DNA of 64,000 nucleotides, from positions 18,939-82,938 of the forward strand of contig JBBCJV010000017.1 in the NCBI GenBank assembly GCA_037190565.1, given 5' to 3'. A program made the translations under genes and the position numbers. Under the pieces are notes generated by a model. The model ran no database searches and was not told where the DNA came from. It saw nothing but the letters and a program-made list of their open reading frames with translations. Positions 1-64,000 of this stretch are shown one piece after another; the first letter of the stretch is position 1; each line of letters opens with the position of its first letter. This DNA is from Burkholderiaceae bacterium (GTDB lineage: Bacteria > Pseudomonadota > Gammaproteobacteria > Burkholderiales > Burkholderiaceae_C).

Positions 1-2
1 CG

Positions 3-320
3 CTGCAACGCAATGACGTGCAGGCGGTGGCTGCGTTGATGGATGATGAGCTGATCCACATCCATGCCACCGGCCTGACCGAGAACTTCGAACAGTTCGT
101 GGCGGGGCTGCGCGCTCAGCCCCGCAGTTCGGTACGCCACAGCCTGCGGGTACGCGTCTACGGAGACGATGTCGCCGTGCTGACCGGCGAGGTCGCCAAT
201 ACGTTGCTCAGGCCCGGCAGAAAAGAGCCGGAGACGGTTCGGGTCATGGTCACGCAGGTGGCCGCGCGCCGGCCCGCAGGGTGGAAGTTCGTTTCCTTCC
301 ACGCAAGCAGGATCGCATAG
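3..320 (+). CDS. NTF2/SnoaL-like (DUF4440-type) small protein, 5' end cut by the window edge
   Basis: The frame is open from the window edge (LQRNDVQAVAALMDDELIHIHATG...) to TAG at 318-320. Size and pattern are typical of SnoaL/DUF4440 cone-fold proteins. No HMM was run. Confidence 0.45.
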   Translation: MQRNDVQAVAALMDDELIHIHATGLTENFEQFVAGLRAQPRSSVRHSLRVRVYGDDVAVLTGEVANTLLRPGRKEPETVRVMVTQVAARRPAGWKFVSFHASRIA

Positions 321-389
321 CGGGCGCCGCGATGCGATCGCGCAACGCGAAGCGGCTCGCGACGTGGCCCGCGTGCCGGGCCGGCGGCG

Positions 390-1172
390 TCAGGCCGGCT
401 CCTTGCGGGGCGATTGCTCCGTGGCGCGCTCGCCACTGAAGTCGGGCACCGCCTTCAGGATGCTGTCGGCGGTGGCGCGCAGATGTTCCTCGAGCAATTC
501 GCACGCCTTGTCGGCATTGCGTTCCAACGCCAGCCGCATCAGTTGCTTGTGGCCGGCAAAACCGCGCCCGGCGCGGCTGATGCGCCGATAACGGATGGAC
601 AGGCAGTGATAGCGATGCAGCAGCTCCATCAGTTGCCAGCAAAAACGCAGCGTCCATTCCGATGGGCACGCCGACAGGAGCGCGAAGTGAAACGCCCGGT
701 GGCGCTGTGCCCACACCGGATCGAACTCCTGCGCATCGACGCGCTTGGGCTCGAGCAACGACAGCAAATGCCACTTCGCAACCACGTCGCTCTCCCATGC
801 ATCGCCGCCGGCATCGATCGATTGCCTGAGTGCCTTCCGCTCGAGATCGATCCTGAGCTCGGTCAGATCGAGCAGCTCGCGCGCGGAAACGGGAGCAACC
901 TGGAATCCCTTGTTCTTCTCGCTCGACACGATGCCTTCCGATTCAAGCGTGGACAGGATCTCGCGCAGGCTGCCGATGCTGGCCCGGTAGTGCAGCCGCA
1001 GATCCTCGAACTTGAGCCGTTCTCCAGGCATGAGTTCGCAATTCTGGATACGAGTGCGCAAATCACCGAGCATGGCTTCCACGCCGAGCGGTCCATCGGG
1101 ATTGGGCTGCGCCAAGGCCACGTCGCCATCGACGGGCAGGCTTTTCTTGCTTCTCATGGTTGCCATGATCAA
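390..1172 (-). CDS. GntR-family transcriptional regulator, FadR/FCD subfamily
   Basis: 260-aa ORF. N-terminal wHTH (LKFEDLRLHYRASIGSLREILSTLESEGIV) followed by an all-helical FCD-type C-terminal domain. Divergent from the Bug/molybdoenzyme operon. Confidence 0.85.
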   Translation of the reverse strand: MIMATMRSKKSLPVDGDVALAQPNPDGPLGVEAMLGDLRTRIQNCELMPGERLKFEDLRLHYRASIGSLREILSTLESEGIVSSEKNKGFQVAPVSARELLDLTELRIDLERKALRQSIDAGGDAWESDVVAKWHLLSLLEPKRVDAQEFDPVWAQRHRAFHFALLSACPSEWTLRFCWQLMELLHRYHCLSIRYRRISRAGRGFAGHKQLMRLALERNADKACELLEEHLRATADSILKAVPDFSGERATEQSPRKEPA

Positions 1173-1300
1173 ACGCTACGCACTGTAAGAACGGTTTGGG
1201 AGGAGTTTTCTGAACCGCGAAACGCACATGCTAGCGCAAGCGATGCGGGCTTTTCGATTCAATCTTATTCAAAATTAAAAATATTCGAAACTTAGATTTA

Positions 1301-1328
1301 GATTCGTATATATTAGCTTGAACGAATC
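1301..1328. promoter_or_regulatory. Perfect 7-bp inverted repeat GATTCGT-N14-ACGAATC in a strikingly AT-rich divergent promoter region (about 1240-1330); candidate GntR operator
   Basis: Read directly: gattcgt (1301-1307) and acgaatc (1322-1328). Further ATTCGA/ATTCAA motifs lie at about 1250-1300. The site sits between the divergent GntR gene and the Bug gene. Confidence 0.4.
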
Positions 1329-1353
1329 ATACTCATACCAGGAGATAGCTGAC

Positions 1354-2349
1354 ATGCCCCGATCGATCGGTTCACGCGTTGGCCACCTGCTCGGCATTTG
1401 CGTCGCCACCCTGCTTTGCGCGGCCACCTCCGCCGGACACGCCCAAACCTATCCGAACAAGCCGCTGCGCTGGATCGTGCCGTACCCGGCCGGCGGCGGC
1501 GCGGATTTCATCACGCGCACCGTGGCGCAGAAGATGTCGGCACAGCTCGGCCAGACGATCGTCATCGACAACCGTCCCGGCGCCGCCGGCATGATCGGCA
1601 TGGAAGCGGCCGCGCGCTCGGCCGGAGACGGCTACACGCTGGTCACCGGCGAGAACGGCAGCCTGACGATGAACCCCAACCTTTACAGGAAGATCGCATA
1701 CGACCCGGTCAATGATTTCAAACCGGTGAGCGTGTTCGCGCGCGTGCCGTTCATCCTGAGCGTGAATCCGTCGGTGATTCCGGTGGCGAGCTTCAGCGAG
1801 TTCGTGGCGCATGCCCGCTCCCATCCGGGACAGATCAGCTACGCATCATTCGGCACCGGCAGCATCGCGCACATGATGATGGAGCTGATGCGGAGCAAGA
1901 CCAGCCTCAACCTCACGCACGTGCCGTACAAAGGCGCCGCGCCGGCGGTGCAGGATCTGCTCGGCGGCCAGGTGGGGGCGATGTTCGTCGACTACATCAC
2001 GGTCAAGTCGCACGTCAGCAGCAACCGCATTCGCCCGCTGGCCGTCAGCAGCAAGGCACGGCACCCGGCGCTGCCCGACCTGCCGAGCGTGCAGGAGAGC
2101 GGCGTGCGCGATTACGACGTGTATTCGTGGATGGGGTTGATGGTGCCCGCATCGACTCCGCCGGCCATCGTCGAGCGGCTGAAAAAGGAAGTGCAGGAAG
2201 CGATGGCCTCGCCGCAGGTACTGGCCGCCTTCGAAGAGCGCGGCATCCTGCCGGCGGCCAGCAGCGAGCAGGAATTCGCCCGCATGATCAAGGAAGAAAC
2301 CGCGCAGTGGGCCGAGATCGTGCGCACGGCAAAGATCCAGCTGGATTGA
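1354..2349 (+). CDS. Bug-family (TctC-like) tripartite tricarboxylate transporter substrate-binding protein
   Basis: Signal peptide followed by the YPNKPLRWIVPYPAGGGADF motif typical of Bug proteins. I prefer the ATG at 1354, preceded by caggaga, over the TTG at 1318. Confidence 0.85.
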   Translation: MPRSIGSRVGHLLGICVATLLCAATSAGHAQTYPNKPLRWIVPYPAGGGADFITRTVAQKMSAQLGQTIVIDNRPGAAGMIGMEAAARSAGDGYTLVTGENGSLTMNPNLYRKIAYDPVNDFKPVSVFARVPFILSVNPSVIPVASFSEFVAHARSHPGQISYASFGTGSIAHMMMELMRSKTSLNLTHVPYKGAAPAVQDLLGGQVGAMFVDYITVKSHVSSNRIRPLAVSSKARHPALPDLPSVQESGVRDYDVYSWMGLMVPASTPPAIVERLKKEVQEAMASPQVLAAFEERGILPAASSEQEFARMIKEETAQWAEIVRTAKIQLD

Positions 2350-2359
2350 TCAGGTACCG

Positions 2360-5300
2360 ATGAAGCGACTCGTCGTCAAAACCGCACTCGCCGCGCTGCC
2401 CACCGTCATTCGCGGCGCCGCCAGACTCGACCGGGCCTTCGCCGCCCGCTTGCGCGGTCGCAGCGGCATCGTGCAGATCCGTCTGCGCGACCGTTCGCTG
2501 GGCCGCTACTACGTGTTCGACGGCGGGCGGGTGCGCGGCTTCGCGGGCCTCCACGACAAGCCCGACCTGGCGCTGGTGTTCCTCGACGTCGCCACCGCGC
2601 ATGCCTTTCTGGTGCCGCCGATCGACCGCGCTGAAGTGGTCCATAGCGCCAAGAGCTTCAAGGTGGTGGTCGAGGGCTCGGACCCGCTGGCCGTCTGGTT
2701 CATGGGGTTGATGAACAGTGTGTTCAACGTCGGATTGCGCATGGGCACGGCGCAGACCGACGGCACCACACGATTCACCACCAATACCAACGGCGGGCCG
2801 CTGTTCGTCTACGTCAAGGACGGCAGGATCATCCGCAGCACGCCGATCGATTTCGACGACACCGACGCGCCGAGCTGGGCCATCCATGCGCGCGGCAAGC
2901 GCTTCAGTCCGCGCCGCCAGGCCACCGTGAGCCCCTATGCGCTGGCCTTGAAGTCGCAGGTGTATTCGCCCACCCGCTGCCTGTATCCGATGATGCGCGT
3001 CGATTTCGACCCGGCCGGCGAGCGCAACACGCACACGCGCGGCACCTCGGGCTATCGGCGCATCAGCTGGGACGAAGCGATCGACATCGTCAACGCCGAG
3101 ATCACCCGGATGAAGACGCAGCACGGGCCCGGCGCGATCGCGGTGCAGCAGGGCTCGCACCACCAGTGGGGCAACGTCAACTACTACCTGAGCGCGTTCC
3201 AGCGCTTCGGCAACCTGATCGGCGTCACCCGCCTGCATCAGAATCCCGATAGCTGGGAAGGCTGGTACTGGGGCGCCCAGCATCACTACGGCAGCAGCCT
3301 GCGCGTCGGCATCCCGGGCTTCTACGGCACCGTCGAAGACTGCCTGCGCGACACCGAGCTGATCGTGTTCTGGTCCAGCGATCCGGAAACCACGTCGGGC
3401 GTCTACGGTGCCTTCGAAGGCACGCAGCGCCGCTTCTGGGCGAAGGAGCTGGGCATCGAGTTCGTGCACATCGACCCGCACCTGAACGCCACCGCGCAAC
3501 TCTACGGCGGCAAGTGGATTCCGATCAAGCCTTCGACCGATCCGGCGCTGGCCGCCGCGATCATGTACGTATGGATCAAGGAAGATCTGTACGACAAGCA
3601 ATACGTCGCGACGCGCACCACCGGCTTCGACGAGTGGGCCGGCTACCTGCTCGGCAACGACGACGGCATCGAGAAGACCCCTGAATGGCAGGAGCCCGAA
3701 ACCGGCGTGCCGGCCGCCGTGGTGCGCGCGCTGGCGCGCCAATGGGGGCGCAAGAAAACCTATCTGTCGGCGGGCGGCAAGGGCGGCGGCTTCGGCGGCG
3801 CCTGCCGCAGCGCCACCGGCTCGCAGTGGGCACGCAGCATGGTGCTGTTGATGGCCATGCAGGGCTGGGGCAGGCCGGGCGTGAACTTCGGCAACCTGCA
3901 GTCGGGCACGCCGGTGGACTATCACCTGTATTTCCCCGGCTATGCCGACGGCGGCATCTCGGGCGATCTGCAAGGCACCGCCGCAGCGATCAACAACTAC
4001 CTGCGCATGCCGCACGTGCTCACGATGAATCCGGTCAAGCAGATGATTCCGCGGCAACGGCTGCCCGAGGCGATCGTCGAGGGTCAGGCCAGCGGCTATC
4101 TGTGGGACGGCTCATCGATGGAAGCGCAGTTCGCGCAGTTCCGCTATCCGGTGCCCGGCTATTCGCGCGTTCACATGTTGTGGCGCTACGGCGGTTCTTC
4201 GTTCGGCACGATCGCCGAATCGCGACGCTTCATGGAGGCCTTGCGCCATCCGTCGCTCGAGTTCGTCGTGAGCCAGGCGGTCTACTTCGAAGGCGACACC
4301 AAGTTCGCTGACGTCATCTTGCCGGCCTGCACGGCGGTGGAGCGATACGACATCGGCGAAACCGCCAATGCCAGCGGCTATTCGCACCACGGCGGCCCGT
4401 CGCAACTGAACCACCGCACCTTCGTGATGCAGCACAAGTGCATCGAGCCGCTGGGTGAATCGAAATCCGACTACCAGATCTTCCTCGACATCCTCGAGCG
4501 TCGCGGTCTGGGCGCCATGTACTCCGAAGGCAATTCGGAACTCGACTGGTGCAAGCTGATCTTCGAGTCGTCGGATCTGCCGAAGCAGATCTCGTGGCGG
4601 CAGTTTCTGAAGAAGGGCTACCACGTGGCGAAGGCGCCGCCCGAAGAACTGCGTGAACCGACCTACATGCGCTGGTACGCCGAAGGGCGCGCCAAGGACG
4701 TCCCCGAGCCGCACCCGCTGCCGGCCCAGTACGGCGAGAAGTTCGGGCATGGCCTGCAGACGCAATCGGGCAAGATCGAGTTCGTGCCGAGTTCGCTCAA
4801 GCGCGGCTCCAGCGAGAACCCCGAGCGGCCGCCGGTCAATCGCTACATTCCATCATGGGAAGGGCCCCGTACCCATGAGCTGCTCGACAGATACCCGCTG
4901 CAGCTGCTGACCACGCATTCGCGCTACAGCTTCCATACGTTCACCGACGGCAAGGGAACGATCGTCAACGACATCGAAGACCATCGCGTGCTGGTCGACG
5001 GTTACTACTATTGGGTGATCAGATTGAACCCCGACGATGCCCGGCGGCGAGGCATCGCGCAGCACGACCTGGTGCGCGTCTTCAACGACCGCGGCGCAGT
5101 GATCTGCGCGGCCGACGTATCGGCGCTGATGGCGCCGGGTGTCGTCAAGGCCTACGAGTCGGCCGCGGATTTCGATCTGGTCGACGATCCTCGCTGCCTG
5201 ACCGACCGCGGCGGCTGTCTGAACCTGCTGACGCCGCGCCGCCAGCAGGTCAGCGGCACCGAGGGAATGGGCTCCAATTCGTGCCTGGTGCAACTGGAGA

Positions 5301-5374
5301 AGTGGCAAGGCCCCGTCGTTCGTTCAAAAGATGAATCCGCCGGCATGCCTGCCGTGGCCGAGGCGCTGCGATGA
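2360..5374 (+). CDS. Molybdopterin oxidoreductase large subunit, pyrogallol-phloroglucinol transhydroxylase / resorcinol hydroxylase-like, with an extra N-terminal ~125-aa domain
   Basis: 1004 aa. The core (GGPLFVYVKDGRIIRSTPIDFDD..., NPDSWEGWYWG, FWSSDPETTSG, YPLQLLTTHSRYSFHT) matches my recollection of the AthL-type DMSO-reductase-family alpha subunit. There is no N-terminal Cys cluster and no twin-arginine motif. Aa 1-125 form an additional domain. Confidence 0.8.
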   Translation: MKRLVVKTALAALPTVIRGAARLDRAFAARLRGRSGIVQIRLRDRSLGRYYVFDGGRVRGFAGLHDKPDLALVFLDVATAHAFLVPPIDRAEVVHSAKSFKVVVEGSDPLAVWFMGLMNSVFNVGLRMGTAQTDGTTRFTTNTNGGPLFVYVKDGRIIRSTPIDFDDTDAPSWAIHARGKRFSPRRQATVSPYALALKSQVYSPTRCLYPMMRVDFDPAGERNTHTRGTSGYRRISWDEAIDIVNAEITRMKTQHGPGAIAVQQGSHHQWGNVNYYLSAFQRFGNLIGVTRLHQNPDSWEGWYWGAQHHYGSSLRVGIPGFYGTVEDCLRDTELIVFWSSDPETTSGVYGAFEGTQRRFWAKELGIEFVHIDPHLNATAQLYGGKWIPIKPSTDPALAAAIMYVWIKEDLYDKQYVATRTTGFDEWAGYLLGNDDGIEKTPEWQEPETGVPAAVVRALARQWGRKKTYLSAGGKGGGFGGACRSATGSQWARSMVLLMAMQGWGRPGVNFGNLQSGTPVDYHLYFPGYADGGISGDLQGTAAAINNYLRMPHVLTMNPVKQMIPRQRLPEAIVEGQASGYLWDGSSMEAQFAQFRYPVPGYSRVHMLWRYGGSSFGTIAESRRFMEALRHPSLEFVVSQAVYFEGDTKFADVILPACTAVERYDIGETANASGYSHHGGPSQLNHRTFVMQHKCIEPLGESKSDYQIFLDILERRGLGAMYSEGNSELDWCKLIFESSDLPKQISWRQFLKKGYHVAKAPPEELREPTYMRWYAEGRAKDVPEPHPLPAQYGEKFGHGLQTQSGKIEFVPSSLKRGSSENPERPPVNRYIPSWEGPRTHELLDRYPLQLLTTHSRYSFHTFTDGKGTIVNDIEDHRVLVDGYYYWVIRLNPDDARRRGIAQHDLVRVFNDRGAVICAADVSALMAPGVVKAYESAADFDLVDDPRCLTDRGGCLNLLTPRRQQVSGTEGMGSNSCLVQLEKWQGPVVRSKDESAGMPAVAEALR

Positions 5375-6282
5375 ACGAGAAGTGGAACCTGATCATCGAC
5401 GTGGCGGCCTGCGAGAACTGCCACAACTGCACGCTGTCGGTGAAGGACGAGCACTGCGGCAACGACTTTGCCGGTTACGCCGCGCCGCAGCCCGAGCATG
5501 GCCACGAATGGATCAAGATCCATCGCCGGGTGCGCGGCAGCGCGCCCATCGTCGACGTGGCCTATCTGCCGACCACCTGCAATCACTGCGATGCGGCCCC
5601 CTGCATCGAACGGGCAGGTGATAGCGGCGCGGTGTTCAAGCGGCCCGACGGCATCGTCATCATCGACCCCGAAAAAGCCAAGGGGCGACGCGATCTGGTC
5701 GACGCGTGCCCGTATGGCGCGATCTGGTGGAACGAATCGCTTGCGCTACCGCAGAAGTGGATCTTCGATGCGCATCTGCTCGACATCGGTTGGAAGCAAC
5801 CACGCTGCGCGCAGGCCTGCCCGACCGGCGCCATTTCGTCCCTGAAGACGAGCGACGACGACATGCGCGCACGCGCCGCGACCGAGGGGCTTCGCGTATT
5901 GCGGCCCGAGCTGGAGACGCAACCGCGCGTGTACTACCGGAACCTGCATCGCTACACCGACTGGTTCATCGCCGGCAGCGTGTTCGGCCACCTCGCCGGC
6001 CAGATCGAATGCATCGAGGGCGCGCAGATCGCGCTCAGGCATGCCGACGGAACGCGGCGCACGACGCGGACCGATGCGTTCGGCGAATTCAAGCTCGATT
6101 GCCTCCCGGCGCAGCCGGGCGAGTACCACCTGAGCGTGGATCACCCGGGATTCGCAACGGCTCGCTTCGATTTGGCGGTGAACGACAGCATCAACGTCGG
6201 CGCGATCGATCTCGATCGACAACCGCCGCCGCGCCCGACCACGCCCATCTCGGGGCTCAGCCCTCCGACGGAACAGCCATGA
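5371..6282 (+). CDS. 4Fe-4S ferredoxin-type beta subunit of the molybdoenzyme, with a C-terminal Ig/carboxypeptidase-regulatory-like beta domain
   Basis: Cys clusters CENCHNC, CNHCDAAPC, CPYGAI and CAQACPTGAI. The C-terminal part (GSVFG...IALRHADGTRRTTRTDAFGEFKLDCLPAQPGEYHLSV) looks like the beta-barrel domain of BthL-type subunits. The ATGA-type overlap with the alpha subunit gene suggests translational coupling. Confidence 0.85.
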   Translation: MNEKWNLIIDVAACENCHNCTLSVKDEHCGNDFAGYAAPQPEHGHEWIKIHRRVRGSAPIVDVAYLPTTCNHCDAAPCIERAGDSGAVFKRPDGIVIIDPEKAKGRRDLVDACPYGAIWWNESLALPQKWIFDAHLLDIGWKQPRCAQACPTGAISSLKTSDDDMRARAATEGLRVLRPELETQPRVYYRNLHRYTDWFIAGSVFGHLAGQIECIEGAQIALRHADGTRRTTRTDAFGEFKLDCLPAQPGEYHLSVDHPGFATARFDLAVNDSINVGAIDLDRQPPPRPTTPISGLSPPTEQP

Positions 6283-7307
6283 GAGCGCTCATCAGACTTC
6301 AAGCCCCTCGTCATGCAGACGCGGCCGGCGGCCTGCATCGCATCAGCCGCCATGGATTGGCGCTGATCATCGCTGCCTTCCCGCTGGCTGCCGCCGCGCA
6401 GGATTGGCGCCCCGAACGGCCGATCCGGCTGATCGTACCCACCGCCGCTGCGGGCGGGGGCGATGCGATCGCGCGGCTGACTGGCCAGGCGCTGGCACAG
6501 CGCCTGGGCCAGCCCGTGGTCGTGGAGAACCACCCCGGCGCCAACGGCAACATCGCGGCCAGCGTCGTGACGCGCGCCCCCGCCGATGGCCACACGCTGA
6601 TGCTGGTGGCGACCGCGCACCTGGCCATCACGCCGGCCATCTACTCGAAGCTCACGTTCGATCCGATCAACGATTTCCAGCCGATCGGCACGATCTGCGA
6701 CATGAGCCTGGTGATGGTGGCCAGCCAGCGCGTGGCGGCCAACGACGTGCCCGAGCTGGTGGCGCAGGTCAGGGCCAAGCCGAGCTCGATCTTCTTTGCG
6801 TCCAGCGGCAACGGCTCGTTCTCGCACCTGCTATCGGAAACCTTGAACAGCCGCATCGGCGGCGGCCTGACCCACGTGCCGTACAAAGGCGAAGCGCTGG
6901 CCCTGCAGGATCTGCTCGGCAACCAGACGGCGGCGATCTATTTCGGCACACCGGCTCCGATCATTCCTCTGGTGCAATCCGGCAGGCTCAAGGCGCTCGC
7001 CGTCAGCAGCGCGAAGCGCCTGGAGCAGCTGCCCGGCGTGCCGACGCTGGGCGAACAAGGCTTGTCCGGCTTCAATGAGAGCTTCTGGTACGGGATCATT
7101 GCGCGCGCCGGCACGCCTGCGCACATCACTGCCACGCTATCGAAGCAGATAGCGGCCATATCGACGTCACAGGAAATCGGGAAGGTCACCGGCAAGATGG
7201 GCTGCGCTCCCTTGACTCTGGATTCGGGCCAATTCGCCGCGCGGATCAAGGATGACTTGACCCGGTTTGCCGGCATCGCATCGGCGATCGGCCTAAAACT
7301 GGATTGA
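6279..7307 (+). CDS. Bug-family (TctC-like) substrate-binding protein
   Basis: The ATG at 6279 overlaps the stop of the beta subunit gene (ATGA). Signal peptide followed by RPIRLIVPTAAAGGGDAIAR. The upstream part of the 5706..7307 ORF is out-of-frame overlap with the beta subunit and is not coding. Confidence 0.85.
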   Translation: MRALIRLQAPRHADAAGGLHRISRHGLALIIAAFPLAAAAQDWRPERPIRLIVPTAAAGGGDAIARLTGQALAQRLGQPVVVENHPGANGNIAASVVTRAPADGHTLMLVATAHLAITPAIYSKLTFDPINDFQPIGTICDMSLVMVASQRVAANDVPELVAQVRAKPSSIFFASSGNGSFSHLLSETLNSRIGGGLTHVPYKGEALALQDLLGNQTAAIYFGTPAPIIPLVQSGRLKALAVSSAKRLEQLPGVPTLGEQGLSGFNESFWYGIIARAGTPAHITATLSKQIAAISTSQEIGKVTGKMGCAPLTLDSGQFAARIKDDLTRFAGIASAIGLKLD

Positions 7308-7346
7308 AGTCGAGACGGCCGCCATCGAATCGCCGTCATCGCTGCG

Positions 7347-7756
7347 TCAGGCACCGCCCCATCTCGCTCGACAGATTATTGAACTCCACTGTCCCGAGGA
7401 GCACCTCGGTTTCATGGATCGCGAATGGTCACCGTATGTTTCGACATAGATCAGGTTCATACGGGTGAAACCGGGGTTCTCGTAGGCCGCAGGCACGCTT
7501 CGGCGTAGATGAGGGGGGCGCCGCCGTCGCTGCTGGGTTCGAGCCGCTCGATGCCGATCCGCGCGTCGTTGACCAGGTGAGGCACCGGACTGTATTCGAG
7601 GTACAGCAACCAATGCTGGATGATGGTGCCAGGCACCGAGACTTCGATGGTGCCAGGGCGTATGGATCTCGCCGTATTGAAGCCGAGATCGAACCCGTGT
7701 GCCACAATCCCCGGCAACCCGACTACCCGCCGCTGCGCCGCCAGGCTGGCGGCCAC
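7347..7756 (-). pseudogene. Possible frameshifted remnant of an unidentified gene
   Basis: Two minus-strand frames carry protein-like, non-repetitive sequence. These are ...GIVAHGFDLGFNTARSIRPGTIEVSVPGTIIQHWLLYLEYSPVPHLVNDARIGIERLEPSSDGGAPLIYAEA and ...AAYENPGFTRMNLIYVETYGDHS. They join only with a frameshift near 7470-7490. There is no intact ORF and I do not recognise the family. Confidence 0.25.
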
Positions 7757-7758
7757 CG

Positions 7759-9045
7759 ATGATGTTCTGGGTTTCGATCGTCGTCGCCACCTTGTTGGTC
7801 ACCGCCGCCATCGCCTGGCCGCTGGTGACCCGCCGCGCGCCCGCTCAGATCGATGAAAGCGACGACGTGCGCCGCCGCCTCGCCGTCTTTCGCGACCGCA
7901 AGCGCGAGATCGAACGAGAGCGTGCGGCCGGGCGCCTGAACGATGCCGAGGCTGCGCAGGCACACGCCGATCTGCTGCGGCAGGTTGCCGAAGATCTGCC
8001 CGATGCGGCACGCGCCGCGCCGGTCGGCGGCGCAGCCACAGCGTCGCGAACCGTGCCGCGCTCGATCGCGGCACTGCTGGTGATGCTGGTTCCGCTGCTG
8101 GCCGGCGGCGTCTACCAGCGCGTGGGCGAACCGCGACTGGCCAGCATCGATCTGCGCGGCGAACGGCCCCTGCTGGCGGGCGACGTCGCGGCGCTGATCG
8201 CCGGCTTCGAAAAACGCACCCGCGACAATCCCGAAGACGGCGAGGCGTGGGCGCTGCTGGCCGAGACGCGCAAGATCCAGGGCCGGCACGCCGAGGCAGT
8301 CGACGCGTTCGCCCAGGCGATGCGCCGGCTCGCCCCCGACGCGCGGCTGCTGGCCGACTACGCCGAATCCGCCGCGCTGCTGGCCGGTGGCGATTTCTCG
8401 GGCCGCCCGCTGGCCCTGCTCGAACAGGCGCTCACGGTCGATCCCGGCGAACTCAAGGCGATCGGGCTGATGGGTGCCGCGCAGTATCGGCTCGGCAACC
8501 TGGACCGCGCGCGCGATTACTTGAAACGATTGCAGCGCAGCCTGCCTGTCAACAGCGAAGACGCCACGCAGATCACGCAGGTGCTCCAGCGCATTGATGC
8601 CCAGATCGCGCACGGCGGCGCGCTGCCGCCGGCCGCTGTGAACGATGCTCCGAAGGCCGATCGATCCGCGGGCCCTGCCCCGACAGCCGGCCAGGGCGGC
8701 GGTGACGTGACCGGCACCGTGTCGGTCGATGCTGCGCTGGCCGCCCGTGCCGGCCAGGGCGGCACGCTATTCGTGATCGCGCGCCAGGCCGGCGGCCCGC
8801 CGATTCCGGTGGCCGTGCTGCGCGAACCGGGCGCACAGTTGCCCATGCCGTTCTCGATCGGCCAGGCTCAGGCGATGGATCCGTCGCGGCCCCTGGCCAT
8901 GGCCGGCACGTTCACGCTGGAAGCGCGGCTGAGCCGCAGCGGCAATGCGATGCGTCAGCCGGGCGATCTCTACGGCCAGGTCGACGGCGTCGCAGCGGGC
9001 CAACGCAACGTGCTGATCACGATCGATCGCGTGGTGGCGCCTTGA
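7759..9045 (+). CDS. ccmI: Cytochrome c-type biogenesis protein CcmI (CycH), TPR-containing apocytochrome chaperone
   Basis: Starts at MMFWVSIVVATLL (TM1), with a second TM at about aa 95-115. TPR-like repeats follow (EDGEAWALLAETRKIQGRHAEAVDAFAQA..., AIGLMGAAQYRLGNLDRARDYL). The position next to ccmF/ccmH supports the call. Confidence 0.8.
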   Translation: MMFWVSIVVATLLVTAAIAWPLVTRRAPAQIDESDDVRRRLAVFRDRKREIERERAAGRLNDAEAAQAHADLLRQVAEDLPDAARAAPVGGAATASRTVPRSIAALLVMLVPLLAGGVYQRVGEPRLASIDLRGERPLLAGDVAALIAGFEKRTRDNPEDGEAWALLAETRKIQGRHAEAVDAFAQAMRRLAPDARLLADYAESAALLAGGDFSGRPLALLEQALTVDPGELKAIGLMGAAQYRLGNLDRARDYLKRLQRSLPVNSEDATQITQVLQRIDAQIAHGGALPPAAVNDAPKADRSAGPAPTAGQGGGDVTGTVSVDAALAARAGQGGTLFVIARQAGGPPIPVAVLREPGAQLPMPFSIGQAQAMDPSRPLAMAGTFTLEARLSRSGNAMRQPGDLYGQVDGVAAGQRNVLITIDRVVAP

Positions 9046-9118
9046 ACACCGCACGCCGCACCTGTAAGGGCAGGACCGCGCCGGGCGCACCGTTTAACGA
9101 CGCACGAACGAGGCGAAC

Positions 9119-10567
9119 ATGATTGCCGAGCTCGGACAATTCGCACTGGCCCTGGCGCTGGCGGCATCACTGGCCTTGGGTGTGCTGCCGATGCTCGGCA
9201 GCGCGATCGGCGGGCCCACCGGTGCGCGGCTGATGGCCACGGATCGCCCGGCCGCGCTGGCGCTGATGACGCTGGCGATCCTCGCTTTCCTGGCGCTGGG
9301 CACGCTGTTCGTCGACAACGATTTCAGCGTTTCTTTGGTCGCCACCCATTCCAACCTGGATCTGCCGCTGCATTACCGCATCGCCGCCACCTGGGGTTCG
9401 CACGAAGGCTCGATGCTGCTGTGGGTGCTGATTCTGTCCTGTTGGACCGGCGCAGTGGCGATGTTTTCCACGTCGCTGCCCACGCTGCTGCGCGCGCGCA
9501 TCCTGTCCACGATGGGCTTGATCGCCGTCGGCTGCCTGCTGGTCCTGCTGGTCACGTCGAATCCCTTCGAACGACTGGTGCCGCCGCCGCCCGACGGCCG
9601 CGACCTGAACCCACTGCTGCAGGACGCCGGCATGGTGTTCCACCCGCAGCTGCTGTACATGGGCTACGTCGGCCTGTCGGTGGCCTTCGCATTCTCGATC
9701 GCCGGGCTGATCGGCGGACGCTTCGACGCCGCCTGGGCACGCTGGGCGCGTCCCTGGACCACGGTGGCATGGTGCTTCCTCACGCTGGGCATCGCGTTGG
9801 GCTCGTTCTGGGCCTACTACGAACTGGGCTGGGGCGGCTGGTGGTTCTGGGATCCGGTGGAGAACGCTTCGTTCATGCCCTGGCTGATCGCCACCGCGCT
9901 GATCCACTCGCTGTCGGTGGCCGAAAAGCGCGGCACCTTCCGCAGTTGGACGGTGCTGCTCGCGATCCTCGGCTTCAGCCTCAGCCTGCTGGGCACCTTC
10001 CTCGTGCGATCGGGCGTGCTCACCTCGGTGCACGCCTTCGCCACCGATCCGGCGCGCGGCGTGTTCATCCTGATCTTCCTCGCGATCGTGGTCGGCGGCT
10101 CGCTGCTGCTGTTCGCGTGGCGCGCCCCCACCATCGGCAACGGGCCGGGCTTCGCGTCGGTGTCGCGCGAGTCGCTGCTGCTGGCCAACAACGTGCTGCT
10201 GGTGGTGGCGATGGCCGCAGTGCTGCTGGGCACGCTGTATCCGCTGGTGCTCGATACGCTCGAACTGGGCAAGATCTCGGTCGGCCCGCCCTACTTCGAT
10301 GCGGTGTTCTTTCCGTTGATGGCGCCAGCACTGTTCCTGATGGGCATAGCACCGCTGGCGCGATGGAAGAAGGCCGAGCTGCCCGCATTGGTCACGCGCC
10401 TGCGCTGGGCGCTGGCGGTGGCCGTGCTTGCGGCGCTGCTGCTGCCGTTCACCGTCGATGGCTTCAGGCCGATGACCAGCCTGGGCCTGATGTTCGTGCT
10501 GTGGATCATTGCGTGCGTGGCGCTGGCGGTACACGACATGCTGCGCGGGGCCGCCGGCAGGCTGTAG
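9119..10567 (+). CDS. ccmF: Heme lyase CcmF, N-terminal 482 codons, ending at an in-frame TAG
   Basis: Multi-pass membrane protein with the WWD signature WGGWWFWDPVENASFMPWL. The ORF stops at TAG 10565-10567, and the remainder of CcmF continues in the same frame. Confidence 0.85.
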   Translation: MIAELGQFALALALAASLALGVLPMLGSAIGGPTGARLMATDRPAALALMTLAILAFLALGTLFVDNDFSVSLVATHSNLDLPLHYRIAATWGSHEGSMLLWVLILSCWTGAVAMFSTSLPTLLRARILSTMGLIAVGCLLVLLVTSNPFERLVPPPPDGRDLNPLLQDAGMVFHPQLLYMGYVGLSVAFAFSIAGLIGGRFDAAWARWARPWTTVAWCFLTLGIALGSFWAYYELGWGGWWFWDPVENASFMPWLIATALIHSLSVAEKRGTFRSWTVLLAILGFSLSLLGTFLVRSGVLTSVHAFATDPARGVFILIFLAIVVGGSLLLFAWRAPTIGNGPGFASVSRESLLLANNVLLVVAMAAVLLGTLYPLVLDTLELGKISVGPPYFDAVFFPLMAPALFLMGIAPLARWKKAELPALVTRLRWALAVAVLAALLLPFTVDGFRPMTSLGLMFVLWIIACVALAVHDMLRGAAGRL

Positions 10568-10606
10568 CTGCGCCGCGCGCGGCTGCATCCCTCCAGCGTC
10601 TGGGGC

Positions 10607-11110
10607 ATGCATCTAGCGCACCTCGGCGTGGCCGCGTTCGTGGCCGGCGTGACGATGGTCAACAGCTACGAGAATGGCCGCGAGCTGCGCATGGAGCTGG
10701 GCCAGCACGTCACGCTGGGCGGCTACGATCTCCGTTTCGTCGGCCTGGAACCCGTACGCGGCCCGAACTACGATGCCACGCGCGGGCGCTTCGAGATCCG
10801 CCGCGCCGGCGCCGACGGTGCACCGCTGCGCGTGCTGGCGCCCGAGAAGCGCGTCTATCGCGCCTCTGCGATGGCGATGACCGAGGCGGCGATCGACCGC
10901 AGCCTGCTGCGCGACGTTTACGTCTCGATGGGCGAACGGCTCGACGCGCGTACCTGGGTGGTGCGCGCGCACGTCAAGCCCTTCGTCAACTGGATCTGGC
11001 TCGGCTGCGTGCTGATGGCGATCGGAGGAATGCTTGCCGCCGCCGACCGGCGCTATTGGCGCCGCCGAGTTGAACGCGAAGCGAGCGCGGCCGCGGTACA
11101 AACGGCGTGA
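10607..11110 (+). CDS. ccmF: CcmF C-terminal portion (167 codons from the first ATG), same frame as 9119..10567
   Basis: Sequence MHLAHLGVAAFVAGV...RFEIRR...AAIDRSLLRDVYVSMGE...VKPFVNWIWLGCVLMAIGG corresponds to the last TM helices and periplasmic domain of CcmF. Both starts give remainder 2 when divided by 3 (9119 and 10607), so the pieces are in the same frame. Together they total about 650 aa, the normal CcmF size. Confidence 0.8.
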   Translation: MHLAHLGVAAFVAGVTMVNSYENGRELRMELGQHVTLGGYDLRFVGLEPVRGPNYDATRGRFEIRRAGADGAPLRVLAPEKRVYRASAMAMTEAAIDRSLLRDVYVSMGERLDARTWVVRAHVKPFVNWIWLGCVLMAIGGMLAAADRRYWRRRVEREASAAAVQTA

Positions 11111-11143
11111 GCAGGCAGGCCGCCTGCCTGCCGCGGAGGAGAC

Positions 11144-11686
11144 ATGAACGAGAGCGCAATGAACCGGCGCAGCATCGTCACGCTACTGACGGCACTGCTG
11201 ATGGCGCTGCTGTCGTTACCGCTGGTGGCTGCAAACGCGGCGCGCGCCGCCGTCAATGCGCCCACCATCAGGGCGCCCGGCAGCGAGGCCGTTGACATCG
11301 ACGGCCTCGCCACGCCCGAACAGCGGGCGCGCTATCAGCACCTGGCCGAAGAGCTGCGCTGCCTGGTGTGCCAGAACCAGACGCTGGCCGATTCGAACGC
11401 CGGCCTGGCCGTCGATCTGCGGCGCGAGGTCGAGACGATGATCGTCGCCGGACATAGCAACGACGAGATCAAAGGGTTCCTGGTCGAACGTTACGGCAAC
11501 TTCGTGCTTTATCGCCCGCCGATGCAAGGCAACACCTGGCTGCTGTGGGCCGGCCCATTCGGGCTGCTGGCCGCCGGTGCGTTCGCGTGGTGGCGCGTCC
11601 AGCGCCGCACCCTGCCCGCTGCCGACGCGCAGCCGATCGCCAACGCGCCCGATCTCGAGCGCGCGCGCCGGCTGCTCGACGGCTGA
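11144..11686 (+). CDS. ccmH: Cytochrome c-type biogenesis protein CcmH (NrfF-like)
   Basis: Signal/TM segment, the LRCLVCQNQTLADSNAGLAVDLRREV motif (the LRCxxCQ redox motif of CcmH), and a C-terminal TM helix. Confidence 0.85.
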   Translation: MNESAMNRRSIVTLLTALLMALLSLPLVAANAARAAVNAPTIRAPGSEAVDIDGLATPEQRARYQHLAEELRCLVCQNQTLADSNAGLAVDLRREVETMIVAGHSNDEIKGFLVERYGNFVLYRPPMQGNTWLLWAGPFGLLAAGAFAWWRVQRRTLPAADAQPIANAPDLERARRLLDG

Positions 11687-11700
11687 ACGCGATCGCCGCA

Positions 11701-11730
11701 CCGTCAGCGCCGACACCGCGGCGCTGACGG
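11701..11730 (+). terminator. Perfect 12-bp stem / 6-nt loop hairpin between ccmH and the MocR gene (no U-tract)
   Basis: ccgtcagcgccg (11701-11712), acaccg, cggcgctgacgg (11719-11730), read directly. It could be a terminator or attenuator, or an RNA-stability element. Confidence 0.3.
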
Positions 11731-11757
11731 CATCGGCTCCAAGAGGAGGACCAAGCC

Positions 11758-13254
11758 ATCATCCAGCTACCGATCCAGATCGACGCACGCGCCGGCATCA
11801 GTCTGCAAGATCAGATCTTCGAGCAGATCCATGCGCTGATCCTCGACGGCCGACTTGCCGCGGGCGCGCGGCTGCCGGCATCGCGTTCGCTGGCGCAGGA
11901 CCTGGGCGTCTCGCGCAACACCGTGCTGGGCGTCTATCTGCGCCTGGCCGAACAAGGCATCGTGAACTCGCGCGAGCAGGTCGGCACTTACGTCGCGCGT
12001 CAGGGCTACATCGACGGCCCGCTGCACACGCGAGCGTCGGCCGACGAGCATGATTCGCCGCCTGCGCACGAGCCCGACACGCGCCTGCAACGCCGCCTGC
12101 AATTCCATAACCACTCGCATCGGGTGATCAGCCCGCATACGGAAGGGCTGACGCATGACTTCTGGATCGGCCAGGTCGACCCGCGACTGTATCCGACCAA
12201 TGCATGGCGCAGCCTGCTGGTACGCATGCTGCAAGCCTCCTGTGATCAACTGTGCCATTACGGCGATCCGCAGGGTCTGGTGCAGTTGCGTGAAGCGATC
12301 GCCGCCTACGTCGGCGCGGCGCGCGGCATCGCCACCGATGCATCGCGGGTGCTGATCACCAATGGCATCCAGGAAGGCTTGAGCCTGCTCGCCCACCTGC
12401 TGGTGCGCCCCGGCGTCGAGGTTGCGGTGGAAGACCCCTGTTATCGGGGTGCAAGCAGCGTGTTCGCCAGCCACGGCGCGCTGCTGCGCCCGGTGCCGGT
12501 GGATGCGGACGGGCTCGATCCCGAAGCGCTGCCACGCTCGGCGACGCTGGCCTACGTCACGCCCTCGCATCAGTACCCGATGGGCGCGCGGCTCACGCTT
12601 GCGCGGCGCAAGGCGCTGCTGGCCTGGAGCCGCGAGGTTGGCGCCTACGTCGTCGAGGACGACTACGACAGCGACTTCTGCTATGACGATGCGCCGCTGC
12701 CTGCGCTCAAGAGCGAGGATCGCTTCGATCACGTGGTGTACCTCGGCACTTTTTCCAAGAGCCTGGGCGCCGGACTGCGCCTGGGCTACATGGTGCTGCC
12801 GCAACAGCTCGTAGGGCCCGCGCGCGCAGCCAAGGCGCTGCTGAACAACTGTCAACCGTGGCTCGAGCAGGCCGCGCTGGCCGCTTTCCTCGCCGAGGGC
12901 GACCATGCGCATCACCTGCGCCGGCTGCGCCGCACCTGTGCCCTACGGCGTGATCATCTGAAAGCGGCGATCCTGAACCAGTTGCCCGGCACGCGCATCG
13001 ACGGCGCCCACAGCGGCATGCATCTGGCCGCATATCTGCCCGCGCATCTGCCGGACGTGCGCCGCATCGAGCACGCGGCGCGCAGCGTCGGCATCGGCGT
13101 GTACGGTGTCGAGAGCGCGAACGCGCAGCTCTTCGACGCACGGCGCGCAAGCCAGCTCGATCACTGTCTGCTGTTCGGCTACGCGCGGCTGAGCGAAACC
13201 GAGATCAGCGAAGCGCTGCTCGGGTTGCGGCGCGCGATCGACTCGCTAGGCTGA
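11758..13254 (+). CDS. MocR-subfamily GntR regulator (wHTH fused to a PLP-dependent aminotransferase-fold domain); start codon apparently non-canonical (ATC)
   Basis: The HTH (LQDQIFEQIHALILDGRLAAGARLPASRSLAQDLGVSRNTVLGVYLRLAEQG) is encoded in frame upstream of the first canonical start (GTG 11923). The aminotransferase-like domain contains the LGTFSKSLGAGLRLGY Lys motif. The SD aagaggagga (11741-11750) lies 7 nt before ATC 11758. Confidence 0.8.
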   Translation: MIQLPIQIDARAGISLQDQIFEQIHALILDGRLAAGARLPASRSLAQDLGVSRNTVLGVYLRLAEQGIVNSREQVGTYVARQGYIDGPLHTRASADEHDSPPAHEPDTRLQRRLQFHNHSHRVISPHTEGLTHDFWIGQVDPRLYPTNAWRSLLVRMLQASCDQLCHYGDPQGLVQLREAIAAYVGAARGIATDASRVLITNGIQEGLSLLAHLLVRPGVEVAVEDPCYRGASSVFASHGALLRPVPVDADGLDPEALPRSATLAYVTPSHQYPMGARLTLARRKALLAWSREVGAYVVEDDYDSDFCYDDAPLPALKSEDRFDHVVYLGTFSKSLGAGLRLGYMVLPQQLVGPARAAKALLNNCQPWLEQAALAAFLAEGDHAHHLRRLRRTCALRRDHLKAAILNQLPGTRIDGAHSGMHLAAYLPAHLPDVRRIEHAARSVGIGVYGVESANAQLFDARRASQLDHCLLFGYARLSETEISEALLGLRRAIDSLG

Positions 13255-13275
13255 GAGCCGCCGGCGGCCAGTCGG

Positions 13276-13340
13276 TGGCTCCATCGTTCAAGCCTTGTCT
13301 GGCTCCATCGAATCGACCACACGGCTCAGTGGCACCATCG
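13276..13340 (+). promoter_or_regulatory. Three direct repeats of TGGC(T/A)CCATCG upstream of haoA; candidate MocR operator
   Basis: tggctccatcg at 13276-13286 and 13300-13310, and tggcaccatcg at 13330-13340, read directly. They lie in the 209-bp mocR-haoA intergenic region. Confidence 0.4.
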
Positions 13341-13345
13341 CTGCT
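13330..13345 (+). promoter_or_regulatory. Sigma-54-like -24/-12 element TGGCACcatcgCTGCT upstream of haoA (overlaps repeat 3)
   Basis: GG-N10-GC spacing is correct. The element lies about 120 nt upstream of the haoA ATG. No enhancer-binding protein gene is adjacent, so this is tentative. Confidence 0.3.
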
Positions 13346-13463
13346 GCGCGTTCTGGCACTTCTTGCATCCCTACCCCTCGCCCGATACTGACCGCAGGCT
13401 CGGGATCGTGCACGCACGACCCATATCCCGAGAAGAACGAGACATCTGGAGGAGGGAAGGGAC

Positions 13464-15254
13464 ATGAGAGCCGCATACCTGCCGTTCGCGATGCTGCTGT
13501 CGCTGTTCGCGTGGATCACGCCGGTACAGGCGGCGATCCCGGATTCAGTGCCGGACGAGACGCTTCAGGCACTGAAGCTCGATCGCAAGGCGACCCCGGC
13601 CCAGCTCCACGATGCGTTGAGCAAGCGCGTTCACTCCGAACAAGACGGCTACGGCAAGGGCAGCCACGCGAAGTTCTGGGAACCGATCCCGATGAGCAAA
13701 TACCTGGCGCCATCGCTGTTCTACAAGGCGCCGGAAAGTCTCGACATGGTGGTCAAGCGCGAGGACTGCGTCGTCTGTCATGAGCAGATCACCAAGGGCC
13801 ACGTCACCGCGTGGCGCAAGTCGCTGCATGCCGACCTGAAGGCGCTGCTGGCGCTGCCCGAAAGCGATTCGCGCGCATACAAGAAAACACATCTGACCGA
13901 AGTCGAGGACAACCTGCGTTCGCACGGCATCCTCGGCGCCGGCGAGCGGCTCGAACAAGTCTCCTGTATCGACTGTCACATGGGGGTCGGCAAGAAGACC
14001 GGGCATCACGTGAAAGACCTGCGCATGCCGGACACCACGGTCTGCGGCACCTGTCATCTGCGGCAGTTTGCCGAGCGCGAGTCCGAGCGCGACACGCTGA
14101 CCTGGCCGCAGGATCAGTGGCCGGCCGGGCGCCCGTCGCACGCGCTCGACTACAAGGCCAACATCGAGACCGCCACCTGGGCGGCGATGCAGCAGCGCGA
14201 AGTGGCCGAAGGCTGCACGATGTGCCATACCAACCAGAACAAGTGCGACAACTGCCACGGCCGGCATGAGTTCTCCGCCGTCGAGGCGCGCAAGCCGCAG
14301 GCGTGCTCGACCTGCCACAACGGCGTCGACCACAACGAATTCGAGGCGTACATGCTGTCGCGCCACGGCGTGAACTACCAGACCACCAGCCATAGCTGGG
14401 ACTGGAACGCACCGCTGGCCAAAGCGATCGAGAAGGGCCAGACCGCACCGACCTGCGCGTTCTGCCACATGGAGTACAAGGGCGAGTTCACGCACAACGT
14501 GGTGCGCAAGGTGCGCTGGGGCTTCCTGCCGTTCAAGAACATCGCCGACAATCTTGGGCACAAATGGTTCACCGAACGCCGCGACGCCTGGCAGGGCACG
14601 TGCCAGAACTGCCATTCGGCCAGTTTCGCGGACGCCTACCTCAAGATGATGGACAAGGGCATCATCTCGGGCATGGAGCTGGTCGAAGAAGTGCGCCCGG
14701 TGGTGCAGGCGCTGTTCAACGAGAAGCTGATGGTCGGGCAGAAATCCAATCGCCCACCGCCGTTCGCGCCCGAGAAAGACGAGGCGGGCGGGTTCTTCGC
14801 GCTGTTCATGGCCAACGGCAACAACCCGACCATCGTCGATCGCACCTTCGCCGAGATGTGGGAGCAGCACATCGCCAAGCACTACAAGGGGCTGGCGCAC
14901 GTGCACCCGGGTGGCTTCACCTACAGCGAAGGATGGTCGCAGCTCATCAAGAGCAAGACCGTCATCCTTGAAGAAAATACGCGGCTGCGCGAGAAGGCCG
15001 ACATGGACAAGCGCATCGCGGCGCTGGAAAAGCGCGGCGGCAAGACCTCGTCGCTCGGCGGCGGCGGGCACTCGCAGCTGGCGGCAATGATCGATGAAGT
15101 GACCGGCACGATCGGCGGCGGCGGCGCCGTCGCGATGGGCAGCCTGCTTGCGATCTCGGGCATGCTGATGCTTCGGCGCCCGCGTCGGCGCGATGCCGAC
15201 GGAGCGGATCCGGACACTGCCGCCGATGGAGCCGCCAAGGACGGCACGCCATGA
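13464..15254 (+). CDS. haoA: Octaheme cytochrome c, hydroxylamine dehydrogenase/oxidoreductase (HAO) family, oxidative type with the cross-link tyrosine; C-terminal membrane anchor
   Basis: Signal peptide (…ITPVQA/AIPD). Eight CXXCH motifs: CVVCH 13767, CIDCH 13965, CGTCH 14043, CTMCH 14214, CDNCH 14244, CSTCH 14304, CAFCH 14454, CQNCH 14601. HAO-typical blocks FAERESERDTLTWP, WPAGRPSHALDY and REVAEGCTMCHTNQNKCDNCH. Tyr487 sits in HPGGFTYSEGW (14922-14924). There is a terminal TM helix, GGGAVAMGSLLAISGMLMLRRPRRR. Confidence 0.9.
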   Translation: MRAAYLPFAMLLSLFAWITPVQAAIPDSVPDETLQALKLDRKATPAQLHDALSKRVHSEQDGYGKGSHAKFWEPIPMSKYLAPSLFYKAPESLDMVVKREDCVVCHEQITKGHVTAWRKSLHADLKALLALPESDSRAYKKTHLTEVEDNLRSHGILGAGERLEQVSCIDCHMGVGKKTGHHVKDLRMPDTTVCGTCHLRQFAERESERDTLTWPQDQWPAGRPSHALDYKANIETATWAAMQQREVAEGCTMCHTNQNKCDNCHGRHEFSAVEARKPQACSTCHNGVDHNEFEAYMLSRHGVNYQTTSHSWDWNAPLAKAIEKGQTAPTCAFCHMEYKGEFTHNVVRKVRWGFLPFKNIADNLGHKWFTERRDAWQGTCQNCHSASFADAYLKMMDKGIISGMELVEEVRPVVQALFNEKLMVGQKSNRPPPFAPEKDEAGGFFALFMANGNNPTIVDRTFAEMWEQHIAKHYKGLAHVHPGGFTYSEGWSQLIKSKTVILEENTRLREKADMDKRIAALEKRGGKTSSLGGGGHSQLAAMIDEVTGTIGGGGAVAMGSLLAISGMLMLRRPRRRDADGADPDTAADGAAKDGTP

Positions 15255-16264
15255 ACGCCGGCGCGCGGCGCGCGCTGGGCGGGGCCCTGCTGGCCGCCGG
15301 CCTCGTCCTCGCCGCGCTGGGCGGATATGCGGCGCTGAATCCGGTCGAGCCGCCCTATCGCTACGAGGTCGCGGGCCCCGCCGCGCCGCCCGACGATCCC
15401 GACGTAGCCGATGCGCTGACGCGCGCGAATCTGTCGCTGCGCGAGGCGCGGCTGGTCGATCACGCGACCGGCCGCACGCTTGCCGAGCTTCGCTTTGCCG
15501 AGGCCGATGACGGGCCGGTCATGCTCGACTGGCGGCCCAAGGTCGACGAACCCTTCCTGCTGGCCGCCGCACCGCTGCGCGAGGTGGCGCAGTTGGCCGC
15601 TGCGCTGCGCCGCCACGTTCCCGCCGATGCGTTGGTGCTGGCATGGTGGGATACCTCGCGGCAACTCGCGCTGCTGGCCGGCACGCAGACGCGATTCGAC
15701 CGCCATGTGATCGGCGCGCCGCTTGCATTGCCCGCGCAGTGGGTGCCTGCACGCTCGGCCATCGAGCACGTCGAGAGCGCCTTCTGGCTGCGTGGCAATA
15801 GTGGCAATGCCGCCGAGGCAAGTCCGCCATTTGGCGCCTGGGTCGACGCGATGCTGGCCTCGCCCGCCGATGGGGCGGCCCGGCTGCGCGCGCTCGCGGG
15901 CAAGCGCGAGGCCTATGCGGTGGTGCACGTGCGTGACGCACTGTTGCTGGGTGCGATGGCGCCGCAGCGGCTCGGGGTCGCGTTGCGCGAGCAGCCGGAC
16001 GGCGGCAACCTGCACGGCGCGATCAGCGGCGCACGCGACTGGATGCGCGCGCAACGATATGCCGCCTACTCGGCCTACGCGCCCGAACCCGGACGCGTGC
16101 GGGTGCTTGCGCTGACTGACGAGGCTTCGGCCGGCACGCTGATCGCCGGCCTGTTGCCGTTCCATGATCCCATTCGCAAGCCCGAGCCGGTGCCGGGCAT
16201 GACGCTGGTGCACCAGGTCGGCGGCTTCTGGGTTTATCGGATCGAAGACGGAGGCAGCCTCTGA
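15251..16264 (+). CDS. haoB: HaoB-like membrane-anchored protein (the orf2 partner of haoA)
   Basis: ATGA overlap with the haoA stop. 337 aa with a single N-terminal TM (ALGGALLAAGLVLAALGGYAAL) and the rest predicted to be periplasmic. Position and topology match the haoB gene that follows haoA in known hao clusters. The family was not verified by search. Confidence 0.55.
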   Translation: MNAGARRALGGALLAAGLVLAALGGYAALNPVEPPYRYEVAGPAAPPDDPDVADALTRANLSLREARLVDHATGRTLAELRFAEADDGPVMLDWRPKVDEPFLLAAAPLREVAQLAAALRRHVPADALVLAWWDTSRQLALLAGTQTRFDRHVIGAPLALPAQWVPARSAIEHVESAFWLRGNSGNAAEASPPFGAWVDAMLASPADGAARLRALAGKREAYAVVHVRDALLLGAMAPQRLGVALREQPDGGNLHGAISGARDWMRAQRYAAYSAYAPEPGRVRVLALTDEASAGTLIAGLLPFHDPIRKPEPVPGMTLVHQVGGFWVYRIEDGGSL

Positions 16265-16271
16265 AAATGGA

Positions 16272-16298
16272 GGATATACTTTTACAATCTGTATATCC
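16272..16298. promoter_or_regulatory. 8-bp perfect inverted repeat GGATATAC-N11-GTATATCC in a low-GC patch just upstream of vapB; candidate antitoxin operator/promoter
   Basis: ggatatac (16272-16279) and gtatatcc (16291-16298), read directly. The ttacaa and tatatc hexamers overlap it. Confidence 0.4.
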
Positions 16299-16308
16299 AA
16301 GAAATACC

Positions 16309-16539
16309 ATGCAAGTCGCGAAATGGGGAAACAGCCTCGCTGTACGCCTTCCCGCTGCCGTCGTAGAAGCTCTCGAACTCAAGGAAGGCGACGAGATCGA
16401 GATCCAGGTCCACGATGACAGAACGTTCGGCGTCGCTCGCAAGCCCGGCAAAAAGGAGTGGCTCGGCCGGCTTCGCGCTTTTCGTGGCCGTCTGCCCGCC
16501 GACTTCAAGTTCGATCGGGATGAAGCCAATGCCCGGTAG
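16309..16539 (+). CDS. vapB: AbrB/MazE/SpoVT-family antitoxin (VapB-type)
   Basis: MQVAKWGNSLAVRLPAAVVEALELKEGDEIEI is the classical swapped-hairpin AbrB-like motif. The gene is 76 aa and overlaps the downstream PIN gene. Confidence 0.8.
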   Translation: MQVAKWGNSLAVRLPAAVVEALELKEGDEIEIQVHDDRTFGVARKPGKKEWLGRLRAFRGRLPADFKFDRDEANAR

Positions 16540-16936
16540 CTTCTTCGACACCAATGTCTTGATCTACGCAGCGTCCGCCGATCCGGTCAAAGCCGACCTG
16601 GCGGAACGGCTCATCGCCGAGGGTGGCACGATCAGTGTCCAGGTGCTGAACGAGCTCGCCAATGTCGCGCGCCGCAAAATGGCAATGTCATCGGATGACA
16701 TGCGCGCGTGGTTGACCACGCTCCGCGCCTTGCTGTCGGTTCAGCCCTTGACGGTCGACATCCACGAAGATGGCCTCAGACTGGCGCAGCGCTACGGCTT
16801 TTCGTTCCATGACGCCACCATCGTGGCGGCGGCGCTGCACGCCGATTGCGACGTGCTCTGGTCGCAAGACATGCATAACGGGATGATCGTGGAAGACCAG
16901 CTTCGCATCACCGATCCGTTTTCCGCTGCGCGTTAG
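16529..16936 (+). CDS. vapC: PIN-domain ribonuclease toxin (VapC-type)
   Basis: MPGSFFDTNVLIY (first acidic residue), ...VLNELANV..., ...FHDATIVAAAL..., ...LWSQD: the PIN acidic quartet pattern. The start is 16529 or 16520, overlapping the vapB stop. Confidence 0.85.
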   Translation: MPGSFFDTNVLIYAASADPVKADLAERLIAEGGTISVQVLNELANVARRKMAMSSDDMRAWLTTLRALLSVQPLTVDIHEDGLRLAQRYGFSFHDATIVAAALHADCDVLWSQDMHNGMIVEDQLRITDPFSAAR

Positions 16937-16998
16937 GAGGATTTGCCCCGACAATATGCGGCGCCCGAGCCCACTACCGCTCTTGAGCCCGCAAACCG

Positions 16999-17940
16999 AT
17001 GGATCTGAAACTCGTCGAACACCTGCTGCTGGTCGCCGAATCCGGCAGCTTCTCCAAAGCCGCATCGATCCTCGGCATGGCCCAGCCCGCCCTGGGCCGG
17101 CAGATCGGCAAACTGGAACGGCTCTGCGGCACTCGTCTGCTGTATCGGCATGGCCGCGGCGTGACGCTGACGCCCGAAGGCGAGCAGTTCATCCAGCGAA
17201 TGCGGCCGATGCTGCGTCAGATCGAATTGCTGATCGGCGAGATCGCCCAGCAGCGCCTGCAGCCGCACGGACCGGTCACCGTCGGACTGACGCCGACGAT
17301 GCTGAGCCTGTTCGGCCTGTTGCTGGTCACCTCGGCGCGCAAGAAATATCCGCACGTCAAGCTGAACATCGTCTCCGGCTACAGCGGCTACATCCAGGAA
17401 TGGCTGATCGGCGGCGACCTCGACATCGCGCTACTGCACGATGCCCGCCGCTCCAAGCACATCGTCGTCGACTATCTGGCCAGCGCAGGCCTGCATCTGG
17501 TGTCACCGCCCGATCAGGTCAAGCGCAATCGCAAGAACCGGACCTCGATCGATCTCGAAGAGCTGGCCAGCCTGCCGCTGGTGCTGCCCACGCGCAGGCA
17601 CGGCCTGCGCCGCACGCTGGAGGCCGCCTGCAAGGAAATCGGCGTGAGCCTGAACGTCGAATACGAGATGGACACACTGTCGCTGATGAAGGAACAGGTG
17701 GTGGCCGGCCATGCCCATACCGTGCTGGCGATTCCCGCCATCGTCGGCGAGCTCAAGCGCGGCGCGGTGGTGGCGCGCAAAGTGCGCAATCCCGCGGTCG
17801 ATACGCGGCTGATGCTGGCGACAGCGGTGAACCGTCCATATACGCAGGCGATCCGCGCCGTCCAGGCCGAGATCGGCGAGGTGATGAGGCAGGCCGTGCA
17901 CGCCTCGACCCTGCCCCTGGATATCCGCTTCACGCCTTAG
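16999..17940 (+). CDS. LysR-family transcriptional regulator
   Basis: N-terminal HTH MDLKLVEHLLLVAESGSFSKAASILGMAQPALGRQIGKLE plus a LysR substrate-binding domain. Confidence 0.9.
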   Translation: MDLKLVEHLLLVAESGSFSKAASILGMAQPALGRQIGKLERLCGTRLLYRHGRGVTLTPEGEQFIQRMRPMLRQIELLIGEIAQQRLQPHGPVTVGLTPTMLSLFGLLLVTSARKKYPHVKLNIVSGYSGYIQEWLIGGDLDIALLHDARRSKHIVVDYLASAGLHLVSPPDQVKRNRKNRTSIDLEELASLPLVLPTRRHGLRRTLEAACKEIGVSLNVEYEMDTLSLMKEQVVAGHAHTVLAIPAIVGELKRGAVVARKVRNPAVDTRLMLATAVNRPYTQAIRAVQAEIGEVMRQAVHASTLPLDIRFTP

Positions 17941-18088
17941 CCAGTCCTTATCGGCATAGCTGAAATATGCCGGCATGCAATGCCGGATCGGCTGGTGCTT
18001 CGCATAATGGGCCTCTGCGCACATCAGGGCGGTGCCGATGCGATGACGCCGGCAGCAGCCGCCGATAACGAGACTCGAGGAGGCAGTC

Positions 18089-19096
18089 ATGCAACATGGG
18101 GCTTACGGCCGTCGTCGCTTCATCAGGGATCATGGACGCGTCGCCTTGGCGGCGATGCTCGCTCAATCGGCCGGCGTCGGTGCGGCGTGGGCACAGTCCG
18201 ACTACCCGAATCGCACCATCCGGATGATCGTTCCGTTCGGCGCCGGCTCTGCCACCGACATCCTGACCCGCCACATCGAACCATCGATGTCGCACACGCT
18301 GGGGCAGAAGATCGTCATCGACAATCGGGCGGGCGCCAATGGCATCACCGGCGCGCAACTGGTCAAACCGGCTGCCGCCGACGGCTACACCTTGTGCATG
18401 GGGTCGACTTCCTCGCATTCGATCGTGGCCGCGATGCGGCCGAACTCGATGCCCTACGACATCCAGGCCGATTTCTCGGCGATCGGCCTGGCCGCCAAAT
18501 CGGCGAACCTGATCGCCGTGCACCCGTCGGTGCCGGCCAGGAATCTGCGCGAGCTGATCGAATACTCGAAGACGCAGCCGCAAGGGCTGAGCTTCGCGTC
18601 ATCGCCGGTCGGTTCATCGAACAATCTCGCCGGCGAGATGCTGCGCCTGCAAGGCGCGAAGCTGGTCAGCGTGCCGTACAACAACATCAGCCAGGGCGTC
18701 ACCGACGTGCTGGCCGGCCATGTGCCGATCCTGATCTATACCGTGGCGCTGCTGCCCTACGTGCGCGAAGGCCGACTGCGCGGCATCGCCACGCTGTCGG
18801 AGCGCCGCCTGACGCAAGCGCCGGACCTGCCCACGGCGACCGAGCAGGGCATTCCGATGGTGGCCACCGCCTGGTTCGGCATGTTCGGGCCGGCCAAGCT
18901 GCCCGCCGGCGTGCGCGACAAGCTGAGCAGCGCGTTGCGCCATGCGATCGACGACCAAGGCGTCAAGCAGAAGCTGATCGAAGCCGGCCTGGAACCCGAA
19001 TATCTGGCGCCGGCCCAATTCGAAACCTTCATCGCCCGCGACATCGCTCTATGGAAAGACGTGGTCCAGCGTGCCGGCGTCAAGACCGAGAGCTGA
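18089..19096 (+). CDS. Bug-family (TctC-like) substrate-binding protein
   Basis: Tat/Sec-like leader followed by YPNRTIRMIVPFGAGSATDILTR. Confidence 0.85.
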   Translation: MQHGAYGRRRFIRDHGRVALAAMLAQSAGVGAAWAQSDYPNRTIRMIVPFGAGSATDILTRHIEPSMSHTLGQKIVIDNRAGANGITGAQLVKPAAADGYTLCMGSTSSHSIVAAMRPNSMPYDIQADFSAIGLAAKSANLIAVHPSVPARNLRELIEYSKTQPQGLSFASSPVGSSNNLAGEMLRLQGAKLVSVPYNNISQGVTDVLAGHVPILIYTVALLPYVREGRLRGIATLSERRLTQAPDLPTATEQGIPMVATAWFGMFGPAKLPAGVRDKLSSALRHAIDDQGVKQKLIEAGLEPEYLAPAQFETFIARDIALWKDVVQRAGVKTES

Positions 19097-19106
19097 TCGC
19101 AGCAGC

Positions 19107-20366
19107 ATGAGCATTCGCCGCCTGTACAACGTCGCTGACGTGCGCGACCGCGCACGCCGGCGCCTGCCCAAGGGCATATTCGAGTTCATCGATCGCGGCA
19201 CCGAAGATGACCTCGCCATGCGGCGCAACCGCGCGGCGTTCGAACAGTTGCAGTTGCGTCCGCAGGTGGGCGTCGACGTATCGGCGCGTCATACGCGCAC
19301 GCAACTCTTCGGTCGCGAGATGTCGCTGCCGCTGGCGATTGCGCCGACCGGCGCAGCCGGTCTGGTCTGGTATCGCGGCGAACTCGAACTGGCGAAGGCC
19401 GCGGCCACAGCCGGCATACCGTTCACATTGGCGACGCGCTCGATGACCGCCGTCGAGGACATCGCCGCGCAGGCGAAAGGGCGCCTCTGGTTCCAGCTTT
19501 ACATGTGGACCGAGCGCGAGCTTTCGTACGGACTGGTCGAGCGCGCGCAGCGCGCCGGCTGCGAGGCGCTGATCGTCACGCTCGACGTGCCAGTGGCGCC
19601 CAACCGCGAATACAACCTGCGCAACGGATTCTCACTGCCATTTCGCCTTGGCGCGCGCTCGATGTTCGACATGCTGCGCCGCCCGCGCTGGCTGAGCGGC
19701 GTGATGGGCCGCTATCTGGCCACGACCGGCATGCCGCGCTATGAAAACCAACCCGGCCGGCATCGGAACAGGCTCACGCAGGGCGACGCCGCGGCACCGC
19801 TGCGCAGCGACGCGATCACCTGGGATGACGTGCGCGAGCTGCGCCGGCGCTGGCAGGGGCCGCTGCTGGTCAAGGGCATCTTGCGGGTCGACGATGCGCT
19901 GCGCGCCGTCGCCGCCGGCGCCGACGGGGTCATCGTATCGAACCATGGCGGGCGCTGCCTGGACTGCTCGGTGGCGCCGCTCGAAGCACTGCCGCGGATC
20001 GCCGACACGCTGGCAGGCCGCGCCACCGTGCTGCTGGACAGCGGCATCCGGCGCGGCAGCGACATCGCCAAGGCGCTGACCCTCGGGGCCGCCGCGGTGC
20101 TGAGCGGGCGTCCCACCTTGTACGGCATGGCCGCGGCCGGACAGGCCGGCGCACGCCACGTGATCGGCCTGCTGCAGGCCGAACTGCTGACCACGCTGGG
20201 CATGCTCGGTTGCACCGGCGTGCACGAACTTGGCCCGCATCTGTTGCAGGAGGAGCCTGCTGCGATCGAGCATCTGCTGGCGCAGCTCGACGCATCGACA
20301 GGCGCCGGCTCTGCGGCACCGGGCGCAGGCGTCGAAAAGAATTCGCTCAAAGGACTCGTCTCATGA
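19107..20366 (+). CDS. FMN-dependent alpha-hydroxy acid dehydrogenase/oxidase (L-lactate / (S)-mandelate dehydrogenase family)
   Basis: MSIRRLYNVADVRDRARRRLPKGIFEFIDRGTEDDLAMRRNRAAFE..., ...VSNHGGR..., ...DSGIRRGSDIAKAL: hallmark motifs of the glycolate oxidase/LldD family. Confidence 0.85.
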   Translation: MSIRRLYNVADVRDRARRRLPKGIFEFIDRGTEDDLAMRRNRAAFEQLQLRPQVGVDVSARHTRTQLFGREMSLPLAIAPTGAAGLVWYRGELELAKAAATAGIPFTLATRSMTAVEDIAAQAKGRLWFQLYMWTERELSYGLVERAQRAGCEALIVTLDVPVAPNREYNLRNGFSLPFRLGARSMFDMLRRPRWLSGVMGRYLATTGMPRYENQPGRHRNRLTQGDAAAPLRSDAITWDDVRELRRRWQGPLLVKGILRVDDALRAVAAGADGVIVSNHGGRCLDCSVAPLEALPRIADTLAGRATVLLDSGIRRGSDIAKALTLGAAAVLSGRPTLYGMAAAGQAGARHVIGLLQAELLTTLGMLGCTGVHELGPHLLQEEPAAIEHLLAQLDASTGAGSAAPGAGVEKNSLKGLVS

Positions 20367-21256
20367 ACATCCAACCCACCGGCCAGGCACTGGGCGCCGC
20401 GGTAACCGGCATCGATCTGCGCCGACCGCTGTCCGACGCCGATTTCGCAACGATTCTGCGCGCGCTCACCGAGCATGGCGTGCTGTGCTTTCCCAAGCAG
20501 TCGATCGATGCGCCCGAACTGCGCGACTTCTCGGCGCGCTTCGGCAGCATGCAGATATTGCGCTCGGGCCAGGACGCCACCGGCGTGCCGGAAGTGTCAG
20601 TGCTGTCGAACATCCGCGAGAACGGCCAACCGGTCGGCATACCCGATGCAGGCCAGAACTGGCACACCGACATGACCTATAACCAGACGCCCGGCTACGT
20701 GAACGTGCTGGTTGCCTTCGAGGTGCCGACCCGCGATGGCCAGACGCTGGGCGCCACGGAATTCACCAATACGGCCCGGGCCTACGATGAGCTGCCCGAC
20801 GAAGTGAAAACCCGGCTGGCCAACGCCACCGCCACGCACGATCTGAATTTCTATTGGGAATTCATGCGCCAGGCGAAAGGCAGCACGCGTGCGCCATTGA
20901 GCGCCGCCGAGCGGGCTGCGCATCCGCCTTCCAGGCACCCAGTGTTCCTCACGCATCCGGTCAGCGGCCGCAAGGTGATCTACGTCAACCCGGGCCTCAC
21001 CGAGCGCATCGACGGCATGTCAGACACCGAAAGCCAGGCCACGTTGGCCATGCTTTTCGAGCACGTGTTGCAGCCGCAATACCGGTATACGCATCGCTGG
21101 TCGGTCGGCGACGTCCTGATCTGGGATCACCTGTCGACCTGGCACAACGCGGTGGCCGACTATGGGCCGCAGGAGCGACGCCTGATCAAGCGCTGCCAGG
21201 TACGGGCCGATCGCATCTTCGATCCGGCCTTCGTGAAAGCCGCACTCGCGCACTAG
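20363..21256 (+). CDS. TauD/TfdA-family Fe(II)/2-oxoglutarate-dependent dioxygenase
   Basis: ATGA overlap with the upstream gene. WHTDMTY (HxD facial triad), ...THRWSVGDVLIWDHLSTWHNA... (distal His) and R near the C-terminus. Confidence 0.85.
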   Translation: MNIQPTGQALGAAVTGIDLRRPLSDADFATILRALTEHGVLCFPKQSIDAPELRDFSARFGSMQILRSGQDATGVPEVSVLSNIRENGQPVGIPDAGQNWHTDMTYNQTPGYVNVLVAFEVPTRDGQTLGATEFTNTARAYDELPDEVKTRLANATATHDLNFYWEFMRQAKGSTRAPLSAAERAAHPPSRHPVFLTHPVSGRKVIYVNPGLTERIDGMSDTESQATLAMLFEHVLQPQYRYTHRWSVGDVLIWDHLSTWHNAVADYGPQERRLIKRCQVRADRIFDPAFVKAALAH

Positions 21257-21276
21257 CCTTTCGCCGAGACGCCCCC

Positions 21277-22950
21277 TTGAAGCCGACGCACCTCACTACT
21301 TCATCGCACGCGCTGCTGGCCAATCTTGCCGCCGGCGGCGTCGACCGCGTGTTTCTCGTCCCCGGCGAGAGTTACCTGGGAATACTTGACGCCCTCAACG
21401 ATTTTCCGCAGATCGATCTCGTCACGTGCCCCCCTGAAGCCGGCGCCGGCTTCATGGCCCTGGCCGACGCACGGCTGTCGCGGCGTCCCGGCGTGGCCAT
21501 GGTCAGCCGCGGCCCGGGCGCCAGCAACGCAGCGATCGCGGTGCATACGGCACAGCAGGATGCGACGCCGTTCATTCTCGTCGTCGGCCAGGTGCCGAAG
21601 GCCAGCCTGCGGCGGGGCGCATTCCAGGAGATCGACTACCAGCAGATGTTTGCCGGCATCGCCAAGTGGGTGGTCGAGCCCACCGAGCCGCAGCAACTGC
21701 CCGAAGCGGCGTTCAAGGCGGTCCGCATCGCCACCTCGGGCACGCCGGGGCCGGTGATCATCGTGCTGCCCGAAGACATCCAGCAGCAGGCCGTTGCCAG
21801 CACCTGGTGGACCGCCCCGCCACACGCCGAGACCATACCGACCGACGCCGCGCTGGCCCAGCTTCGCGAATCACTCGCGCAGGCGCAGCGGCCGCTGATC
21901 GTCGCCGGCGGCGCCTTCGATCGCCCCGGCGGCCGCGAGGCGCTGCGCGCCTTCGCGCAAGCCTGGCACATTCCGGTGGCGGTATCGTTCCGCCGGCATG
22001 ACTTGTTCGACCATGCAGATCCGCTGTACGTCGGCGATCTGGGTCTGGTCAATCCAAGCTGGCAGCTGGATGCGTTCCACGAAAGCGATCTGCTGCTGGC
22101 CTTGGGCACACGCTTCGGCGACATCACCAGCCAGGGCTATACCTTTCCTGCGATGCCGCGGCCAACGCAGAAAGTGGTCCATTGCCACGTCGACGGTCAA
22201 TGGATCGGCCAGCATTTCACCGCCGACATCGGCCTGGCCTGCGATCCGGTGCGCCTGGCCGAACTCGCGCTGCCGGCGCAACCGCAGCCGATCGATACGC
22301 CGCGCCGCGACTGGGCATCACGATTGCGCGAACTGCACCGGCGCATCGCGGCCTGGCCGGAACCGGCGCACCGTGCAGATGGGCTCGACTTCAGCGACGT
22401 GGTCCAGGTTCTTTCCCGCCTCGCGCCGCAGCGCCTGTTGCTGACGCTGGACGCCGGCACCTTCGGTGCCCCCATCTATCGCCACTTCGCGCTGGCCCCG
22501 CCGCAACGCCTGCTGGCGCCGATCTCGGGAGCGATGGGCTACGGCGTGCCGGCGGCGGTGGCAGCGCAACTGCGCGATCCGCAAGCACGCGTCGTCTGCG
22601 CGGTCGGCGATGGCGGCTTCATGATGACCGGCAACGAGATGATCAGCGCGGTGCAGCGGCGGCTGCCGATTCTGATCCTGTTGTCGAACAACGGCGGCTA
22701 TGGTTCGATCCGCGTCCACCAGGATCGCGAATATCCCGGCCGGCACGCCGGCACCAGCCTGGTCAACCCCGATTTTGTGCGAATCGCGCAGGCCTTCGGC
22801 ATGCCCGCCGAACGGGTCGATGCCAGCGAACAGATCGAACCCGCCTTGCGGCGCGGACTGGCCGCCGGCGACGGCCCATACTTGATCGAGTTCCGTACCT
22901 TGCTCAGCCCTCGGGCGCAGGCTTCGACGACGCCCACCCTATCGGATTGA
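21277..22950 (+). CDS. Thiamine-diphosphate-dependent enzyme (acetolactate synthase / benzoylformate decarboxylase superfamily)
   Basis: N-terminal Pyr domain (GVDRVFLVPGESYLGILDAL...GPGASNAAIAVHTAQQDATPFILVVGQV). C-terminal PP domain with the ThDP motif GDGGFMMTGNEMISAVQRRLPILILLSNNGGYG. There is no ATG after the upstream stop, so I take the in-frame TTG at 21277 as the provisional start. Confidence 0.8.
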   Translation: MKPTHLTTSSHALLANLAAGGVDRVFLVPGESYLGILDALNDFPQIDLVTCPPEAGAGFMALADARLSRRPGVAMVSRGPGASNAAIAVHTAQQDATPFILVVGQVPKASLRRGAFQEIDYQQMFAGIAKWVVEPTEPQQLPEAAFKAVRIATSGTPGPVIIVLPEDIQQQAVASTWWTAPPHAETIPTDAALAQLRESLAQAQRPLIVAGGAFDRPGGREALRAFAQAWHIPVAVSFRRHDLFDHADPLYVGDLGLVNPSWQLDAFHESDLLLALGTRFGDITSQGYTFPAMPRPTQKVVHCHVDGQWIGQHFTADIGLACDPVRLAELALPAQPQPIDTPRRDWASRLRELHRRIAAWPEPAHRADGLDFSDVVQVLSRLAPQRLLLTLDAGTFGAPIYRHFALAPPQRLLAPISGAMGYGVPAAVAAQLRDPQARVVCAVGDGGFMMTGNEMISAVQRRLPILILLSNNGGYGSIRVHQDREYPGRHAGTSLVNPDFVRIAQAFGMPAERVDASEQIEPALRRGLAAGDGPYLIEFRTLLSPRAQASTTPTLSD

Positions 22951-22954
22951 TGCC

Positions 22955-23662
22955 ATGGCTTGCCTGACCCTGCTGGCTTCGCTGGCACTGCGCGGCGCAC
23001 TCGATGAACTGGTCAGCGACCATTCGCGCGACCAGGGCGTCACGCTGAGTTTCGACTACGGCGCCTCGCAGGGCCTGGTCGAACGCATTCGCAACGGCGA
23101 CCGCGCCGACATTGCACTGCTCACGGCCGGCGGCATCGAATCGCTGCAACGCGAGGGGATTCTGGCCGCCGGCAGCCGGGTCGATCTGGTGCGCTCCGAC
23201 ATCGGCCTGGCGGTGAAAGATGGCACGCCGCTGCCCGACATCGGCAGCGCCGAGGCATTCAAGCAGGCGCTGTTGCGTGCGCGTTCGCTCGCCTACTCCG
23301 ACATCGGAGCCAGCGGCATTTACCTGAAATCGCTGTTGCAGCGGCTCGGTATCGCCGAGCAGGTCAACGCCAAGGCGAAGATCCTGCCGCCGGGGCTCAC
23401 CGGCGAGCTGGTGCTGCATGGCGAAGTCGAGCTCGCCTTGCAACAGGTCAGCGAGCTGATGCAGGTTGCGGGGCTGCGCATCGCGCGCCTGCCGGCCGAG
23501 ATCCAGCAGGCGACGGTGTTCTCGGCCGCTGTCTTTTCGGCCTCGCCTTCGCGGCAAGCGGCCGGCGAGCTGATCCGCTTCCTGAGTTCAGCGCCCGCGG
23601 CGACGGTGATGGCTCGGCACGGCTTCGAACCGATCGACGGATCACGGCAGCCTTCGCCATGA
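22955..23662 (+). CDS. ModA-like periplasmic-binding-protein-fold protein without an obvious signal peptide
   Basis: 235 aa. The pattern (LTLLASLALRGALDEL...SFDYGASQGLVERIRNGDRADIALLTA...) resembles molybdate/anion SBP family type 2 folds. No cleavable leader is seen. Confidence 0.55.
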   Translation: MACLTLLASLALRGALDELVSDHSRDQGVTLSFDYGASQGLVERIRNGDRADIALLTAGGIESLQREGILAAGSRVDLVRSDIGLAVKDGTPLPDIGSAEAFKQALLRARSLAYSDIGASGIYLKSLLQRLGIAEQVNAKAKILPPGLTGELVLHGEVELALQQVSELMQVAGLRIARLPAEIQQATVFSAAVFSASPSRQAAGELIRFLSSAPAATVMARHGFEPIDGSRQPSP

Positions 23663-25305
23663 AAGCCACCGAAGACGATGCGCACTGGCTGAGCGTGGCG
23701 CAAGCCAGCGCGCTGATCCAGGCGCGCGAGCTGTCGCCGGTCGAATACGTCGAGCATCTGGTGCGGCGCATCGAGACATTCGATCCGCAATTGCACTCGT
23801 TCATCACGCCCTGCTTCGATTCGGCGCGCCAGCGGGCCCGCCTGGCCGAGGCCGAGATCATGGCAGGCCGCTCGCGAGGGCCATTGCACGGCATTCCGTT
23901 CGGCGTCAAGGATGTCTATGAGACCGCCGACGCGGTCACCACCAGTGGCTCGCGCGTGCCCTACGCCGGCGCCAGGCGACGCGATGCCGCGATCGTGCAG
24001 CGGCTGCATGCGGCCGGCGCACTGCTGCTGGGCAAGCTGGCCACGCACGAGTTTGCCCATGGCGGCCCGTCGCCTGAACTGCCCTGGCCGGTAGCGCGCA
24101 ATCCGTGGTCGACGACGCGCTTCACCGGCGGATCTTCCAGCGGCAGTGCCGCAGCGGTGGCCGCGGGCCTGCTGCCGGCTGCGCTGGGCACCGACACCGG
24201 CGGCTCGATACGCGGGCCCGCCTCTTACTGCGGCATCGCCGGTTTCCTGCCCAGTGCCGGCCTGGTCAGCCGCGCCGGCGTCGTGCCCAATTCCTATACC
24301 TTGGACCATTGCGGCCCCATGGCCCGGACGGTTGAAGACTGCGCACTGCTGCTGCAAGCCATCGCCGGACACGACCCCAGCGACGGCAACAGCTTCGTGC
24401 AGCCGATTCCCGACTATCGTGCCGGCCTGCACGCCGGCATCGAAGGACTTCGTATCGGCGTATTGCGGCACATCTGGGAAGAAGAGCTGGCCTGCAGCGC
24501 CGAACACCGGCGCGCGCTCGACGAAACTGTGACCACGCTGCGCGGATTGGGCGCACGGATAGCAGACGCTCGCATCCGTTCCATGCGCGACTATCTGGAC
24601 GTGAAGATCGTGATCGGAGAGTCCGAGATCTTCAGCGTGCATCACCGGCAGCTCATCGAGCGCGCCGGCGAATTCGGTCGCGACTTCCTGACCCGCATCC
24701 TGCCCGCGGTGCTGTTCCAGTCGGCCGACTACGTAGCGGCCTCGCGCGAACAGCGGCGGATGATCGCGCAGATGCAGGCGCTACATGCCCGCTTCGACGT
24801 GCTGCTGTTGCCGGGCTTCGGCGCCGCCGGCCCGATCAGCGCGCAGCGATCGCTGAACTTCTGGACCCATGCCAATCCGCATGCCGTGGCCAACCTGGTC
24901 GGGGCGCCATCGCTGGCCGTCTGTTGCGGCTTCAGCGAAGCCGGACTGCCGCTCGGCGTTCAGTTCATGGGGCCACCCTTGTCGGATCAGACGGTGCTTC
25001 GCGTCGGGCATGCCTATGAACGAGCGACCGACTGGCGATCGCGGCACCCCATGCTGACGGCGGGCGCAACGGCACAGGCACTCACCGAACCCCTGGCCGC
25101 CACGGACCCGTCGGCAACCGACGCCGAGACGCGTGAGCTGGCGCTGCGGCTGGCCGAACAGGCCGGGCTGCGGCTCGACGACACGCTGCAGGCGATTCTG
25201 TTCGAAGCGGCGCCCCATGCGTTGGCGATGAGGCGGCGCCTGCACCGGCATGACGGCTCGGTGTTCGACGAGCCGGCCCACGTGTTCCGGCTACCCGAGC
25301 AGTAG
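23659..25305 (+). CDS. Amidase-signature (AS) family amidohydrolase with a ~70-aa C-terminal extension
   Basis: GIPFGVKDV, the GGSSSGSAAAVAAGL signature, and GTDTGGSIRGPA (Ser-cisSer-Lys triad region). ATGA-type overlap with the upstream gene. Confidence 0.85.
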   Translation: MKATEDDAHWLSVAQASALIQARELSPVEYVEHLVRRIETFDPQLHSFITPCFDSARQRARLAEAEIMAGRSRGPLHGIPFGVKDVYETADAVTTSGSRVPYAGARRRDAAIVQRLHAAGALLLGKLATHEFAHGGPSPELPWPVARNPWSTTRFTGGSSSGSAAAVAAGLLPAALGTDTGGSIRGPASYCGIAGFLPSAGLVSRAGVVPNSYTLDHCGPMARTVEDCALLLQAIAGHDPSDGNSFVQPIPDYRAGLHAGIEGLRIGVLRHIWEEELACSAEHRRALDETVTTLRGLGARIADARIRSMRDYLDVKIVIGESEIFSVHHRQLIERAGEFGRDFLTRILPAVLFQSADYVAASREQRRMIAQMQALHARFDVLLLPGFGAAGPISAQRSLNFWTHANPHAVANLVGAPSLAVCCGFSEAGLPLGVQFMGPPLSDQTVLRVGHAYERATDWRSRHPMLTAGATAQALTEPLAATDPSATDAETRELALRLAEQAGLRLDDTLQAILFEAAPHALAMRRRLHRHDGSVFDEPAHVFRLPEQ

Positions 25306-25325
25306 CATCGCGCGCGGTGAACGCT

Positions 25326-26333
25326 TCAGGCCGCGGGCGCCGGGCGTTGGCTGCCGATCGTGTTCGCCAAGCCGCCGAGGCGGGAAATGCGCATCTCGAC
25401 CTGATCGCCGGGCACCAGTCGAACGCCCATCTCGTGCGCCGAGCCGCCGCTGTAGCAGCCGCCGCTGATCACGGTGCCGGGCGGCACCGTCTGCCCGATC
25501 GACAGGTAGGCGAGCATCTGCGGAAAGCTCCAGATCATGCCGGATGCATCGCAGGACGACAGTTCACGGCCATTGACGTGCAGTGACATGCGCAGGCCGC
25601 TGACGTCGCCGACCTCATCGCGCGTGACCAGCCACGGACCCAGCGGATTGCCGTTGTCGAAATCCTTGCCCTTGGACGGACCGCGGCCGGTCTTCATTTC
25701 TTCGGCCTGCCGCTGGCGCGCGCTGACGTCGTTCATGATCGAATAGCCGGCGATCGCCTGTTCCGCGGCCGACGGGTCTAGATCGCGGCCGCCCGTGCCG
25801 ACGATGCAGACCAGTTCGCATTCGACGTCGATCGCGTCGGCAAACGCCGGACACTCGAGTACCGTGCCCGGGCCGACGACCGCGTCGGGATTGCCCTTCC
25901 AATAGGGTTTGATCGGCGAGTCGGCCCGATTGGGCGTGAGTTGAATGCCGAGCGACGAAGCCCCCGCCGCATGCGCCGGCCAGACACTGAAATTGACGAT
26001 GCCGGCCGGGCGCGGCACGGGTGCGAGCAATGTCACGTCGCCGGGGTCATACCAGAGAGCCTGGCCGGCCGAGCTCGCTTCGGCGCCGGACTGCAGCGCC
26101 CACTGCACGGCCTCTTGGACCCAATCCAGCGCCAACTGTCCGCTGCCGATCAGCGCGATCATGTCGTCGGGCACCTGCGCGGCGGCAACCCGCTCGGCGG
26201 CCGATCGCGTCAGGCTGCGTTCGAGCAGCGCGGCGCGCGTCGCAGCGGCGTCGGCAATGCCGCGCGGCGTCGACACACCGATTCGGCGGATGAACCCTAA
26301 GGAAGTACGGACGGCAAAGGTGCAGAGCTTCAT
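25326..26333 (-). CDS. Fumarylacetoacetate hydrolase (FAH) family protein
   Basis: C-terminal FAH fold motifs (ECELVCIVG..., GYSIMNDVSAR..., GKDFDNGNPLGPWLVT, GTVISGG). Confidence 0.85.
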   Translation of the reverse strand: MKLCTFAVRTSLGFIRRIGVSTPRGIADAAATRAALLERSLTRSAAERVAAAQVPDDMIALIGSGQLALDWVQEAVQWALQSGAEASSAGQALWYDPGDVTLLAPVPRPAGIVNFSVWPAHAAGASSLGIQLTPNRADSPIKPYWKGNPDAVVGPGTVLECPAFADAIDVECELVCIVGTGGRDLDPSAAEQAIAGYSIMNDVSARQRQAEEMKTGRGPSKGKDFDNGNPLGPWLVTRDEVGDVSGLRMSLHVNGRELSSCDASGMIWSFPQMLAYLSIGQTVPPGTVISGGCYSGGSAHEMGVRLVPGDQVEMRISRLGGLANTIGSQRPAPAA

Positions 26334-26495
26334 GGGCGCGGCGCAGGCAAGGGGGTATGGCGGACCCGTGCATTATGCGAACCCGGTGCGCCGACGGCAT
26401 CCACTTCCCGGGCATCTCAGCTATGCCGTAGCGGGTTGACGGCCAGGCTTCGGCAGCATTGCCCCATACCGACGCGGCAGCGCAAGACCGGGGCC

Positions 26496-28211
26496 CTAGG
26501 CGTCTTCCATCAATTTCGCCAGCAGCGCCCGCACCCGCAACGGATCATCGCTGTTCAACAAGCGATTCACGCGCGGCACCAGCTTCGACGTATCGGCGCG
26601 CAGGATTTCCTGCTTGACGCGCAGCAGGCTGGCCGGGTGCATCGAGAACTGCGTCAGCCCCATGCCCAGCAGCAGCCGCGTCGCGGCCCAGTCGCCGGCC
26701 ATCTCGCCGCACACGGCGACCGGCTTGCCGGCCTTGCGCGCCGCGCGGATCGTGATGGCGATCAAGTGCAGCACGGCCGGGTGAAAGGGTTCGTACAGCG
26801 CGGCCACTTCGTGATCGGCACGATCGATGGCCAGCGTGTACTGGATCAGGTCGTTGGTGCCGATCGACAGAAAATCGAGCCGGCGCACGAACAGGCCGGC
26901 GGTAAGCGCCGCCGCCGGTACCTCGATCATGCCGCCGACCGGCATGTGTTCGTCGAACTCGAGCCCGCGGCCGCGCAAGTGCGCCTTGGCCAGATCGATC
27001 AGCCGCAGCGTCTGGTCGATCTCGTGGCTGTGCGCCAGCATCGGCACCAGCAGGCGCACTTGCCCGAAGGCCGAGGCGCGCAGGATGGCGCGCAGCTGCT
27101 CCATGAACATCTCGGGCTGCGCCAGGCAATAGCGGATGGCGCGCTGGCCGAGCGCCGGGTTCGGCGAAACCGGCAGATGATCGTGGTGCAGCGCCTTGTC
27201 GGCGCCGACGTCGAGCGTGCGGATGGTGACCGGGCGGCCATCCATGCCGAGCGCGGCGGCGCGATAGGCCTCGAACTGCTCGTCTTCGTCGGGCATCTCG
27301 CGCCGGTTCATGAACAGGAACTCGGAGCGGAACAAGCCCACGCCGTCGGCGCCGGCAGCCATCGCCGGCCCGGCTTCGTCGGGCATCTCGATATTGGCGT
27401 GCAACTGCACGGCGACGCCGTCGAGCGTAACGGCGCGCACGTGGATCAGGCGCTTCAGGCGCTCGCGTTCGATCTCGCCGGCGGCCTGGCGATGCCGGTA
27501 TTCAGTGAGAACCGTCTCGTCGGGCGCAACGATGACCAGGCCGGCTTCGCCGTCGAGAATGAGCCAGTCGTCGTCCTGGATCAGATGGTTGGCCATGCCC
27601 AGCCCGACCACCGCCGGCACGTTCATGCTGCGCGCCAGGATGGCCGTGTGCGAGGTGGTGCCGCCCAGGTCGATGCCGAAGCCGATCGCCGAGCGCAGCG
27701 ACAGCATGTCGGCCGGCGCGATGTCTTCAGCCACGAAGATGGCCGGCTCGGACACGGTGGCGGCAGCCGAGCGCGAGCCCGACAGCACGCGGATGACGCG
27801 GTCGGCGACCTGCTGCACGTCACGGCCGCGTTCGCGCAGATACTGGTCTTCGAACTCGGCGAATTGCGCCGCCAGATGGCCGGCCTGCGAAGCCACCGCC
27901 CATTCGGCGTTCCACAGATGCTCGCGTACCACGTCGCGCGCGGCCTGCGCCAGCGCCGGATCGTCGAGGATCATCACGTGCACGTCGAGCAGCGCGCGCG
28001 CTTCGGCCGGGCCGTCGGCCGGCAGATGCTCGGCCAGTGCGTTCAGCTCGGTTCTGACCACTTCGAGCGCGGTTTCGAGCCGCGCCAGCTCGCGCTCCAG
28101 TTCATCAGGCTGCAGCCTGTGGCGCAGCACGTCGCGATGGCGTGATTCGAGCACGCGCGCGCGGCCGATCACGATGCCGCCGCCGATGCCGGTGCCGTGC
28201 AGACTGAACAT
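26496..28211 (-). CDS. ptsI: Phosphoenolpyruvate-protein phosphotransferase (PTS enzyme I)
   Basis: 571 aa. Active-site region GGTTSHTAILARSMNVPAVVG and a PEP-utilizing C-terminal TIM barrel (FLSIGTNDLIQYTLA). Confidence 0.9.
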   Translation of the reverse strand: MFSLHGTGIGGGIVIGRARVLESRHRDVLRHRLQPDELERELARLETALEVVRTELNALAEHLPADGPAEARALLDVHVMILDDPALAQAARDVVREHLWNAEWAVASQAGHLAAQFAEFEDQYLRERGRDVQQVADRVIRVLSGSRSAAATVSEPAIFVAEDIAPADMLSLRSAIGFGIDLGGTTSHTAILARSMNVPAVVGLGMANHLIQDDDWLILDGEAGLVIVAPDETVLTEYRHRQAAGEIERERLKRLIHVRAVTLDGVAVQLHANIEMPDEAGPAMAAGADGVGLFRSEFLFMNRREMPDEDEQFEAYRAAALGMDGRPVTIRTLDVGADKALHHDHLPVSPNPALGQRAIRYCLAQPEMFMEQLRAILRASAFGQVRLLVPMLAHSHEIDQTLRLIDLAKAHLRGRGLEFDEHMPVGGMIEVPAAALTAGLFVRRLDFLSIGTNDLIQYTLAIDRADHEVAALYEPFHPAVLHLIAITIRAARKAGKPVAVCGEMAGDWAATRLLLGMGLTQFSMHPASLLRVKQEILRADTSKLVPRVNRLLNSDDPLRVRALLAKLMEDA

Positions 28212-28228
28212 GATGAAGGTATCCCCGT

Positions 28229-28495
28229 TTATTCCTCGCCGAAGCCTTCGTCGACCAGCTTGACCAGCGCATCGACCGCTTCGTTTTCGTCGCCGCCCTC
28301 GGCCTCGATCAACAAGGTGCTGCCCTTGGCCGCCGCCAGCATCATCACTCCCATGATGCTCTTGCCATTGACGCGGCGACCGTTCTTGGTGAGCCAGACC
28401 TCGGATTTGAACTTGGAGGCGGTGGCGGTCAGTTTTGCCGATGGCCGGGCATGCAGACCCAGCTTGTTCACGATGACCGCTTCAGCTTGCCGCAT
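28229..28495 (-). CDS. ptsH: Phosphocarrier protein HPr
   Basis: 88 aa, with the VNKLGLHARPSAKL His-15 motif and GKSIMGVMML. Confidence 0.9.
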   Translation of the reverse strand: MRQAEAVIVNKLGLHARPSAKLTATASKFKSEVWLTKNGRRVNGKSIMGVMMLAAAKGSTLLIEAEGGDENEAVDALVKLVDEGFGEE

Positions 28496-28964
28496 CGTCG
28501 GGGGATCCTTGCGAAGGTGTCGTCGAACCGGGGTTCGGGGAAGGAGATGCCGCGGGCGCCGGAGCCGGCACCGGCGGCTCGGGCAGCGCCGGCTTGATCG
28601 CTTCCCTGCCGGCCTCGATCAGCAGATCGAACAACTCTTCGACCGGCATGCGCCGATGCGAGATCGCTTTCAGCAGCAGCGGCAGATTGACGCCGGCCAG
28701 CACGCAGACGCGATGCGGTTCGGCCAGCCGCATCGCGATGCGCGATGGCGTGGCCCCGTACAGGTCGGTGAGCACGACGACGCCGCTGCCGTCGTTGATG
28801 CGCGCCAGCAGCTCGCGTGCCGCATGGCAGGCGAATTCGGGATCTTCGTCGGGAATCACGTCGAGCGCCGCCACCTGAGGCGGCAGGCGCCCGAAGATGT
28901 GGCGCAGGCAGTGCACGAGCGCTGTGCCCAGCGGCTCGTGCGAAACGACCATGATGCCGATCAT
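28482..28964 (-). CDS. PTS EIIA component, mannose/fructose family (regulatory PTS)
   Basis: MIGIMVVSHEPLG (phospho-His near the N-terminus), ...VVVLTDLYGATPSR. A Pro/Ala-rich tail. The start ATG (28964) overlaps the gshB stop. The longer 255-aa ORF extension is not protein-like. Confidence 0.8.
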   Translation of the reverse strand: MIGIMVVSHEPLGTALVHCLRHIFGRLPPQVAALDVIPDEDPEFACHAARELLARINDGSGVVVLTDLYGATPSRIAMRLAEPHRVCVLAGVNLPLLLKAISHRRMPVEELFDLLIEAGREAIKPALPEPPVPAPAPAASPSPNPGSTTPSQGSPDDAAS

Positions 28965-29917
28965 CTGCTTTGCACCGCCGCCTCCAGCGCGTCGATGAAC
29001 AGCCGCGCCACGTCGTAGCCGGTCTGCTGGCGGATTTCCTGGAAGCAGGTGGGACTGGTGACGTTGATCTCGGTGATGTAGTCGCCGATCAGATCGAGCC
29101 CGACCAGCAGCAGGCCGCGCGCGGCCAGCACCGGCGCCAGCGCCTCGCCGACCTCGCGATCGCGCGCCGTCAGTTCGCGCGCCACGCCGCGTCCGCCGGC
29201 AGCCAGATTGCCGCGGAACTCGCCTGCCTTGGGAATGCGCGCCAGGCAATACGGCACCACCTTGCCGCCGATCAGCAGCACGCGTTTGTCGCCGTCGCGG
29301 ATCTCGGGCAGGTAGCGCTGCGCCATCACCGAGCGACCGCCGAATTCGTTCAGCGTTTCGATGATCACCGACAGGTTCGGATCGTCGCGCTTGGCGCGAA
29401 ACACCGAGGTGCCGCCCATCACGTTGAGCAGCTTGAACACGGCTTCGTCGTGTTCTTCAACGAAGGCGCGCAAATCATCGGCCGAACGCGTGACGATGGT
29501 GGGCGCCACGAACTGCATGAACTCGGCGATCGACAGCTTCTCGTTGTGATCGCGCACCGCGCGCGGATCGTTGAACACCTTGGCGCCCTGGCGCACCGCG
29601 TTTTCGAGCAGATAGGTGGAGTAGACGTACTCCATGTCGAATGGCGGATCTTTGCGCATCAGCACCGCGCCGAAGGCCTCGAGCGGCTCGCGCGCGGGCT
29701 GGCCCAGTTCATACCAGTCATCGCTGCTGCCGGTGGTGTCGGTCAGCCGCAGCGCACGCGCGGTGGCCAGCGTGCGGTCGCCGATCAGCGCCAGCTCGTG
29801 CTGCTCGCAGACGAACAGCTCGTGGCCGCGCGCGGCGGCCTCGACCATCATCGCGTAGGTGGAATCCTTGTAGGTCTTGATCAGCGGCAGCGGATCGAGA
29901 ATCACCAGCAGACGCAT
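28961..29917 (-). CDS. gshB: Glutathione synthetase
   Basis: 318 aa. MRLLVILDPLPLIKTYKDSTYAMMVEAAARGHELF and an ATP-grasp C-terminal half, typical of prokaryotic GshB. Confidence 0.9.
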   Translation of the reverse strand: MRLLVILDPLPLIKTYKDSTYAMMVEAAARGHELFVCEQHELALIGDRTLATARALRLTDTTGSSDDWYELGQPAREPLEAFGAVLMRKDPPFDMEYVYSTYLLENAVRQGAKVFNDPRAVRDHNEKLSIAEFMQFVAPTIVTRSADDLRAFVEEHDEAVFKLLNVMGGTSVFRAKRDDPNLSVIIETLNEFGGRSVMAQRYLPEIRDGDKRVLLIGGKVVPYCLARIPKAGEFRGNLAAGGRGVARELTARDREVGEALAPVLAARGLLLVGLDLIGDYITEINVTSPTCFQEIRQQTGYDVARLFIDALEAAVQSR

Positions 29918-29956
29918 TGCGCAATGCTCCGTTTCGGTTCAGGGCACCGGCCGCGT

Positions 29957-31249
29957 TCAGCCGTAGCGCGACTGATCGGGGTCGGTTTGTTCGAGTTCGA
30001 TCGCCGCGGCCAGCGCCGCCAGCCGCGCCACCACGCCATAGACGTAGAAGCGGTTGGGCGGATGTTCGACCGACACGCTGCGATCCGGCAGGTTGCAGCT
30101 CGACGCGAACGGCAGCGGCACGAAATGCATGCCGGGGGCGTTCAGGTTCTCGTCGCGTGCGCGCTCGGCGTGCACGCGATAGAAGCCGCCGACCACGTAG
30201 CGGTCGATCATGTAGACCACCGGCTCGGCCGCGCCGCCTTCCACCGTCTCGATCGTATGCACGCCTTCTTGCAGCAGCACGTCGTGCACTTGCAGGCCTT
30301 CCTTGACCACGGCCATCTTGTTGCGCTGCTTGCGATTGAGGTTGCGCACCTCGGATGCATCGCGCACCGACATCACGCCCATGCCGTAGGTGCCGGCATC
30401 GGCCTTGACGATGACGAACGGCGTGTCGGTGATGCCGTATTCCTTGTACTTGGCGCGGATCTGCTTGAGCAGCGAATCGACGTTGCTGGCCAGACAGTCT
30501 TCGCCGGTGCGCTCCTGGAAATCGATCTGGCTGCAACGCGCGAAATACGGGTTGATCAGCCACGGATCGATGTCGAGCTGCTTGGCGAAACGCTTGGCCA
30601 CGTCGGCATAGGCGGCGAAGTGCAGCGACTTGCGGCGCACCGCCCAGCCGGCGTGCAGCGGCGGCAGCAGCACCTGCTCGTGCAGATCCTTCAGCACCTC
30701 GGGAATGCCGGACGACAGGTCATTGTTCAGCAGGATCGAACACGGATCGAAATCGTGCACGCCGACGCGGCGGCCGCGCCGCAGCAGCGGCTCGACGATG
30801 ATTTCCTGCCCATCGGGCAGCGGGATCGGCGTGGCGCTGCTGATCTCGGGATTGAGCGTTCCGAAGCGCACGTTCAGGCCGGTCTGGCGCAGGATGGTGG
30901 CCAGCCGCAGCACGTTCTGCAGGTAATAGGTGTTGCGCGTGTGATTCTCGGGAATCAGCAGCAGGTTGCGCGCGTCGGGGCAATACTTCTCGATCGCCGC
31001 CATGGCGGCCTGCACCGCCAGCGGCAGCATTTCGGCCGACAGGTTGTTGAAACCGCCCGGAAACAGGTTGGTATCGACCGGCGCCAGCTTGAAGCCGGCA
31101 TTGCGCAGATCAACCGACGCATAGAACGGCGGCGTGTGATCCTGCCATTCGAGCCGGAACCAGCGTTCGATCTGGGCCGTAGCGTCGATGATGTGGCGTT
31201 CGAAGTCCTGCAAAGGGGCGGACATCGCGGTAACGAGATGTGGAACCAT
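29957..31249 (-). CDS. gshA: Glutamate-cysteine ligase (betaproteobacterial ~430-aa type)
   Basis: 430 aa, ...FYASVDLRNAGFKLAPVDTNLFPGGFNNL... Adjacent to and co-oriented with gshB. Confidence 0.85.
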   Translation of the reverse strand: MVPHLVTAMSAPLQDFERHIIDATAQIERWFRLEWQDHTPPFYASVDLRNAGFKLAPVDTNLFPGGFNNLSAEMLPLAVQAAMAAIEKYCPDARNLLLIPENHTRNTYYLQNVLRLATILRQTGLNVRFGTLNPEISSATPIPLPDGQEIIVEPLLRRGRRVGVHDFDPCSILLNNDLSSGIPEVLKDLHEQVLLPPLHAGWAVRRKSLHFAAYADVAKRFAKQLDIDPWLINPYFARCSQIDFQERTGEDCLASNVDSLLKQIRAKYKEYGITDTPFVIVKADAGTYGMGVMSVRDASEVRNLNRKQRNKMAVVKEGLQVHDVLLQEGVHTIETVEGGAAEPVVYMIDRYVVGGFYRVHAERARDENLNAPGMHFVPLPFASSCNLPDRSVSVEHPPNRFYVYGVVARLAALAAAIELEQTDPDQSRYG

Positions 31250-31401
31250 GGGATCGCCAGCGAGGGAATTGGCGGATTGTAGCGCCGTCGCCGAGGGCGA
31301 TCTTTGCGTAGGGTCGAACCCCGGCCGCGGGCCGCGACGGCGCCCGGGGGCAAGCCGAGACCCGGCCCACCCCTCGGGAAAACACTAACCCGACCGTTCG
31401 A

Positions 31402-34173
31402 TCAGCGTCCGTTGAACGGCGCCGGCTGGCCATCAGGCAGGCCCAGCGCCGTGCCGCCGGCCAGCGCCGCCGTCGCCGTGGCCGCGGTCGCACCCGTGGC
31501 CGCCCTCGGCAGCGCAGCGGCGACGCGCTCGGGCAGCTTGGCGATCGCCGTGCAGGCCAGCGCCGCCAGGTACGGCAGCGACTGCAATGCCAGGATCGTC
31601 ATCCACATCGCCGATTCGATATGGCCGGGCTGGCGCGTGACCGCCATGCCGAGCACGCAGACCCACAAGCCGGCCAGCAGCAGGATTTCCTCGCGCACGG
31701 CGCCATAGCCGTCGCTGGCCGCGCCGCTGCCGGCGGCCGGCTTGCTGCCCTTCTTGGTGATCTCGAAGACGGCACGCCGGAACGCCAGGCCGCTGAACAC
31801 GCCACGCGCGATCGCGTGCGACAGGCCCATGCCGGCCAGCGCCGAGCCGGCGATGTCCAGCGGCGTGCAGCCGACGCGGCGCCAGTACAACAGCGGCCCG
31901 AACAGCGCCTTTGCCGCGAAGAAGACGAACAGCGGCACCATGAACAAGGTGATCGGCAGACTGAAATACTGCGGCGCCGCGAGTATGCCGACCGTCCACG
32001 CCATCGCGGCGATCGCAAACACCAGATGCAGCGCATCACCCAGCCACGACAGCCAGCCGGTGAGGAAGTGGAAGCGCTGGCCGGCGCTGAGCCCCGCGCC
32101 GCGCACCAGCGTCTGCCAGTGGCCCTTCAGGATCTGCATCGCGCCCTGCGCCCAGCGGCGGCGCTGCTTGCGGAATGCGGCAAAATCGTCGGGGGGCAGC
32201 CCACGGCCCATGACGCGATCGACGTAGACGGTGGAGAACCCGGCGTCCATCAGGCGCAGACCCAGTTCGGCGTCTTCGCAGATCGTCCATTCGGCCCACT
32301 GGCCGTGCTCGCGCAGCGCCTGCGCGCGAATCAGCGTCATCGTGCCGTGCTGGATGATCGCATCGCGCTCGTTGCGATGGTGCATGCCGATGCGGAAGAA
32401 ACCGTCGTACTCGAAGTTCATCATCCGGCGAAACGGCTGCCGCGCCCAGTCGCGATGCGCCTGCGGCGCTTGCACCACGGCCACCTTGGCGTCATCGAAG
32501 TGGCCGACCAAGGCCCTCAGCCAATCGCGCCTGACCACGTAGTCGGCATCGACCACGCCGACGATCTCGGCCGCCGGATCGGTCTGCTGCAGGCCAAAGT
32601 TCAAAGCACCGGCCTTGAAGCCGGGCCAGCTCGGCAGATGGAAGAACCTGAAGTTCTCGCCCAGCCGCGCCACGTGCTGCTCGACCGGCCGCCACAGCGC
32701 TTCGTCCTTGGTATTGTTGTCGATGATCAGTACTTCGTAGTTGTCGTAGTCGAGCGCGCGCAGGCTGTCGATGGTGGCGATGACCATCTCGGGCGGCTCG
32801 TTGCAGCAGGCCAGATGGATCGACACGCGCGGCTGGTGGGCGTCCGCCGCCAGCGGCTTGGGCCCGAAGACGCGGCGCAGGTTGCCGGACCAGAACATCT
32901 CGACGAACTCGAAGCCGTTGGCCAGCACGATGGCGATCATCGCCAGCAGCGACGGCAGCAACACGATCAGTGCCAGCCAATCGGTTGGGCTCAGGTAGTA
33001 ATCGAAAGGCAGCGCCACCAGCCACACCAGCAGCGATGCGCTGGCCTGGATCAGCGCCGCGAACATCAGCCGGCTGGCCAGCCGCAAGTGCGAGAAGGCC
33101 GCGCAGAACCACAGGATCGGCAGCAGGGCCAGCAGCGAGGCTGCCAAGGCCTTGCCGCTCCAGTGCGGGTCGGACAGCACCGGCCCTTGCATCGCGAATT
33201 TCGGCGTACGATCGGCGTGCATCACGCCCCAATAGGCGCCGGCGCGGCCTTCATTGGCCACTTTCCACGGCTGGTCGATCGCTTCCATCAGGAAGTAATC
33301 GAGCTTGCGCGCATTGGCCAGCGCGACGAACTCGCGCACGAAACGCGCCTGCTGATCGGGCGTGGCATAGGCGCCGTCCCGGCGGTCGCCCTGGCTGGGC
33401 CAGCCGATCTCGCCGATCAGGATCTTCTTGCCCGGAAAGCGCCGCTGCAACTGATCGAGGCGATCCATCGCATAGCTGAGCGCTTCCTGCGCCGGCACGC
33501 CCTCCCAGTAGGGCAGCAAGTGCACGGTGATGAAATCGACGTGGCGTACCAGCTCGGGGTTGCGCATCCAGATGTGCCAGGGTTCGGCGGTGGACACCGG
33601 TACGTCGAGCGTGCGGCGCAGCTCGTTCAGATAGCCGATCAGCTCGCTCAAATCGAGATCGCCGCGCAGCATCGATTCGTTGCCGGCGATGACGCGGTCG
33701 ATGCTGTGCTCCTTGTCGACCGCTTCCTTGATGGCTTCGATCTCGCGGCGGTTGTTCAGCGAGCGGCGATCGAACCAGACGCCGGCGGTCAGCCGCAAGC
33801 CGTGCTGGCCGGCCAGCGCCGGCAGTTCGGGAAATTCGCTGGCGCTGTACGTACGGATGCGCTGCGTGTGCCGTGCGAGGGTCGCCATGTCGGCGTCGAT
33901 CTCGCGCGCCGATGGATACTTGCGCTTGATCGGATCATCCCAGCGTTGGAACACGTTGTAGGCCATGCCGACGACTTTGTCGTCGACGTCGGGCGCTTCG
34001 ATCGGCGGATGCAGCATCTGCCAGACGAACAGGTTGGCCAGCACGACCAGCGCGGCTATCGCAGCGGCCTTGATGCGCGCCGGCATCGGCAGCGCGCCGA
34101 CGTGATCACGAAGCGTGGAGTGCAGTCGCCAAGCCGACCCGCGGCCCGAACTGCCGCCGCTCATGTATGACAT
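31402..34173 (-). CDS. ndvB: Bifunctional GH17 glucanosyltransferase / family-2 processive glycosyltransferase, NdvB-like (cyclic) beta-1,3-glucan synthase
   Basis: 923 aa. The N-terminal GH17 domain has IAGNESML (acid/base Glu) and IGEIGWPS (nucleophile Glu). Several TM helices follow. The GT2 domain has CCNEPP, IIDNNT, DADY, TICEDAELG and the processive QRRRWAQG (QxxRW) motif. A multi-TM C-terminus completes the protein. Confidence 0.8.
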   Translation of the reverse strand: MSYMSGGSSGRGSAWRLHSTLRDHVGALPMPARIKAAAIAALVVLANLFVWQMLHPPIEAPDVDDKVVGMAYNVFQRWDDPIKRKYPSAREIDADMATLARHTQRIRTYSASEFPELPALAGQHGLRLTAGVWFDRRSLNNRREIEAIKEAVDKEHSIDRVIAGNESMLRGDLDLSELIGYLNELRRTLDVPVSTAEPWHIWMRNPELVRHVDFITVHLLPYWEGVPAQEALSYAMDRLDQLQRRFPGKKILIGEIGWPSQGDRRDGAYATPDQQARFVREFVALANARKLDYFLMEAIDQPWKVANEGRAGAYWGVMHADRTPKFAMQGPVLSDPHWSGKALAASLLALLPILWFCAAFSHLRLASRLMFAALIQASASLLVWLVALPFDYYLSPTDWLALIVLLPSLLAMIAIVLANGFEFVEMFWSGNLRRVFGPKPLAADAHQPRVSIHLACCNEPPEMVIATIDSLRALDYDNYEVLIIDNNTKDEALWRPVEQHVARLGENFRFFHLPSWPGFKAGALNFGLQQTDPAAEIVGVVDADYVVRRDWLRALVGHFDDAKVAVVQAPQAHRDWARQPFRRMMNFEYDGFFRIGMHHRNERDAIIQHGTMTLIRAQALREHGQWAEWTICEDAELGLRLMDAGFSTVYVDRVMGRGLPPDDFAAFRKQRRRWAQGAMQILKGHWQTLVRGAGLSAGQRFHFLTGWLSWLGDALHLVFAIAAMAWTVGILAAPQYFSLPITLFMVPLFVFFAAKALFGPLLYWRRVGCTPLDIAGSALAGMGLSHAIARGVFSGLAFRRAVFEITKKGSKPAAGSGAASDGYGAVREEILLLAGLWVCVLGMAVTRQPGHIESAMWMTILALQSLPYLAALACTAIAKLPERVAAALPRAATGATAATATAALAGGTALGLPDGQPAPFNGR

Positions 34174-34354
34174 CGATGAAAACCTCTTGAGACGAACGCT
34201 GTACCGACCTTAAGGCCAAAAGTGATGCAAGCTTCGAACGAGCTCGCAAACTGAATCAAACGAATCGGCGTCGCGTGGGTTGGCGCCGCAGGGCCGGAAC
34301 GCCGGCAGCCGCGCAGGCTGGGTTCCGGCGTCGGCCCATCTCTAAGCAATCGAT

Positions 34355-36049
34355 ATGCCCGTTGCCCTGCGCACCCTGATCTGGTCATCACTGTTCTTGC
34401 TCGCTGCGCTTGGCTGGTGGTGCTTGCAGGGCTGGCCGCGCGAGGTGCCCGAAGCAGGCGTCGAGCGCGTCGCATGCGTGTCGTACGCGCCGTTCCGCCT
34501 GCCGGGTGAGTCGCCGTTCGACGCCACGTTTCGCGTCGCGCGCGAGCGTATCGTCGACGATCTGCGTCTGCTGGCGCCGCGCACCCGCTGCGTGCGCACC
34601 TATTCGATCGACCAGGGGCTCGATCAGGTGCCCGGCGCGGCACGCGAACTCGGCATGCAGGTGCTGCTGGGCGTGTGGATCGGCCGCGACCGCGACAAGA
34701 ACCGCGTCGAGCTGGAACGCGCACTGTCGCTGGCCAATGCGCATGCCGACGTGGTGCGCGGGCTGATCATTGGCAACGAAGTGATGCTGCGGCGCGAATT
34801 GCCCGAGCGCGAATTGCTGGCCTTGCTGCAACAGGCGCAGGCCGCCACCGCGGTGCCGGTCACTTATGCCGACGTGTGGGAGTTCTGGCTGCGGCATCCG
34901 CAGCTGGCCGCTGCGGTCGATTTCCTGACCATCCACATCCTTCCCTACTGGGAAGACGAGCCGGTCGGCGTGGCCGCCGCGGTCGAGCACGTGCGCGACG
35001 TCTATCGCACGATGCAGCAGCATTTCGCCGGCCGCACGATCCTGATCGGCGAGACCGGCTGGCCGCGCGCCGGCCGCGCGCGCCAGCAGGCGCAGCCGGG
35101 CCGCGTCGAGCAGGCGCGTTTCGTGCGCAGCTTCGTCGCCGCGGCGCAGACCGAAGGCTTGCCCTACAACCTGATCGAGGCCTTCGATCAACCGTGGAAG
35201 CGCAGGCTGGAAGGCGCGATGGGCGGCTACTGGGGCTTGCTCGACAGCGCGGGCGAGGCGGCCTTTCCATGGCACGGACCGGTGACTGCAGATGAGCATT
35301 GGCGCGGCGGGCTGGCCGCCGGCGGGGCAGGCCTGCTGCTGGCCGGCACGATCGCGTGGGCACGACGGCAGCGCGGCATCGCATGGCTGGCGCAGACGCT
35401 GGCCGGCGCGGCGATCGGCGCGGTGCTGTTCGCTCAGTGGCGTTATGCGCTGAGCTGGCATCGCGATGCGCTGGAACTGGCGATCGGCGCCGGCGGCGCG
35501 ATGCTGGGCGCGGTATTCGGCTGGCTGGCAGTGGCGCGTGGCAGCTCGGCGCGGGGGCTGAGCATCGCCGGACCATTGCCGGGTATATATCGGCTGCTGA
35601 GCCTGCGCGCCGACGCTGCCGATGCCGATGCCGCGCATACCTCGACAGCGCCGCACGATGCCGCGTTGTCGCTGCTGCGCGCGCTGTTTCTGCTCGGCGC
35701 CGCCGCGACGATGCTGCTGCTGGTCTTCGATGCGCGCTATCGCGGTTTTCCGTGGCCGCTGTTCGCCCTGCCTGCCGGCGCGCTGCTGCTGCTGGCCGCA
35801 GCCGGTGAGCGCCTGCCGAACGATGCTCGCGAAGAACGCTTGCTGGCCTGGATCGTGGTGCTTGCCGCGCCGCTGGTCATCGCCTTCGAGCGGCCGACCA
35901 ACACCGAAGCGCTGGCCTTCGTGGGACTGCTGCTGGTGCTGGTGGTGGCGGGCTTCGGTTTTCCTCATCGATCGATGTATCGCGCTCCCGAACGCACCAG
36001 CACCATCGCGCCGAGCAGCGCGCCCAGCACCGACGGTTCGAACGAATAA
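34355..36049 (+). CDS. Membrane-anchored GH17-family beta-glucan transglycosylase (NdvC-like)
   Basis: 564 aa. N-terminal TM helix. GH17 domain with IIGNEVML and IGETGWPR. The C-terminal half has about 6 TM helices. Divergent from the NdvB-like gene. Confidence 0.75.
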   Translation: MPVALRTLIWSSLFLLAALGWWCLQGWPREVPEAGVERVACVSYAPFRLPGESPFDATFRVARERIVDDLRLLAPRTRCVRTYSIDQGLDQVPGAARELGMQVLLGVWIGRDRDKNRVELERALSLANAHADVVRGLIIGNEVMLRRELPERELLALLQQAQAATAVPVTYADVWEFWLRHPQLAAAVDFLTIHILPYWEDEPVGVAAAVEHVRDVYRTMQQHFAGRTILIGETGWPRAGRARQQAQPGRVEQARFVRSFVAAAQTEGLPYNLIEAFDQPWKRRLEGAMGGYWGLLDSAGEAAFPWHGPVTADEHWRGGLAAGGAGLLLAGTIAWARRQRGIAWLAQTLAGAAIGAVLFAQWRYALSWHRDALELAIGAGGAMLGAVFGWLAVARGSSARGLSIAGPLPGIYRLLSLRADAADADAAHTSTAPHDAALSLLRALFLLGAAATMLLLVFDARYRGFPWPLFALPAGALLLLAAAGERLPNDAREERLLAWIVVLAAPLVIAFERPTNTEALAFVGLLLVLVVAGFGFPHRSMYRAPERTSTIAPSSAPSTDGSNE

Positions 36050-36357
36050 AGCACCAGCCCGGCGCTGCCGAGCACCAGCGCCGCCTGCGCCCAGCGTGCG
36101 TCGCGGCGCCAGGTGGCATAAGCACCGGCGGCCAGCGCCGCCCAGCCGATGCCTTGGGTGGCAAACGACAGGACCAGCGCCGAGCGCGCCGCGCACCAGC
36201 CGCTCCATGGTGCGGGATCGCAGGCATGCGCGATCGCCGCAGGCTCGACGGCCAGGTGGCGCAGCAGCTCGGCAACGATGAGCGCGGCCAAGGCCGGCCA
36301 GCCGGCGCGGGCGAGGCCGCGCAGCATGGCAGGCAGTGGCAGGGCAGCAGCGGTCAT
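35965..36357 (-). CDS. Small hydrophobic membrane protein (hypothetical)
   Basis: About 130 aa from MTAAALPLPAMLRGL..., with 3-4 predicted TM helices. It overlaps the 3' end of the convergent GH17 gene by 85 nt. Coding status is uncertain. Confidence 0.35.
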   Translation of the reverse strand: MTAAALPLPAMLRGLARAGWPALAALIVAELLRHLAVEPAAIAHACDPAPWSGWCAARSALVLSFATQGIGWAALAAGAYATWRRDARWAQAALVLGSAGLVLYSFEPSVLGALLGAMVLVRSGARYIDR

Positions 36358-36456
36358 CCGAGGTGAATGGATCGATGAGGCCGCGATTGTAGGCAATGTG
36401 AAGGCAAGGGCACGGCCAGAAGCCTGGCAACGCGGCATGGTTTGATTTGCATCGCC

Positions 36457-36492
36457 AAGAAAAAACGGGGCGGACCCGAAAGTCACGCCCCG
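36457..36492 (-). terminator. Rho-independent terminator downstream of amtB
   Basis: On the minus strand: CGGGGCG-N13-CGCCCCG followed by TTTTTTCTT. On the plus strand these are cggggcg 36466-36472, cgccccg 36486-36492 and an A-tract at 36457-36465. Confidence 0.6.
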
Positions 36493-36593
36493 CCTCGTTC
36501 CCATCGTGCCTGCGCGCAGTCGCGGTGGGCACGGTGCGCGCCGCTTGCTGCGGCGCTTGCCGCCGCGCTCGCCGCCGCGCGCAGCCGCTCACT

Positions 36594-38042
36594 TCACAGG
36601 TGATAGGCGGATTCGCCGTGCGACACGATGTCCAGCCCTTCGCGCTCCTCGTCTTCAGCCACGCGCAGGCCCAGGATCATGTCGACGATCTTGTAGCAGA
36701 TCGCCGCGACCACGCCCGACCAGATGATGGTGATGATCACACCCTTGAACTGCACCGCGAGCTGGCTGGCGATCGAGAAGTCAGCCGGGCCGGTGCCGCC
36801 CAGGCCGGGCGCGTTGAACACGCCGGTGAGCAGCGCGCCGACGATGCCGCCCACGCCGTGCACGCCGAACACGTCGAACGAGTCGTCCGCGCCCAGCATC
36901 TTCTTCAGGCCCGAGCAGGCCCACAGGCAGACGAAGCCGGCCACGGCACCCAGCACCAGCGAACCCATGGGGCCCACGAAGCCGGCCGCCGGCGTCACCG
37001 CCACCAGGCCGGCAACGGCACCGGAAGCAGCACCCAGCATGGAGGCCTTGCCCTTGCCCAGGCCTTCACCCACGCACCAGGCCAGCGTGGCCGCAGCGGT
37101 GGCCAGCACGGTGTTGACGAAGGCCAGGCCCGCGTCGCCGTTGGCTGCGCCGGCCGAGCCGGCGTTGAAGCCGAACCAGCCCACCCACAGCAGCGAGGCA
37201 CCGACCATGGTCAGCGTCAGCGAGTGCGGCGTCAGCGCCTCCTTGCCGTAGCCTATGCGCTTGCCGATGACGTAGGCGCCCACCAGGCCGGCGACGCCGG
37301 CGTTGATGTGCACCACGGTGCCACCGGCGAAGTCCAGCGCGCCGTCTTCGGCCAGCAGGCCGCCGCCCCACACCATGTGGGCCATGGGGATGTAGGAGAA
37401 GGTGAACCAGATCGCCGAGAACAGCAGCACGGCGCCGAACTTCACGCGCTCGGCGAACGAGCCCACGATCAGCGCGGTGGTGATGGCCGCGAAGGTGCCC
37501 TGGAAGGCCACGAACACGTACTCGGGGATGGTGTCCAGCGAAGCCGAGATCGTCTCCGTGGTGATGCCCTTCAGGAACAGCCGGTCGAAGGAGCCGAAGA
37601 ACGTGCCCTCGCCGCCGAAGGTCAGCGAGAAGCCGTAGATGGCCCACAACACCGAGATCAGCGAGAAGACGACGAACACCTGCATCAGCACCGACAGCAT
37701 GTTCTTCGAGCGCGCCAGGCCGCCGTAGAACAGCGCGAGGCCGGGGATGGTCATCAGGATGACCAGCAGCGTGGAGGTCAGCATCCAGGCGGTGTCGCCG
37801 CTGTTCAGCGTGGGCACGGCCTCTTCGGCGGCGGCCGCCACGGCTTCAACCGCTGCGGCGACGGCAGCCACCGCGGGCGCGACGGCGTCGGCAGCCGCCG
37901 GCGCGGCGGGTTCGCTGGCCGCGGCCGAGGCTTCGCCGGCGCCTTGTGTGGAGGTGCCGGTCTGCGCCAGTGCTGCGCCACCCAGGCCCAGCACCGCCAG
38001 GCCCAGGGCCAGGTGGAGGATCAGTTTTTTCATGGTACTCAT
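36594..38042 (-). CDS. amtB: Ammonium transporter AmtB
   Basis: 482 aa with a signal peptide and 11 TM helices. Amt signature blocks: DFAGGTVVHINAGVAGL, FGFNAGS, DDSFDVFGVHGVGGIVG. Confidence 0.92.
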   Translation of the reverse strand: MSTMKKLILHLALGLAVLGLGGAALAQTGTSTQGAGEASAAASEPAAPAAADAVAPAVAAVAAAVEAVAAAAEEAVPTLNSGDTAWMLTSTLLVILMTIPGLALFYGGLARSKNMLSVLMQVFVVFSLISVLWAIYGFSLTFGGEGTFFGSFDRLFLKGITTETISASLDTIPEYVFVAFQGTFAAITTALIVGSFAERVKFGAVLLFSAIWFTFSYIPMAHMVWGGGLLAEDGALDFAGGTVVHINAGVAGLVGAYVIGKRIGYGKEALTPHSLTLTMVGASLLWVGWFGFNAGSAGAANGDAGLAFVNTVLATAAATLAWCVGEGLGKGKASMLGAASGAVAGLVAVTPAAGFVGPMGSLVLGAVAGFVCLWACSGLKKMLGADDSFDVFGVHGVGGIVGALLTGVFNAPGLGGTGPADFSIASQLAVQFKGVIITIIWSGVVAAICYKIVDMILGLRVAEDEEREGLDIVSHGESAYHL

Positions 38043-38065
38043 CTCGTGTGGAAGGTCGTGACGCT

Positions 38066-39131
<1,066 letters not shown>

Positions 39132-39180
39132 GGAAGTCCTGGTGATGGCTGGGGAGGGGGTGGGGGTTCCAAGCCCCATG

Positions 39181-39196
39181 TGCAGCTTCCATGCCA
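39181..39196 (-). promoter_or_regulatory. Sigma-54 promoter (-24/-12) for the porin-glnK-amtB operon
   Basis: The minus strand reads TGGCATggaagCTGCA (GG-N10-GC), about 50 nt upstream of the porin ATG at 39131. Confidence 0.55.
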
Positions 39197-39280
39197 CGTC
39201 TTGGCACCCTGGCCGGCACCGAAACCGGGCGCATGCCCCGGGCGGAGCTGGGGCTTCGCACCACCGGCGCCGTTTGGTGC

Positions 39281-39295
39281 GCACCGAAACGGTGC
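39281..39295. promoter_or_regulatory. NtrC-type enhancer palindrome GCACC-N5-GGTGC
   Basis: gcaccgaaacggtgc, read directly, about 95 bp upstream of the sigma-54 element. Additional GGTGC/GCACC half-sites flank it. Confidence 0.5.
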
Positions 39296-39414
39296 AGAAC
39301 CGTGCAAGCCCCCGAAGAGGGCCCCCGCCGGTGGGCCCGTTGCGGGCGATGGGCGGCTTGGCCCTTCGCCGCTGCAATGGGCGCAGCCGCCTCGGGAAGG
39401 CAGGAGAAACCAAG

Positions 39415-40938
39415 ATGTCGCTTGCCGTGGTGGCCAGCCGGGCGCTGGACGGGTTGCAGGCACCGCCGGTGCAGGTGGAGGTGCAACTGGCCAACGGCCT
39501 GCCCAGCTTCACGCTGGTAGGCCTGGCCGAGACCGAGGTCAAGGAATCGCGCGAACGGGTGCGCGCCGCGCTGGCCAGCAGCGGCTTTGCCTTCCCGCAC
39601 AACCGGCGTGTCACCGTGAACCTGGCGCCGGCCGACCTGCCCAAGGAGTCCGGCCGCTTCGACCTGCCCATCGCGCTGGGCGTGCTGGCCGCCGACGGGC
39701 AGATCGATGCCGCGCGGCTGGCCGGGCATGAGTTCGCCGGCGAGTTGTCGCTGGCCGGCGCGCTGCGCCCGGTGCGCGGTGCCCTGGCCCTGGCGCTGGC
39801 CTTGCGCGACGACGCCGGCAGCCGCACGCTCGTGCTGCCCGCCGCCAGCGCCCGCATCGCGGCGCAGGTGCCGGGCCTGGACGTGCGCGCCGCCGAAACA
39901 CTGGCGCAGGTGACCGCGTCGCTGCAGGCCGGGACGGAGGCAGCGCCGCTGCCGCGTGCCGAGCCGCCGCCGCCGGCCGCGCGGCCGCCCCAGCCCGACC
40001 TGCGCGAGGTCAAGGGCCAGGCCGCTGCCAAACGGGCGCTGGAGGTCGCCGCTGCCGGCGGCCACCACCTGCTGCTGGTGGGCCCGCCGGGCAGCGGCAA
40101 GTCCATGCTGGCGCAGCGCCTGGCCGGGCTGCTGCCGCCGCTGGCCGAGCACGAAGCCTTGTCGGCGGCGGCCTTGCACGGCCTGGCGGCCGGCAGCACG
40201 TCGGCGCCGCCCCTGGCGCAGCGGCCGGTGCGCTCACCGCACCACAGCGCCAGCGCCGTGGCGCTGGTGGGCGGCGGCTCGCCGCCGCGGCCCGGCGAGA
40301 TCTCGCTGGCACACGGCGGCGTGCTGTTCCTCGACGAGCTGCCGGAGTTTGCGCGCGCCGCATTGGAAGCCCTGCGCGAACCGCTGGAAACCGGCCAGGT
40401 GAGCATTGCCCGCGCCGCCCGACGTGCGCAGTTCCCGGCACGTTTCCAGCTGGTGGCGGCCATGAACCCCTGCCCTTGCGGCTGGCTGGGCGCCACCGCA
40501 TCGCTGCGCCGCGCCTGCCGCTGCACGCCCGAGGCGGTGGCACGCTACCAGGGCCGGCTGTCGGGGCCGCTGCTGGACCGCATCGACTTGCAGGTGGAGG
40601 TGCCGGCCACGCCGGCCGCCGAACTGCTGGCCCTGCCCGACGGCGAGCCCAGCGCGGTGGTCGCCCGGCGGGTGCTGGCCGCGCAGCAGCTTCAGCAGGC
40701 GCGGCAGGGCCGGCTCAACGCCCAGCTGGACCCCGCCGGCGTGGACCGCCACTGTGCGCTGGACGATGCCAGCACCCGCCTGCTGCAAAGCGCCGCCGAA
40801 CGCCTGGCCTGGTCGGGCCGCCGCCTGCACCGCTGCCTGAAGCTGGCGCGCAGCATCGCCGACCTGGCCGGCGCCGAACACATCACCAGCCTGCACCTGG
40901 CCGAGGCGCTGCAGGGGCAGCGGGTGCTGGGGCCTTGA
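39415..40938 (+). CDS. yifB: YifB/ComM-family Mg-chelatase-like AAA+ ATPase
   Basis: 507 aa. N-terminal Lon-protease-like domain (MSLAVVASRALDGLQAPPVQVEVQL...GLAETEVKESRERV). Walker A GPPGSGKSML, LFLDELPEF, and a C-terminal Mg-chelatase subunit ChlI-like domain. Confidence 0.88.
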   Translation: MSLAVVASRALDGLQAPPVQVEVQLANGLPSFTLVGLAETEVKESRERVRAALASSGFAFPHNRRVTVNLAPADLPKESGRFDLPIALGVLAADGQIDAARLAGHEFAGELSLAGALRPVRGALALALALRDDAGSRTLVLPAASARIAAQVPGLDVRAAETLAQVTASLQAGTEAAPLPRAEPPPPAARPPQPDLREVKGQAAAKRALEVAAAGGHHLLLVGPPGSGKSMLAQRLAGLLPPLAEHEALSAAALHGLAAGSTSAPPLAQRPVRSPHHSASAVALVGGGSPPRPGEISLAHGGVLFLDELPEFARAALEALREPLETGQVSIARAARRAQFPARFQLVAAMNPCPCGWLGATASLRRACRCTPEAVARYQGRLSGPLLDRIDLQVEVPATPAAELLALPDGEPSAVVARRVLAAQQLQQARQGRLNAQLDPAGVDRHCALDDASTRLLQSAAERLAWSGRRLHRCLKLARSIADLAGAEHITSLHLAEALQGQRVLGP

Positions 40939-40961
40939 CGGGCCCCGGCAAGACCGCCCGT

Positions 40962-41954
40962 TCAGTCCAGCTTCAGCCCCAGGTCCAGGGCGGCCTTGGG
41001 CAGCACCGCCAGCTCACGCTGCAGCACCGCGGCGAAATCCTGGGCCGTGTTGCCGCTGACCGGGGCCACGCCGCCCAGCTCCAGCAGGCGCTGGCGGTAG
41101 GCCGGCTCGGCCACGATCTGCGCCACCTTCTCGCTGAGCAGGGCCACCACCGGCGCCGGGGTCTTGGCCGGCGCGATGAGACCGAACCAGACATCGAAGT
41201 CCACGCCGCCGGCCAGGCCCTGTTCGGTCAGCGTAGGCACGTCGGGCCACAGCTCCGAACGCGTGGCGCGCAGCTGGCCTATGGCGCGCAGCCGGCCCGA
41301 CTGTAGGAAGTTGCGCGCGTCGGCCGTGCCCAGCAGGCCCCAGGGCACCTCGTTGGCCATCAACGCCTGCACCAGCGGCGCGCCGCCCTTGTAGGGCACG
41401 TGCGTGAAGTTGCCGTCGGCGTGACCGTTGATCAGCTCGGAGGCCAGGTGCGACAAGCCGCCGGCGCCGGCCGAACCGTAGGGCAGGCCGCCTTTGCCGG
41501 CCTTCTTGCCGGCGGCTACCAGGTCTTGCACCGTCTTCCAGGGTGAATCGGCCGGCACCACCAGCACCAACGGCGCCAGCGACAGGCGGGCCAGGGGCAC
41601 AAAGTCCTCGGCGGTGAAACCGGCCCGGTTGTAGGTGACGGGGTTGATGGACAGCATGCCGGTCAGGCTCATGGCCAGCGTGTGGCCGTCGGCGTCCGCC
41701 TGGCGCAGCGCGTTCATGCCCAGGTTGCCGCTGGCGCCCGGGCGGTTTTCCACCACCACGGTCTGCTTCAGCTCTTCCTGCAGGCGCGGCGCCAGCAGGC
41801 GAGCCGCCACGTCGGTGGCACCGCCCGCCGGGTAGGGCACGATGATGCGCAGGGGCTTGGTCGGGAAGTTGCCGGCCTGGGCCAGCGCCGGTGCGGCCGC
41901 CAAGGCGGCCGAGCCAAGCAGCGCGGCCGTGGCCAGCCTACGGGTGATGGACAT
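40962..41954 (-). CDS. Bug-family (TctC-like) substrate-binding protein
   Basis: Signal peptide followed by FPTKPLRIIVPYPAGGATDVAAR. Confidence 0.85.
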   Translation of the reverse strand: MSITRRLATAALLGSAALAAAPALAQAGNFPTKPLRIIVPYPAGGATDVAARLLAPRLQEELKQTVVVENRPGASGNLGMNALRQADADGHTLAMSLTGMLSINPVTYNRAGFTAEDFVPLARLSLAPLVLVVPADSPWKTVQDLVAAGKKAGKGGLPYGSAGAGGLSHLASELINGHADGNFTHVPYKGGAPLVQALMANEVPWGLLGTADARNFLQSGRLRAIGQLRATRSELWPDVPTLTEQGLAGGVDFDVWFGLIAPAKTPAPVVALLSEKVAQIVAEPAYRQRLLELGGVAPVSGNTAQDFAAVLQRELAVLPKAALDLGLKLD

Positions 41955-42017
41955 GCAAGTCTCCTGTTGGGGTTGTCGTTTCGGGAAGGCGCCCGCAGGC
42001 CTTGTGCCGGCCTGCAG

Positions 42018-42069
42018 GGCGTGTTGGTGGGGCGTGTTGGTGGGACGTGTCGATGGGGCGTGCTGCTGC
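42018..42069. repeat. Four tandem copies of a 13-nt unit (GGCGTGTTGGTGG x2 perfect, then GACGTGTCGATGG and GGCGTGCTGCTGC) in the intergenic region upstream of the Bug gene
   Basis: Read directly at 42018-42030, 42031-42043, 42044-56 and 42057-69. Preceded by the 7-bp-stem hairpin GCAGGCC-N7-GGCCTGC. Confidence 0.5.
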
Positions 42070-42080
42070 GCTGGCGGCGT

Positions 42081-42959
42081 TCAGGCCGCCGCGGCCTCGT
42101 AGTGGGCCTGGCGCTGCTCCAGCGCCGGCCAGCCGATCACCTCCTTGAAGGCCGGCACCGTGGTGCGTGCAGCGGGCAGTTCGTCGAAGCGGCCGCCGCG
42201 GCGTGCCGCCAGCGCCGCCAGGTTGGCCTGCATGGCGGCCACCGCGCTCATCAGCGTGATCAGCGGATAGCTCGCGAAGACGGCCACCGATTCCACCTGT
42301 GCGCGGCTGAGCGCAGCCATCCAGGTGCCTTCCATCAGCTGCAGCGACAGCGGCCGGCCGCAGGTTTCGCGCAGCCGCACCAGGTCGTCGTAGCCGCTGA
42401 AGGTGCGCGTGATGGGCTGTATCAGGTCGGCACCGGCCTCGGCGTAGCGGGCGGCGCGCTCCAGGGCCTCGTTCGGGTCGGTGGCGTCGGTGCGCGCGAC
42501 GATGAGCAAGGCGGGGTCCTGGCGCGCGTCCACCGCGGCGCGTATCTTGGCCACCGCCTCGGACACCGGCAGCGTCGCCAGCTCCTTGGCCGCCACCGGG
42601 CAGCGCTTGGGGCTGAGCTGGTCTTCCAGCGACAGCGCGGCGGCGCCGGCCTTCTCGAAGGCGCGCACGGTGCGCGCCACGTTCAACACATTGCCGTAGC
42701 CGGTGTCGGCATCGGCGAAAACCGGCTTGCGCACGACGTTGGCGATGTGGTCCACGACGCGCACGTTCTCGGTCAGCGTGTACAGCTCCATGTCGGGCTG
42801 TCCCAGCAGCGCAGCGGAGATGCCGAAGCCGGTGGTGAACACGCCGTCGAAGTCCGACTGGTCCACCAGCAGCGCCGACAGCGCGTCCTGCGCGCCGGCA
42901 AACCAGGTGGTCTGGCCGCTGGCCACGCGGTGGCGCAGGGCTTGGCGGGGGGTGGTCAT
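42081..42959 (-). CDS. Isocitrate lyase / PEP mutase superfamily enzyme (2-methylisocitrate lyase / dimethylmalate lyase-like)
   Basis: 292 aa. ...FTTGFGISAALLGQPDMELYTLTE..., FADADTGYGN, ALSLEDQLSPKRC (the catalytic loop KRCGH is degenerate), IVARTDA. Confidence 0.8.
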   Translation of the reverse strand: MTTPRQALRHRVASGQTTWFAGAQDALSALLVDQSDFDGVFTTGFGISAALLGQPDMELYTLTENVRVVDHIANVVRKPVFADADTGYGNVLNVARTVRAFEKAGAAALSLEDQLSPKRCPVAAKELATLPVSEAVAKIRAAVDARQDPALLIVARTDATDPNEALERAARYAEAGADLIQPITRTFSGYDDLVRLRETCGRPLSLQLMEGTWMAALSRAQVESVAVFASYPLITLMSAVAAMQANLAALAARRGGRFDELPAARTTVPAFKEVIGWPALEQRQAHYEAAAA

Positions 42960-43489
42960 GCAGGGGTTCCTTTCGTGCGCGCCAGCCGCGTCTTCAGGTA
43001 GGGGATCAACCCGCCGGCTTCCAGCGTGGCGCGCTCGGCGGTGGACAAGGGCTGCAGCGGCAGCGCGCTGCCGCTGCCGGCGTGGCGCACCAGGCCGGCG
43101 GCCCAGTCGACTTCCAACTCGTCGCCGCGCTGCGCCAGGGCCACGATGCCGGGGCAGGTGACCAGCGGGAAACCCATGCTGATCTCACCGCGGAAGAAGC
43201 CCGGCGAGAACGACTCCGCCACCACGCCGGCGATGCCCAGGTGGCGCATGGCCCGCATGGCCGGGTAGTGCGGGTGGCCGTAGCCGAAGTTGCGCCCGCC
43301 CACCAGCAGGTCGCCGCGCTGCACGCTGGCGGCGAAGCCAGGCGCGCGGTCGGCCATGGCCAGCGCGGCCAGTTCCTTCACGTCGGTGATCTTGATGTTG
43401 CGCACGCCCACGATGAGGTCGATGTCGAAGTCGTCCTCGTCGAAGACCCAGGCCACGCGGCCGCGCAGGTTGTGCAGGCCCGTGCCCAT
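42956..43489 (-). CDS. Aconitase-superfamily small subunit (LeuD-like swivel domain)
   Basis: 177 aa, GRVAWVFDEDDFDIDLIVG...LLVGGRNFGYGHPHYPAMRAMRHLGIAGVVAESF. The start overlaps the stop of the large subunit gene (TGATG). Confidence 0.8.
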   Translation of the reverse strand: MGTGLHNLRGRVAWVFDEDDFDIDLIVGVRNIKITDVKELAALAMADRAPGFAASVQRGDLLVGGRNFGYGHPHYPAMRAMRHLGIAGVVAESFSPGFFRGEISMGFPLVTCPGIVALAQRGDELEVDWAAGLVRHAGSGSALPLQPLSTAERATLEAGGLIPYLKTRLARTKGTPA

Positions 43490-44760
43490 CAGCGTGCCCC
43501 CAGGTAGGGCCGCGGGTCGGCGATGCGGCCTTCCAGCGCCGAGGCCGCCACCACCGCGGCATTGCACAGGTAGATCTCGGAATCCACGCTGCCCATGCGG
43601 CCCGGCGTGTTCAGCGTGCCGGTGGACACCGCGCGCTGGCCATCGGCCATGGTGGCGATGCGGCCATAGCAGTAGTCGCAGGTGGGCGAGCTGACGAAGG
43701 CGCCGGCCTCCACCAGCGTCTCGATCAGGCCCTCGCGCGCGGCCTGGGCCATGATGGCCTGCGAGGTGGGCACCACGTGCAGCTGGAAGCCCGGCCGCAC
43801 CTGGCGCCCGCGCAGCACCTCGGCCGCCACGCGCAGGTCTTCCAGCCGGCCGCTGGCGCAGGAGCCCAGGTAGCCGGTGTGCACCTCCAGGCCCAGGTGG
43901 CGCGACAGGTCCTGGGTGTTGGCCGGGCTGGGCGGCACCACCACGATGGGCTCCAGCGCCGACACGTCGATCACCACCCGGCGCTCGTACACCGCGTCGG
44001 CGTCGGGGTACACCGGCTCCAGCGCCAGCCGCGGCCGGCCCTGCAGCCAGTCCAGCGTCTTGGCGTCGGGGGCGATCAGCATGGTGCTGGCGCCCAGGAA
44101 CATGGCCTGGCCGCACAGGGTCTGGCGGCCCTCGATACTCATCGCGTCTATCACCGGGCCGGCCAGCTCCACCGCCTTGAAGGCGCAGGACGACGGGCCC
44201 AGCACGCGCACCAGGTGGTGGAACACGTCGCGCGCCATCACGCCCGGCTGCAGCGTGCCGGTCAGCTGGATGTGCACGGTGGCCGGCACCGTCATCGCCA
44301 GCGTCTCGGAGACGAAGGTTTCCAGCACGCCCTTGCGCGCGCCGAAGGCGTAGGCCCCAAAGGCGCCCAGCTGGCTGACGTGGCCGTCGAAGTGCACGAT
44401 GAAGGCGCCGGGCACCGCGTAGCCCAGCTCGGCCGAGACCTGGTGGCCTATGCCCTTGCGCTCGTACACCGGCACGCCCTGCTCCGCACCCCAGCTGCGG
44501 GTCACGCGGTGCAGTTCTTCCTCCTTGGGCGCGGCGGCCGGGACCATGTGGTCTATGAACAGCACGAAGCGCTCGGGGCTGGACACCTTGTCCACGCCGA
44601 ACTCTTCACGCGCCTCGCGGAAGAACACGTCGGTGTAGCCGGGGAAGTCGTAGCTGATGACGAAGTCCGGCCGCGCCTCAATGTCATCGCCCGGGCTCAC
44701 CGCCTTCCGGCCGCTGGCGCGGGCCAGGATCTTTTCGGTCATGGTTTGCGGGCGCGGCAT
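43489..44760 (-). CDS. Aconitase-superfamily large subunit (LeuC / homoaconitase / dimethylmaleate hydratase-like)
   Basis: MTEKILARASGRKAVSPGD..., GIGHQV, Fe-S ligand regions GSCASGR and PTCDYCYG. The start is 44760 or 44742. I disfavour the 44775 start because it overlaps the operator palindrome. Confidence 0.8.
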   Translation of the reverse strand: MPRPQTMTEKILARASGRKAVSPGDDIEARPDFVISYDFPGYTDVFFREAREEFGVDKVSSPERFVLFIDHMVPAAAPKEEELHRVTRSWGAEQGVPVYERKGIGHQVSAELGYAVPGAFIVHFDGHVSQLGAFGAYAFGARKGVLETFVSETLAMTVPATVHIQLTGTLQPGVMARDVFHHLVRVLGPSSCAFKAVELAGPVIDAMSIEGRQTLCGQAMFLGASTMLIAPDAKTLDWLQGRPRLALEPVYPDADAVYERRVVIDVSALEPIVVVPPSPANTQDLSRHLGLEVHTGYLGSCASGRLEDLRVAAEVLRGRQVRPGFQLHVVPTSQAIMAQAAREGLIETLVEAGAFVSSPTCDYCYGRIATMADGQRAVSTGTLNTPGRMGSVDSEIYLCNAAVVAASALEGRIADPRPYLGAR

Positions 44761-44769
44761 GCTCAAAAC

Positions 44770-44784
44770 TTCCACATATTGGAA
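44770..44784. promoter_or_regulatory. Palindrome TTCCACATATTGGAA; candidate IclR operator in the divergent intergenic region
   Basis: Read directly. A second related site lies at 44860-44874 and a degenerate one at about 44803-44816. Confidence 0.45.
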
Positions 44785-44859
44785 AACTTAGGGCGACTGG
44801 GTTTCCCAGAATTGAAGTTCCTTGCGGAGCGGACACGATTCAGGTTGAACCCGAAATTT

Positions 44860-44874
44860 TTCCGAATAGTGGAA
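44860..44874. promoter_or_regulatory. Second IclR-type box TTCCGAATAGTGGAA
   Basis: Read directly. It has the same TTCC-N7-GGAA architecture and overlaps the proposed GTG start of the IclR gene, suggesting autoregulation. Confidence 0.4.
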
Positions 44875-45684
44875 GTCTCAGATTCCTTCGCGCCTGACAG
44901 CCTGCCCGAGACGGCCGCGCGCAGCGGCACCCAAAGCATCGAGCGCGCCGTGGGCGTGCTGCGCGTGGTGGCCTCGCGCGGGCGCAGCGGCATGCGCCTG
45001 GGCGAGCTGGCCACGGCCAGCGGCCTGCCCACCTCCACCTGCTTTCGCATGCTGCAGCGGCTGGAAGCCGAAGGCCTGGTCGAGCGCCATGCGGTCACAC
45101 GCAAGTACTTCCTGGGGCCGCTGCTGTACGAGCTGGGTCTGCTGGCGCGGCCGCGCTACCCCCTGGCCGAACGCTGCGAACCCGCGATGGCCGAACTGGC
45201 CGAGCTGACCAAGGACACGGTGTACCTCAGCGAGCGCCGCGGGCTGGAATCCATCTGCGCCGCGCGTGTGCTGGGCGACTACCCCATCAAGGCCTTGACG
45301 CTGGACGTGGGCGTGCGCCGGCCGGTGGGCGTCGGCGCAGGCGGCCTGGCCATGCTGTGCGCGCTGCCGCCCGCCCAGGCCGAGGACATCATCGAAGCCA
45401 ACACGCCACGCTACCGCCAGCACTCCACGCTGGACGCGGCGCAGGTGCGCACGGCGGTGATCGCCGGGCGCGCGCGGGGCTTTGCCTTCCTGGACGGCCC
45501 GGTGGTGCCGGGGGTAGCGGCGGTGGGCGTGGCCTTCCCGGCCGACAACCCGGTGGCGGCCCTCAGCGTGGCGGCCATCTCCACGCGCCTGGACGAACAA
45601 CGCCGCACGGAGATCGCAGCAGCCTTGCAGCGCCAGGCGCTGCGGCTGACGCGCGGCCTGGCGCTGGCGCACCAGGCGCTGTGA
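44869..45684 (+). CDS. IclR-family transcriptional regulator
   Basis: SIERAVGVLRVVASRGRSGMRLGELATASGLPTSTCFRMLQRLEAEGLV (wHTH) plus an IclR effector domain. The start is GTG 44869 or TTG 44845. The long 5' part of the 43777..45684 ORF is antisense shadow of the LeuC-like gene. Confidence 0.85.
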   Translation: MEVSDSFAPDSLPETAARSGTQSIERAVGVLRVVASRGRSGMRLGELATASGLPTSTCFRMLQRLEAEGLVERHAVTRKYFLGPLLYELGLLARPRYPLAERCEPAMAELAELTKDTVYLSERRGLESICAARVLGDYPIKALTLDVGVRRPVGVGAGGLAMLCALPPAQAEDIIEANTPRYRQHSTLDAAQVRTAVIAGRARGFAFLDGPVVPGVAAVGVAFPADNPVAALSVAAISTRLDEQRRTEIAAALQRQALRLTRGLALAHQAL

Positions 45685-45688
45685 ACCG

Positions 45689-47800
45689 TCAGATCGCCAG
45701 CGGGTCCACGTCCACGGCCCAGCGCAGCAAACCCTTGTGCTGTGCCCGCAGGCCGTGCAGCGCCGGCAGCCAGCCGGCCAGCAGCGCCTGCAGGCCGCGG
45801 CGTGACGGGCTTTCCAGCAGCATCTGCATGCGCTCCACCCCGGCCACGCGCGACACCGGCGGCGGCACCGGCGGGTAGACGGTGATGCCGGCGCTGATGC
45901 CTGTGCCCAGACCGCCCGCCTCGCCATCCACCAGCGCCGCCGCCGCCTGAAGAAAGGCGGCGGCCACCTCGGCTTCCCGCGCCTCGGCACGCACCAGCGC
46001 CAACGCGGCAAACGGCGGCAAGCCGGCCTGGCGGCGTTCTTCCAGCTGCGCCGCCGCAAACGCCGGGTAGTCGTGGGCGCGCAGCGCGGCAAACAGGGCG
46101 TGGCGCGGATGGTGGGTCTGCACCCACATCTCGCTGGCCGCGGCCTGGGCGGCGTCGCGCCCGGCACGGCCGGCGGCCTGCATCAACAAGGCGAACAGGC
46201 GTTCGGGGCCGCGGAAGTCGCTGCTGAACAGCGCGGCGTCGGGGTTCACCGCGGCCACCAGCGTGACGCGGCGGAAGTCGTGGCCCTTGGCCAGCATCTG
46301 CGTGCCCACCAGCACGTCCACGTCGCCAGCGTGCACGGCACCCAGTTGCTGCTCCAGCATGCCGGCGCCGCGCGTGGTGTCGGCGTCCAGCCGCGCGATG
46401 CGGGCGCTGGGCAGCAGCTGGGTCAGCTGCTCCTGCAGCTTTTCGGTGCCGCGCCCCACGGGGGCGATGTCCAGGTTGCCGCAGTCCGGGCAGGCGCGCG
46501 GCACCCGCTCGCTCAGGCCGCAGTGGTGGCAGCGCAGCGTGCGGTCGGCCTTGTGGAACACGCGCCAGGCGCTGCAATGCGGGCAGCCGCTTTGCCAGCC
46601 GCAGGCACTGCAGTGCAGCACCGGGGCGTAGCCGCGGCGGTTGAGCAGCAGCAGGCTTTGTTCGCCGCGCGCCAGGCGCTGCTGCATGGCGTCCAGCAGC
46701 GCCGGGGCCAGCGCGCGCTCGTGGCCGGCCGGCGGGCGCGGCAGGGCCGACATGTCCACGATGCGCACGCGCGGCATGGCGCCGCCGCCTATGCGCTCTT
46801 GCATGTCCACCCGCTGGTAGCGGCCCTGCAGCGCACGCTGCCAGCTTTCCAGCGAAGGCGTGGCACTGCCCAGCAGCACCGGCACGCCGCGCTGCGTGGC
46901 ACGCCAGACGGCCAGGTCGCGCGCCGAGTAGCGGGCGCCTTCCTGCTGCTTGAAGCTGGCGTCGTGTTCTTCATCCACCACGATCAGCGCCAGCCGCGGC
47001 AGCGGCGTGAACACGGCCAGACGGGTGCCCAGCACCAGGTCGGCGCGCCCGGCATGGGCCAGCAGCCAGTGGCGCAGCCGCTGCGCCGGCGTGAGCGCGC
47101 TGTGCAGGCTGACCAGGCTGTGCTGCGGGAAGCGCGCCGCGAAGCGGGCTTCCAGCTGCGGCGTGAGGTTGATCTCCGGCACCAGCACCAGCACCTGGCC
47201 GCCGGCGGCCAGCGCCTGCTGGGCGGCCCGCAGGTAGACCTCGGTCTTGCCGCTGCCGGTGGCACCGAACAGCAGCACCGGCTGGCGGGTGGCGGCCATC
47301 GCCTGCAAGGCCGCGGCCTGGCCGGCGCTGGGTTCGGGGGCAAGCTCGGTGGCGGGCGAAGCCGCGCCGGCAGCCGCGGCGGCAGCCGCGGCGGCGGGCA
47401 GGGAGGGCCGCGCCAGCTTGGCCCGGCGGCGCGCCAGCTGGGTGTTGTCCAGGCGCCGCAGCTCCGGCGGCAGCACCGCCAGCGCCAGCTCGCCCACGCC
47501 GCGCTGGTAGTAGCCGGCGGCAAACTCCACCAGCGCGCGCCAGTCGGCCGGCAGCGGCGGCAAGGCGCCCAGCACCGCGCTCACCGGCCGCAGCTCGGCC
47601 GGCGGCTCGGCGGCCTGCATCGGGCGGTCCCACACCAGGCCAGGCACTTCGCGGCGGCCCAGCGGCACCCGCAGCAGCGTGCCGGCCGGCAGGTCGTGCG
47701 CAGCGCGGTAGTCCAGCAGGCCGCCGACGGCGCTGTGCCGCGGTGTCTCCACCGCCACCGTCACGCGCACGCCTTCAGCCGGGGTCTGCTCCTGTGACAT
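45689..47800 (-). CDS. priA: Primosomal replication-restart helicase PriA
   Basis: 703 aa. Walker A GATGSGKTEVY, DEEHD, and the Cys-rich zinc-binding insert CSACGWQSGCPHCSAWRVFH...CHHCG...CPDCG. Confidence 0.92.
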   Translation of the reverse strand: MSQEQTPAEGVRVTVAVETPRHSAVGGLLDYRAAHDLPAGTLLRVPLGRREVPGLVWDRPMQAAEPPAELRPVSAVLGALPPLPADWRALVEFAAGYYQRGVGELALAVLPPELRRLDNTQLARRRAKLARPSLPAAAAAAAAAGAASPATELAPEPSAGQAAALQAMAATRQPVLLFGATGSGKTEVYLRAAQQALAAGGQVLVLVPEINLTPQLEARFAARFPQHSLVSLHSALTPAQRLRHWLLAHAGRADLVLGTRLAVFTPLPRLALIVVDEEHDASFKQQEGARYSARDLAVWRATQRGVPVLLGSATPSLESWQRALQGRYQRVDMQERIGGGAMPRVRIVDMSALPRPPAGHERALAPALLDAMQQRLARGEQSLLLLNRRGYAPVLHCSACGWQSGCPHCSAWRVFHKADRTLRCHHCGLSERVPRACPDCGNLDIAPVGRGTEKLQEQLTQLLPSARIARLDADTTRGAGMLEQQLGAVHAGDVDVLVGTQMLAKGHDFRRVTLVAAVNPDAALFSSDFRGPERLFALLMQAAGRAGRDAAQAAASEMWVQTHHPRHALFAALRAHDYPAFAAAQLEERRQAGLPPFAALALVRAEAREAEVAAAFLQAAAALVDGEAGGLGTGISAGITVYPPVPPPVSRVAGVERMQMLLESPSRRGLQALLAGWLPALHGLRAQHKGLLRWAVDVDPLAI

Positions 47801-47880
47801 ACCGCACGTTGCGCAGGCGCTACCTCAAGAACAAGGCGTAAACCAATGATTCACAACGAGTTTTCGCCTTGAGCCGATTT

Positions 47881-47889
47881 TGTGGATAA
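47881..47889 (-). promoter_or_regulatory. Perfect DnaA-box consensus (TTATCCACA on the minus strand) in the hemE-priA intergenic region
   Basis: tgtggataa, read directly. One-mismatch boxes occur at 48070-48078 (tggggataa) and 47847-47855 (tgattcaca, opposite orientation). Confidence 0.35.
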
Positions 47890-48130
47890 CTTTGTGCGTA
47901 AGCTGCGTGCCGCGGCGCCAAGTGCTTGATTCTGCGCGTGCAGCCGCGTCGAACCGCCGCGCGGCGTGCTTCTGAAAATTCAGTCAAATCAACAACTTGG
48001 CACGATATGACAGGACATCCAGCGGGGTCGTTCCAGGCCGCCGAAGCCGCTGCGCCGCAGCACGGTTTTTGGGGATAAGTCAAGCCCTGAGCGCTCACTC
48101 ACCCGCATCGTGTACGGCTGCGCCACTGCC

Positions 48131-49285
48131 TCAGCTGCTGCGTCGCAACAGCCGCGAGTGGCTGTGCACCGCCTCCACCAGCGCCGCCACATGCTCCGGC
48201 GGCGTGAACTGGCTGATGCCGTGGCCCAGGTTGAAGACGTGCCCGTCCCAGCCGCCGTCGGCGCGCTGCGGCGGGCCGAAGCTGTCCAGCACCGCCCGGG
48301 CCTCGCGCGCCACGGCCTCGGGCGGCGCAAACAGCACGTTGGGGTCCAGATTGCCTTGCAGCGCCACCCGGTTGCCGAAGGCGGCGCGGGCGCGGGCCAA
48401 GTTCACGGTCCAGTCCACGCCCACCACGTCGGCGCCTGTGCCGGCGATCTGCTCCAGCCAGGGTGCGCCGCCCTTGGTGAAGACGATGACCGGCACACGC
48501 CGGCCTTCGGCTTCGCGCCGCAGGCCGGCCACCACCTGCGCCGTGAACGCCAGGCTGAAACGCTGGAAGGTGCCGTCGGCCAGCACCCCGCCCCAGGAGT
48601 CGAACAGCATCACGGCCTGGGCGCCGGCGTCTATCTGGGCGTTCAGGTAGGCCGTCACCGCCTGGGTGTTGACGGCCAGGATGCGCTCCAGCAGGTCGGG
48701 CCGCGCATACAGCATGGACTTCACCAGGCGGTAGTCGTCGGAGCCGGCGCCTTCCACCATGTAGCAGGCCAGCGTCCAGGGGCTGCCGGAAAAGCCAATC
48801 AGCGGCACACGCCCGGCCGCGCGGCCCTGGGCGTCGGTGGTGGTCAAGGCCCGGCGTATGGAGGCCACCGCGTCGAACACGTAGCGCAGGCGGTCCAGGT
48901 CGGGCACGCGCAGCGCGGCCACGGCCGCTTCGTCGCGCACCGGGCGCTCGAAGCGCGGGCCCTCGCCGGCGGCAAAGCTCAGGCCCAGGCCCATGGCGTC
49001 GGGCACGGTGAGGATGTCGGAAAACAGGATGGCCGCGTCCAGCGGGTAACGCTCCAGCGGCTGCAGCGTCACTTCGGTGGCGTAGGCCGGGCTGGTGGCC
49101 AGGCCCATGAAGCTGCCGGCCTTTTCGCGCGTGGCGCGGTACTCGGGCAGGTAGCGGCCGGCCTGGCGCATCAGCCACAGGGGCGTGTGCGGCGTGCTCT
49201 GGCGCAGGCAGGCGCGCAGGAAACAGTCGTTGACCAGGGCGGGCGGGGCAGCCGCCGGCGCGGCCGATGAAACATTGGAAGACAT
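48131..49285 (-). CDS. hemE: Uroporphyrinogen decarboxylase
   Basis: 384 aa, [32 protein letters not shown] (the HemE N-terminal signature). Confidence 0.92.
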
Positions 49286-49319
49286 CAGGGCGGATTATCG
49301 CGGCCGGCCTCGGCCTCGC

Positions 49320-50105
49320 TCACGCCCCACCACCATGCAGCCAGCGCGTGAGCAAGGCCTGGCCGTCCACCCCCGGTTGGGCGAAGGACCACAAGGTGTC
49401 CGGCGCCAGCACGCGGGTGCCCGGCGGCGCAGCAGGCAGCGCCTGCGCCAGCGCCACCACCCAGCGCGCCAGCAGCGCCGCGCGCAGCGGCTGCTCACGC
49501 TGCGGCACCATCAGGCGCAGCTGGCGCAACCAGGCGTCGGCCACGCGCTGCAGCCACGAGCGGCTGGCCGCCGCCGGCCCGCCGACCTGCGCGGCGCGCA
49601 CAAACACCACGTGCTCAAAACCCAGCCCGGCCACCGCCGCTTCGTCCAGCGAGGCCAGCCCCAGGCGCAAGGCGCCGGGCAGCAGCCAGGGCGTGTGCGG
49701 CAGCACCACCAGCAGCGCGCGCACACCACCGCGGTGCAAGGCCGCGGCCAGCGCCGGCAGGTCACGCGGCTGAGGCTGCACAAAGGCCTCGTCGCGCCGG
49801 TTGCTGTGGCGCAGCCGCTCGAACACCAGCACCGCGATGTCGGCCTGCAGGGGCTCGCCGCTGCGCTGCGCCGCATCCAGCGCCGACTGCGCCAGCGGTT
49901 CGAAGCTCCGCAGCGCCGAGGCCAGCGGCTGCGCAACCAGCGCCTGCACACGCGCAAAACGGCCGGCCGGCAGGGCGTGCTCCAGCACCGCCGAGCCCAG
50001 CATGCCGCCGCCGCCCAGCACCAGCAGGCGGGGCCTGGTGCCGGCAGCCGCGGGCGGCGCCGCCCGCCAGGCGCCGCGCAAAGCCTGTTGCACCCCGTTG
50101 CTCAT
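49320..50105 (-). CDS. NAD(P)-binding Rossmann-fold protein (hypothetical oxidoreductase/epimerase-like)
   Basis: LLVLGGGGMLGSAVLE glycine-rich dinucleotide-binding motif. The start is uncertain (50105, 50150 or 50228). Confidence 0.5.
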   Translation of the reverse strand: MSNGVQQALRGAWRAAPPAAAGTRPRLLVLGGGGMLGSAVLEHALPAGRFARVQALVAQPLASALRSFEPLAQSALDAAQRSGEPLQADIAVLVFERLRHSNRRDEAFVQPQPRDLPALAAALHRGGVRALLVVLPHTPWLLPGALRLGLASLDEAAVAGLGFEHVVFVRAAQVGGPAAASRSWLQRVADAWLRQLRLMVPQREQPLRAALLARWVVALAQALPAAPPGTRVLAPDTLWSFAQPGVDGQALLTRWLHGGGA

Positions 50106-50245
50106 CGCGCCCGCCGCTGCCCTGTCAAGACCTTGAACCACGATTGTCATGCCCCATGTGGGGCTCGCAAGCGGGCGTGCCGCGGGTAGCATGCGCGCCG
50201 CCTGCGCCACCACACCGCCGCAGCCCACCCGAGGAGGACCTGGCC

Positions 50246-50893
50246 ATGAACACCAACACCCGCTGGAACGTCACCCGCTGGAGCACCCGCATCGCCGCGC
50301 TGGGCCTGGCCCTGCTGCTGGCCGGCTGCGGCTACAACGACTTCCAGCGCCTGGACGAAGAGGTCAAGGCCGGCTGGTCCGAGGTGCTGAACCAGTACCA
50401 GCGCCGCGCCGACCTCATCCCCAACATCGTGGCGACGGTGCGCGGCGAGGCCGACTTCGAGCAGGAAACGCTGACGCGGGTGATAGAAGCCCGCTCGCGC
50501 GCCACCTCCATACAGGCCACGCCGGAGCTGATCAACAACCCGCAGGCCTTCAACCAGTTCCAGCAGGCCCAGGGCGAACTCTCCAGCGCCTTGTCGCGCC
50601 TGATGGTGGTGGTGGAGCAGTACCCGCAGCTGCGCGCCAACCAGGCCTTCCAGGACCTGCGCGTGCAGCTGGAAGGCACCGAAAACCGCATCACCGTGGC
50701 GCGCAACCGCTACATACAGACGGTGCAGCAGTACAACGTGCTGGCGCGCCAGTTCCCCAGCAACCTGACGGCCATGGTCTTGGGCTACGAGGTCAAGCCC
50801 AGCTTCACCGTGACCAACGAAGGCGCCATCGCAGCGCCGCCTGCCGTCAACTTCGAGCGCCCGGCAGCGCCCGCGTTGCCAGCGTCGCGTTAA
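50246..50893 (+). CDS. lemA: LemA-family lipoprotein
   Basis: Lipobox LLLAGC, then YNDFQRLDEEVKAGWSEVLNQYQRRADLIPNIV...RNRYIQTVQQYN, typical of LemA. Confidence 0.88.
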   Translation: MNTNTRWNVTRWSTRIAALGLALLLAGCGYNDFQRLDEEVKAGWSEVLNQYQRRADLIPNIVATVRGEADFEQETLTRVIEARSRATSIQATPELINNPQAFNQFQQAQGELSSALSRLMVVVEQYPQLRANQAFQDLRVQLEGTENRITVARNRYIQTVQQYNVLARQFPSNLTAMVLGYEVKPSFTVTNEGAIAAPPAVNFERPAAPALPASR

Positions 50894-50911
50894 GACGCGG
50901 CGCGGCCCGGC

Positions 50912-51859
50912 GTGATGATGCGCACGCTGCTGCTGACGCTGGCGCTGCTGCTGGCAGCGCTGGGCGTGCAGGCGCAGGGCGTGCAGCCGGTGCCGGCGCT
51001 CAGTGGCCGCGTCATCGACCAGACGGGCACGCTGTCCGACGTTGAACGCCAGGGCCTGGACGCCAAGCTGGCCGCCTTCGAGGCCGAGGCCGGGCCGCAG
51101 ATCGTGCTGCTGCTGGTGCCCACCACGGCGCCGGAAGACATCGCCGCCTATGCACAGCGCGTGGCCGACGAGTGGAAGATCGGCCGCCGCGAAGTGGGCG
51201 ACGGCGTGGTGCTGCTGGTGGCCAAGAACGACCGGCGTGTGCGCATAGAAGTGGCCAAGGCGCTGGAAGGCGCCATCCCCGACCTGGCGGCGCGGCAGAT
51301 CATCGACCGCCACATCACCCCGGCGTTTCGCGAAGACGCCTACGCGCGCGGGCTGGGCGCCGCAGTGGATGCGCTGATCGCCCGCATACGTGGCGAAGAC
51401 CTGCCGGCGCCGCAGCGCGGCCGTGCGCAAGGCGGTGGCGAACGCGACCTGGGGTTCTGGCTGGGCTTCTTCTTTTTCGGCGTCATCCTGGTCAGCAGCC
51501 TGCTCACCGCCTTGCTGGGCCGCAAGCTGGGCGCCCTGCTCACCGGCGGTGCGGCCGGCGGCGCCGCCTGGTGGATCAGCGCCAGCGTGCTGGTGGGCCT
51601 GGGCGCCGGCCTGGCGGCGCTGCTGCTGGTGGGCCTGTTCGGCATAGGCGCTGCGGTGCGCAGCGCCGGCGGCGGGCGGTCGCTGCCGCACATAGGCGGC
51701 TGGGGCGGTGGTTACGGCAGCGGCGGCGGCTGGGCCGGCGGCGGCCGCCATGGCGGCTGGGGGGGCGGGGGTGGTGGCGGGTTTGGCGGCGGCGGCGGGG
51801 GTTTTCGCTCCGGCGGCGGCGGCAACTTCGGCGGCGGCGGCGCCTCCGGCGGCTGGTGA
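50912..51859 (+). CDS. TPM-domain (YgcG-like) protein with a TM segment and a glycine-rich C-terminal tail
   Basis: Signal peptide. TPM motifs (RVIDQTGTLSDVERQGLDAKL...QIVLLLVPTT...GVVLLVAKNDRRVRIEV). TM helices. The tail is GGWGGGYGSGGGW...GGGGNFGGGGASGGW. Confidence 0.8.
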   Translation: MMMRTLLLTLALLLAALGVQAQGVQPVPALSGRVIDQTGTLSDVERQGLDAKLAAFEAEAGPQIVLLLVPTTAPEDIAAYAQRVADEWKIGRREVGDGVVLLVAKNDRRVRIEVAKALEGAIPDLAARQIIDRHITPAFREDAYARGLGAAVDALIARIRGEDLPAPQRGRAQGGGERDLGFWLGFFFFGVILVSSLLTALLGRKLGALLTGGAAGGAAWWISASVLVGLGAGLAALLLVGLFGIGAAVRSAGGGRSLPHIGGWGGGYGSGGGWAGGGRHGGWGGGGGGGFGGGGGGFRSGGGGNFGGGGASGGW

Positions 51860-51861
51860 GC

Positions 51862-52371
51862 ATGGGCATGCAGCTGCTGCGGCTGTTCAAGCACCGCTGG
51901 TGGGACGAACGCGACGCCGCGCGTGCGCTGGGCAGCGAAGCCCTGCAGCGTCTGGAGGCCCGCGTCGCCGCCAGCGAGGCACGCCATGGCGGCGAGATTC
52001 GCCTGTGCGTGGAGGCCTCGCTGCCGCTGTCCTACCTGTGGCGCGACGCACCGCCGCGTGAACGTGCACTGGCGCTGTTCGGCAAGCTGCGCGTGTGGGA
52101 CACCGAGGCCAACAACGGCGTGCTGATCTACCTGCTGCTGGCCGAGCGCGACATAGAGATCGTGGCCGACCGCGGCCTGGCACGCCAGGTGCCGCAGGCG
52201 CACTGGGACAAGTTGCTGGCGCACATGCGCGAACACTTCCGCGCCGGGCGCTGGGAGCAAGGCCTGGCGCAAGCCGTGGACGAGGTGGACGCGCTGCTGG
52301 CGCAGCACTTCCCGCTCGCCCAGGGCAGCACCAAGACCGACGAACTGCCCAACCGCGTCGAACTGCGCTGA
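51862..52371 (+). CDS. TPM-domain protein (second member of the LemA-TPM-TPM triad)
   Basis: 169 aa, ...HGGEIRLCVEASL...NNGVLIYLLLAERDIEIVADRG... It starts 3 nt after the upstream stop. Confidence 0.75.
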   Translation: MGMQLLRLFKHRWWDERDAARALGSEALQRLEARVAASEARHGGEIRLCVEASLPLSYLWRDAPPRERALALFGKLRVWDTEANNGVLIYLLLAERDIEIVADRGLARQVPQAHWDKLLAHMREHFRAGRWEQGLAQAVDEVDALLAQHFPLAQGSTKTDELPNRVELR

Positions 52372-52426
52372 GGCGCAACGGCGGCGGCCAGCCGCCTGCC
52401 GCGCGCCTTGCGCGGCCCGGTGGAAA

Positions 52427-52450
52427 CCCACCCCGGGAAGCAGGGGTGGG
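52427..52450 (+). terminator. 8-bp-stem hairpin CCCACCCC-N8-GGGGTGGG after the LemA-TPM operon (no clear U-tract)
   Basis: Read directly. Confidence 0.3.
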
Positions 52451-52521
52451 CGTCAGCGAGCTAGGGATGGCTGCCGGTGAACCGGCCCCGCCACACTGCC
52501 TGCACCTTTGGAGGGATAGCC

Positions 52522-53337
52522 ATGAAACAACGGCGTGTTGCGGCCACCGTGCTGGCCCTGGGCGCTTGGACTCTGTCGTGTGCCGTGCAGGCCGAACCGA
52601 TCACGGTGGACTTTGCCGGCTACTTCCTCGACAACATAGGCAGCAACACGCTGGAGGTGGCGGGCGGGGGCGACCCCAACGGCCGGCCCACGGTGCTGTT
52701 CATAGGCCACACCACGCCGGGCCCGGCCGCCGGCACCATGGCCGCGGCCTTCCAGAATGGCGCGCTGGTGGGCGGCCTGGCCACCACGCCCAACACCACC
52801 GGCACGCTGGACTGGGCCCGGCGTGTGCAGTTCCCCGGCCCGGGCCACGTGACGCCGCTGACGGTGGCTTTTGTCAACGGCACCGACTCTGCCGCCGTGG
52901 TCACCCGCGACCTCACCGGCCTGACGCAGATGCCGCTGGTCACCGGCCTGGCGCTGGACGCCAGCGCCGACGCCTTCCGCCCCACGCTCAGCTGGGCGCT
53001 GCCTGCCAACGCCGGCGACATCGACTTCGTCAGTCTGGTCTTCTACAGCAACGTCAGCAACGCCGAGATCGGCACACGCGTGACCCTGCCCGCCACCGCC
53101 ACCTCGTTTGCGTTCGGCAGTGCGCTGCCGGCCGGGCTGGACCTGACCATCAATGTGCGGCTGGTCGATCTGTACAACGACGCACTGCCCTTCACCACCG
53201 ACAACATCCAGCGCATGTCGCGCAGCTACATCAACTACACGGTGCCGGTGCCCGAACCCGCCACCTGGGCGACGCTGGCGCTGGGCCTGGGCCTGGGGCT
53301 GGTGGGCGGCGTGGCCGCGCGGCGCCGCACGGCCTGA
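52522..53337 (+). CDS. Secreted protein with a PEP-CTERM sorting signal
   Basis: Signal peptide MKQRRVAATVLALGAWTLSCAVQA. The C-terminus VPVPEPATWATLALGLGLGLVGGVAARRRTA has the PEP motif, a TM helix and an Arg cluster. RBS ggaggga lies before the ATG at 52522. Confidence 0.7.
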   Translation: MKQRRVAATVLALGAWTLSCAVQAEPITVDFAGYFLDNIGSNTLEVAGGGDPNGRPTVLFIGHTTPGPAAGTMAAAFQNGALVGGLATTPNTTGTLDWARRVQFPGPGHVTPLTVAFVNGTDSAAVVTRDLTGLTQMPLVTGLALDASADAFRPTLSWALPANAGDIDFVSLVFYSNVSNAEIGTRVTLPATATSFAFGSALPAGLDLTINVRLVDLYNDALPFTTDNIQRMSRSYINYTVPVPEPATWATLALGLGLGLVGGVAARRRTA

Positions 53338-53375
53338 GCCCGCACGCCAGCAGCTCGCCGACACCCCCGCAGGCC

Positions 53376-53398
53376 GCCTGCGCCGCTGAGGCGCAGGC
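53376..53398 (+). terminator. 9-bp perfect-stem hairpin GCCTGCGCC-gctga-GGCGCAGGC after the PEP-CTERM gene
   Basis: Read directly. No U-tract. Confidence 0.3.
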
Positions 53399-53448
53399 TC
53401 TAGCGCAGGCCCTAGACTTGGCAGCTCCACACCCCGCGGGAAGCTGCC

Positions 53449-53748
53449 GTGATCCTGGAAGTTGCCGACATACGCATCGCCCCCGGCCAGCAGGCCGCCT
53501 TTGAAAACGCACTGCACCGCGGCGTGGCCGAGGTCGTCAGCACCGCCCAGGGCTACCAGAGCTTTGAGCTGCGACGCGGCATGGAAAGCCCCGAGCGCTA
53601 CCTGCTGCTGATTCGCTGGCAAACGCTGGAAGACCACACCGTGCACTTCCGCGGCGGGCCGCTGTTTGCACAGTGGCGCGCCATCGTGGGCCCGTTCTTC
53701 GCCTCGCCGCCGCACGTGGAGCACTTCGAGCTGGCGGTGGCGCCGTGA
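53449..53748 (+). CDS. Antibiotic-biosynthesis-monooxygenase (ABM) domain protein
   Basis: 99 aa, a ferredoxin-like dimeric alpha+beta barrel pattern (ILEVADIRIAPGQQAAFENAL...YLLLIRWQTLEDHTVHFRGG). GTG start. Confidence 0.7.
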   Translation: MILEVADIRIAPGQQAAFENALHRGVAEVVSTAQGYQSFELRRGMESPERYLLLIRWQTLEDHTVHFRGGPLFAQWRAIVGPFFASPPHVEHFELAVAP

Positions 53749-55148
53749 GCGGCCGCGAGGCCGCGCTGGCCGCGGCGCGCGAACACTTCGACGGCGGCGC
53801 CTTCGTGCGCGACCTGGCGCGCCGCGTCGCGATACGCACCGAAAGCCAGAACCCCGAAGGCGCGCCGGCGCTGCAAGCCTACCTGGCCGACGAACTGGTG
53901 CCCAGCCTGGCCGCACTGGGTTTCAGCGCCACGCTGCACGCCAACCCGCAGGCCGGCTTCGGCCCGTTCCTGATCGCGCACCGCCACGAAGGCGACGCGC
54001 TGCCCACGGTGCTGATGTACGGCCACGGCGACGTGGTGCGCGGCCAGGACGAGCGCTGGACCCGCGGCCAAGGCCCGTGGACGCTGGCCGCCGACGGCGA
54101 CCGCCTGTACGGCCGCGGCACCGCCGACAACAAGGGCCAGCACAGCATCAACATCGCCGCGCTGGCGCAGGTGCTGGCGGCGCGCGGCGGCCGCCTGGGC
54201 TTCAACGTCACCTGGCTGGTGGAAACCGGCGAGGAGACCGGCTCGCCGGGCCTGGCCGAGTTCTGCGCCGCGCAGCGCGAAGCGCTGGCCGCCGACGTGC
54301 TGATCGCCAGCGACGGCCCGCGCATGGCGCGCGAGCGGCCCACAGTGTTCTTGGGCTCGCGCGGTGTCGTCAACTTCGACCTCAGCCTCACGCTGCGCGA
54401 AGGCGCGCACCACAGCGGCAACTGGGGCGGCCTGTTGCGCAACCCGGGCACCGTGCTGGCGAACGCCATCGCCTGCCTGGTGGACGGGCGCGGCGTCATC
54501 CAGGTGCCGGCTTTGCGCCCACCGGCCATACCGGCCAATGTGCGTGCCGCGCTGCAAGGCCTGGTGTTCGGCGGCGACGCCGGCGACCCGGCGGTGGATG
54601 CCGACTGGGGCGAGCCCGGGCTGACGCCTGCCGAACGTGTCATCGCCTGGAACACGCTGGAGGTGCTGGCCATGGTCACCGGCAACCCGCAGCACCCGGT
54701 GAACGCCATCCCGCCCACGGCCCGCGCCACCCTGCACATGCGCTTCGTGGTGGGCACCGATGTCTCGCGTGTGCGCGAGCTGGTGCAGGCCCACCTGGCG
54801 GCGCACGGTTTCGTCGACGTCCAGGTGGGCGAGCCCATGGTGATGAACGCCACCCGCCTGGACCCGGACAACGCCTGGGTGCACTTCACGCTGGCTTCGC
54901 TGCAGCACACCAGCGGCAAGACCCCGGTGCTGCTGCCCAACCTGGGCGGCAGCCTGCCCAACGACGTGTTCGCCGACATCCTGGGCCTGCCCACCGTGTG
55001 GGTGCCGCACAGCTACGCCGCCTGCAGTCAGCACGCGCCCGACGAACACCTGCTGGCCCCGGTGGCACGCGAGGCGCTGCAACTGATGACCGGGCTGTTC
55101 TGGGACCTGGGCGAGCAGGCCTCAACCCTGCCGCGGCGCGGGCACTGA
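53745..55148 (+). CDS. M20-family metallopeptidase / dipeptidase
   Basis: The GTG at 53745 overlaps the ABM stop (GTGA). Motifs YGHGDVV, LYGRGTADNKGQ and VETGEETGSPG are typical M20 metal-binding and catalytic motifs. Confidence 0.85.
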   Translation: MSGREAALAAAREHFDGGAFVRDLARRVAIRTESQNPEGAPALQAYLADELVPSLAALGFSATLHANPQAGFGPFLIAHRHEGDALPTVLMYGHGDVVRGQDERWTRGQGPWTLAADGDRLYGRGTADNKGQHSINIAALAQVLAARGGRLGFNVTWLVETGEETGSPGLAEFCAAQREALAADVLIASDGPRMARERPTVFLGSRGVVNFDLSLTLREGAHHSGNWGGLLRNPGTVLANAIACLVDGRGVIQVPALRPPAIPANVRAALQGLVFGGDAGDPAVDADWGEPGLTPAERVIAWNTLEVLAMVTGNPQHPVNAIPPTARATLHMRFVVGTDVSRVRELVQAHLAAHGFVDVQVGEPMVMNATRLDPDNAWVHFTLASLQHTSGKTPVLLPNLGGSLPNDVFADILGLPTVWVPHSYAACSQHAPDEHLLAPVAREALQLMTGLFWDLGEQASTLPRRGH

Positions 55149-55185
55149 GCGCGCTGCATCATCGGCACCACCAATCAGCAACACC

Positions 55186-55668
55186 ATGCTGCGCACGCTC
55201 AAGGACTTGTTCGATTCGGTGCTGGCGCCGCCGCGCGCCGTCACCGCCTCGCCGGCGGCCAACGAACACCGCCTGCAACTGGCCACCGCCGTGCTGCTGG
55301 TGGAGGTGATGGTGGCCACCGGCGACGTGTCCGAAGTGCAGCGCGAAGCGGTGATGCAGGCGCTGCGCCAGAAGTTCTCGCTGAGCGACGACGAAGTGGC
55401 GCGCCTGGTGGAACTGGCGGTGCAGACGCAGCGCGGCGCCACCGACTACCACGCCTTCACCTCAGCGCTGAACACCCAGCTGGACGAGGCGCAGAAGCTG
55501 CGCGTGATCGAGGCCATGTGGACCGTGGCCTACGCCGACGGCCACCTGGCCGACCACGAGCGCCACGTGCTGTGGCGCATTGCCGACCTGCTGCATGTGC
55601 CGCACGGCGCCTACATCAGCGCCAAGATGCGTGCGCAGGCGGCAGCGGGCGCCGGCAAACCGGCCTGA
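55186..55668 (+). CDS. TerB-family (tellurite-resistance-like) protein
   Basis: 160 aa, ...LATAVLLVEVMVATGDVSEVQREAVMQAL...VIEAMWTVAYADGHLADHERHVLWRIADLL, a TerB-like metal-binding helix pattern. Confidence 0.7.
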   Translation: MLRTLKDLFDSVLAPPRAVTASPAANEHRLQLATAVLLVEVMVATGDVSEVQREAVMQALRQKFSLSDDEVARLVELAVQTQRGATDYHAFTSALNTQLDEAQKLRVIEAMWTVAYADGHLADHERHVLWRIADLLHVPHGAYISAKMRAQAAAGAGKPA

Positions 55669-55700
55669 GCGCGTCCCGCACCCGGCGGATGCGGCGCGCC

Positions 55701-55732
55701 GGCGGCGGCCGGGGCTGCGGCGGGCCGCCGCC
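55701..55732 (+). terminator. 10-bp-stem hairpin GGCGGCGGCC-N12-GGCCGCCGCC between the TerB-like gene and tkt
   Basis: Read directly. No U-tract. Confidence 0.3.
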
Positions 55733-55768
55733 TAGAATCGTGGCCTCCCGTCGCAGCCCTTCGCGCCC

Positions 55769-57793
55769 ATGGCCTCCCACGAAAAAAACCCCCGGCTGAT
55801 GGCCAATGCCATCCGCGCTCTGGCGATGGACGCCGTGCAGGCCGCCAACTCCGGGCACCCGGGCGCCCCCATGGGCATGGCCGAGATCGCTGTCGCGCTG
55901 TGGAGCCGGCACCTGAAGCACCACCCGGCCCAGCCGCTGTGGGCCGACCGCGACCGCTTCGTGCTGTCCAACGGCCACGGCTCCATGCTGCTGTATGCCC
56001 TGCTGCACCTGAGCGGCTACGCGCTGCCCATGGACGAGCTGCGCAAGTTCCGCCAGCTGCACAGCCAGACGCCGGGCCACCCCGAGGTGGACATCACGCC
56101 CGGCGTGGAAACCACCACCGGCCCGCTGGGCCAGGGCATCACCAATGCCGTGGGCATGGCGCTGGCCGAGAAGCTGCTTGCGCACGAGTTCAACCGCCCC
56201 GGCCACAGCGTGGTGGACCACCACACCTGGTGTTTCCTGGGTGACGGCTGCCTGATGGAAGGCATCAGCCACGAAGCGGTGGCCCTGGCCGGCGCCTGGA
56301 AGCTGAACAAGCTGGTGGCGGTGTACGACGACAACGGCATCAGCATCGACGGCCCGGTCAAGCCCTGGTTCATAGACGACGTGGCCGGGCGCTTCGCCGC
56401 CTGCGGCTGGAACGTGCTGGGCCCGGTGGACGGCCACGACGTGGACGCGGTGGACGCGGCCCTGGCGCGCGCCAAGGTGTCGGAGAACAAGCCCACGCTC
56501 GTCATCTGCCGCACCACCATAGGCAAGGGCAGCCCCAACCGTGCCGGCAGCGCCAAGGCACACGGCGAGGCCCTGGGCGCCGAGGAAATCAAGCTCACGC
56601 GCGAAGCCCTGGGCTGGGCGCACGAGCCCTTTGTCGTCCCGCCCGAGGCCTACGCCGCCTGGAACGCCCACGACACCGGCGCCGCCGCGCAGGCGCGCTG
56701 GAGCGAAGCCTTCGCCGCCTACCGCAGCGCCCACCCGGACCTGGCGGCGGAGTTTGAGCGCCGCATGCGCGGCGAGCTGCCCAAGGCCTTCGTCACCACC
56801 GCGGTGGAATCCATCCAAGCCGCCGACACCGCGGCGCAAACCGTGGCCACGCGCAAGGCCAGCCAGATCGCGCTGGAAACCTTCACCAAGCTGATGCCCG
56901 AGCTGCTGGGCGGCAGCGCCGACCTCACCGGCAGCAACCTCACCAACACCGCCAGCACGCCGGCGCTGCGTTTTGCCGACGACGGCACGCCCAACGGCGG
57001 GCGCCACATCAACTACGGCGTGCGCGAGTTCGGCATGGCCGCCATCATGAACGGCGTGGCGCTGCACGGCGGCTACATCCCCTACGGCGGCACCTTCCTG
57101 ACCTTCAGCGACTACAGCCGCAACGCCATACGCATGGCGGCACTGATGAAGCGCCGCGTGGTGCACGTCTTCACCCACGACAGCATAGGCCTGGGCGAAG
57201 ACGGCCCCACGCACCAGAGCGTGGAACACGCCGCCAGCCTGCGCCTGATCCCCAACCTGGACGTCTGGCGCCCGGCCGACACGGCCGAGACCGTGGTCGC
57301 CTGGACCATGGCCCTGGGCAACGTCAGCCGCCCCAGCGCGCTGCTGCTGTCGCGCCAGAACCTGCCCTACCTGCCCAAGCAGGCGCTGGACGACATGGGC
57401 AAGGGCGCCTACGTGCTGGCCGACCCGGCCGAGGTGGGGCTGAAAGGCAAGCCGCGGGCGGTGATCATCGCCACCGGCAGCGAAGTGCACCTGGCGCTGC
57501 ATGCGCAGGCCGAACTGGCCAAGCGCAAGATTGGCGTGCGCGTGGTCAGCATGCCCAGCACCACCACCTTCGACCGCCAGGCCGTGGCCTACAAGCGCCG
57601 CGTGCTGCCCGACGGCGTGCCACGCATCGCGGTGGAAGCTGGTGTCACCGACGGCTGGTGGAAGTACGGCTGCGCCGCGGTGATAGGCCTGGACCGCTTC
57701 GGCGAAAGTGCGCCGGGCGGGGTGTTGTTTGAACACTTCCACTTCACGGTGGGCAACGTGGTGGACACGGTGCGCACGGTGCTGGGGCGCTGA
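55769..57793 (+). CDS. tkt: Transketolase
   Basis: 674 aa. ANAIRALAMDAVQAANSGHPGAPMGMAEIA, the GDGCLMEGISHEA ThDP motif, and THDSIGLGEDGPTHQ. Confidence 0.93.
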   Translation: MASHEKNPRLMANAIRALAMDAVQAANSGHPGAPMGMAEIAVALWSRHLKHHPAQPLWADRDRFVLSNGHGSMLLYALLHLSGYALPMDELRKFRQLHSQTPGHPEVDITPGVETTTGPLGQGITNAVGMALAEKLLAHEFNRPGHSVVDHHTWCFLGDGCLMEGISHEAVALAGAWKLNKLVAVYDDNGISIDGPVKPWFIDDVAGRFAACGWNVLGPVDGHDVDAVDAALARAKVSENKPTLVICRTTIGKGSPNRAGSAKAHGEALGAEEIKLTREALGWAHEPFVVPPEAYAAWNAHDTGAAAQARWSEAFAAYRSAHPDLAAEFERRMRGELPKAFVTTAVESIQAADTAAQTVATRKASQIALETFTKLMPELLGGSADLTGSNLTNTASTPALRFADDGTPNGGRHINYGVREFGMAAIMNGVALHGGYIPYGGTFLTFSDYSRNAIRMAALMKRRVVHVFTHDSIGLGEDGPTHQSVEHAASLRLIPNLDVWRPADTAETVVAWTMALGNVSRPSALLLSRQNLPYLPKQALDDMGKGAYVLADPAEVGLKGKPRAVIIATGSEVHLALHAQAELAKRKIGVRVVSMPSTTTFDRQAVAYKRRVLPDGVPRIAVEAGVTDGWWKYGCAAVIGLDRFGESAPGGVLFEHFHFTVGNVVDTVRTVLGR

Positions 57794-57796
57794 GCC

Positions 57797-58816
57797 ATGC
57801 GCCGCGGGCCGGCTGCTGTGGCCCTGTGGGCCGTGGTGGTGTGGGCTGCGGCGTTCGCCGGCGCCGCCATGGCCCAGCCGGCGGCGCAGATCGAGCCTTC
57901 GGCTGCATCACAGTGCCTGCAGGCCACCGACCCCGCGCTGCCCGAGCCGGAGTATCCCTTCCTGGAGTACAAGTCCGGCGACAAAGGCCGCGTCAAGGTG
58001 GCGCTGCGGTTCGCGCGCCCGGACCGCGCGCCCGCCGTCGAGGTGCTTGAAAGCGAAGGAAGCCCCGAGTTCGTGCAGAGCGTGCGGGGATACACCCGCA
58101 CACTTCGCGTGCCCTGTCTGCCGGCCGGCGAAACCGCCGTGTTAACCCAGGAGTACCTGTTTCGGACGAACTGGGACCGTGGCCACGCCAGGCCAGCCGA
58201 GGACGCCGGTCATGAACGTCGCCGCGAGCTGCTGAGCTGCCGCCAGCACGCCAGCGGTGACGTGTCCCCCAACTACCCGACGGACGCCCGACGCAGCGGC
58301 ACCGCGGGCAAGGTGCTGGCGCGCCTTCGCTTCTCCGCCCCCGATCGGCCTCCTGAGTTGTTGCAACTGGCCCACCACCGCGATGCGCGGCCGCTGGCGG
58401 CCACCGTCAGGACCTGGGTCAGGGGTTACCGCCTGCCCTGCATGGTGGCGGGGCAGGACGATCCGCTGGAGATCGTGCTGACCTTCGACTTCCGATTCGA
58501 AGGTAGCGCCGCGGGTTTTACGGCACTGACACTTCCACAGCTGATGCGAGTCGTCAAAGACTTGGACCAGCAGACGCTGCAAATCGACACCACCACCATG
58601 GGCTGCCCCTTCGAATTGCAGCTGCAGTATCGCCAACCCCACCTGCCCAACAGTGTGCGCCTCATCGGCGAGGCGTCCGCCATGCAAGCGCCCTTGCTGA
58701 ACTGGCTGCGCGACATCACGCTCGACTTGCCTGACCGCGGCATGGCCATCGTCTATGGGGATACCGCCGACATCGCCGTGCCCTGCCTGAAGATCGACCT
58801 CAAGCCCAAGGAGTAG
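57797..58816 (+). CDS. Secreted hypothetical protein with two tandem TonB-C-terminal-like repeats
   Basis: Signal peptide. Internal repeat: PEYPFLEYKSGDKGRVKVALRFARPDRAP...RTLRVPC and PNYPTDARRSGTAGKVLARLRFSAPDRPP...RGYRLPC. A third unrelated C-terminal domain follows. Confidence 0.5.
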   Translation: MRRGPAAVALWAVVVWAAAFAGAAMAQPAAQIEPSAASQCLQATDPALPEPEYPFLEYKSGDKGRVKVALRFARPDRAPAVEVLESEGSPEFVQSVRGYTRTLRVPCLPAGETAVLTQEYLFRTNWDRGHARPAEDAGHERRRELLSCRQHASGDVSPNYPTDARRSGTAGKVLARLRFSAPDRPPELLQLAHHRDARPLAATVRTWVRGYRLPCMVAGQDDPLEIVLTFDFRFEGSAAGFTALTLPQLMRVVKDLDQQTLQIDTTTMGCPFELQLQYRQPHLPNSVRLIGEASAMQAPLLNWLRDITLDLPDRGMAIVYGDTADIAVPCLKIDLKPKE

Positions 58817-58852
58817 GCGGCGAAACCCGGACGCCCCACCGCTGCCCCCTTC

Positions 58853-60222
<1,370 letters not shown>

Positions 60223-60253
60223 CACCGCCCCCTCACCACGACCGGCCCACCCC

Positions 60254-62281
60254 ATGTCGCGCCACCTCGGCCTCCCCGCACTGCTGTTGGGCCTGACCCT
60301 GTCGCTGGCCGGCGGAGCGGTGCTGGCCCAGCAAGCCGCCCAACGCACGGTGCAGCGGGCCGCACTGGGCCCGGTCGAAGGCGAGGTCATCGTGCGCTGG
60401 CGCAGCGAGTCGGTCACGGTGCAGCAGCACCCGCTGCCGCTGCGTGGCGAGGCCGCGCAGCGGCGTGTGCTGGCCGAACGTGCCGGCGCTGCCGGGCGGC
60501 GCCTGGGGCGCACGCTGGAAGACGGCGGCGCGCTGTCCGAACGCACCCAGGTGCTGCGCGCCCGCGGCGAGAGCGCCGCCGCGCTGGCGGCCCGCCTGGC
60601 CGCCGACCCCGATGTGGAGTTCGCGGTGCCCAACGGGCGCAAGCGCCGCCTGTCGGGCCCGCCGGACGACCCGCTGTACCCGGCCGCCGCGCCCGGCGTG
60701 CGGCCCGACGGCCCCGACAGCGGCCAGTGGTACCTGCGTGCGCCTACGGCCGATCTGCGCTCGGCGATGGACATCGAAGCCGCCTGGGCCCACACCACCG
60801 GCAGCGCCCAGGCGGTGGTGGCGGTGCTGGACACCGGCGTGCGCTTCGAGCATCCGGACCTGGGCCGCGCGGCACAAGGCGGGCGCTTGCTGCCGGGCTA
60901 CGACTTCGTCAGCAACCCCACCATCGCCAACGACGGCGACGGCCGCGACGCCGACCCCAGCGACCCGGGTGACTGGGTCACCTCGGCCGAGGCCGGTCGG
61001 GGCGACTTTGACGACTGCGACGTCACCGACAGCAGCTGGCACGGCACCGCCACCGCCAGCCTGGTGGCGGCGGCGGCCAACAACGGCGTGGGCATGGCCG
61101 GCGCGGCACCGGGCACCCGCGTGCTGCCGGTGCGGGTGCTGGGCAAGTGTTACGGCACCGATGCCGACATCATTGCCGGCCTGCGCTGGGCCGCCGGCAT
61201 CTCGGTGCCCGGCGTGCCCGACAACCCCACGCCGGCGCGTGTCATCAACCTCAGCCTGGGCAGCAGCGGCAGCTGCAGCGCGGCCTACCAGTCGGCCATG
61301 GACGAGATCACCGCGCGCGGCGTGCTGGTGGTGGCCTCGGCCGGCAACAGCGCCGGCGGGCCGGTGGGTTCCCCGGCCAACTGCCGCGGCGTGCTGGCGG
61401 TGGCCGCCTTGCGCCACGCCGGCACCAAGGTGGGCTTCTCCGACCTGGGCAGCGCCATAGGCATTGCAGCGCCGGGCGGCAACTGCATCAACATCCTGCC
61501 CGGCACGCCCTGCCTGTACCCCATCCTGGCGGCCACCGACAGCGGCACGCGCGGGCCGCTGGCTTCCACCTGGACCGACAGCTACAACATCACGGTGGGC
61601 ACCAGCTTCGCGTCGCCGCTGGTGGCCGCGGTGGCGGCGCTGATGGTGTCGGCGCGGCCGACGCTGGAGCCGGCGCAGATCACCGCCGCGCTGAAGGCCA
61701 GCGCGCGCCCCTTCCCCACCAGCGGCGCCGACAACGGTCCCGACGACCCGACACCGGTGCCCCTGTGCCGCACGCCTTCGGCCAACGTGGAGCAGTTGCA
61801 GTGCTACTGCAGCACCGCGCTGTGCGGTGCCGGCATGGTGGACGCCGGCGCCGCGGTGGCGGCGGTGGCCGGCACACTGGCCCACATCACGTTCAGCCCG
61901 GCGGCCCCCGCGCCCGGCAACCTGGTCTCGCTCGACGCCGCGGGCAGCCTGGCCGCCGCGGGCGCACACATCGTGGGCTGGCAGTGGGTGCTGGTGAGCG
62001 GCGGCGGCATCGTCAACGGCTTCGGCAGCGCCACCAACGCCAGCGTGGCAACCCTGACGCCCAGCGCCGCCGGCCGCTTCACAGTGCGCCTGACCGTGAC
62101 CGACGACCAGGGCGGGCAGTCCAGCACCGAGTTGGTGGTGACGGTCGCGGCCCCCAGCAACCCCAACCCGCCTGCCGCCTCGGGCGGCGGTGGCGGCGGC
62201 GCCATGGGCGTCGGCTGGCTGCTGGGCCTGGCCGCGGCAGCCGCCACCTTGCGCCCGCCGCGGCGCCGACGCCATGATTGA
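60254..62281 (+). CDS. S8-family (subtilisin-like) serine peptidase with a PKD-like domain and a GlyGly-CTERM-like sorting tail
   Basis: Signal peptide and propeptide. Catalytic triad motifs are VAVLDTGV (Asp), SSWHGTATAS (His) and GTSFASPLVAA (Ser). PKD-like FTVRLTVTDDQGGQSS. The tail is SGGGGGGAMGVGWLLGLAAAAATLRPPRRRRHD. Confidence 0.85.
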   Translation: MSRHLGLPALLLGLTLSLAGGAVLAQQAAQRTVQRAALGPVEGEVIVRWRSESVTVQQHPLPLRGEAAQRRVLAERAGAAGRRLGRTLEDGGALSERTQVLRARGESAAALAARLAADPDVEFAVPNGRKRRLSGPPDDPLYPAAAPGVRPDGPDSGQWYLRAPTADLRSAMDIEAAWAHTTGSAQAVVAVLDTGVRFEHPDLGRAAQGGRLLPGYDFVSNPTIANDGDGRDADPSDPGDWVTSAEAGRGDFDDCDVTDSSWHGTATASLVAAAANNGVGMAGAAPGTRVLPVRVLGKCYGTDADIIAGLRWAAGISVPGVPDNPTPARVINLSLGSSGSCSAAYQSAMDEITARGVLVVASAGNSAGGPVGSPANCRGVLAVAALRHAGTKVGFSDLGSAIGIAAPGGNCINILPGTPCLYPILAATDSGTRGPLASTWTDSYNITVGTSFASPLVAAVAALMVSARPTLEPAQITAALKASARPFPTSGADNGPDDPTPVPLCRTPSANVEQLQCYCSTALCGAGMVDAGAAVAAVAGTLAHITFSPAAPAPGNLVSLDAAGSLAAAGAHIVGWQWVLVSGGGIVNGFGSATNASVATLTPSAAGRFTVRLTVTDDQGGQSSTELVVTVAAPSNPNPPAASGGGGGGAMGVGWLLGLAAAAATLRPPRRRRHD

Positions 62282-64000
62282 GCACCGCTGGATGCGCCGG
62301 CTGCTGGCCGCAGCCACCTTGCCCTGGCTTTTCGCCACAGTCCCCGCCGCCGCCGAGCCGGCCCTGGGCCTGATCGTGCGCCTGAAGGATGCGCAGCCGC
62401 ACACGCAGGCACCGGCCCACACCCAGACGGCGCGCCGGCTGGCGGCCGCTGCCGAGTCCACCGCCCAGGCCGCCGCCGCACAACAGACACGCCGTGTGCT
62501 GCGCGAGGCCAGCCTGCGCGACGACGCCCGCCCGCGTGCCGTGGGCCGCGACCTGCAATGGCTGGACTTCGGCCGCGAGCTGCCGGCCGACGAGGCCCAG
62601 GCCCTGGCCAAGCAGCTGGCCGCCCACCCCGCGGTGGACTGGGTGGAGCCCAATGTGCGCGAAAAGCGCCTGTCCATGCCCACCGACCCGCTGGCCGGCC
62701 AGCAGTGGTGGCTGCGCGCCGCCGGCGGCAACAACCAGAGCGCGCACGACCGCCAGCGCGGCAACCCGGGCTTTCTCAGCGCCTGGACCAGCGGCCTGCC
62801 CGGCGCCACCGGCCGCCCCTCGGCCGTGGTGGCGGTGCTGGACACCGGCATCACGCCCCACCCCGACCTGGACGGCCGCCTGCTGCCCGGCTACGACTTC
62901 GTCAGCGAAGTCCTGTTCTCCGGCGACGGCGACGGCCGCGACGACGACCCCAGCGACCCCGGCGACTGGGTCAGCGCCGACGACCGCAACGACCCGCGCT
63001 ACGCCCACTGCGCCGAACAGCCCAGTTCCTGGCACGGCACCGTCATCGCCGGCATGCTGGCCGCCGGCACCAACAACGGCATCGGTGTGGCCGCGATGAG
63101 CCACGACGGCCGGGTGCTGCCGGTGCGTGTGGCCGGCAAGTGCGGCGCCACGGTGGTGGACATCATCGACGGCATGCGCTGGGCCGCCGGCCTGCGCGTG
63201 AACGGCGTGCCGCTGAACCCGCACCCGGCGCGCATCGTCAACGTCAGCTTCGGCGGCAACGACGTCTGCGGCAACGCCTACCAGAGCGCCGCCGACGAGC
63301 TGCGCGCCGCCGGCGTGGTGATCGTGGCCGCCGCCGGCAACGACCACGGCCATGTGGCGCGGCCGGCCAACTGCCGCGGCGTGGTGGGGGTGATGCCGCT
63401 CAACCGCGACGGCTTCAAGGCCCACTACGCCAACTTCGGCCCTGCGCTCAGCGACAGCGGCGTGGCCACTGTGGGCGGCGACGACAGCGGCGGCGGGGCC
63501 TGGGGCGCACTGCTGGGCGACACGGGCCTGGTCAGCGTGTGGAACGACGGCCGCCAGGGCCCGGGCCAGGCCGGCTATGCGGCGCTGTACGGCAGCAGCT
63601 TTGCCGCGCCGGTGGTCTCGGGCACGCTGGCGCTGATGCTCAGCGTCAACCCCGAACTCAGCGCCGCGCAGTTGGTGGACGGCCTGCGCCGCAGCGCCCG
63701 GCCGCACGTCACCTCGCCGCACATCGGTGTGTGCTCCAGCAGCAACCCCGGGCGCTGCCTGTGCACCACCAGCACTTGCGGCGCCGGCATCGTGGATGCG
63801 GCACAGGCGCTGGCCTACGCCGCCAACCCGCAGGCCTATGTGGCCCCGGCGCGCCAGGCCGAGGTGCTGGACCACGCCGACCTGCAAGCCGCGGCGGCCC
63901 TGGGGCCGGACCGGCCGCCCAACGCGGGCGGTGGCGGTGGGGGCGGGGGCGGCGGTAGCAGCGGCGGGGGTGGGGGCGGCGGCGCCGCCAGCCCGCTGTG
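62274..64000 (+). CDS. Second S8-family serine peptidase (paralog), 3' end beyond the window
   Basis: Absent from the ORF track because no stop occurs before the window end. I translated it manually: MIEHRWMRRLLAAATLPWLFATVPAAAEP..., VAVLDTGI (Asp), SSWHGTVIAG (His), GSSFAAPVVSG (Ser). It ends in a (Gly)n tract at the window edge. It overlaps the upstream gene by 8 nt. An alternative start is 62292. Confidence 0.8.
   Translation, partial: MIEHRWMRRLLAAATLPWLFATVPAAAEPALGLIVRLKDAQPHTQAPAHTQTARRLAAAAESTAQAAAAQQTRRVLREASLRDDARPRAVGRDLQWLDFGRELPADEAQALAKQLAAHPAVDWVEPNVREKRLSMPTDPLAGQQWWLRAAGGNNQSAHDRQRGNPGFLSAWTSGLPGATGRPSAVVAVLDTGITPHPDLDGRLLPGYDFVSEVLFSGDGDGRDDDPSDPGDWVSADDRNDPRYAHCAEQPSSWHGTVIAGMLAAGTNNGIGVAAMSHDGRVLPVRVAGKCGATVVDIIDGMRWAAGLRVNGVPLNPHPARIVNVSFGGNDVCGNAYQSAADELRAAGVVIVAAAGNDHGHVARPANCRGVVGVMPLNRDGFKAHYANFGPALSDSGVATVGGDDSGGGAWGALLGDTGLVSVWNDGRQGPGQAGYAALYGSSFAAPVVSGTLALMLSVNPELSAAQLVDGLRRSARPHVTSPHIGVCSSSNPGRCLCTTSTCGAGIVDAAQALAYAANPQAYVAPARQAEVLDHADLQAAAALGPDRPPNAGGGGGGGGGGSSGGGGGGGAASPL

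What the first reader, a model, noticed from the sequence alone, without database searches (positions are those of the whole stretch)
7759..16264. Oxidative-type hao locus in a heterotroph-style context, fused into one block with a private ccmI-ccmF-ccmH set and a MocR regulator
Six same-strand genes form a tight block: ccmI, ccmF, ccmH, a MocR-type PLP regulator, haoA and haoB.

HaoA has all hallmarks of hydroxylamine dehydrogenase: eight CXXCH motifs, HAO-specific blocks and the cross-link Tyr. In canonical ammonia oxidisers, haoA-haoB is followed by cycA (cytochrome c554) and cycB (cM552) and works with amoCAB. Here haoB is followed directly by a vapBC module. The other ~55 kb encodes ordinary organotroph functions (Bug SBPs, LysR/GntR/IclR catabolic operons, PTS-Ntr-like genes, gsh genes). 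No amo/pmo-like, c554 or cM552-like gene is visible.

Physical linkage of hao to a System-I heme-lyase subset and to a MocR regulator is not part of the textbook hao cluster. It suggests a self-contained, possibly horizontally acquired hydroxylamine oxidation/detoxification (heterotrophic nitrification?) module. Its electron acceptor, inducer and maturation route would all be unknown.
Basis: partly seen in the sequence, partly recalled or inferred. Interest (0 to 1): 0.8.

Follow-up and report, generated by a model that had tools for sequence, protein, structure and literature searches.

The report
Hydroxylamine oxidase module in a heterotroph
A non-nitrifying Burkholderiales bacterium carries a genuine hydroxylamine-oxidising octaheme enzyme (HaoAB) next to a PLP-type regulator and heme-attachment genes, an arrangement that turns out to be common in heterotrophs but is barely described.

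Summary
ccmI, ccmF, ccmH, mocR, haoA and haoB lie on one strand at 7759-16264, followed by vapBC.

HaoA is an oxidative-type HAO. It has eight CXXCH motifs, is 57% identical to Nitrosomonas europaea HAO, and keeps the cross-link Tyr and the Asp-His pair. No other c-type cytochrome and no amo-like gene lies in the 64 kb.

Two defects were missed: ccmF has an in-frame TAG (10565-10567; TCG in a 98.7%-identical sister MAG), and mocR starts at ATC.

The linkage is not unique to this strain. mocR flanks haoAB in 48 of 56 non-Methylocystis loci, and ccm genes are nearby in 24 of 81. On the Ruegeria pomeroyi megaplasmid the order is haoAB-mocR-ccmFGHI-hemA-ccmE.

Here ccmI-F-H is collinear with the lineage's ccmI-ABCDE-F-G-H operon, minus ABCDE and G. 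It carries the same repeated box (TGGCWCCATCG) as the haoA promoter, which argues for co-regulation.

HaoAB without amo in these MAGs was already noted (Huddy 2021). New here are the conserved hao-mocR-ccm module, the shared boxes, and an oligosaccharyltransferase-like fold for HaoB.

Electron acceptor, inducer and hydroxylamine source remain unknown. Interest is moderate.

The parts
7621..7655 (-). Two copies of the box TGGCACCATC(G/A), 24 bp apart, 105-140 bp upstream of ccmI. Candidate operator shared with haoA.
   Evidence: Conserved in L001. Absent upstream of housekeeping ccmI in L084-L086.
7759..9045 (+). ccmI: apocytochrome chaperone of System I, with membrane N-domain, TPR and Ig-like domains.
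   Evidence: TIGR03142 E 4e-21; PF23914; PF23892. 79% nt identity to the first gene of the Zeimonas ccmI-ABCDEFGH operon.
9119..11110 (+). ccmF: heme lyase subunit, interrupted by an in-frame TAG at 10565-10567. The 482-aa product would lack the C-terminal third, including the conserved LAHLG histidine.
   Evidence: PF01578 and PF16327 split over two ORFs; sequence; L001 has TCG; 88.5% nt and 92% aa identity to Zeimonas housekeeping ccmF.
11144..11686 (+). ccmH: thiol-redox heme lyase subunit with the LRCxxC motif. It follows ccmF directly, with no ccmG between them.
   Evidence: PF03918 E 3e-45. L005 and L006 also have ccmF-ccmH without ccmG.
11758..13254 (+). mocR: GabR/MocR-type regulator with a winged-HTH plus an aminotransferase-fold PLP domain. 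Starts at ATC behind an AGGAGG ribosome-binding site.
   Evidence: GabR 4n0b E 5e-56 over residues 16-494, with the PLP lysine (GabR K312) aligned in FSKS. NF052282 345 bits. ATC is shared with L001 and L003; the others have ATG.
13276..13340 (+). Three direct copies of TGGC(T/A)CCATCG (starts 13276, 13300, 13330; spacing 24 and 30 bp), 134-188 bp upstream of haoA. Candidate MocR operator.
   Evidence: The related motif is found upstream of haoA in 28 of 50 mocR-linked loci and 0 of 28 without mocR, 37-fold above background.
13464..15254 (+). haoA: octaheme hydroxylamine oxidoreductase, with signal peptide, 8 CXXCH, Asp-His pair, cross-link Tyr, and a C-terminal Gly-rich/hydrophobic/RRPRRR tail.
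15251..16264 (+). haoB: single-pass membrane protein. Its periplasmic domain has an STT3/PglB/AglB C-terminal-domain-like fold and a conserved WWD motif.
   Evidence: TIGR04392 251 bits; AF2 pLDDT 84; Foldseek; STT3A WWDYG alignment.
16267..16936 (+). vapBC-type toxin-antitoxin pair: MazE/AbrB antitoxin 16267-16539 and PIN toxin about 16520-16936. A neighbour, not obviously part of the module.
   Evidence: PF04014 and PF01850. Present in L001 but not beside hao in other loci.
7339..7618 (-). Three fragments of a lipoprotein gene that is intact (334 aa) and divergent from ccmI in L001. A deletion scar marking the left edge of homology with L001.

Best explanation
This is a hydroxylamine-oxidation module of the non-nitrifier type.

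Shown:
- HaoA is a periplasmic octaheme P460-type hydroxylamine oxidoreductase with every oxidative hallmark.
- It is translationally coupled to HaoB.
- mocR is its near-universal neighbour.
- System I cytochrome c maturation genes are linked to it again and again.
- Here the ccmI-F-H operon and haoAB carry the same repeated box in their upstream regions.

Inferred:
- The MocR-type regulator binds these boxes and switches on both the enzyme and extra heme-lyase capacity (CcmF/H lyase plus the CcmI apocytochrome chaperone), needed to load 8 hemes per monomer.
- The lyase set would work with CcmABCDE and CcmG encoded elsewhere.
- The effector is probably hydroxylamine or a related amine or oxime that reacts with the regulator's PLP, by analogy with GabR and its PLP-GABA aldimine.
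- HaoA oxidises hydroxylamine to NO, because the distal Tyr358 of the N. europaea enzyme is Leu here, as it is Met in the NO-forming anammox enzyme.
- HaoA passes electrons to a general periplasmic cytochrome c encoded elsewhere.
- The role is detoxification or scavenging of hydroxylamine produced by neighbours or by the cell's own organic-N metabolism, not lithotrophic ammonia oxidation.

In this particular strain the lyase gene ccmF is broken by a nonsense codon. Maturation would then depend on another CcmF, or the module is impaired.
For: HaoA identity:
- 8 CXXCH; E 1e-180 to N. europaea HAO.
- D267, H268 and Y467 are invariant in 82 sequences.
- HaoB is an equivalog hit, and its start overlaps the haoA stop by 4 bp.

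mocR linkage:
- mocR is beside haoAB in 51 of 81 loci, and in 48 of 56 non-Methylocystis loci, across beta-, alpha- and gammaproteobacteria and in three different orientations.
- The PLP lysine is conserved.

Boxes:
- Three lie upstream of haoA and two upstream of ccmI.
- There are three close pairs, against 0 in 200 simulations.
- The motif is enriched 37-fold upstream of haoA, and only in mocR-linked loci.
- It is absent upstream of housekeeping ccmI.

ccm linkage:
- 24 of 81 loci have ccm genes nearby.
- Allopusillimonas has mocR-haoAB-ccmCDEFGHI plus ccmBA.
- The R. pomeroyi megaplasmid and Mesorhizobium have haoAB-mocR-ccmFGHI-hemA-ccmE.
- L005 and L006 repeat ccmF-ccmH-mocR-haoAB.

Selection: purifying selection acts on haoA, haoB and mocR (dN/dS 0.09-0.13) and on ccmF against Zeimonas (0.14).

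Precedent: a MocR-family regulator, DnfR, already controls another hydroxylamine pathway (PMC12575085).
Against: - No experiment. Box-MocR binding and the effector are inference only.
- ccmF has an in-frame TAG and mocR a non-canonical ATC start in this window.
- The window-lineage CcmF does not form a hao-specific clade. It sits next to a housekeeping CcmF, so it could be the cell's only CcmF rather than a dedicated paralog.
- ccmABCDE and ccmG were not found in the 64 kb, and the rest of the genome could not be searched.
- The boxes upstream of ccmI also face a divergent lipoprotein gene in L001.
- No electron acceptor or NO-handling gene is visible.
- No source of hydroxylamine is known.
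Confidence: 0.6

Rival explanations
1. The adjacency is incidental in this lineage. ccmI-F-H is what remains of, or a rearranged part of, the organism's ordinary System I operon, and a mocR-haoAB(-vapBC) cassette simply landed downstream of ccmH. The ccm genes serve all cytochromes and are not tied to HAO.
For: - CcmF is 92% aa and 88.5% nt identical to housekeeping ccmF of a Zeimonas MAG.
- The gene order is collinear with ccmI-ABCDE-F-G-H of Zeimonas, Lautropia and FT117.
- In the NJ tree it nests among housekeeping CcmFs rather than with L005 and L006.
- dS to Zeimonas (0.34) equals the dS between two housekeeping genes.
Against: - The hao-type boxes lie upstream of this ccmI but not upstream of housekeeping ccmI.
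- The G-less ccmF-ccmH junction next to mocR-hao is shared with L005 and L006, at only 73-78% identity.
- hao-ccm linkage evolved or persisted in many unrelated arrangements. These include likely second copies with hemA and ccmE on the R. pomeroyi megaplasmid.
Confidence: 0.2
2. The module is decaying and inactive in this strain. A nonsense codon in ccmF, a lost ATG in mocR and deletion scars at the left edge mark a locus on its way out.
For: - TAG at 10565-10567, against TCG in L001.
- ATC start.
- Fragmented lipoprotein gene at 7339-7618.
- Synteny with L001 is lost left of 7621.
Against: - haoA, haoB and mocR are intact, with dN/dS 0.09-0.13 against L001.
- The ATC start is shared with L001 and L003, which keep the ribosome-binding site and a conserved HTH-coding region, so it is probably functional.
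- A single TAG in a metagenome assembly may be a minority allele or an error.
Confidence: 0.2
3. HaoA works in the reductive direction, as an NO, nitrite or hydroxylamine reductase, as part of denitrification or N-oxide detoxification. Several database records call it 'hydroxylamine reductase'.
For: - Source names.
- A published suggestion that a heterotroph's HAO might run in reverse (PMC8402940).
Against: - The Tyr cross-link and the Asp-His pair that define oxidative HAOs are invariant.
- Full-length 57% identity to the N. europaea enzyme.
- Reductive octaheme relatives lack the Tyr (established knowledge of the family).
Confidence: 0.08
4. The organism is an ordinary ammonia oxidiser or methanotroph whose amo/pmo and cycAB genes lie outside the window.
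For: Only 64 kb of the genome could be read.
Against: - The authors of the sister MAGs found no ammonia-oxidation genes in the Burkholderiales and Comamonas genomes that carry HaoAB (PMC8061750).
- The context is rich in TctC/LysR/amidase organotroph genes.
- None of 81 related loci has a multiheme cytochrome gene next to haoAB.
- HaoA branches away from N. europaea.
Confidence: 0.03

Closest known systems
haoAB of non-nitrifiers and methanotrophs (mHAO of Methylacidiphilum and Methylocystis; hao-orf2 of Ruegeria/Silicibacter pomeroyi)
   Same: - haoA-haoB pair without cycA and cycB.
- Oxidative hallmarks kept: 8 hemes, cross-link Tyr, Asp-His.
- The N. europaea distal Tyr358 is replaced by a hydrophobic residue.
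- Presumed hydroxylamine detoxification to NO.

   Different: - No pMMO or AMO is in view to make hydroxylamine.
- Most Methylocystis loci (22 of 25) lack the adjacent mocR.
- Here the heme-lyase genes sit upstream in their own box-bearing operon.
Canonical hao cluster of ammonia-oxidising bacteria (haoA-haoB-cycA-cycB, working with amoCAB)
   Same: HaoA is 57% identical over its full length, and HaoB is an equivalog.
   Different: - No c554 or cM552.
- No amo in the window.
- Tyr358 replaced by Leu.
- A MocR regulator and ccm genes are attached.
NrfEFG, the dedicated CcmF/CcmH/CcmI-like heme lyase that matures the multiheme nitrite reductase NrfA in E. coli
   Same: - The same three-protein subset (CcmF-like, CcmH-like, TPR CcmI-like) sits next to a multiheme N-cycle enzyme.
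- It must rely on CcmABCDE encoded elsewhere.
- NrfA is a structural relative of HAO hemes 4-8 (PMC9500659).
   Different: - Scores are below the NrfE, NrfF and NrfG cut-offs.
- The proteins are close to housekeeping CcmF/H/I of the same family.
- HaoA has no CXXCK or other odd heme motif that would demand a special lyase.
GabR/MocR-family PLP-dependent transcription factors, including DnfR of the Alcaligenes dirammox cluster
   Same: - wHTH plus aminotransferase-fold domain with the PLP lysine.
- Multiple direct-repeat boxes.
- DnfR shows that a MocR regulator can govern a hydroxylamine pathway.
   Different: - Different target genes: heme HAO rather than the di-iron DnfA.
- Effector unknown.
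- NCBIfam would name it PdxR (345 bits against a cutoff of 320). That is probably over-annotation, given the hao context.
C-terminal globular domain of oligosaccharyltransferases STT3/PglB/AglB (compared with HaoB)
   Same: - Top Foldseek hits for two independent HaoB models (E 4e-5 to 6e-4).
- WWD aligns to the WWDYG sequon-binding motif.
   Different: - HaoB has one TM helix and no 13-TM catalytic domain.
- The motif is WWD(T/S/L/F)S, not WWDYG.
- WWD is lost in the Mesorhizobium, Ruegeria and Geminicoccaceae HaoBs.
- TM-scores normalised to HaoB are only 0.30-0.37.

Membership tests
Oxidative hydroxylamine oxidoreductase (HAO, heme P460 octaheme family) | Eight CXXCH heme-binding motifs | tested here: met
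   Regex count of 8 in 13464-15254; sequence.
Oxidative hydroxylamine oxidoreductase (HAO, heme P460 octaheme family) | Full-length homology to a solved HAO | tested here: met
   6m0p, 4fas and 1fgj: E about 1e-180, residues 24-560 aligned.
Oxidative hydroxylamine oxidoreductase (HAO, heme P460 octaheme family) | Cross-linking tyrosine (N. europaea Tyr467) and the distal Asp267-His268 pair | tested here: met
   All three are invariant in 82 aligned sequences, including the window.
Oxidative hydroxylamine oxidoreductase (HAO, heme P460 octaheme family) | Distal Tyr334 (Tyr358 in precursor numbering) of the N. europaea enzyme | tested here: not met
   Leu in the window. It is never Tyr in the 81 non-AOB sequences. 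The NO-forming anammox enzyme has Met there (PMC9500659). This is a feature of the AOB subgroup, not of the family.
Oxidative hydroxylamine oxidoreductase (HAO, heme P460 octaheme family) | P460 chromophore and hydroxylamine-oxidising activity | not testable with these tools
   Needs purified protein.
Canonical AOB hao cluster / hydroxylamine-ubiquinone redox module | haoB immediately downstream of haoA | tested here: met
   TIGR04392 251 bits against a cutoff of 200; 4-bp overlap.
Canonical AOB hao cluster / hydroxylamine-ubiquinone redox module | cycA (tetraheme c554) and cycB (tetraheme cM552) following haoB | tested here: not met
   No other multi-CXXCH ORF in 64 kb. None within -6/+7 kb of haoA in 81 related loci.
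Canonical AOB hao cluster / hydroxylamine-ubiquinone redox module | amoCAB in the genome | tested here: inconclusive
   Not in the window. Reported absent from sister MAGs (PMC8061750). The whole genome was not available.
System I cytochrome c maturation heme lyase (CcmF/CcmH/CcmI) | CcmF with WWD domain and conserved histidines, as one intact protein | tested here: not met
   The domains are present, but the ORF is split by TAG at 10565-10567. The conserved LAHLG His lies downstream of the stop. It is intact in L001.
System I cytochrome c maturation heme lyase (CcmF/CcmH/CcmI) | CcmH with LRCxxC; CcmI with TPR and Ig-like domains | tested here: met
   PF03918 with LRCLVC in the sequence; PF23914 and PF23892.
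System I cytochrome c maturation heme lyase (CcmF/CcmH/CcmI) | Partner genes ccmABCDE and ccmG available in the genome | not testable with these tools
   Absent from the window. Relatives carry them in ccmI-ABCDE-F-G-H operons.
NrfEFG dedicated heme lyase | Scores above the NrfE, NrfF and NrfG equivalog cut-offs | tested here: not met
   TIGR03145 544 against 927; TIGR03147 107 against 159; NF007692 29 against 306. It may work like NrfEFG, but these are not NrfEFG orthologs.
MocR/GabR PLP-dependent transcription factors | N-terminal GntR-type wHTH fused to a type-I aminotransferase fold with the PLP lysine | tested here: met
   GabR alignment over residues 16-494, with K312 aligned in FSKS. 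The ortholog in L081 carries PF00392 and PF00155.
MocR/GabR PLP-dependent transcription factors | Binding to repeated boxes near the target promoter, with an effector reacting with PLP | not testable with these tools
   Candidate boxes were found. Binding and effector need experiments.
STT3/PglB/AglB oligosaccharyltransferase (for HaoB) | C-terminal globular domain fold with the WWDYG motif | tested here: inconclusive
   Foldseek probability 1.0 and E 4e-5 for two models, but TMq is only 0.30-0.37. Only WWD is kept.
STT3/PglB/AglB oligosaccharyltransferase (for HaoB) | Multi-spanning catalytic membrane domain | tested here: not met
   One N-terminal helix only. HaoB is not an oligosaccharyltransferase.

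The most novel reading that the evidence does not exclude
Heterotrophic proteobacteria widely carry a hydroxylamine-sensing regulon. In this reading:
- A MocR-type factor detects hydroxylamine chemically, through oxime formation with its own PLP cofactor.
- It then co-induces an NO-forming HAO together with the heme-attachment machinery needed to build it. In alphaproteobacteria this also includes heme synthesis (hemA).
- HaoB, unexplained for 20 years, is a membrane-anchored relic of the peptide-binding domain of oligosaccharyltransferases. It holds or positions a segment of HaoA during maturation or tethers it to the membrane.

This would make hydroxylamine a commonly traded or defended-against intermediate outside the nitrifiers.
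Probability: 0.2. Interest if true: 0.8.

Novelty: new variant of a known kind. Interest (0 to 1): 0.5.

Why it matters
Hydroxylamine is a reactive, leaky intermediate of nitrification, and heterotrophic nitrification remains poorly explained.

A conserved HAO module found in Comamonas, Ottowia, Castellaniella, Allopusillimonas, Rubrivivax, Ideonella, Mesorhizobium, Ruegeria and many MAGs suggests that many organotrophs in soils and wastewater can oxidise hydroxylamine, probably to NO. The module comes with its own regulator and often its own heme-lyase genes. This bears on NO and N2O budgets, and on using hao as a marker gene for nitrifiers.

The work gives three directly testable handles:
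- a candidate operator sequence;
- a candidate sensor whose PLP chemistry fits hydroxylamine;
- a structural lead for HaoB.

The hao-ccm coupling also offers a natural system for asking why some multiheme enzymes travel with their own maturation genes.

Tried and rejected
1. Looking up the window's own contig through HaoA and the truncated CcmF returned nothing. The rest of the genome could therefore not be checked for amo, cycAB, ccmABCDE or System II.

2. A sigma-54 promoter was suspected at TGGCAC-N-TTGCA (about 13355). It was rejected on reading the sequence, because the GG-to-GC spacing is two bases short.

3. The sigma-70 and terminator scan found nothing useful in the spacers. Rfam and tRNA scans of the window were empty.

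4. I tested whether hao-linked CcmFs form their own clade, which would have proved a dedicated paralog. They do not for this lineage.

5. I tested whether the divergent lipoprotein gene of L001 belongs to the module. It occurs only in L001, and as fragments here.

6. The plasmid search for mobility found only the R. pomeroyi megaplasmid, typed non-mobilizable. There is no integrase, and no GC anomaly over the locus (0.68 against 0.67 in the flanks). Recent transfer is therefore not supported.

7. Literature searches for hao with ccmF, MocR, the heterotroph genera or HaoB-oligosaccharyltransferase found nothing relevant beyond Huddy 2021 and the DnfR papers.

8. Bergmann 2005, Versantvoort 2020 and Xu 2022 are not held. 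From memory only: Bergmann et al. 2005 reported hao, with or without orf2 and without c554, in six non-nitrifiers.

Full report
**What is in the sequence**

Between 7759 and 16264 the + strand carries six genes with spacers of 73, 33, 71, 209 and -4 bp.

- Profile searches identify CcmI (TIGR03142, PF23914, PF23892), CcmF (TIGR00353, PF01578, PF16327), CcmH (PF03918, with LRCLVC) and a MocR/GabR-type regulator. HaoA matches PF13447 at 469 bits. HaoB matches TIGR04392 at 251 bits against a cutoff of 200.
- HaoA has eight CXXCH motifs. It aligns over residues 24-560 to the solved N. europaea enzyme at E about 1e-180.
- The cross-link Tyr467 falls in GGFTYSEGW.
- In an 82-sequence alignment, Asp267, His268 and Tyr467 are invariant.
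- vapB starts 2 bp after haoB, and a PIN-domain gene follows.
- HaoA is the only ORF in the 64 kb with more than one CXXCH. The single-motif ORF at 5371-6282 is a 4Fe-4S ferredoxin.
- Twenty flanking ORFs are ordinary organotroph genes: TctC receptors, LysR, amidase, FMN dehydrogenase, a pyrogallol-hydroxytransferase-like molybdoenzyme, AmtB and a glycosyltransferase. None resembles AMO.

- ccmF is one reading frame interrupted by TAG at 10565-10567. The 482-aa product would lack the last third, including the conserved LAHLG histidine. A sister MAG contig is 98.7% identical over 7621-25251 and reads TCG (Ser) at that codon. This contig is L001, Burkholderiales bacterium SCN18, JAFKGG010000379.
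- mocR has no ATG, GTG or TTG at the position where homologs begin MQ(I/L)PI. It has ATC behind an AGGAGG site. L001 and the 87%-identical L003 share this, and both keep the helix-turn-helix coding region. The ATC is therefore probably a weak but used start. The TAG is strain-specific damage, a minority allele or an assembly error.

Left of 7621, homology with L001 ends. Only three fragments of L001's 334-aa lipoprotein gene remain, at 7339-7618. ccmI is ten times more diverged from L001 (dS 0.19) than the other genes (dS 0.013-0.021), which points to a recombined allele.

**Is the linkage special to this strain?**

It is not. A pattern scan of one genome per species found 235 relatives of HaoA, and 80 loci were fetched. 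They come from:

- Burkholderiaceae MAGs;
- Comamonas (including C. badia DSM 17552), Ottowia, Castellaniella and Allopusillimonas;
- Rubrivivax, Ideonella and Limnobacter;
- Mesorhizobium, Xanthobacteraceae, Geminicoccaceae, Steroidobacteraceae and Salinisphaerales;
- many Methylocystis.

With the window's proteins as tblastn queries:

- haoB follows haoA in 75 of 81 loci.
- mocR is nearby in 51 of 81, and in 48 of 56 non-Methylocystis loci. The eight exceptions are mostly truncated contigs.
- ccm genes are nearby in 24 of 81.
- mocR occurs upstream on the same strand (27 loci), downstream convergent (16) or downstream on the same strand (8). The association has therefore survived rearrangement.

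Named arrangements include:

- mocR-haoA-haoB-ccmC-D-E-F-G-H-I plus ccmB-A in Allopusillimonas;
- haoAB-ccmCDEFGHI in Comamonas badia and Ottowia;
- haoAB-ccmI-mocR in Comamonas sp. NLF-1-9;
- haoA-haoB-mocR-ccmF-ccmG-ccmH-ccmI-hemA-ccmE, then a truncated hemoglobin, on the Ruegeria pomeroyi DSS-3 megaplasmid;
- the same order through ccmE in Mesorhizobium Root552 and Root157 and in related MAGs.

L005 and L006 have HaoA 75-78% identical to the window's. They repeat the window's ccmF-ccmH-mocR-haoA-haoB order, including the absence of ccmG. No locus has a multiheme cytochrome gene beside haoAB.

**What the ccmI-F-H set is**

- The closest CcmF relatives (92-70% identity) are abundant in Burkholderiaceae MAGs.
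- Three were inspected: a Zeimonas MAG, Lautropia sp. SCN 69-89 and strain FT117. All lie in an operon ordered ccmI-A-B-C-D-E-F-G-H.
- The window's set is collinear with that operon at 79% (ccmI), 88.5% (ccmF) and 83% (ccmH) nucleotide identity. It has clean absences of ABCDE and of G.
- In an NJ tree the window lineage's CcmF is sister to the Zeimonas housekeeping protein. L005 and L006 sit on another branch of the same family clade.
- dN/dS against Zeimonas is 0.14.

The set is therefore a lineage-native derivative of the ordinary System I operon kept under purifying selection. It is not an import from afar.

Whether it is a second, dedicated copy or the only copy cannot be decided without the genome. 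It resembles NrfEFG in composition, but it fails the NrfE, NrfF and NrfG cut-offs.

**Evidence for shared regulation**

- The 209-bp mocR-haoA spacer holds three direct copies of TGGC(T/A)CCATCG, at 13276, 13300 and 13330.
- The ccmI upstream region holds two more, at 7621-7631 and 7645-7655, 24 bp apart in the opposite orientation.
- For the 10-mer TGGNNCCATC there are seven sites in 64 kb, forming three close pairs. All three pairs lie in these two regions. In 200 Markov simulations no close pair appeared.
- Both ccmI boxes are conserved in L001. They are absent upstream of the housekeeping ccmI genes, although the promoter-proximal 90 bp is otherwise recognisably homologous.
- A near-palindromic form (ATGGnnCCAT-like) lies 90-190 bp upstream of haoA in 28 of 50 mocR-linked loci and in 0 of 28 loci without mocR. 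That is 2.17 sites per kb against 0.059 per kb over all 1.45 Mb of fetched loci.
- Alphaproteobacterial loci show related half-sites, TGGCTCTAC and TGGACCTAC.
- The regulator aligns to GabR over its whole length, with the PLP lysine conserved.

That MocR binds these boxes is inference. Multiple repeated sites are typical of the family, and a MocR-family factor (DnfR) with multiple sites already controls the unrelated dirammox hydroxylamine pathway (PMC12575085).

**Likely mechanism**

Shown:
- an oxidative-type HAO with HaoB;
- a conserved MocR neighbour;
- recurrent ccm linkage;
- shared boxes.

Inferred:
- MocR activates haoAB and ccmIFH together.
- The effector may be hydroxylamine itself, which forms oximes with PLP. 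This would parallel the PLP-GABA aldimine that activates GabR (general knowledge of the family).
- The lyase and CcmI chaperone raise the capacity to load the eight hemes of each HaoA monomer. In alphaproteobacteria hemA and ccmE are added.
- The product is likely NO. The N. europaea distal Tyr358 is Leu here and never Tyr in the 81 non-AOB sequences. The NO-forming anammox enzyme has Met at that site (PMC9500659). In R. pomeroyi a truncated hemoglobin ends the cluster.

The electron acceptor is not encoded nearby in any relative, and the source of hydroxylamine is unknown.

**HaoB**

- An AlphaFold2 model reached pLDDT 84 and pTM 0.80. A second model, of a 42%-identical homolog, reached pLDDT 82.
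- Both have the C-terminal globular domains of oligosaccharyltransferases as their top PDB matches (STT3, C. jejuni PglB 3aag, A. fulgidus AglB-S2 3vu0). Scores were E 4e-5 to 6e-4, probability 1.0 and target-normalised TM 0.50-0.64.
- A profile search of all PDB sequences returned only STT3A. At E 1.8 this is not significant alone. It aligns HaoB VLAWWDTSRQL to VMSWWDYGYQI, the sequon-binding WWDYG motif.
- WWD is invariant in the 14 close homologs and present in 66 of 78 HaoBs. It is replaced in the Mesorhizobium, Ruegeria and Geminicoccaceae group.
- HaoB has a single membrane helix and no catalytic domain. At most it is a peptide-binding relic.
- I found no paper connecting HaoB with these enzymes.

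This is a lead, not a conclusion.

**Comparison with what is known, and novelty**

- The study that produced the sister MAGs reported HaoAB with eight CXXCH in Comamonas and Burkholderiales MAGs lacking ammonia-oxidation genes (PMC8061750).
- hao-haoB in a heterotroph from an anammox reactor is also on record, there with c554 (PMC8402940).
- From memory, Bergmann et al. 2005 listed hao with orf2 and without c554 in six non-nitrifiers, including S. pomeroyi. That paper could not be read.

The core surprise ('hao in a heterotroph') is therefore known. I could not find the following described:

- the near-universal mocR partner;
- the graded hao-ccm(-hemA) linkage;
- the shared boxes;
- the derivation of ccmI-F-H from a ccmI-ABCDE-F-G-H operon;
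- the HaoB fold.

I rate the locus a new variant of a known kind, of moderate interest.

Noticed in passing
window 15251-16264: The predicted HaoB fold resembles the C-terminal peptide-binding domain of oligosaccharyltransferases (STT3/PglB/AglB). Its conserved WWD aligns to their WWDYG motif. WWD is lost in the Mesorhizobium, Ruegeria and Geminicoccaceae HaoBs.
   Followed up: yes
window 10565-10567: In-frame TAG inside ccmF. The 98.7%-identical sister contig L001 has TCG. The public gene call for this contig is the truncated 482-aa product (P0198, on a 152,845-bp contig).
   Followed up: yes
window 11758-11760: mocR begins with ATC where homologs have ATG. L001 and L003 share this, with the AGGAGG site and the HTH-coding region conserved.
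   Followed up: partly
window 7759-9045: ccmI differs from L001 ten times more than its neighbours do (dS 0.19 against 0.013-0.021; 89% aa identity). This suggests allelic replacement or gene conversion, possibly from another ccmI copy.
   Followed up: partly
window 7339-7618 (- strand): Three fragments of a 334-aa lipoprotein gene that is intact in L001. Synteny with L001 ends at 7621, exactly at the first ccmI-upstream box.
   Followed up: yes
window 14460-14480 (HaoA residue aligned to N. europaea Tyr334/Tyr358): The distal tyrosine of the N. europaea active site is Leu here. It is Leu, Val, Glu, Ala, Asn or Met in all 81 non-AOB relatives.
   Followed up: partly
window 15090-15254 (HaoA C-terminus): HaoA ends with GGGG, then a hydrophobic helix, then RRPRRR. 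This resembles a GlyGly-CTERM-type sorting or anchor signal. About 20 acidic residues follow, overlapping the haoB start.
   Followed up: no
L087 (R. pomeroyi megaplasmid NC_006569, 203768-223345); L060, L066, L071, L077, L079: Alphaproteobacterial hao modules add hemA (5-aminolevulinate synthase) and ccmE after ccmFGHI. R. pomeroyi also adds a group III truncated hemoglobin.
   Followed up: partly
window 11701-11730: Perfect 12-bp inverted repeat (CCGTCAGCGCCG / CGGCGCTGACGG, 6-nt loop) in the ccmH-mocR spacer. It is only partly conserved in L001. It may be a terminator or attenuator between the ccm genes and mocR.
   Followed up: no
window ~38500-39000: G+C rises from about 0.67 (1-38 kb) to about 0.72 (39-64 kb), with a dip to 0.63 at the boundary. 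The sister MAG bin averages 0.67. This may be an island boundary or an assembly join.
   Followed up: no
window 2360-6282: A 1004-aa molybdopterin oxidoreductase has a pyrogallol-hydroxytransferase-like first domain. It is paired with a 4Fe-4S subunit and flanked by TctC receptors. Likely an aromatic or polyphenol catabolic enzyme.
   Followed up: no
window 36594-38404 (- strand): A glnK-amtB pair (P-II protein and ammonium transporter) lies about 20 kb from the hao locus.
   Followed up: no
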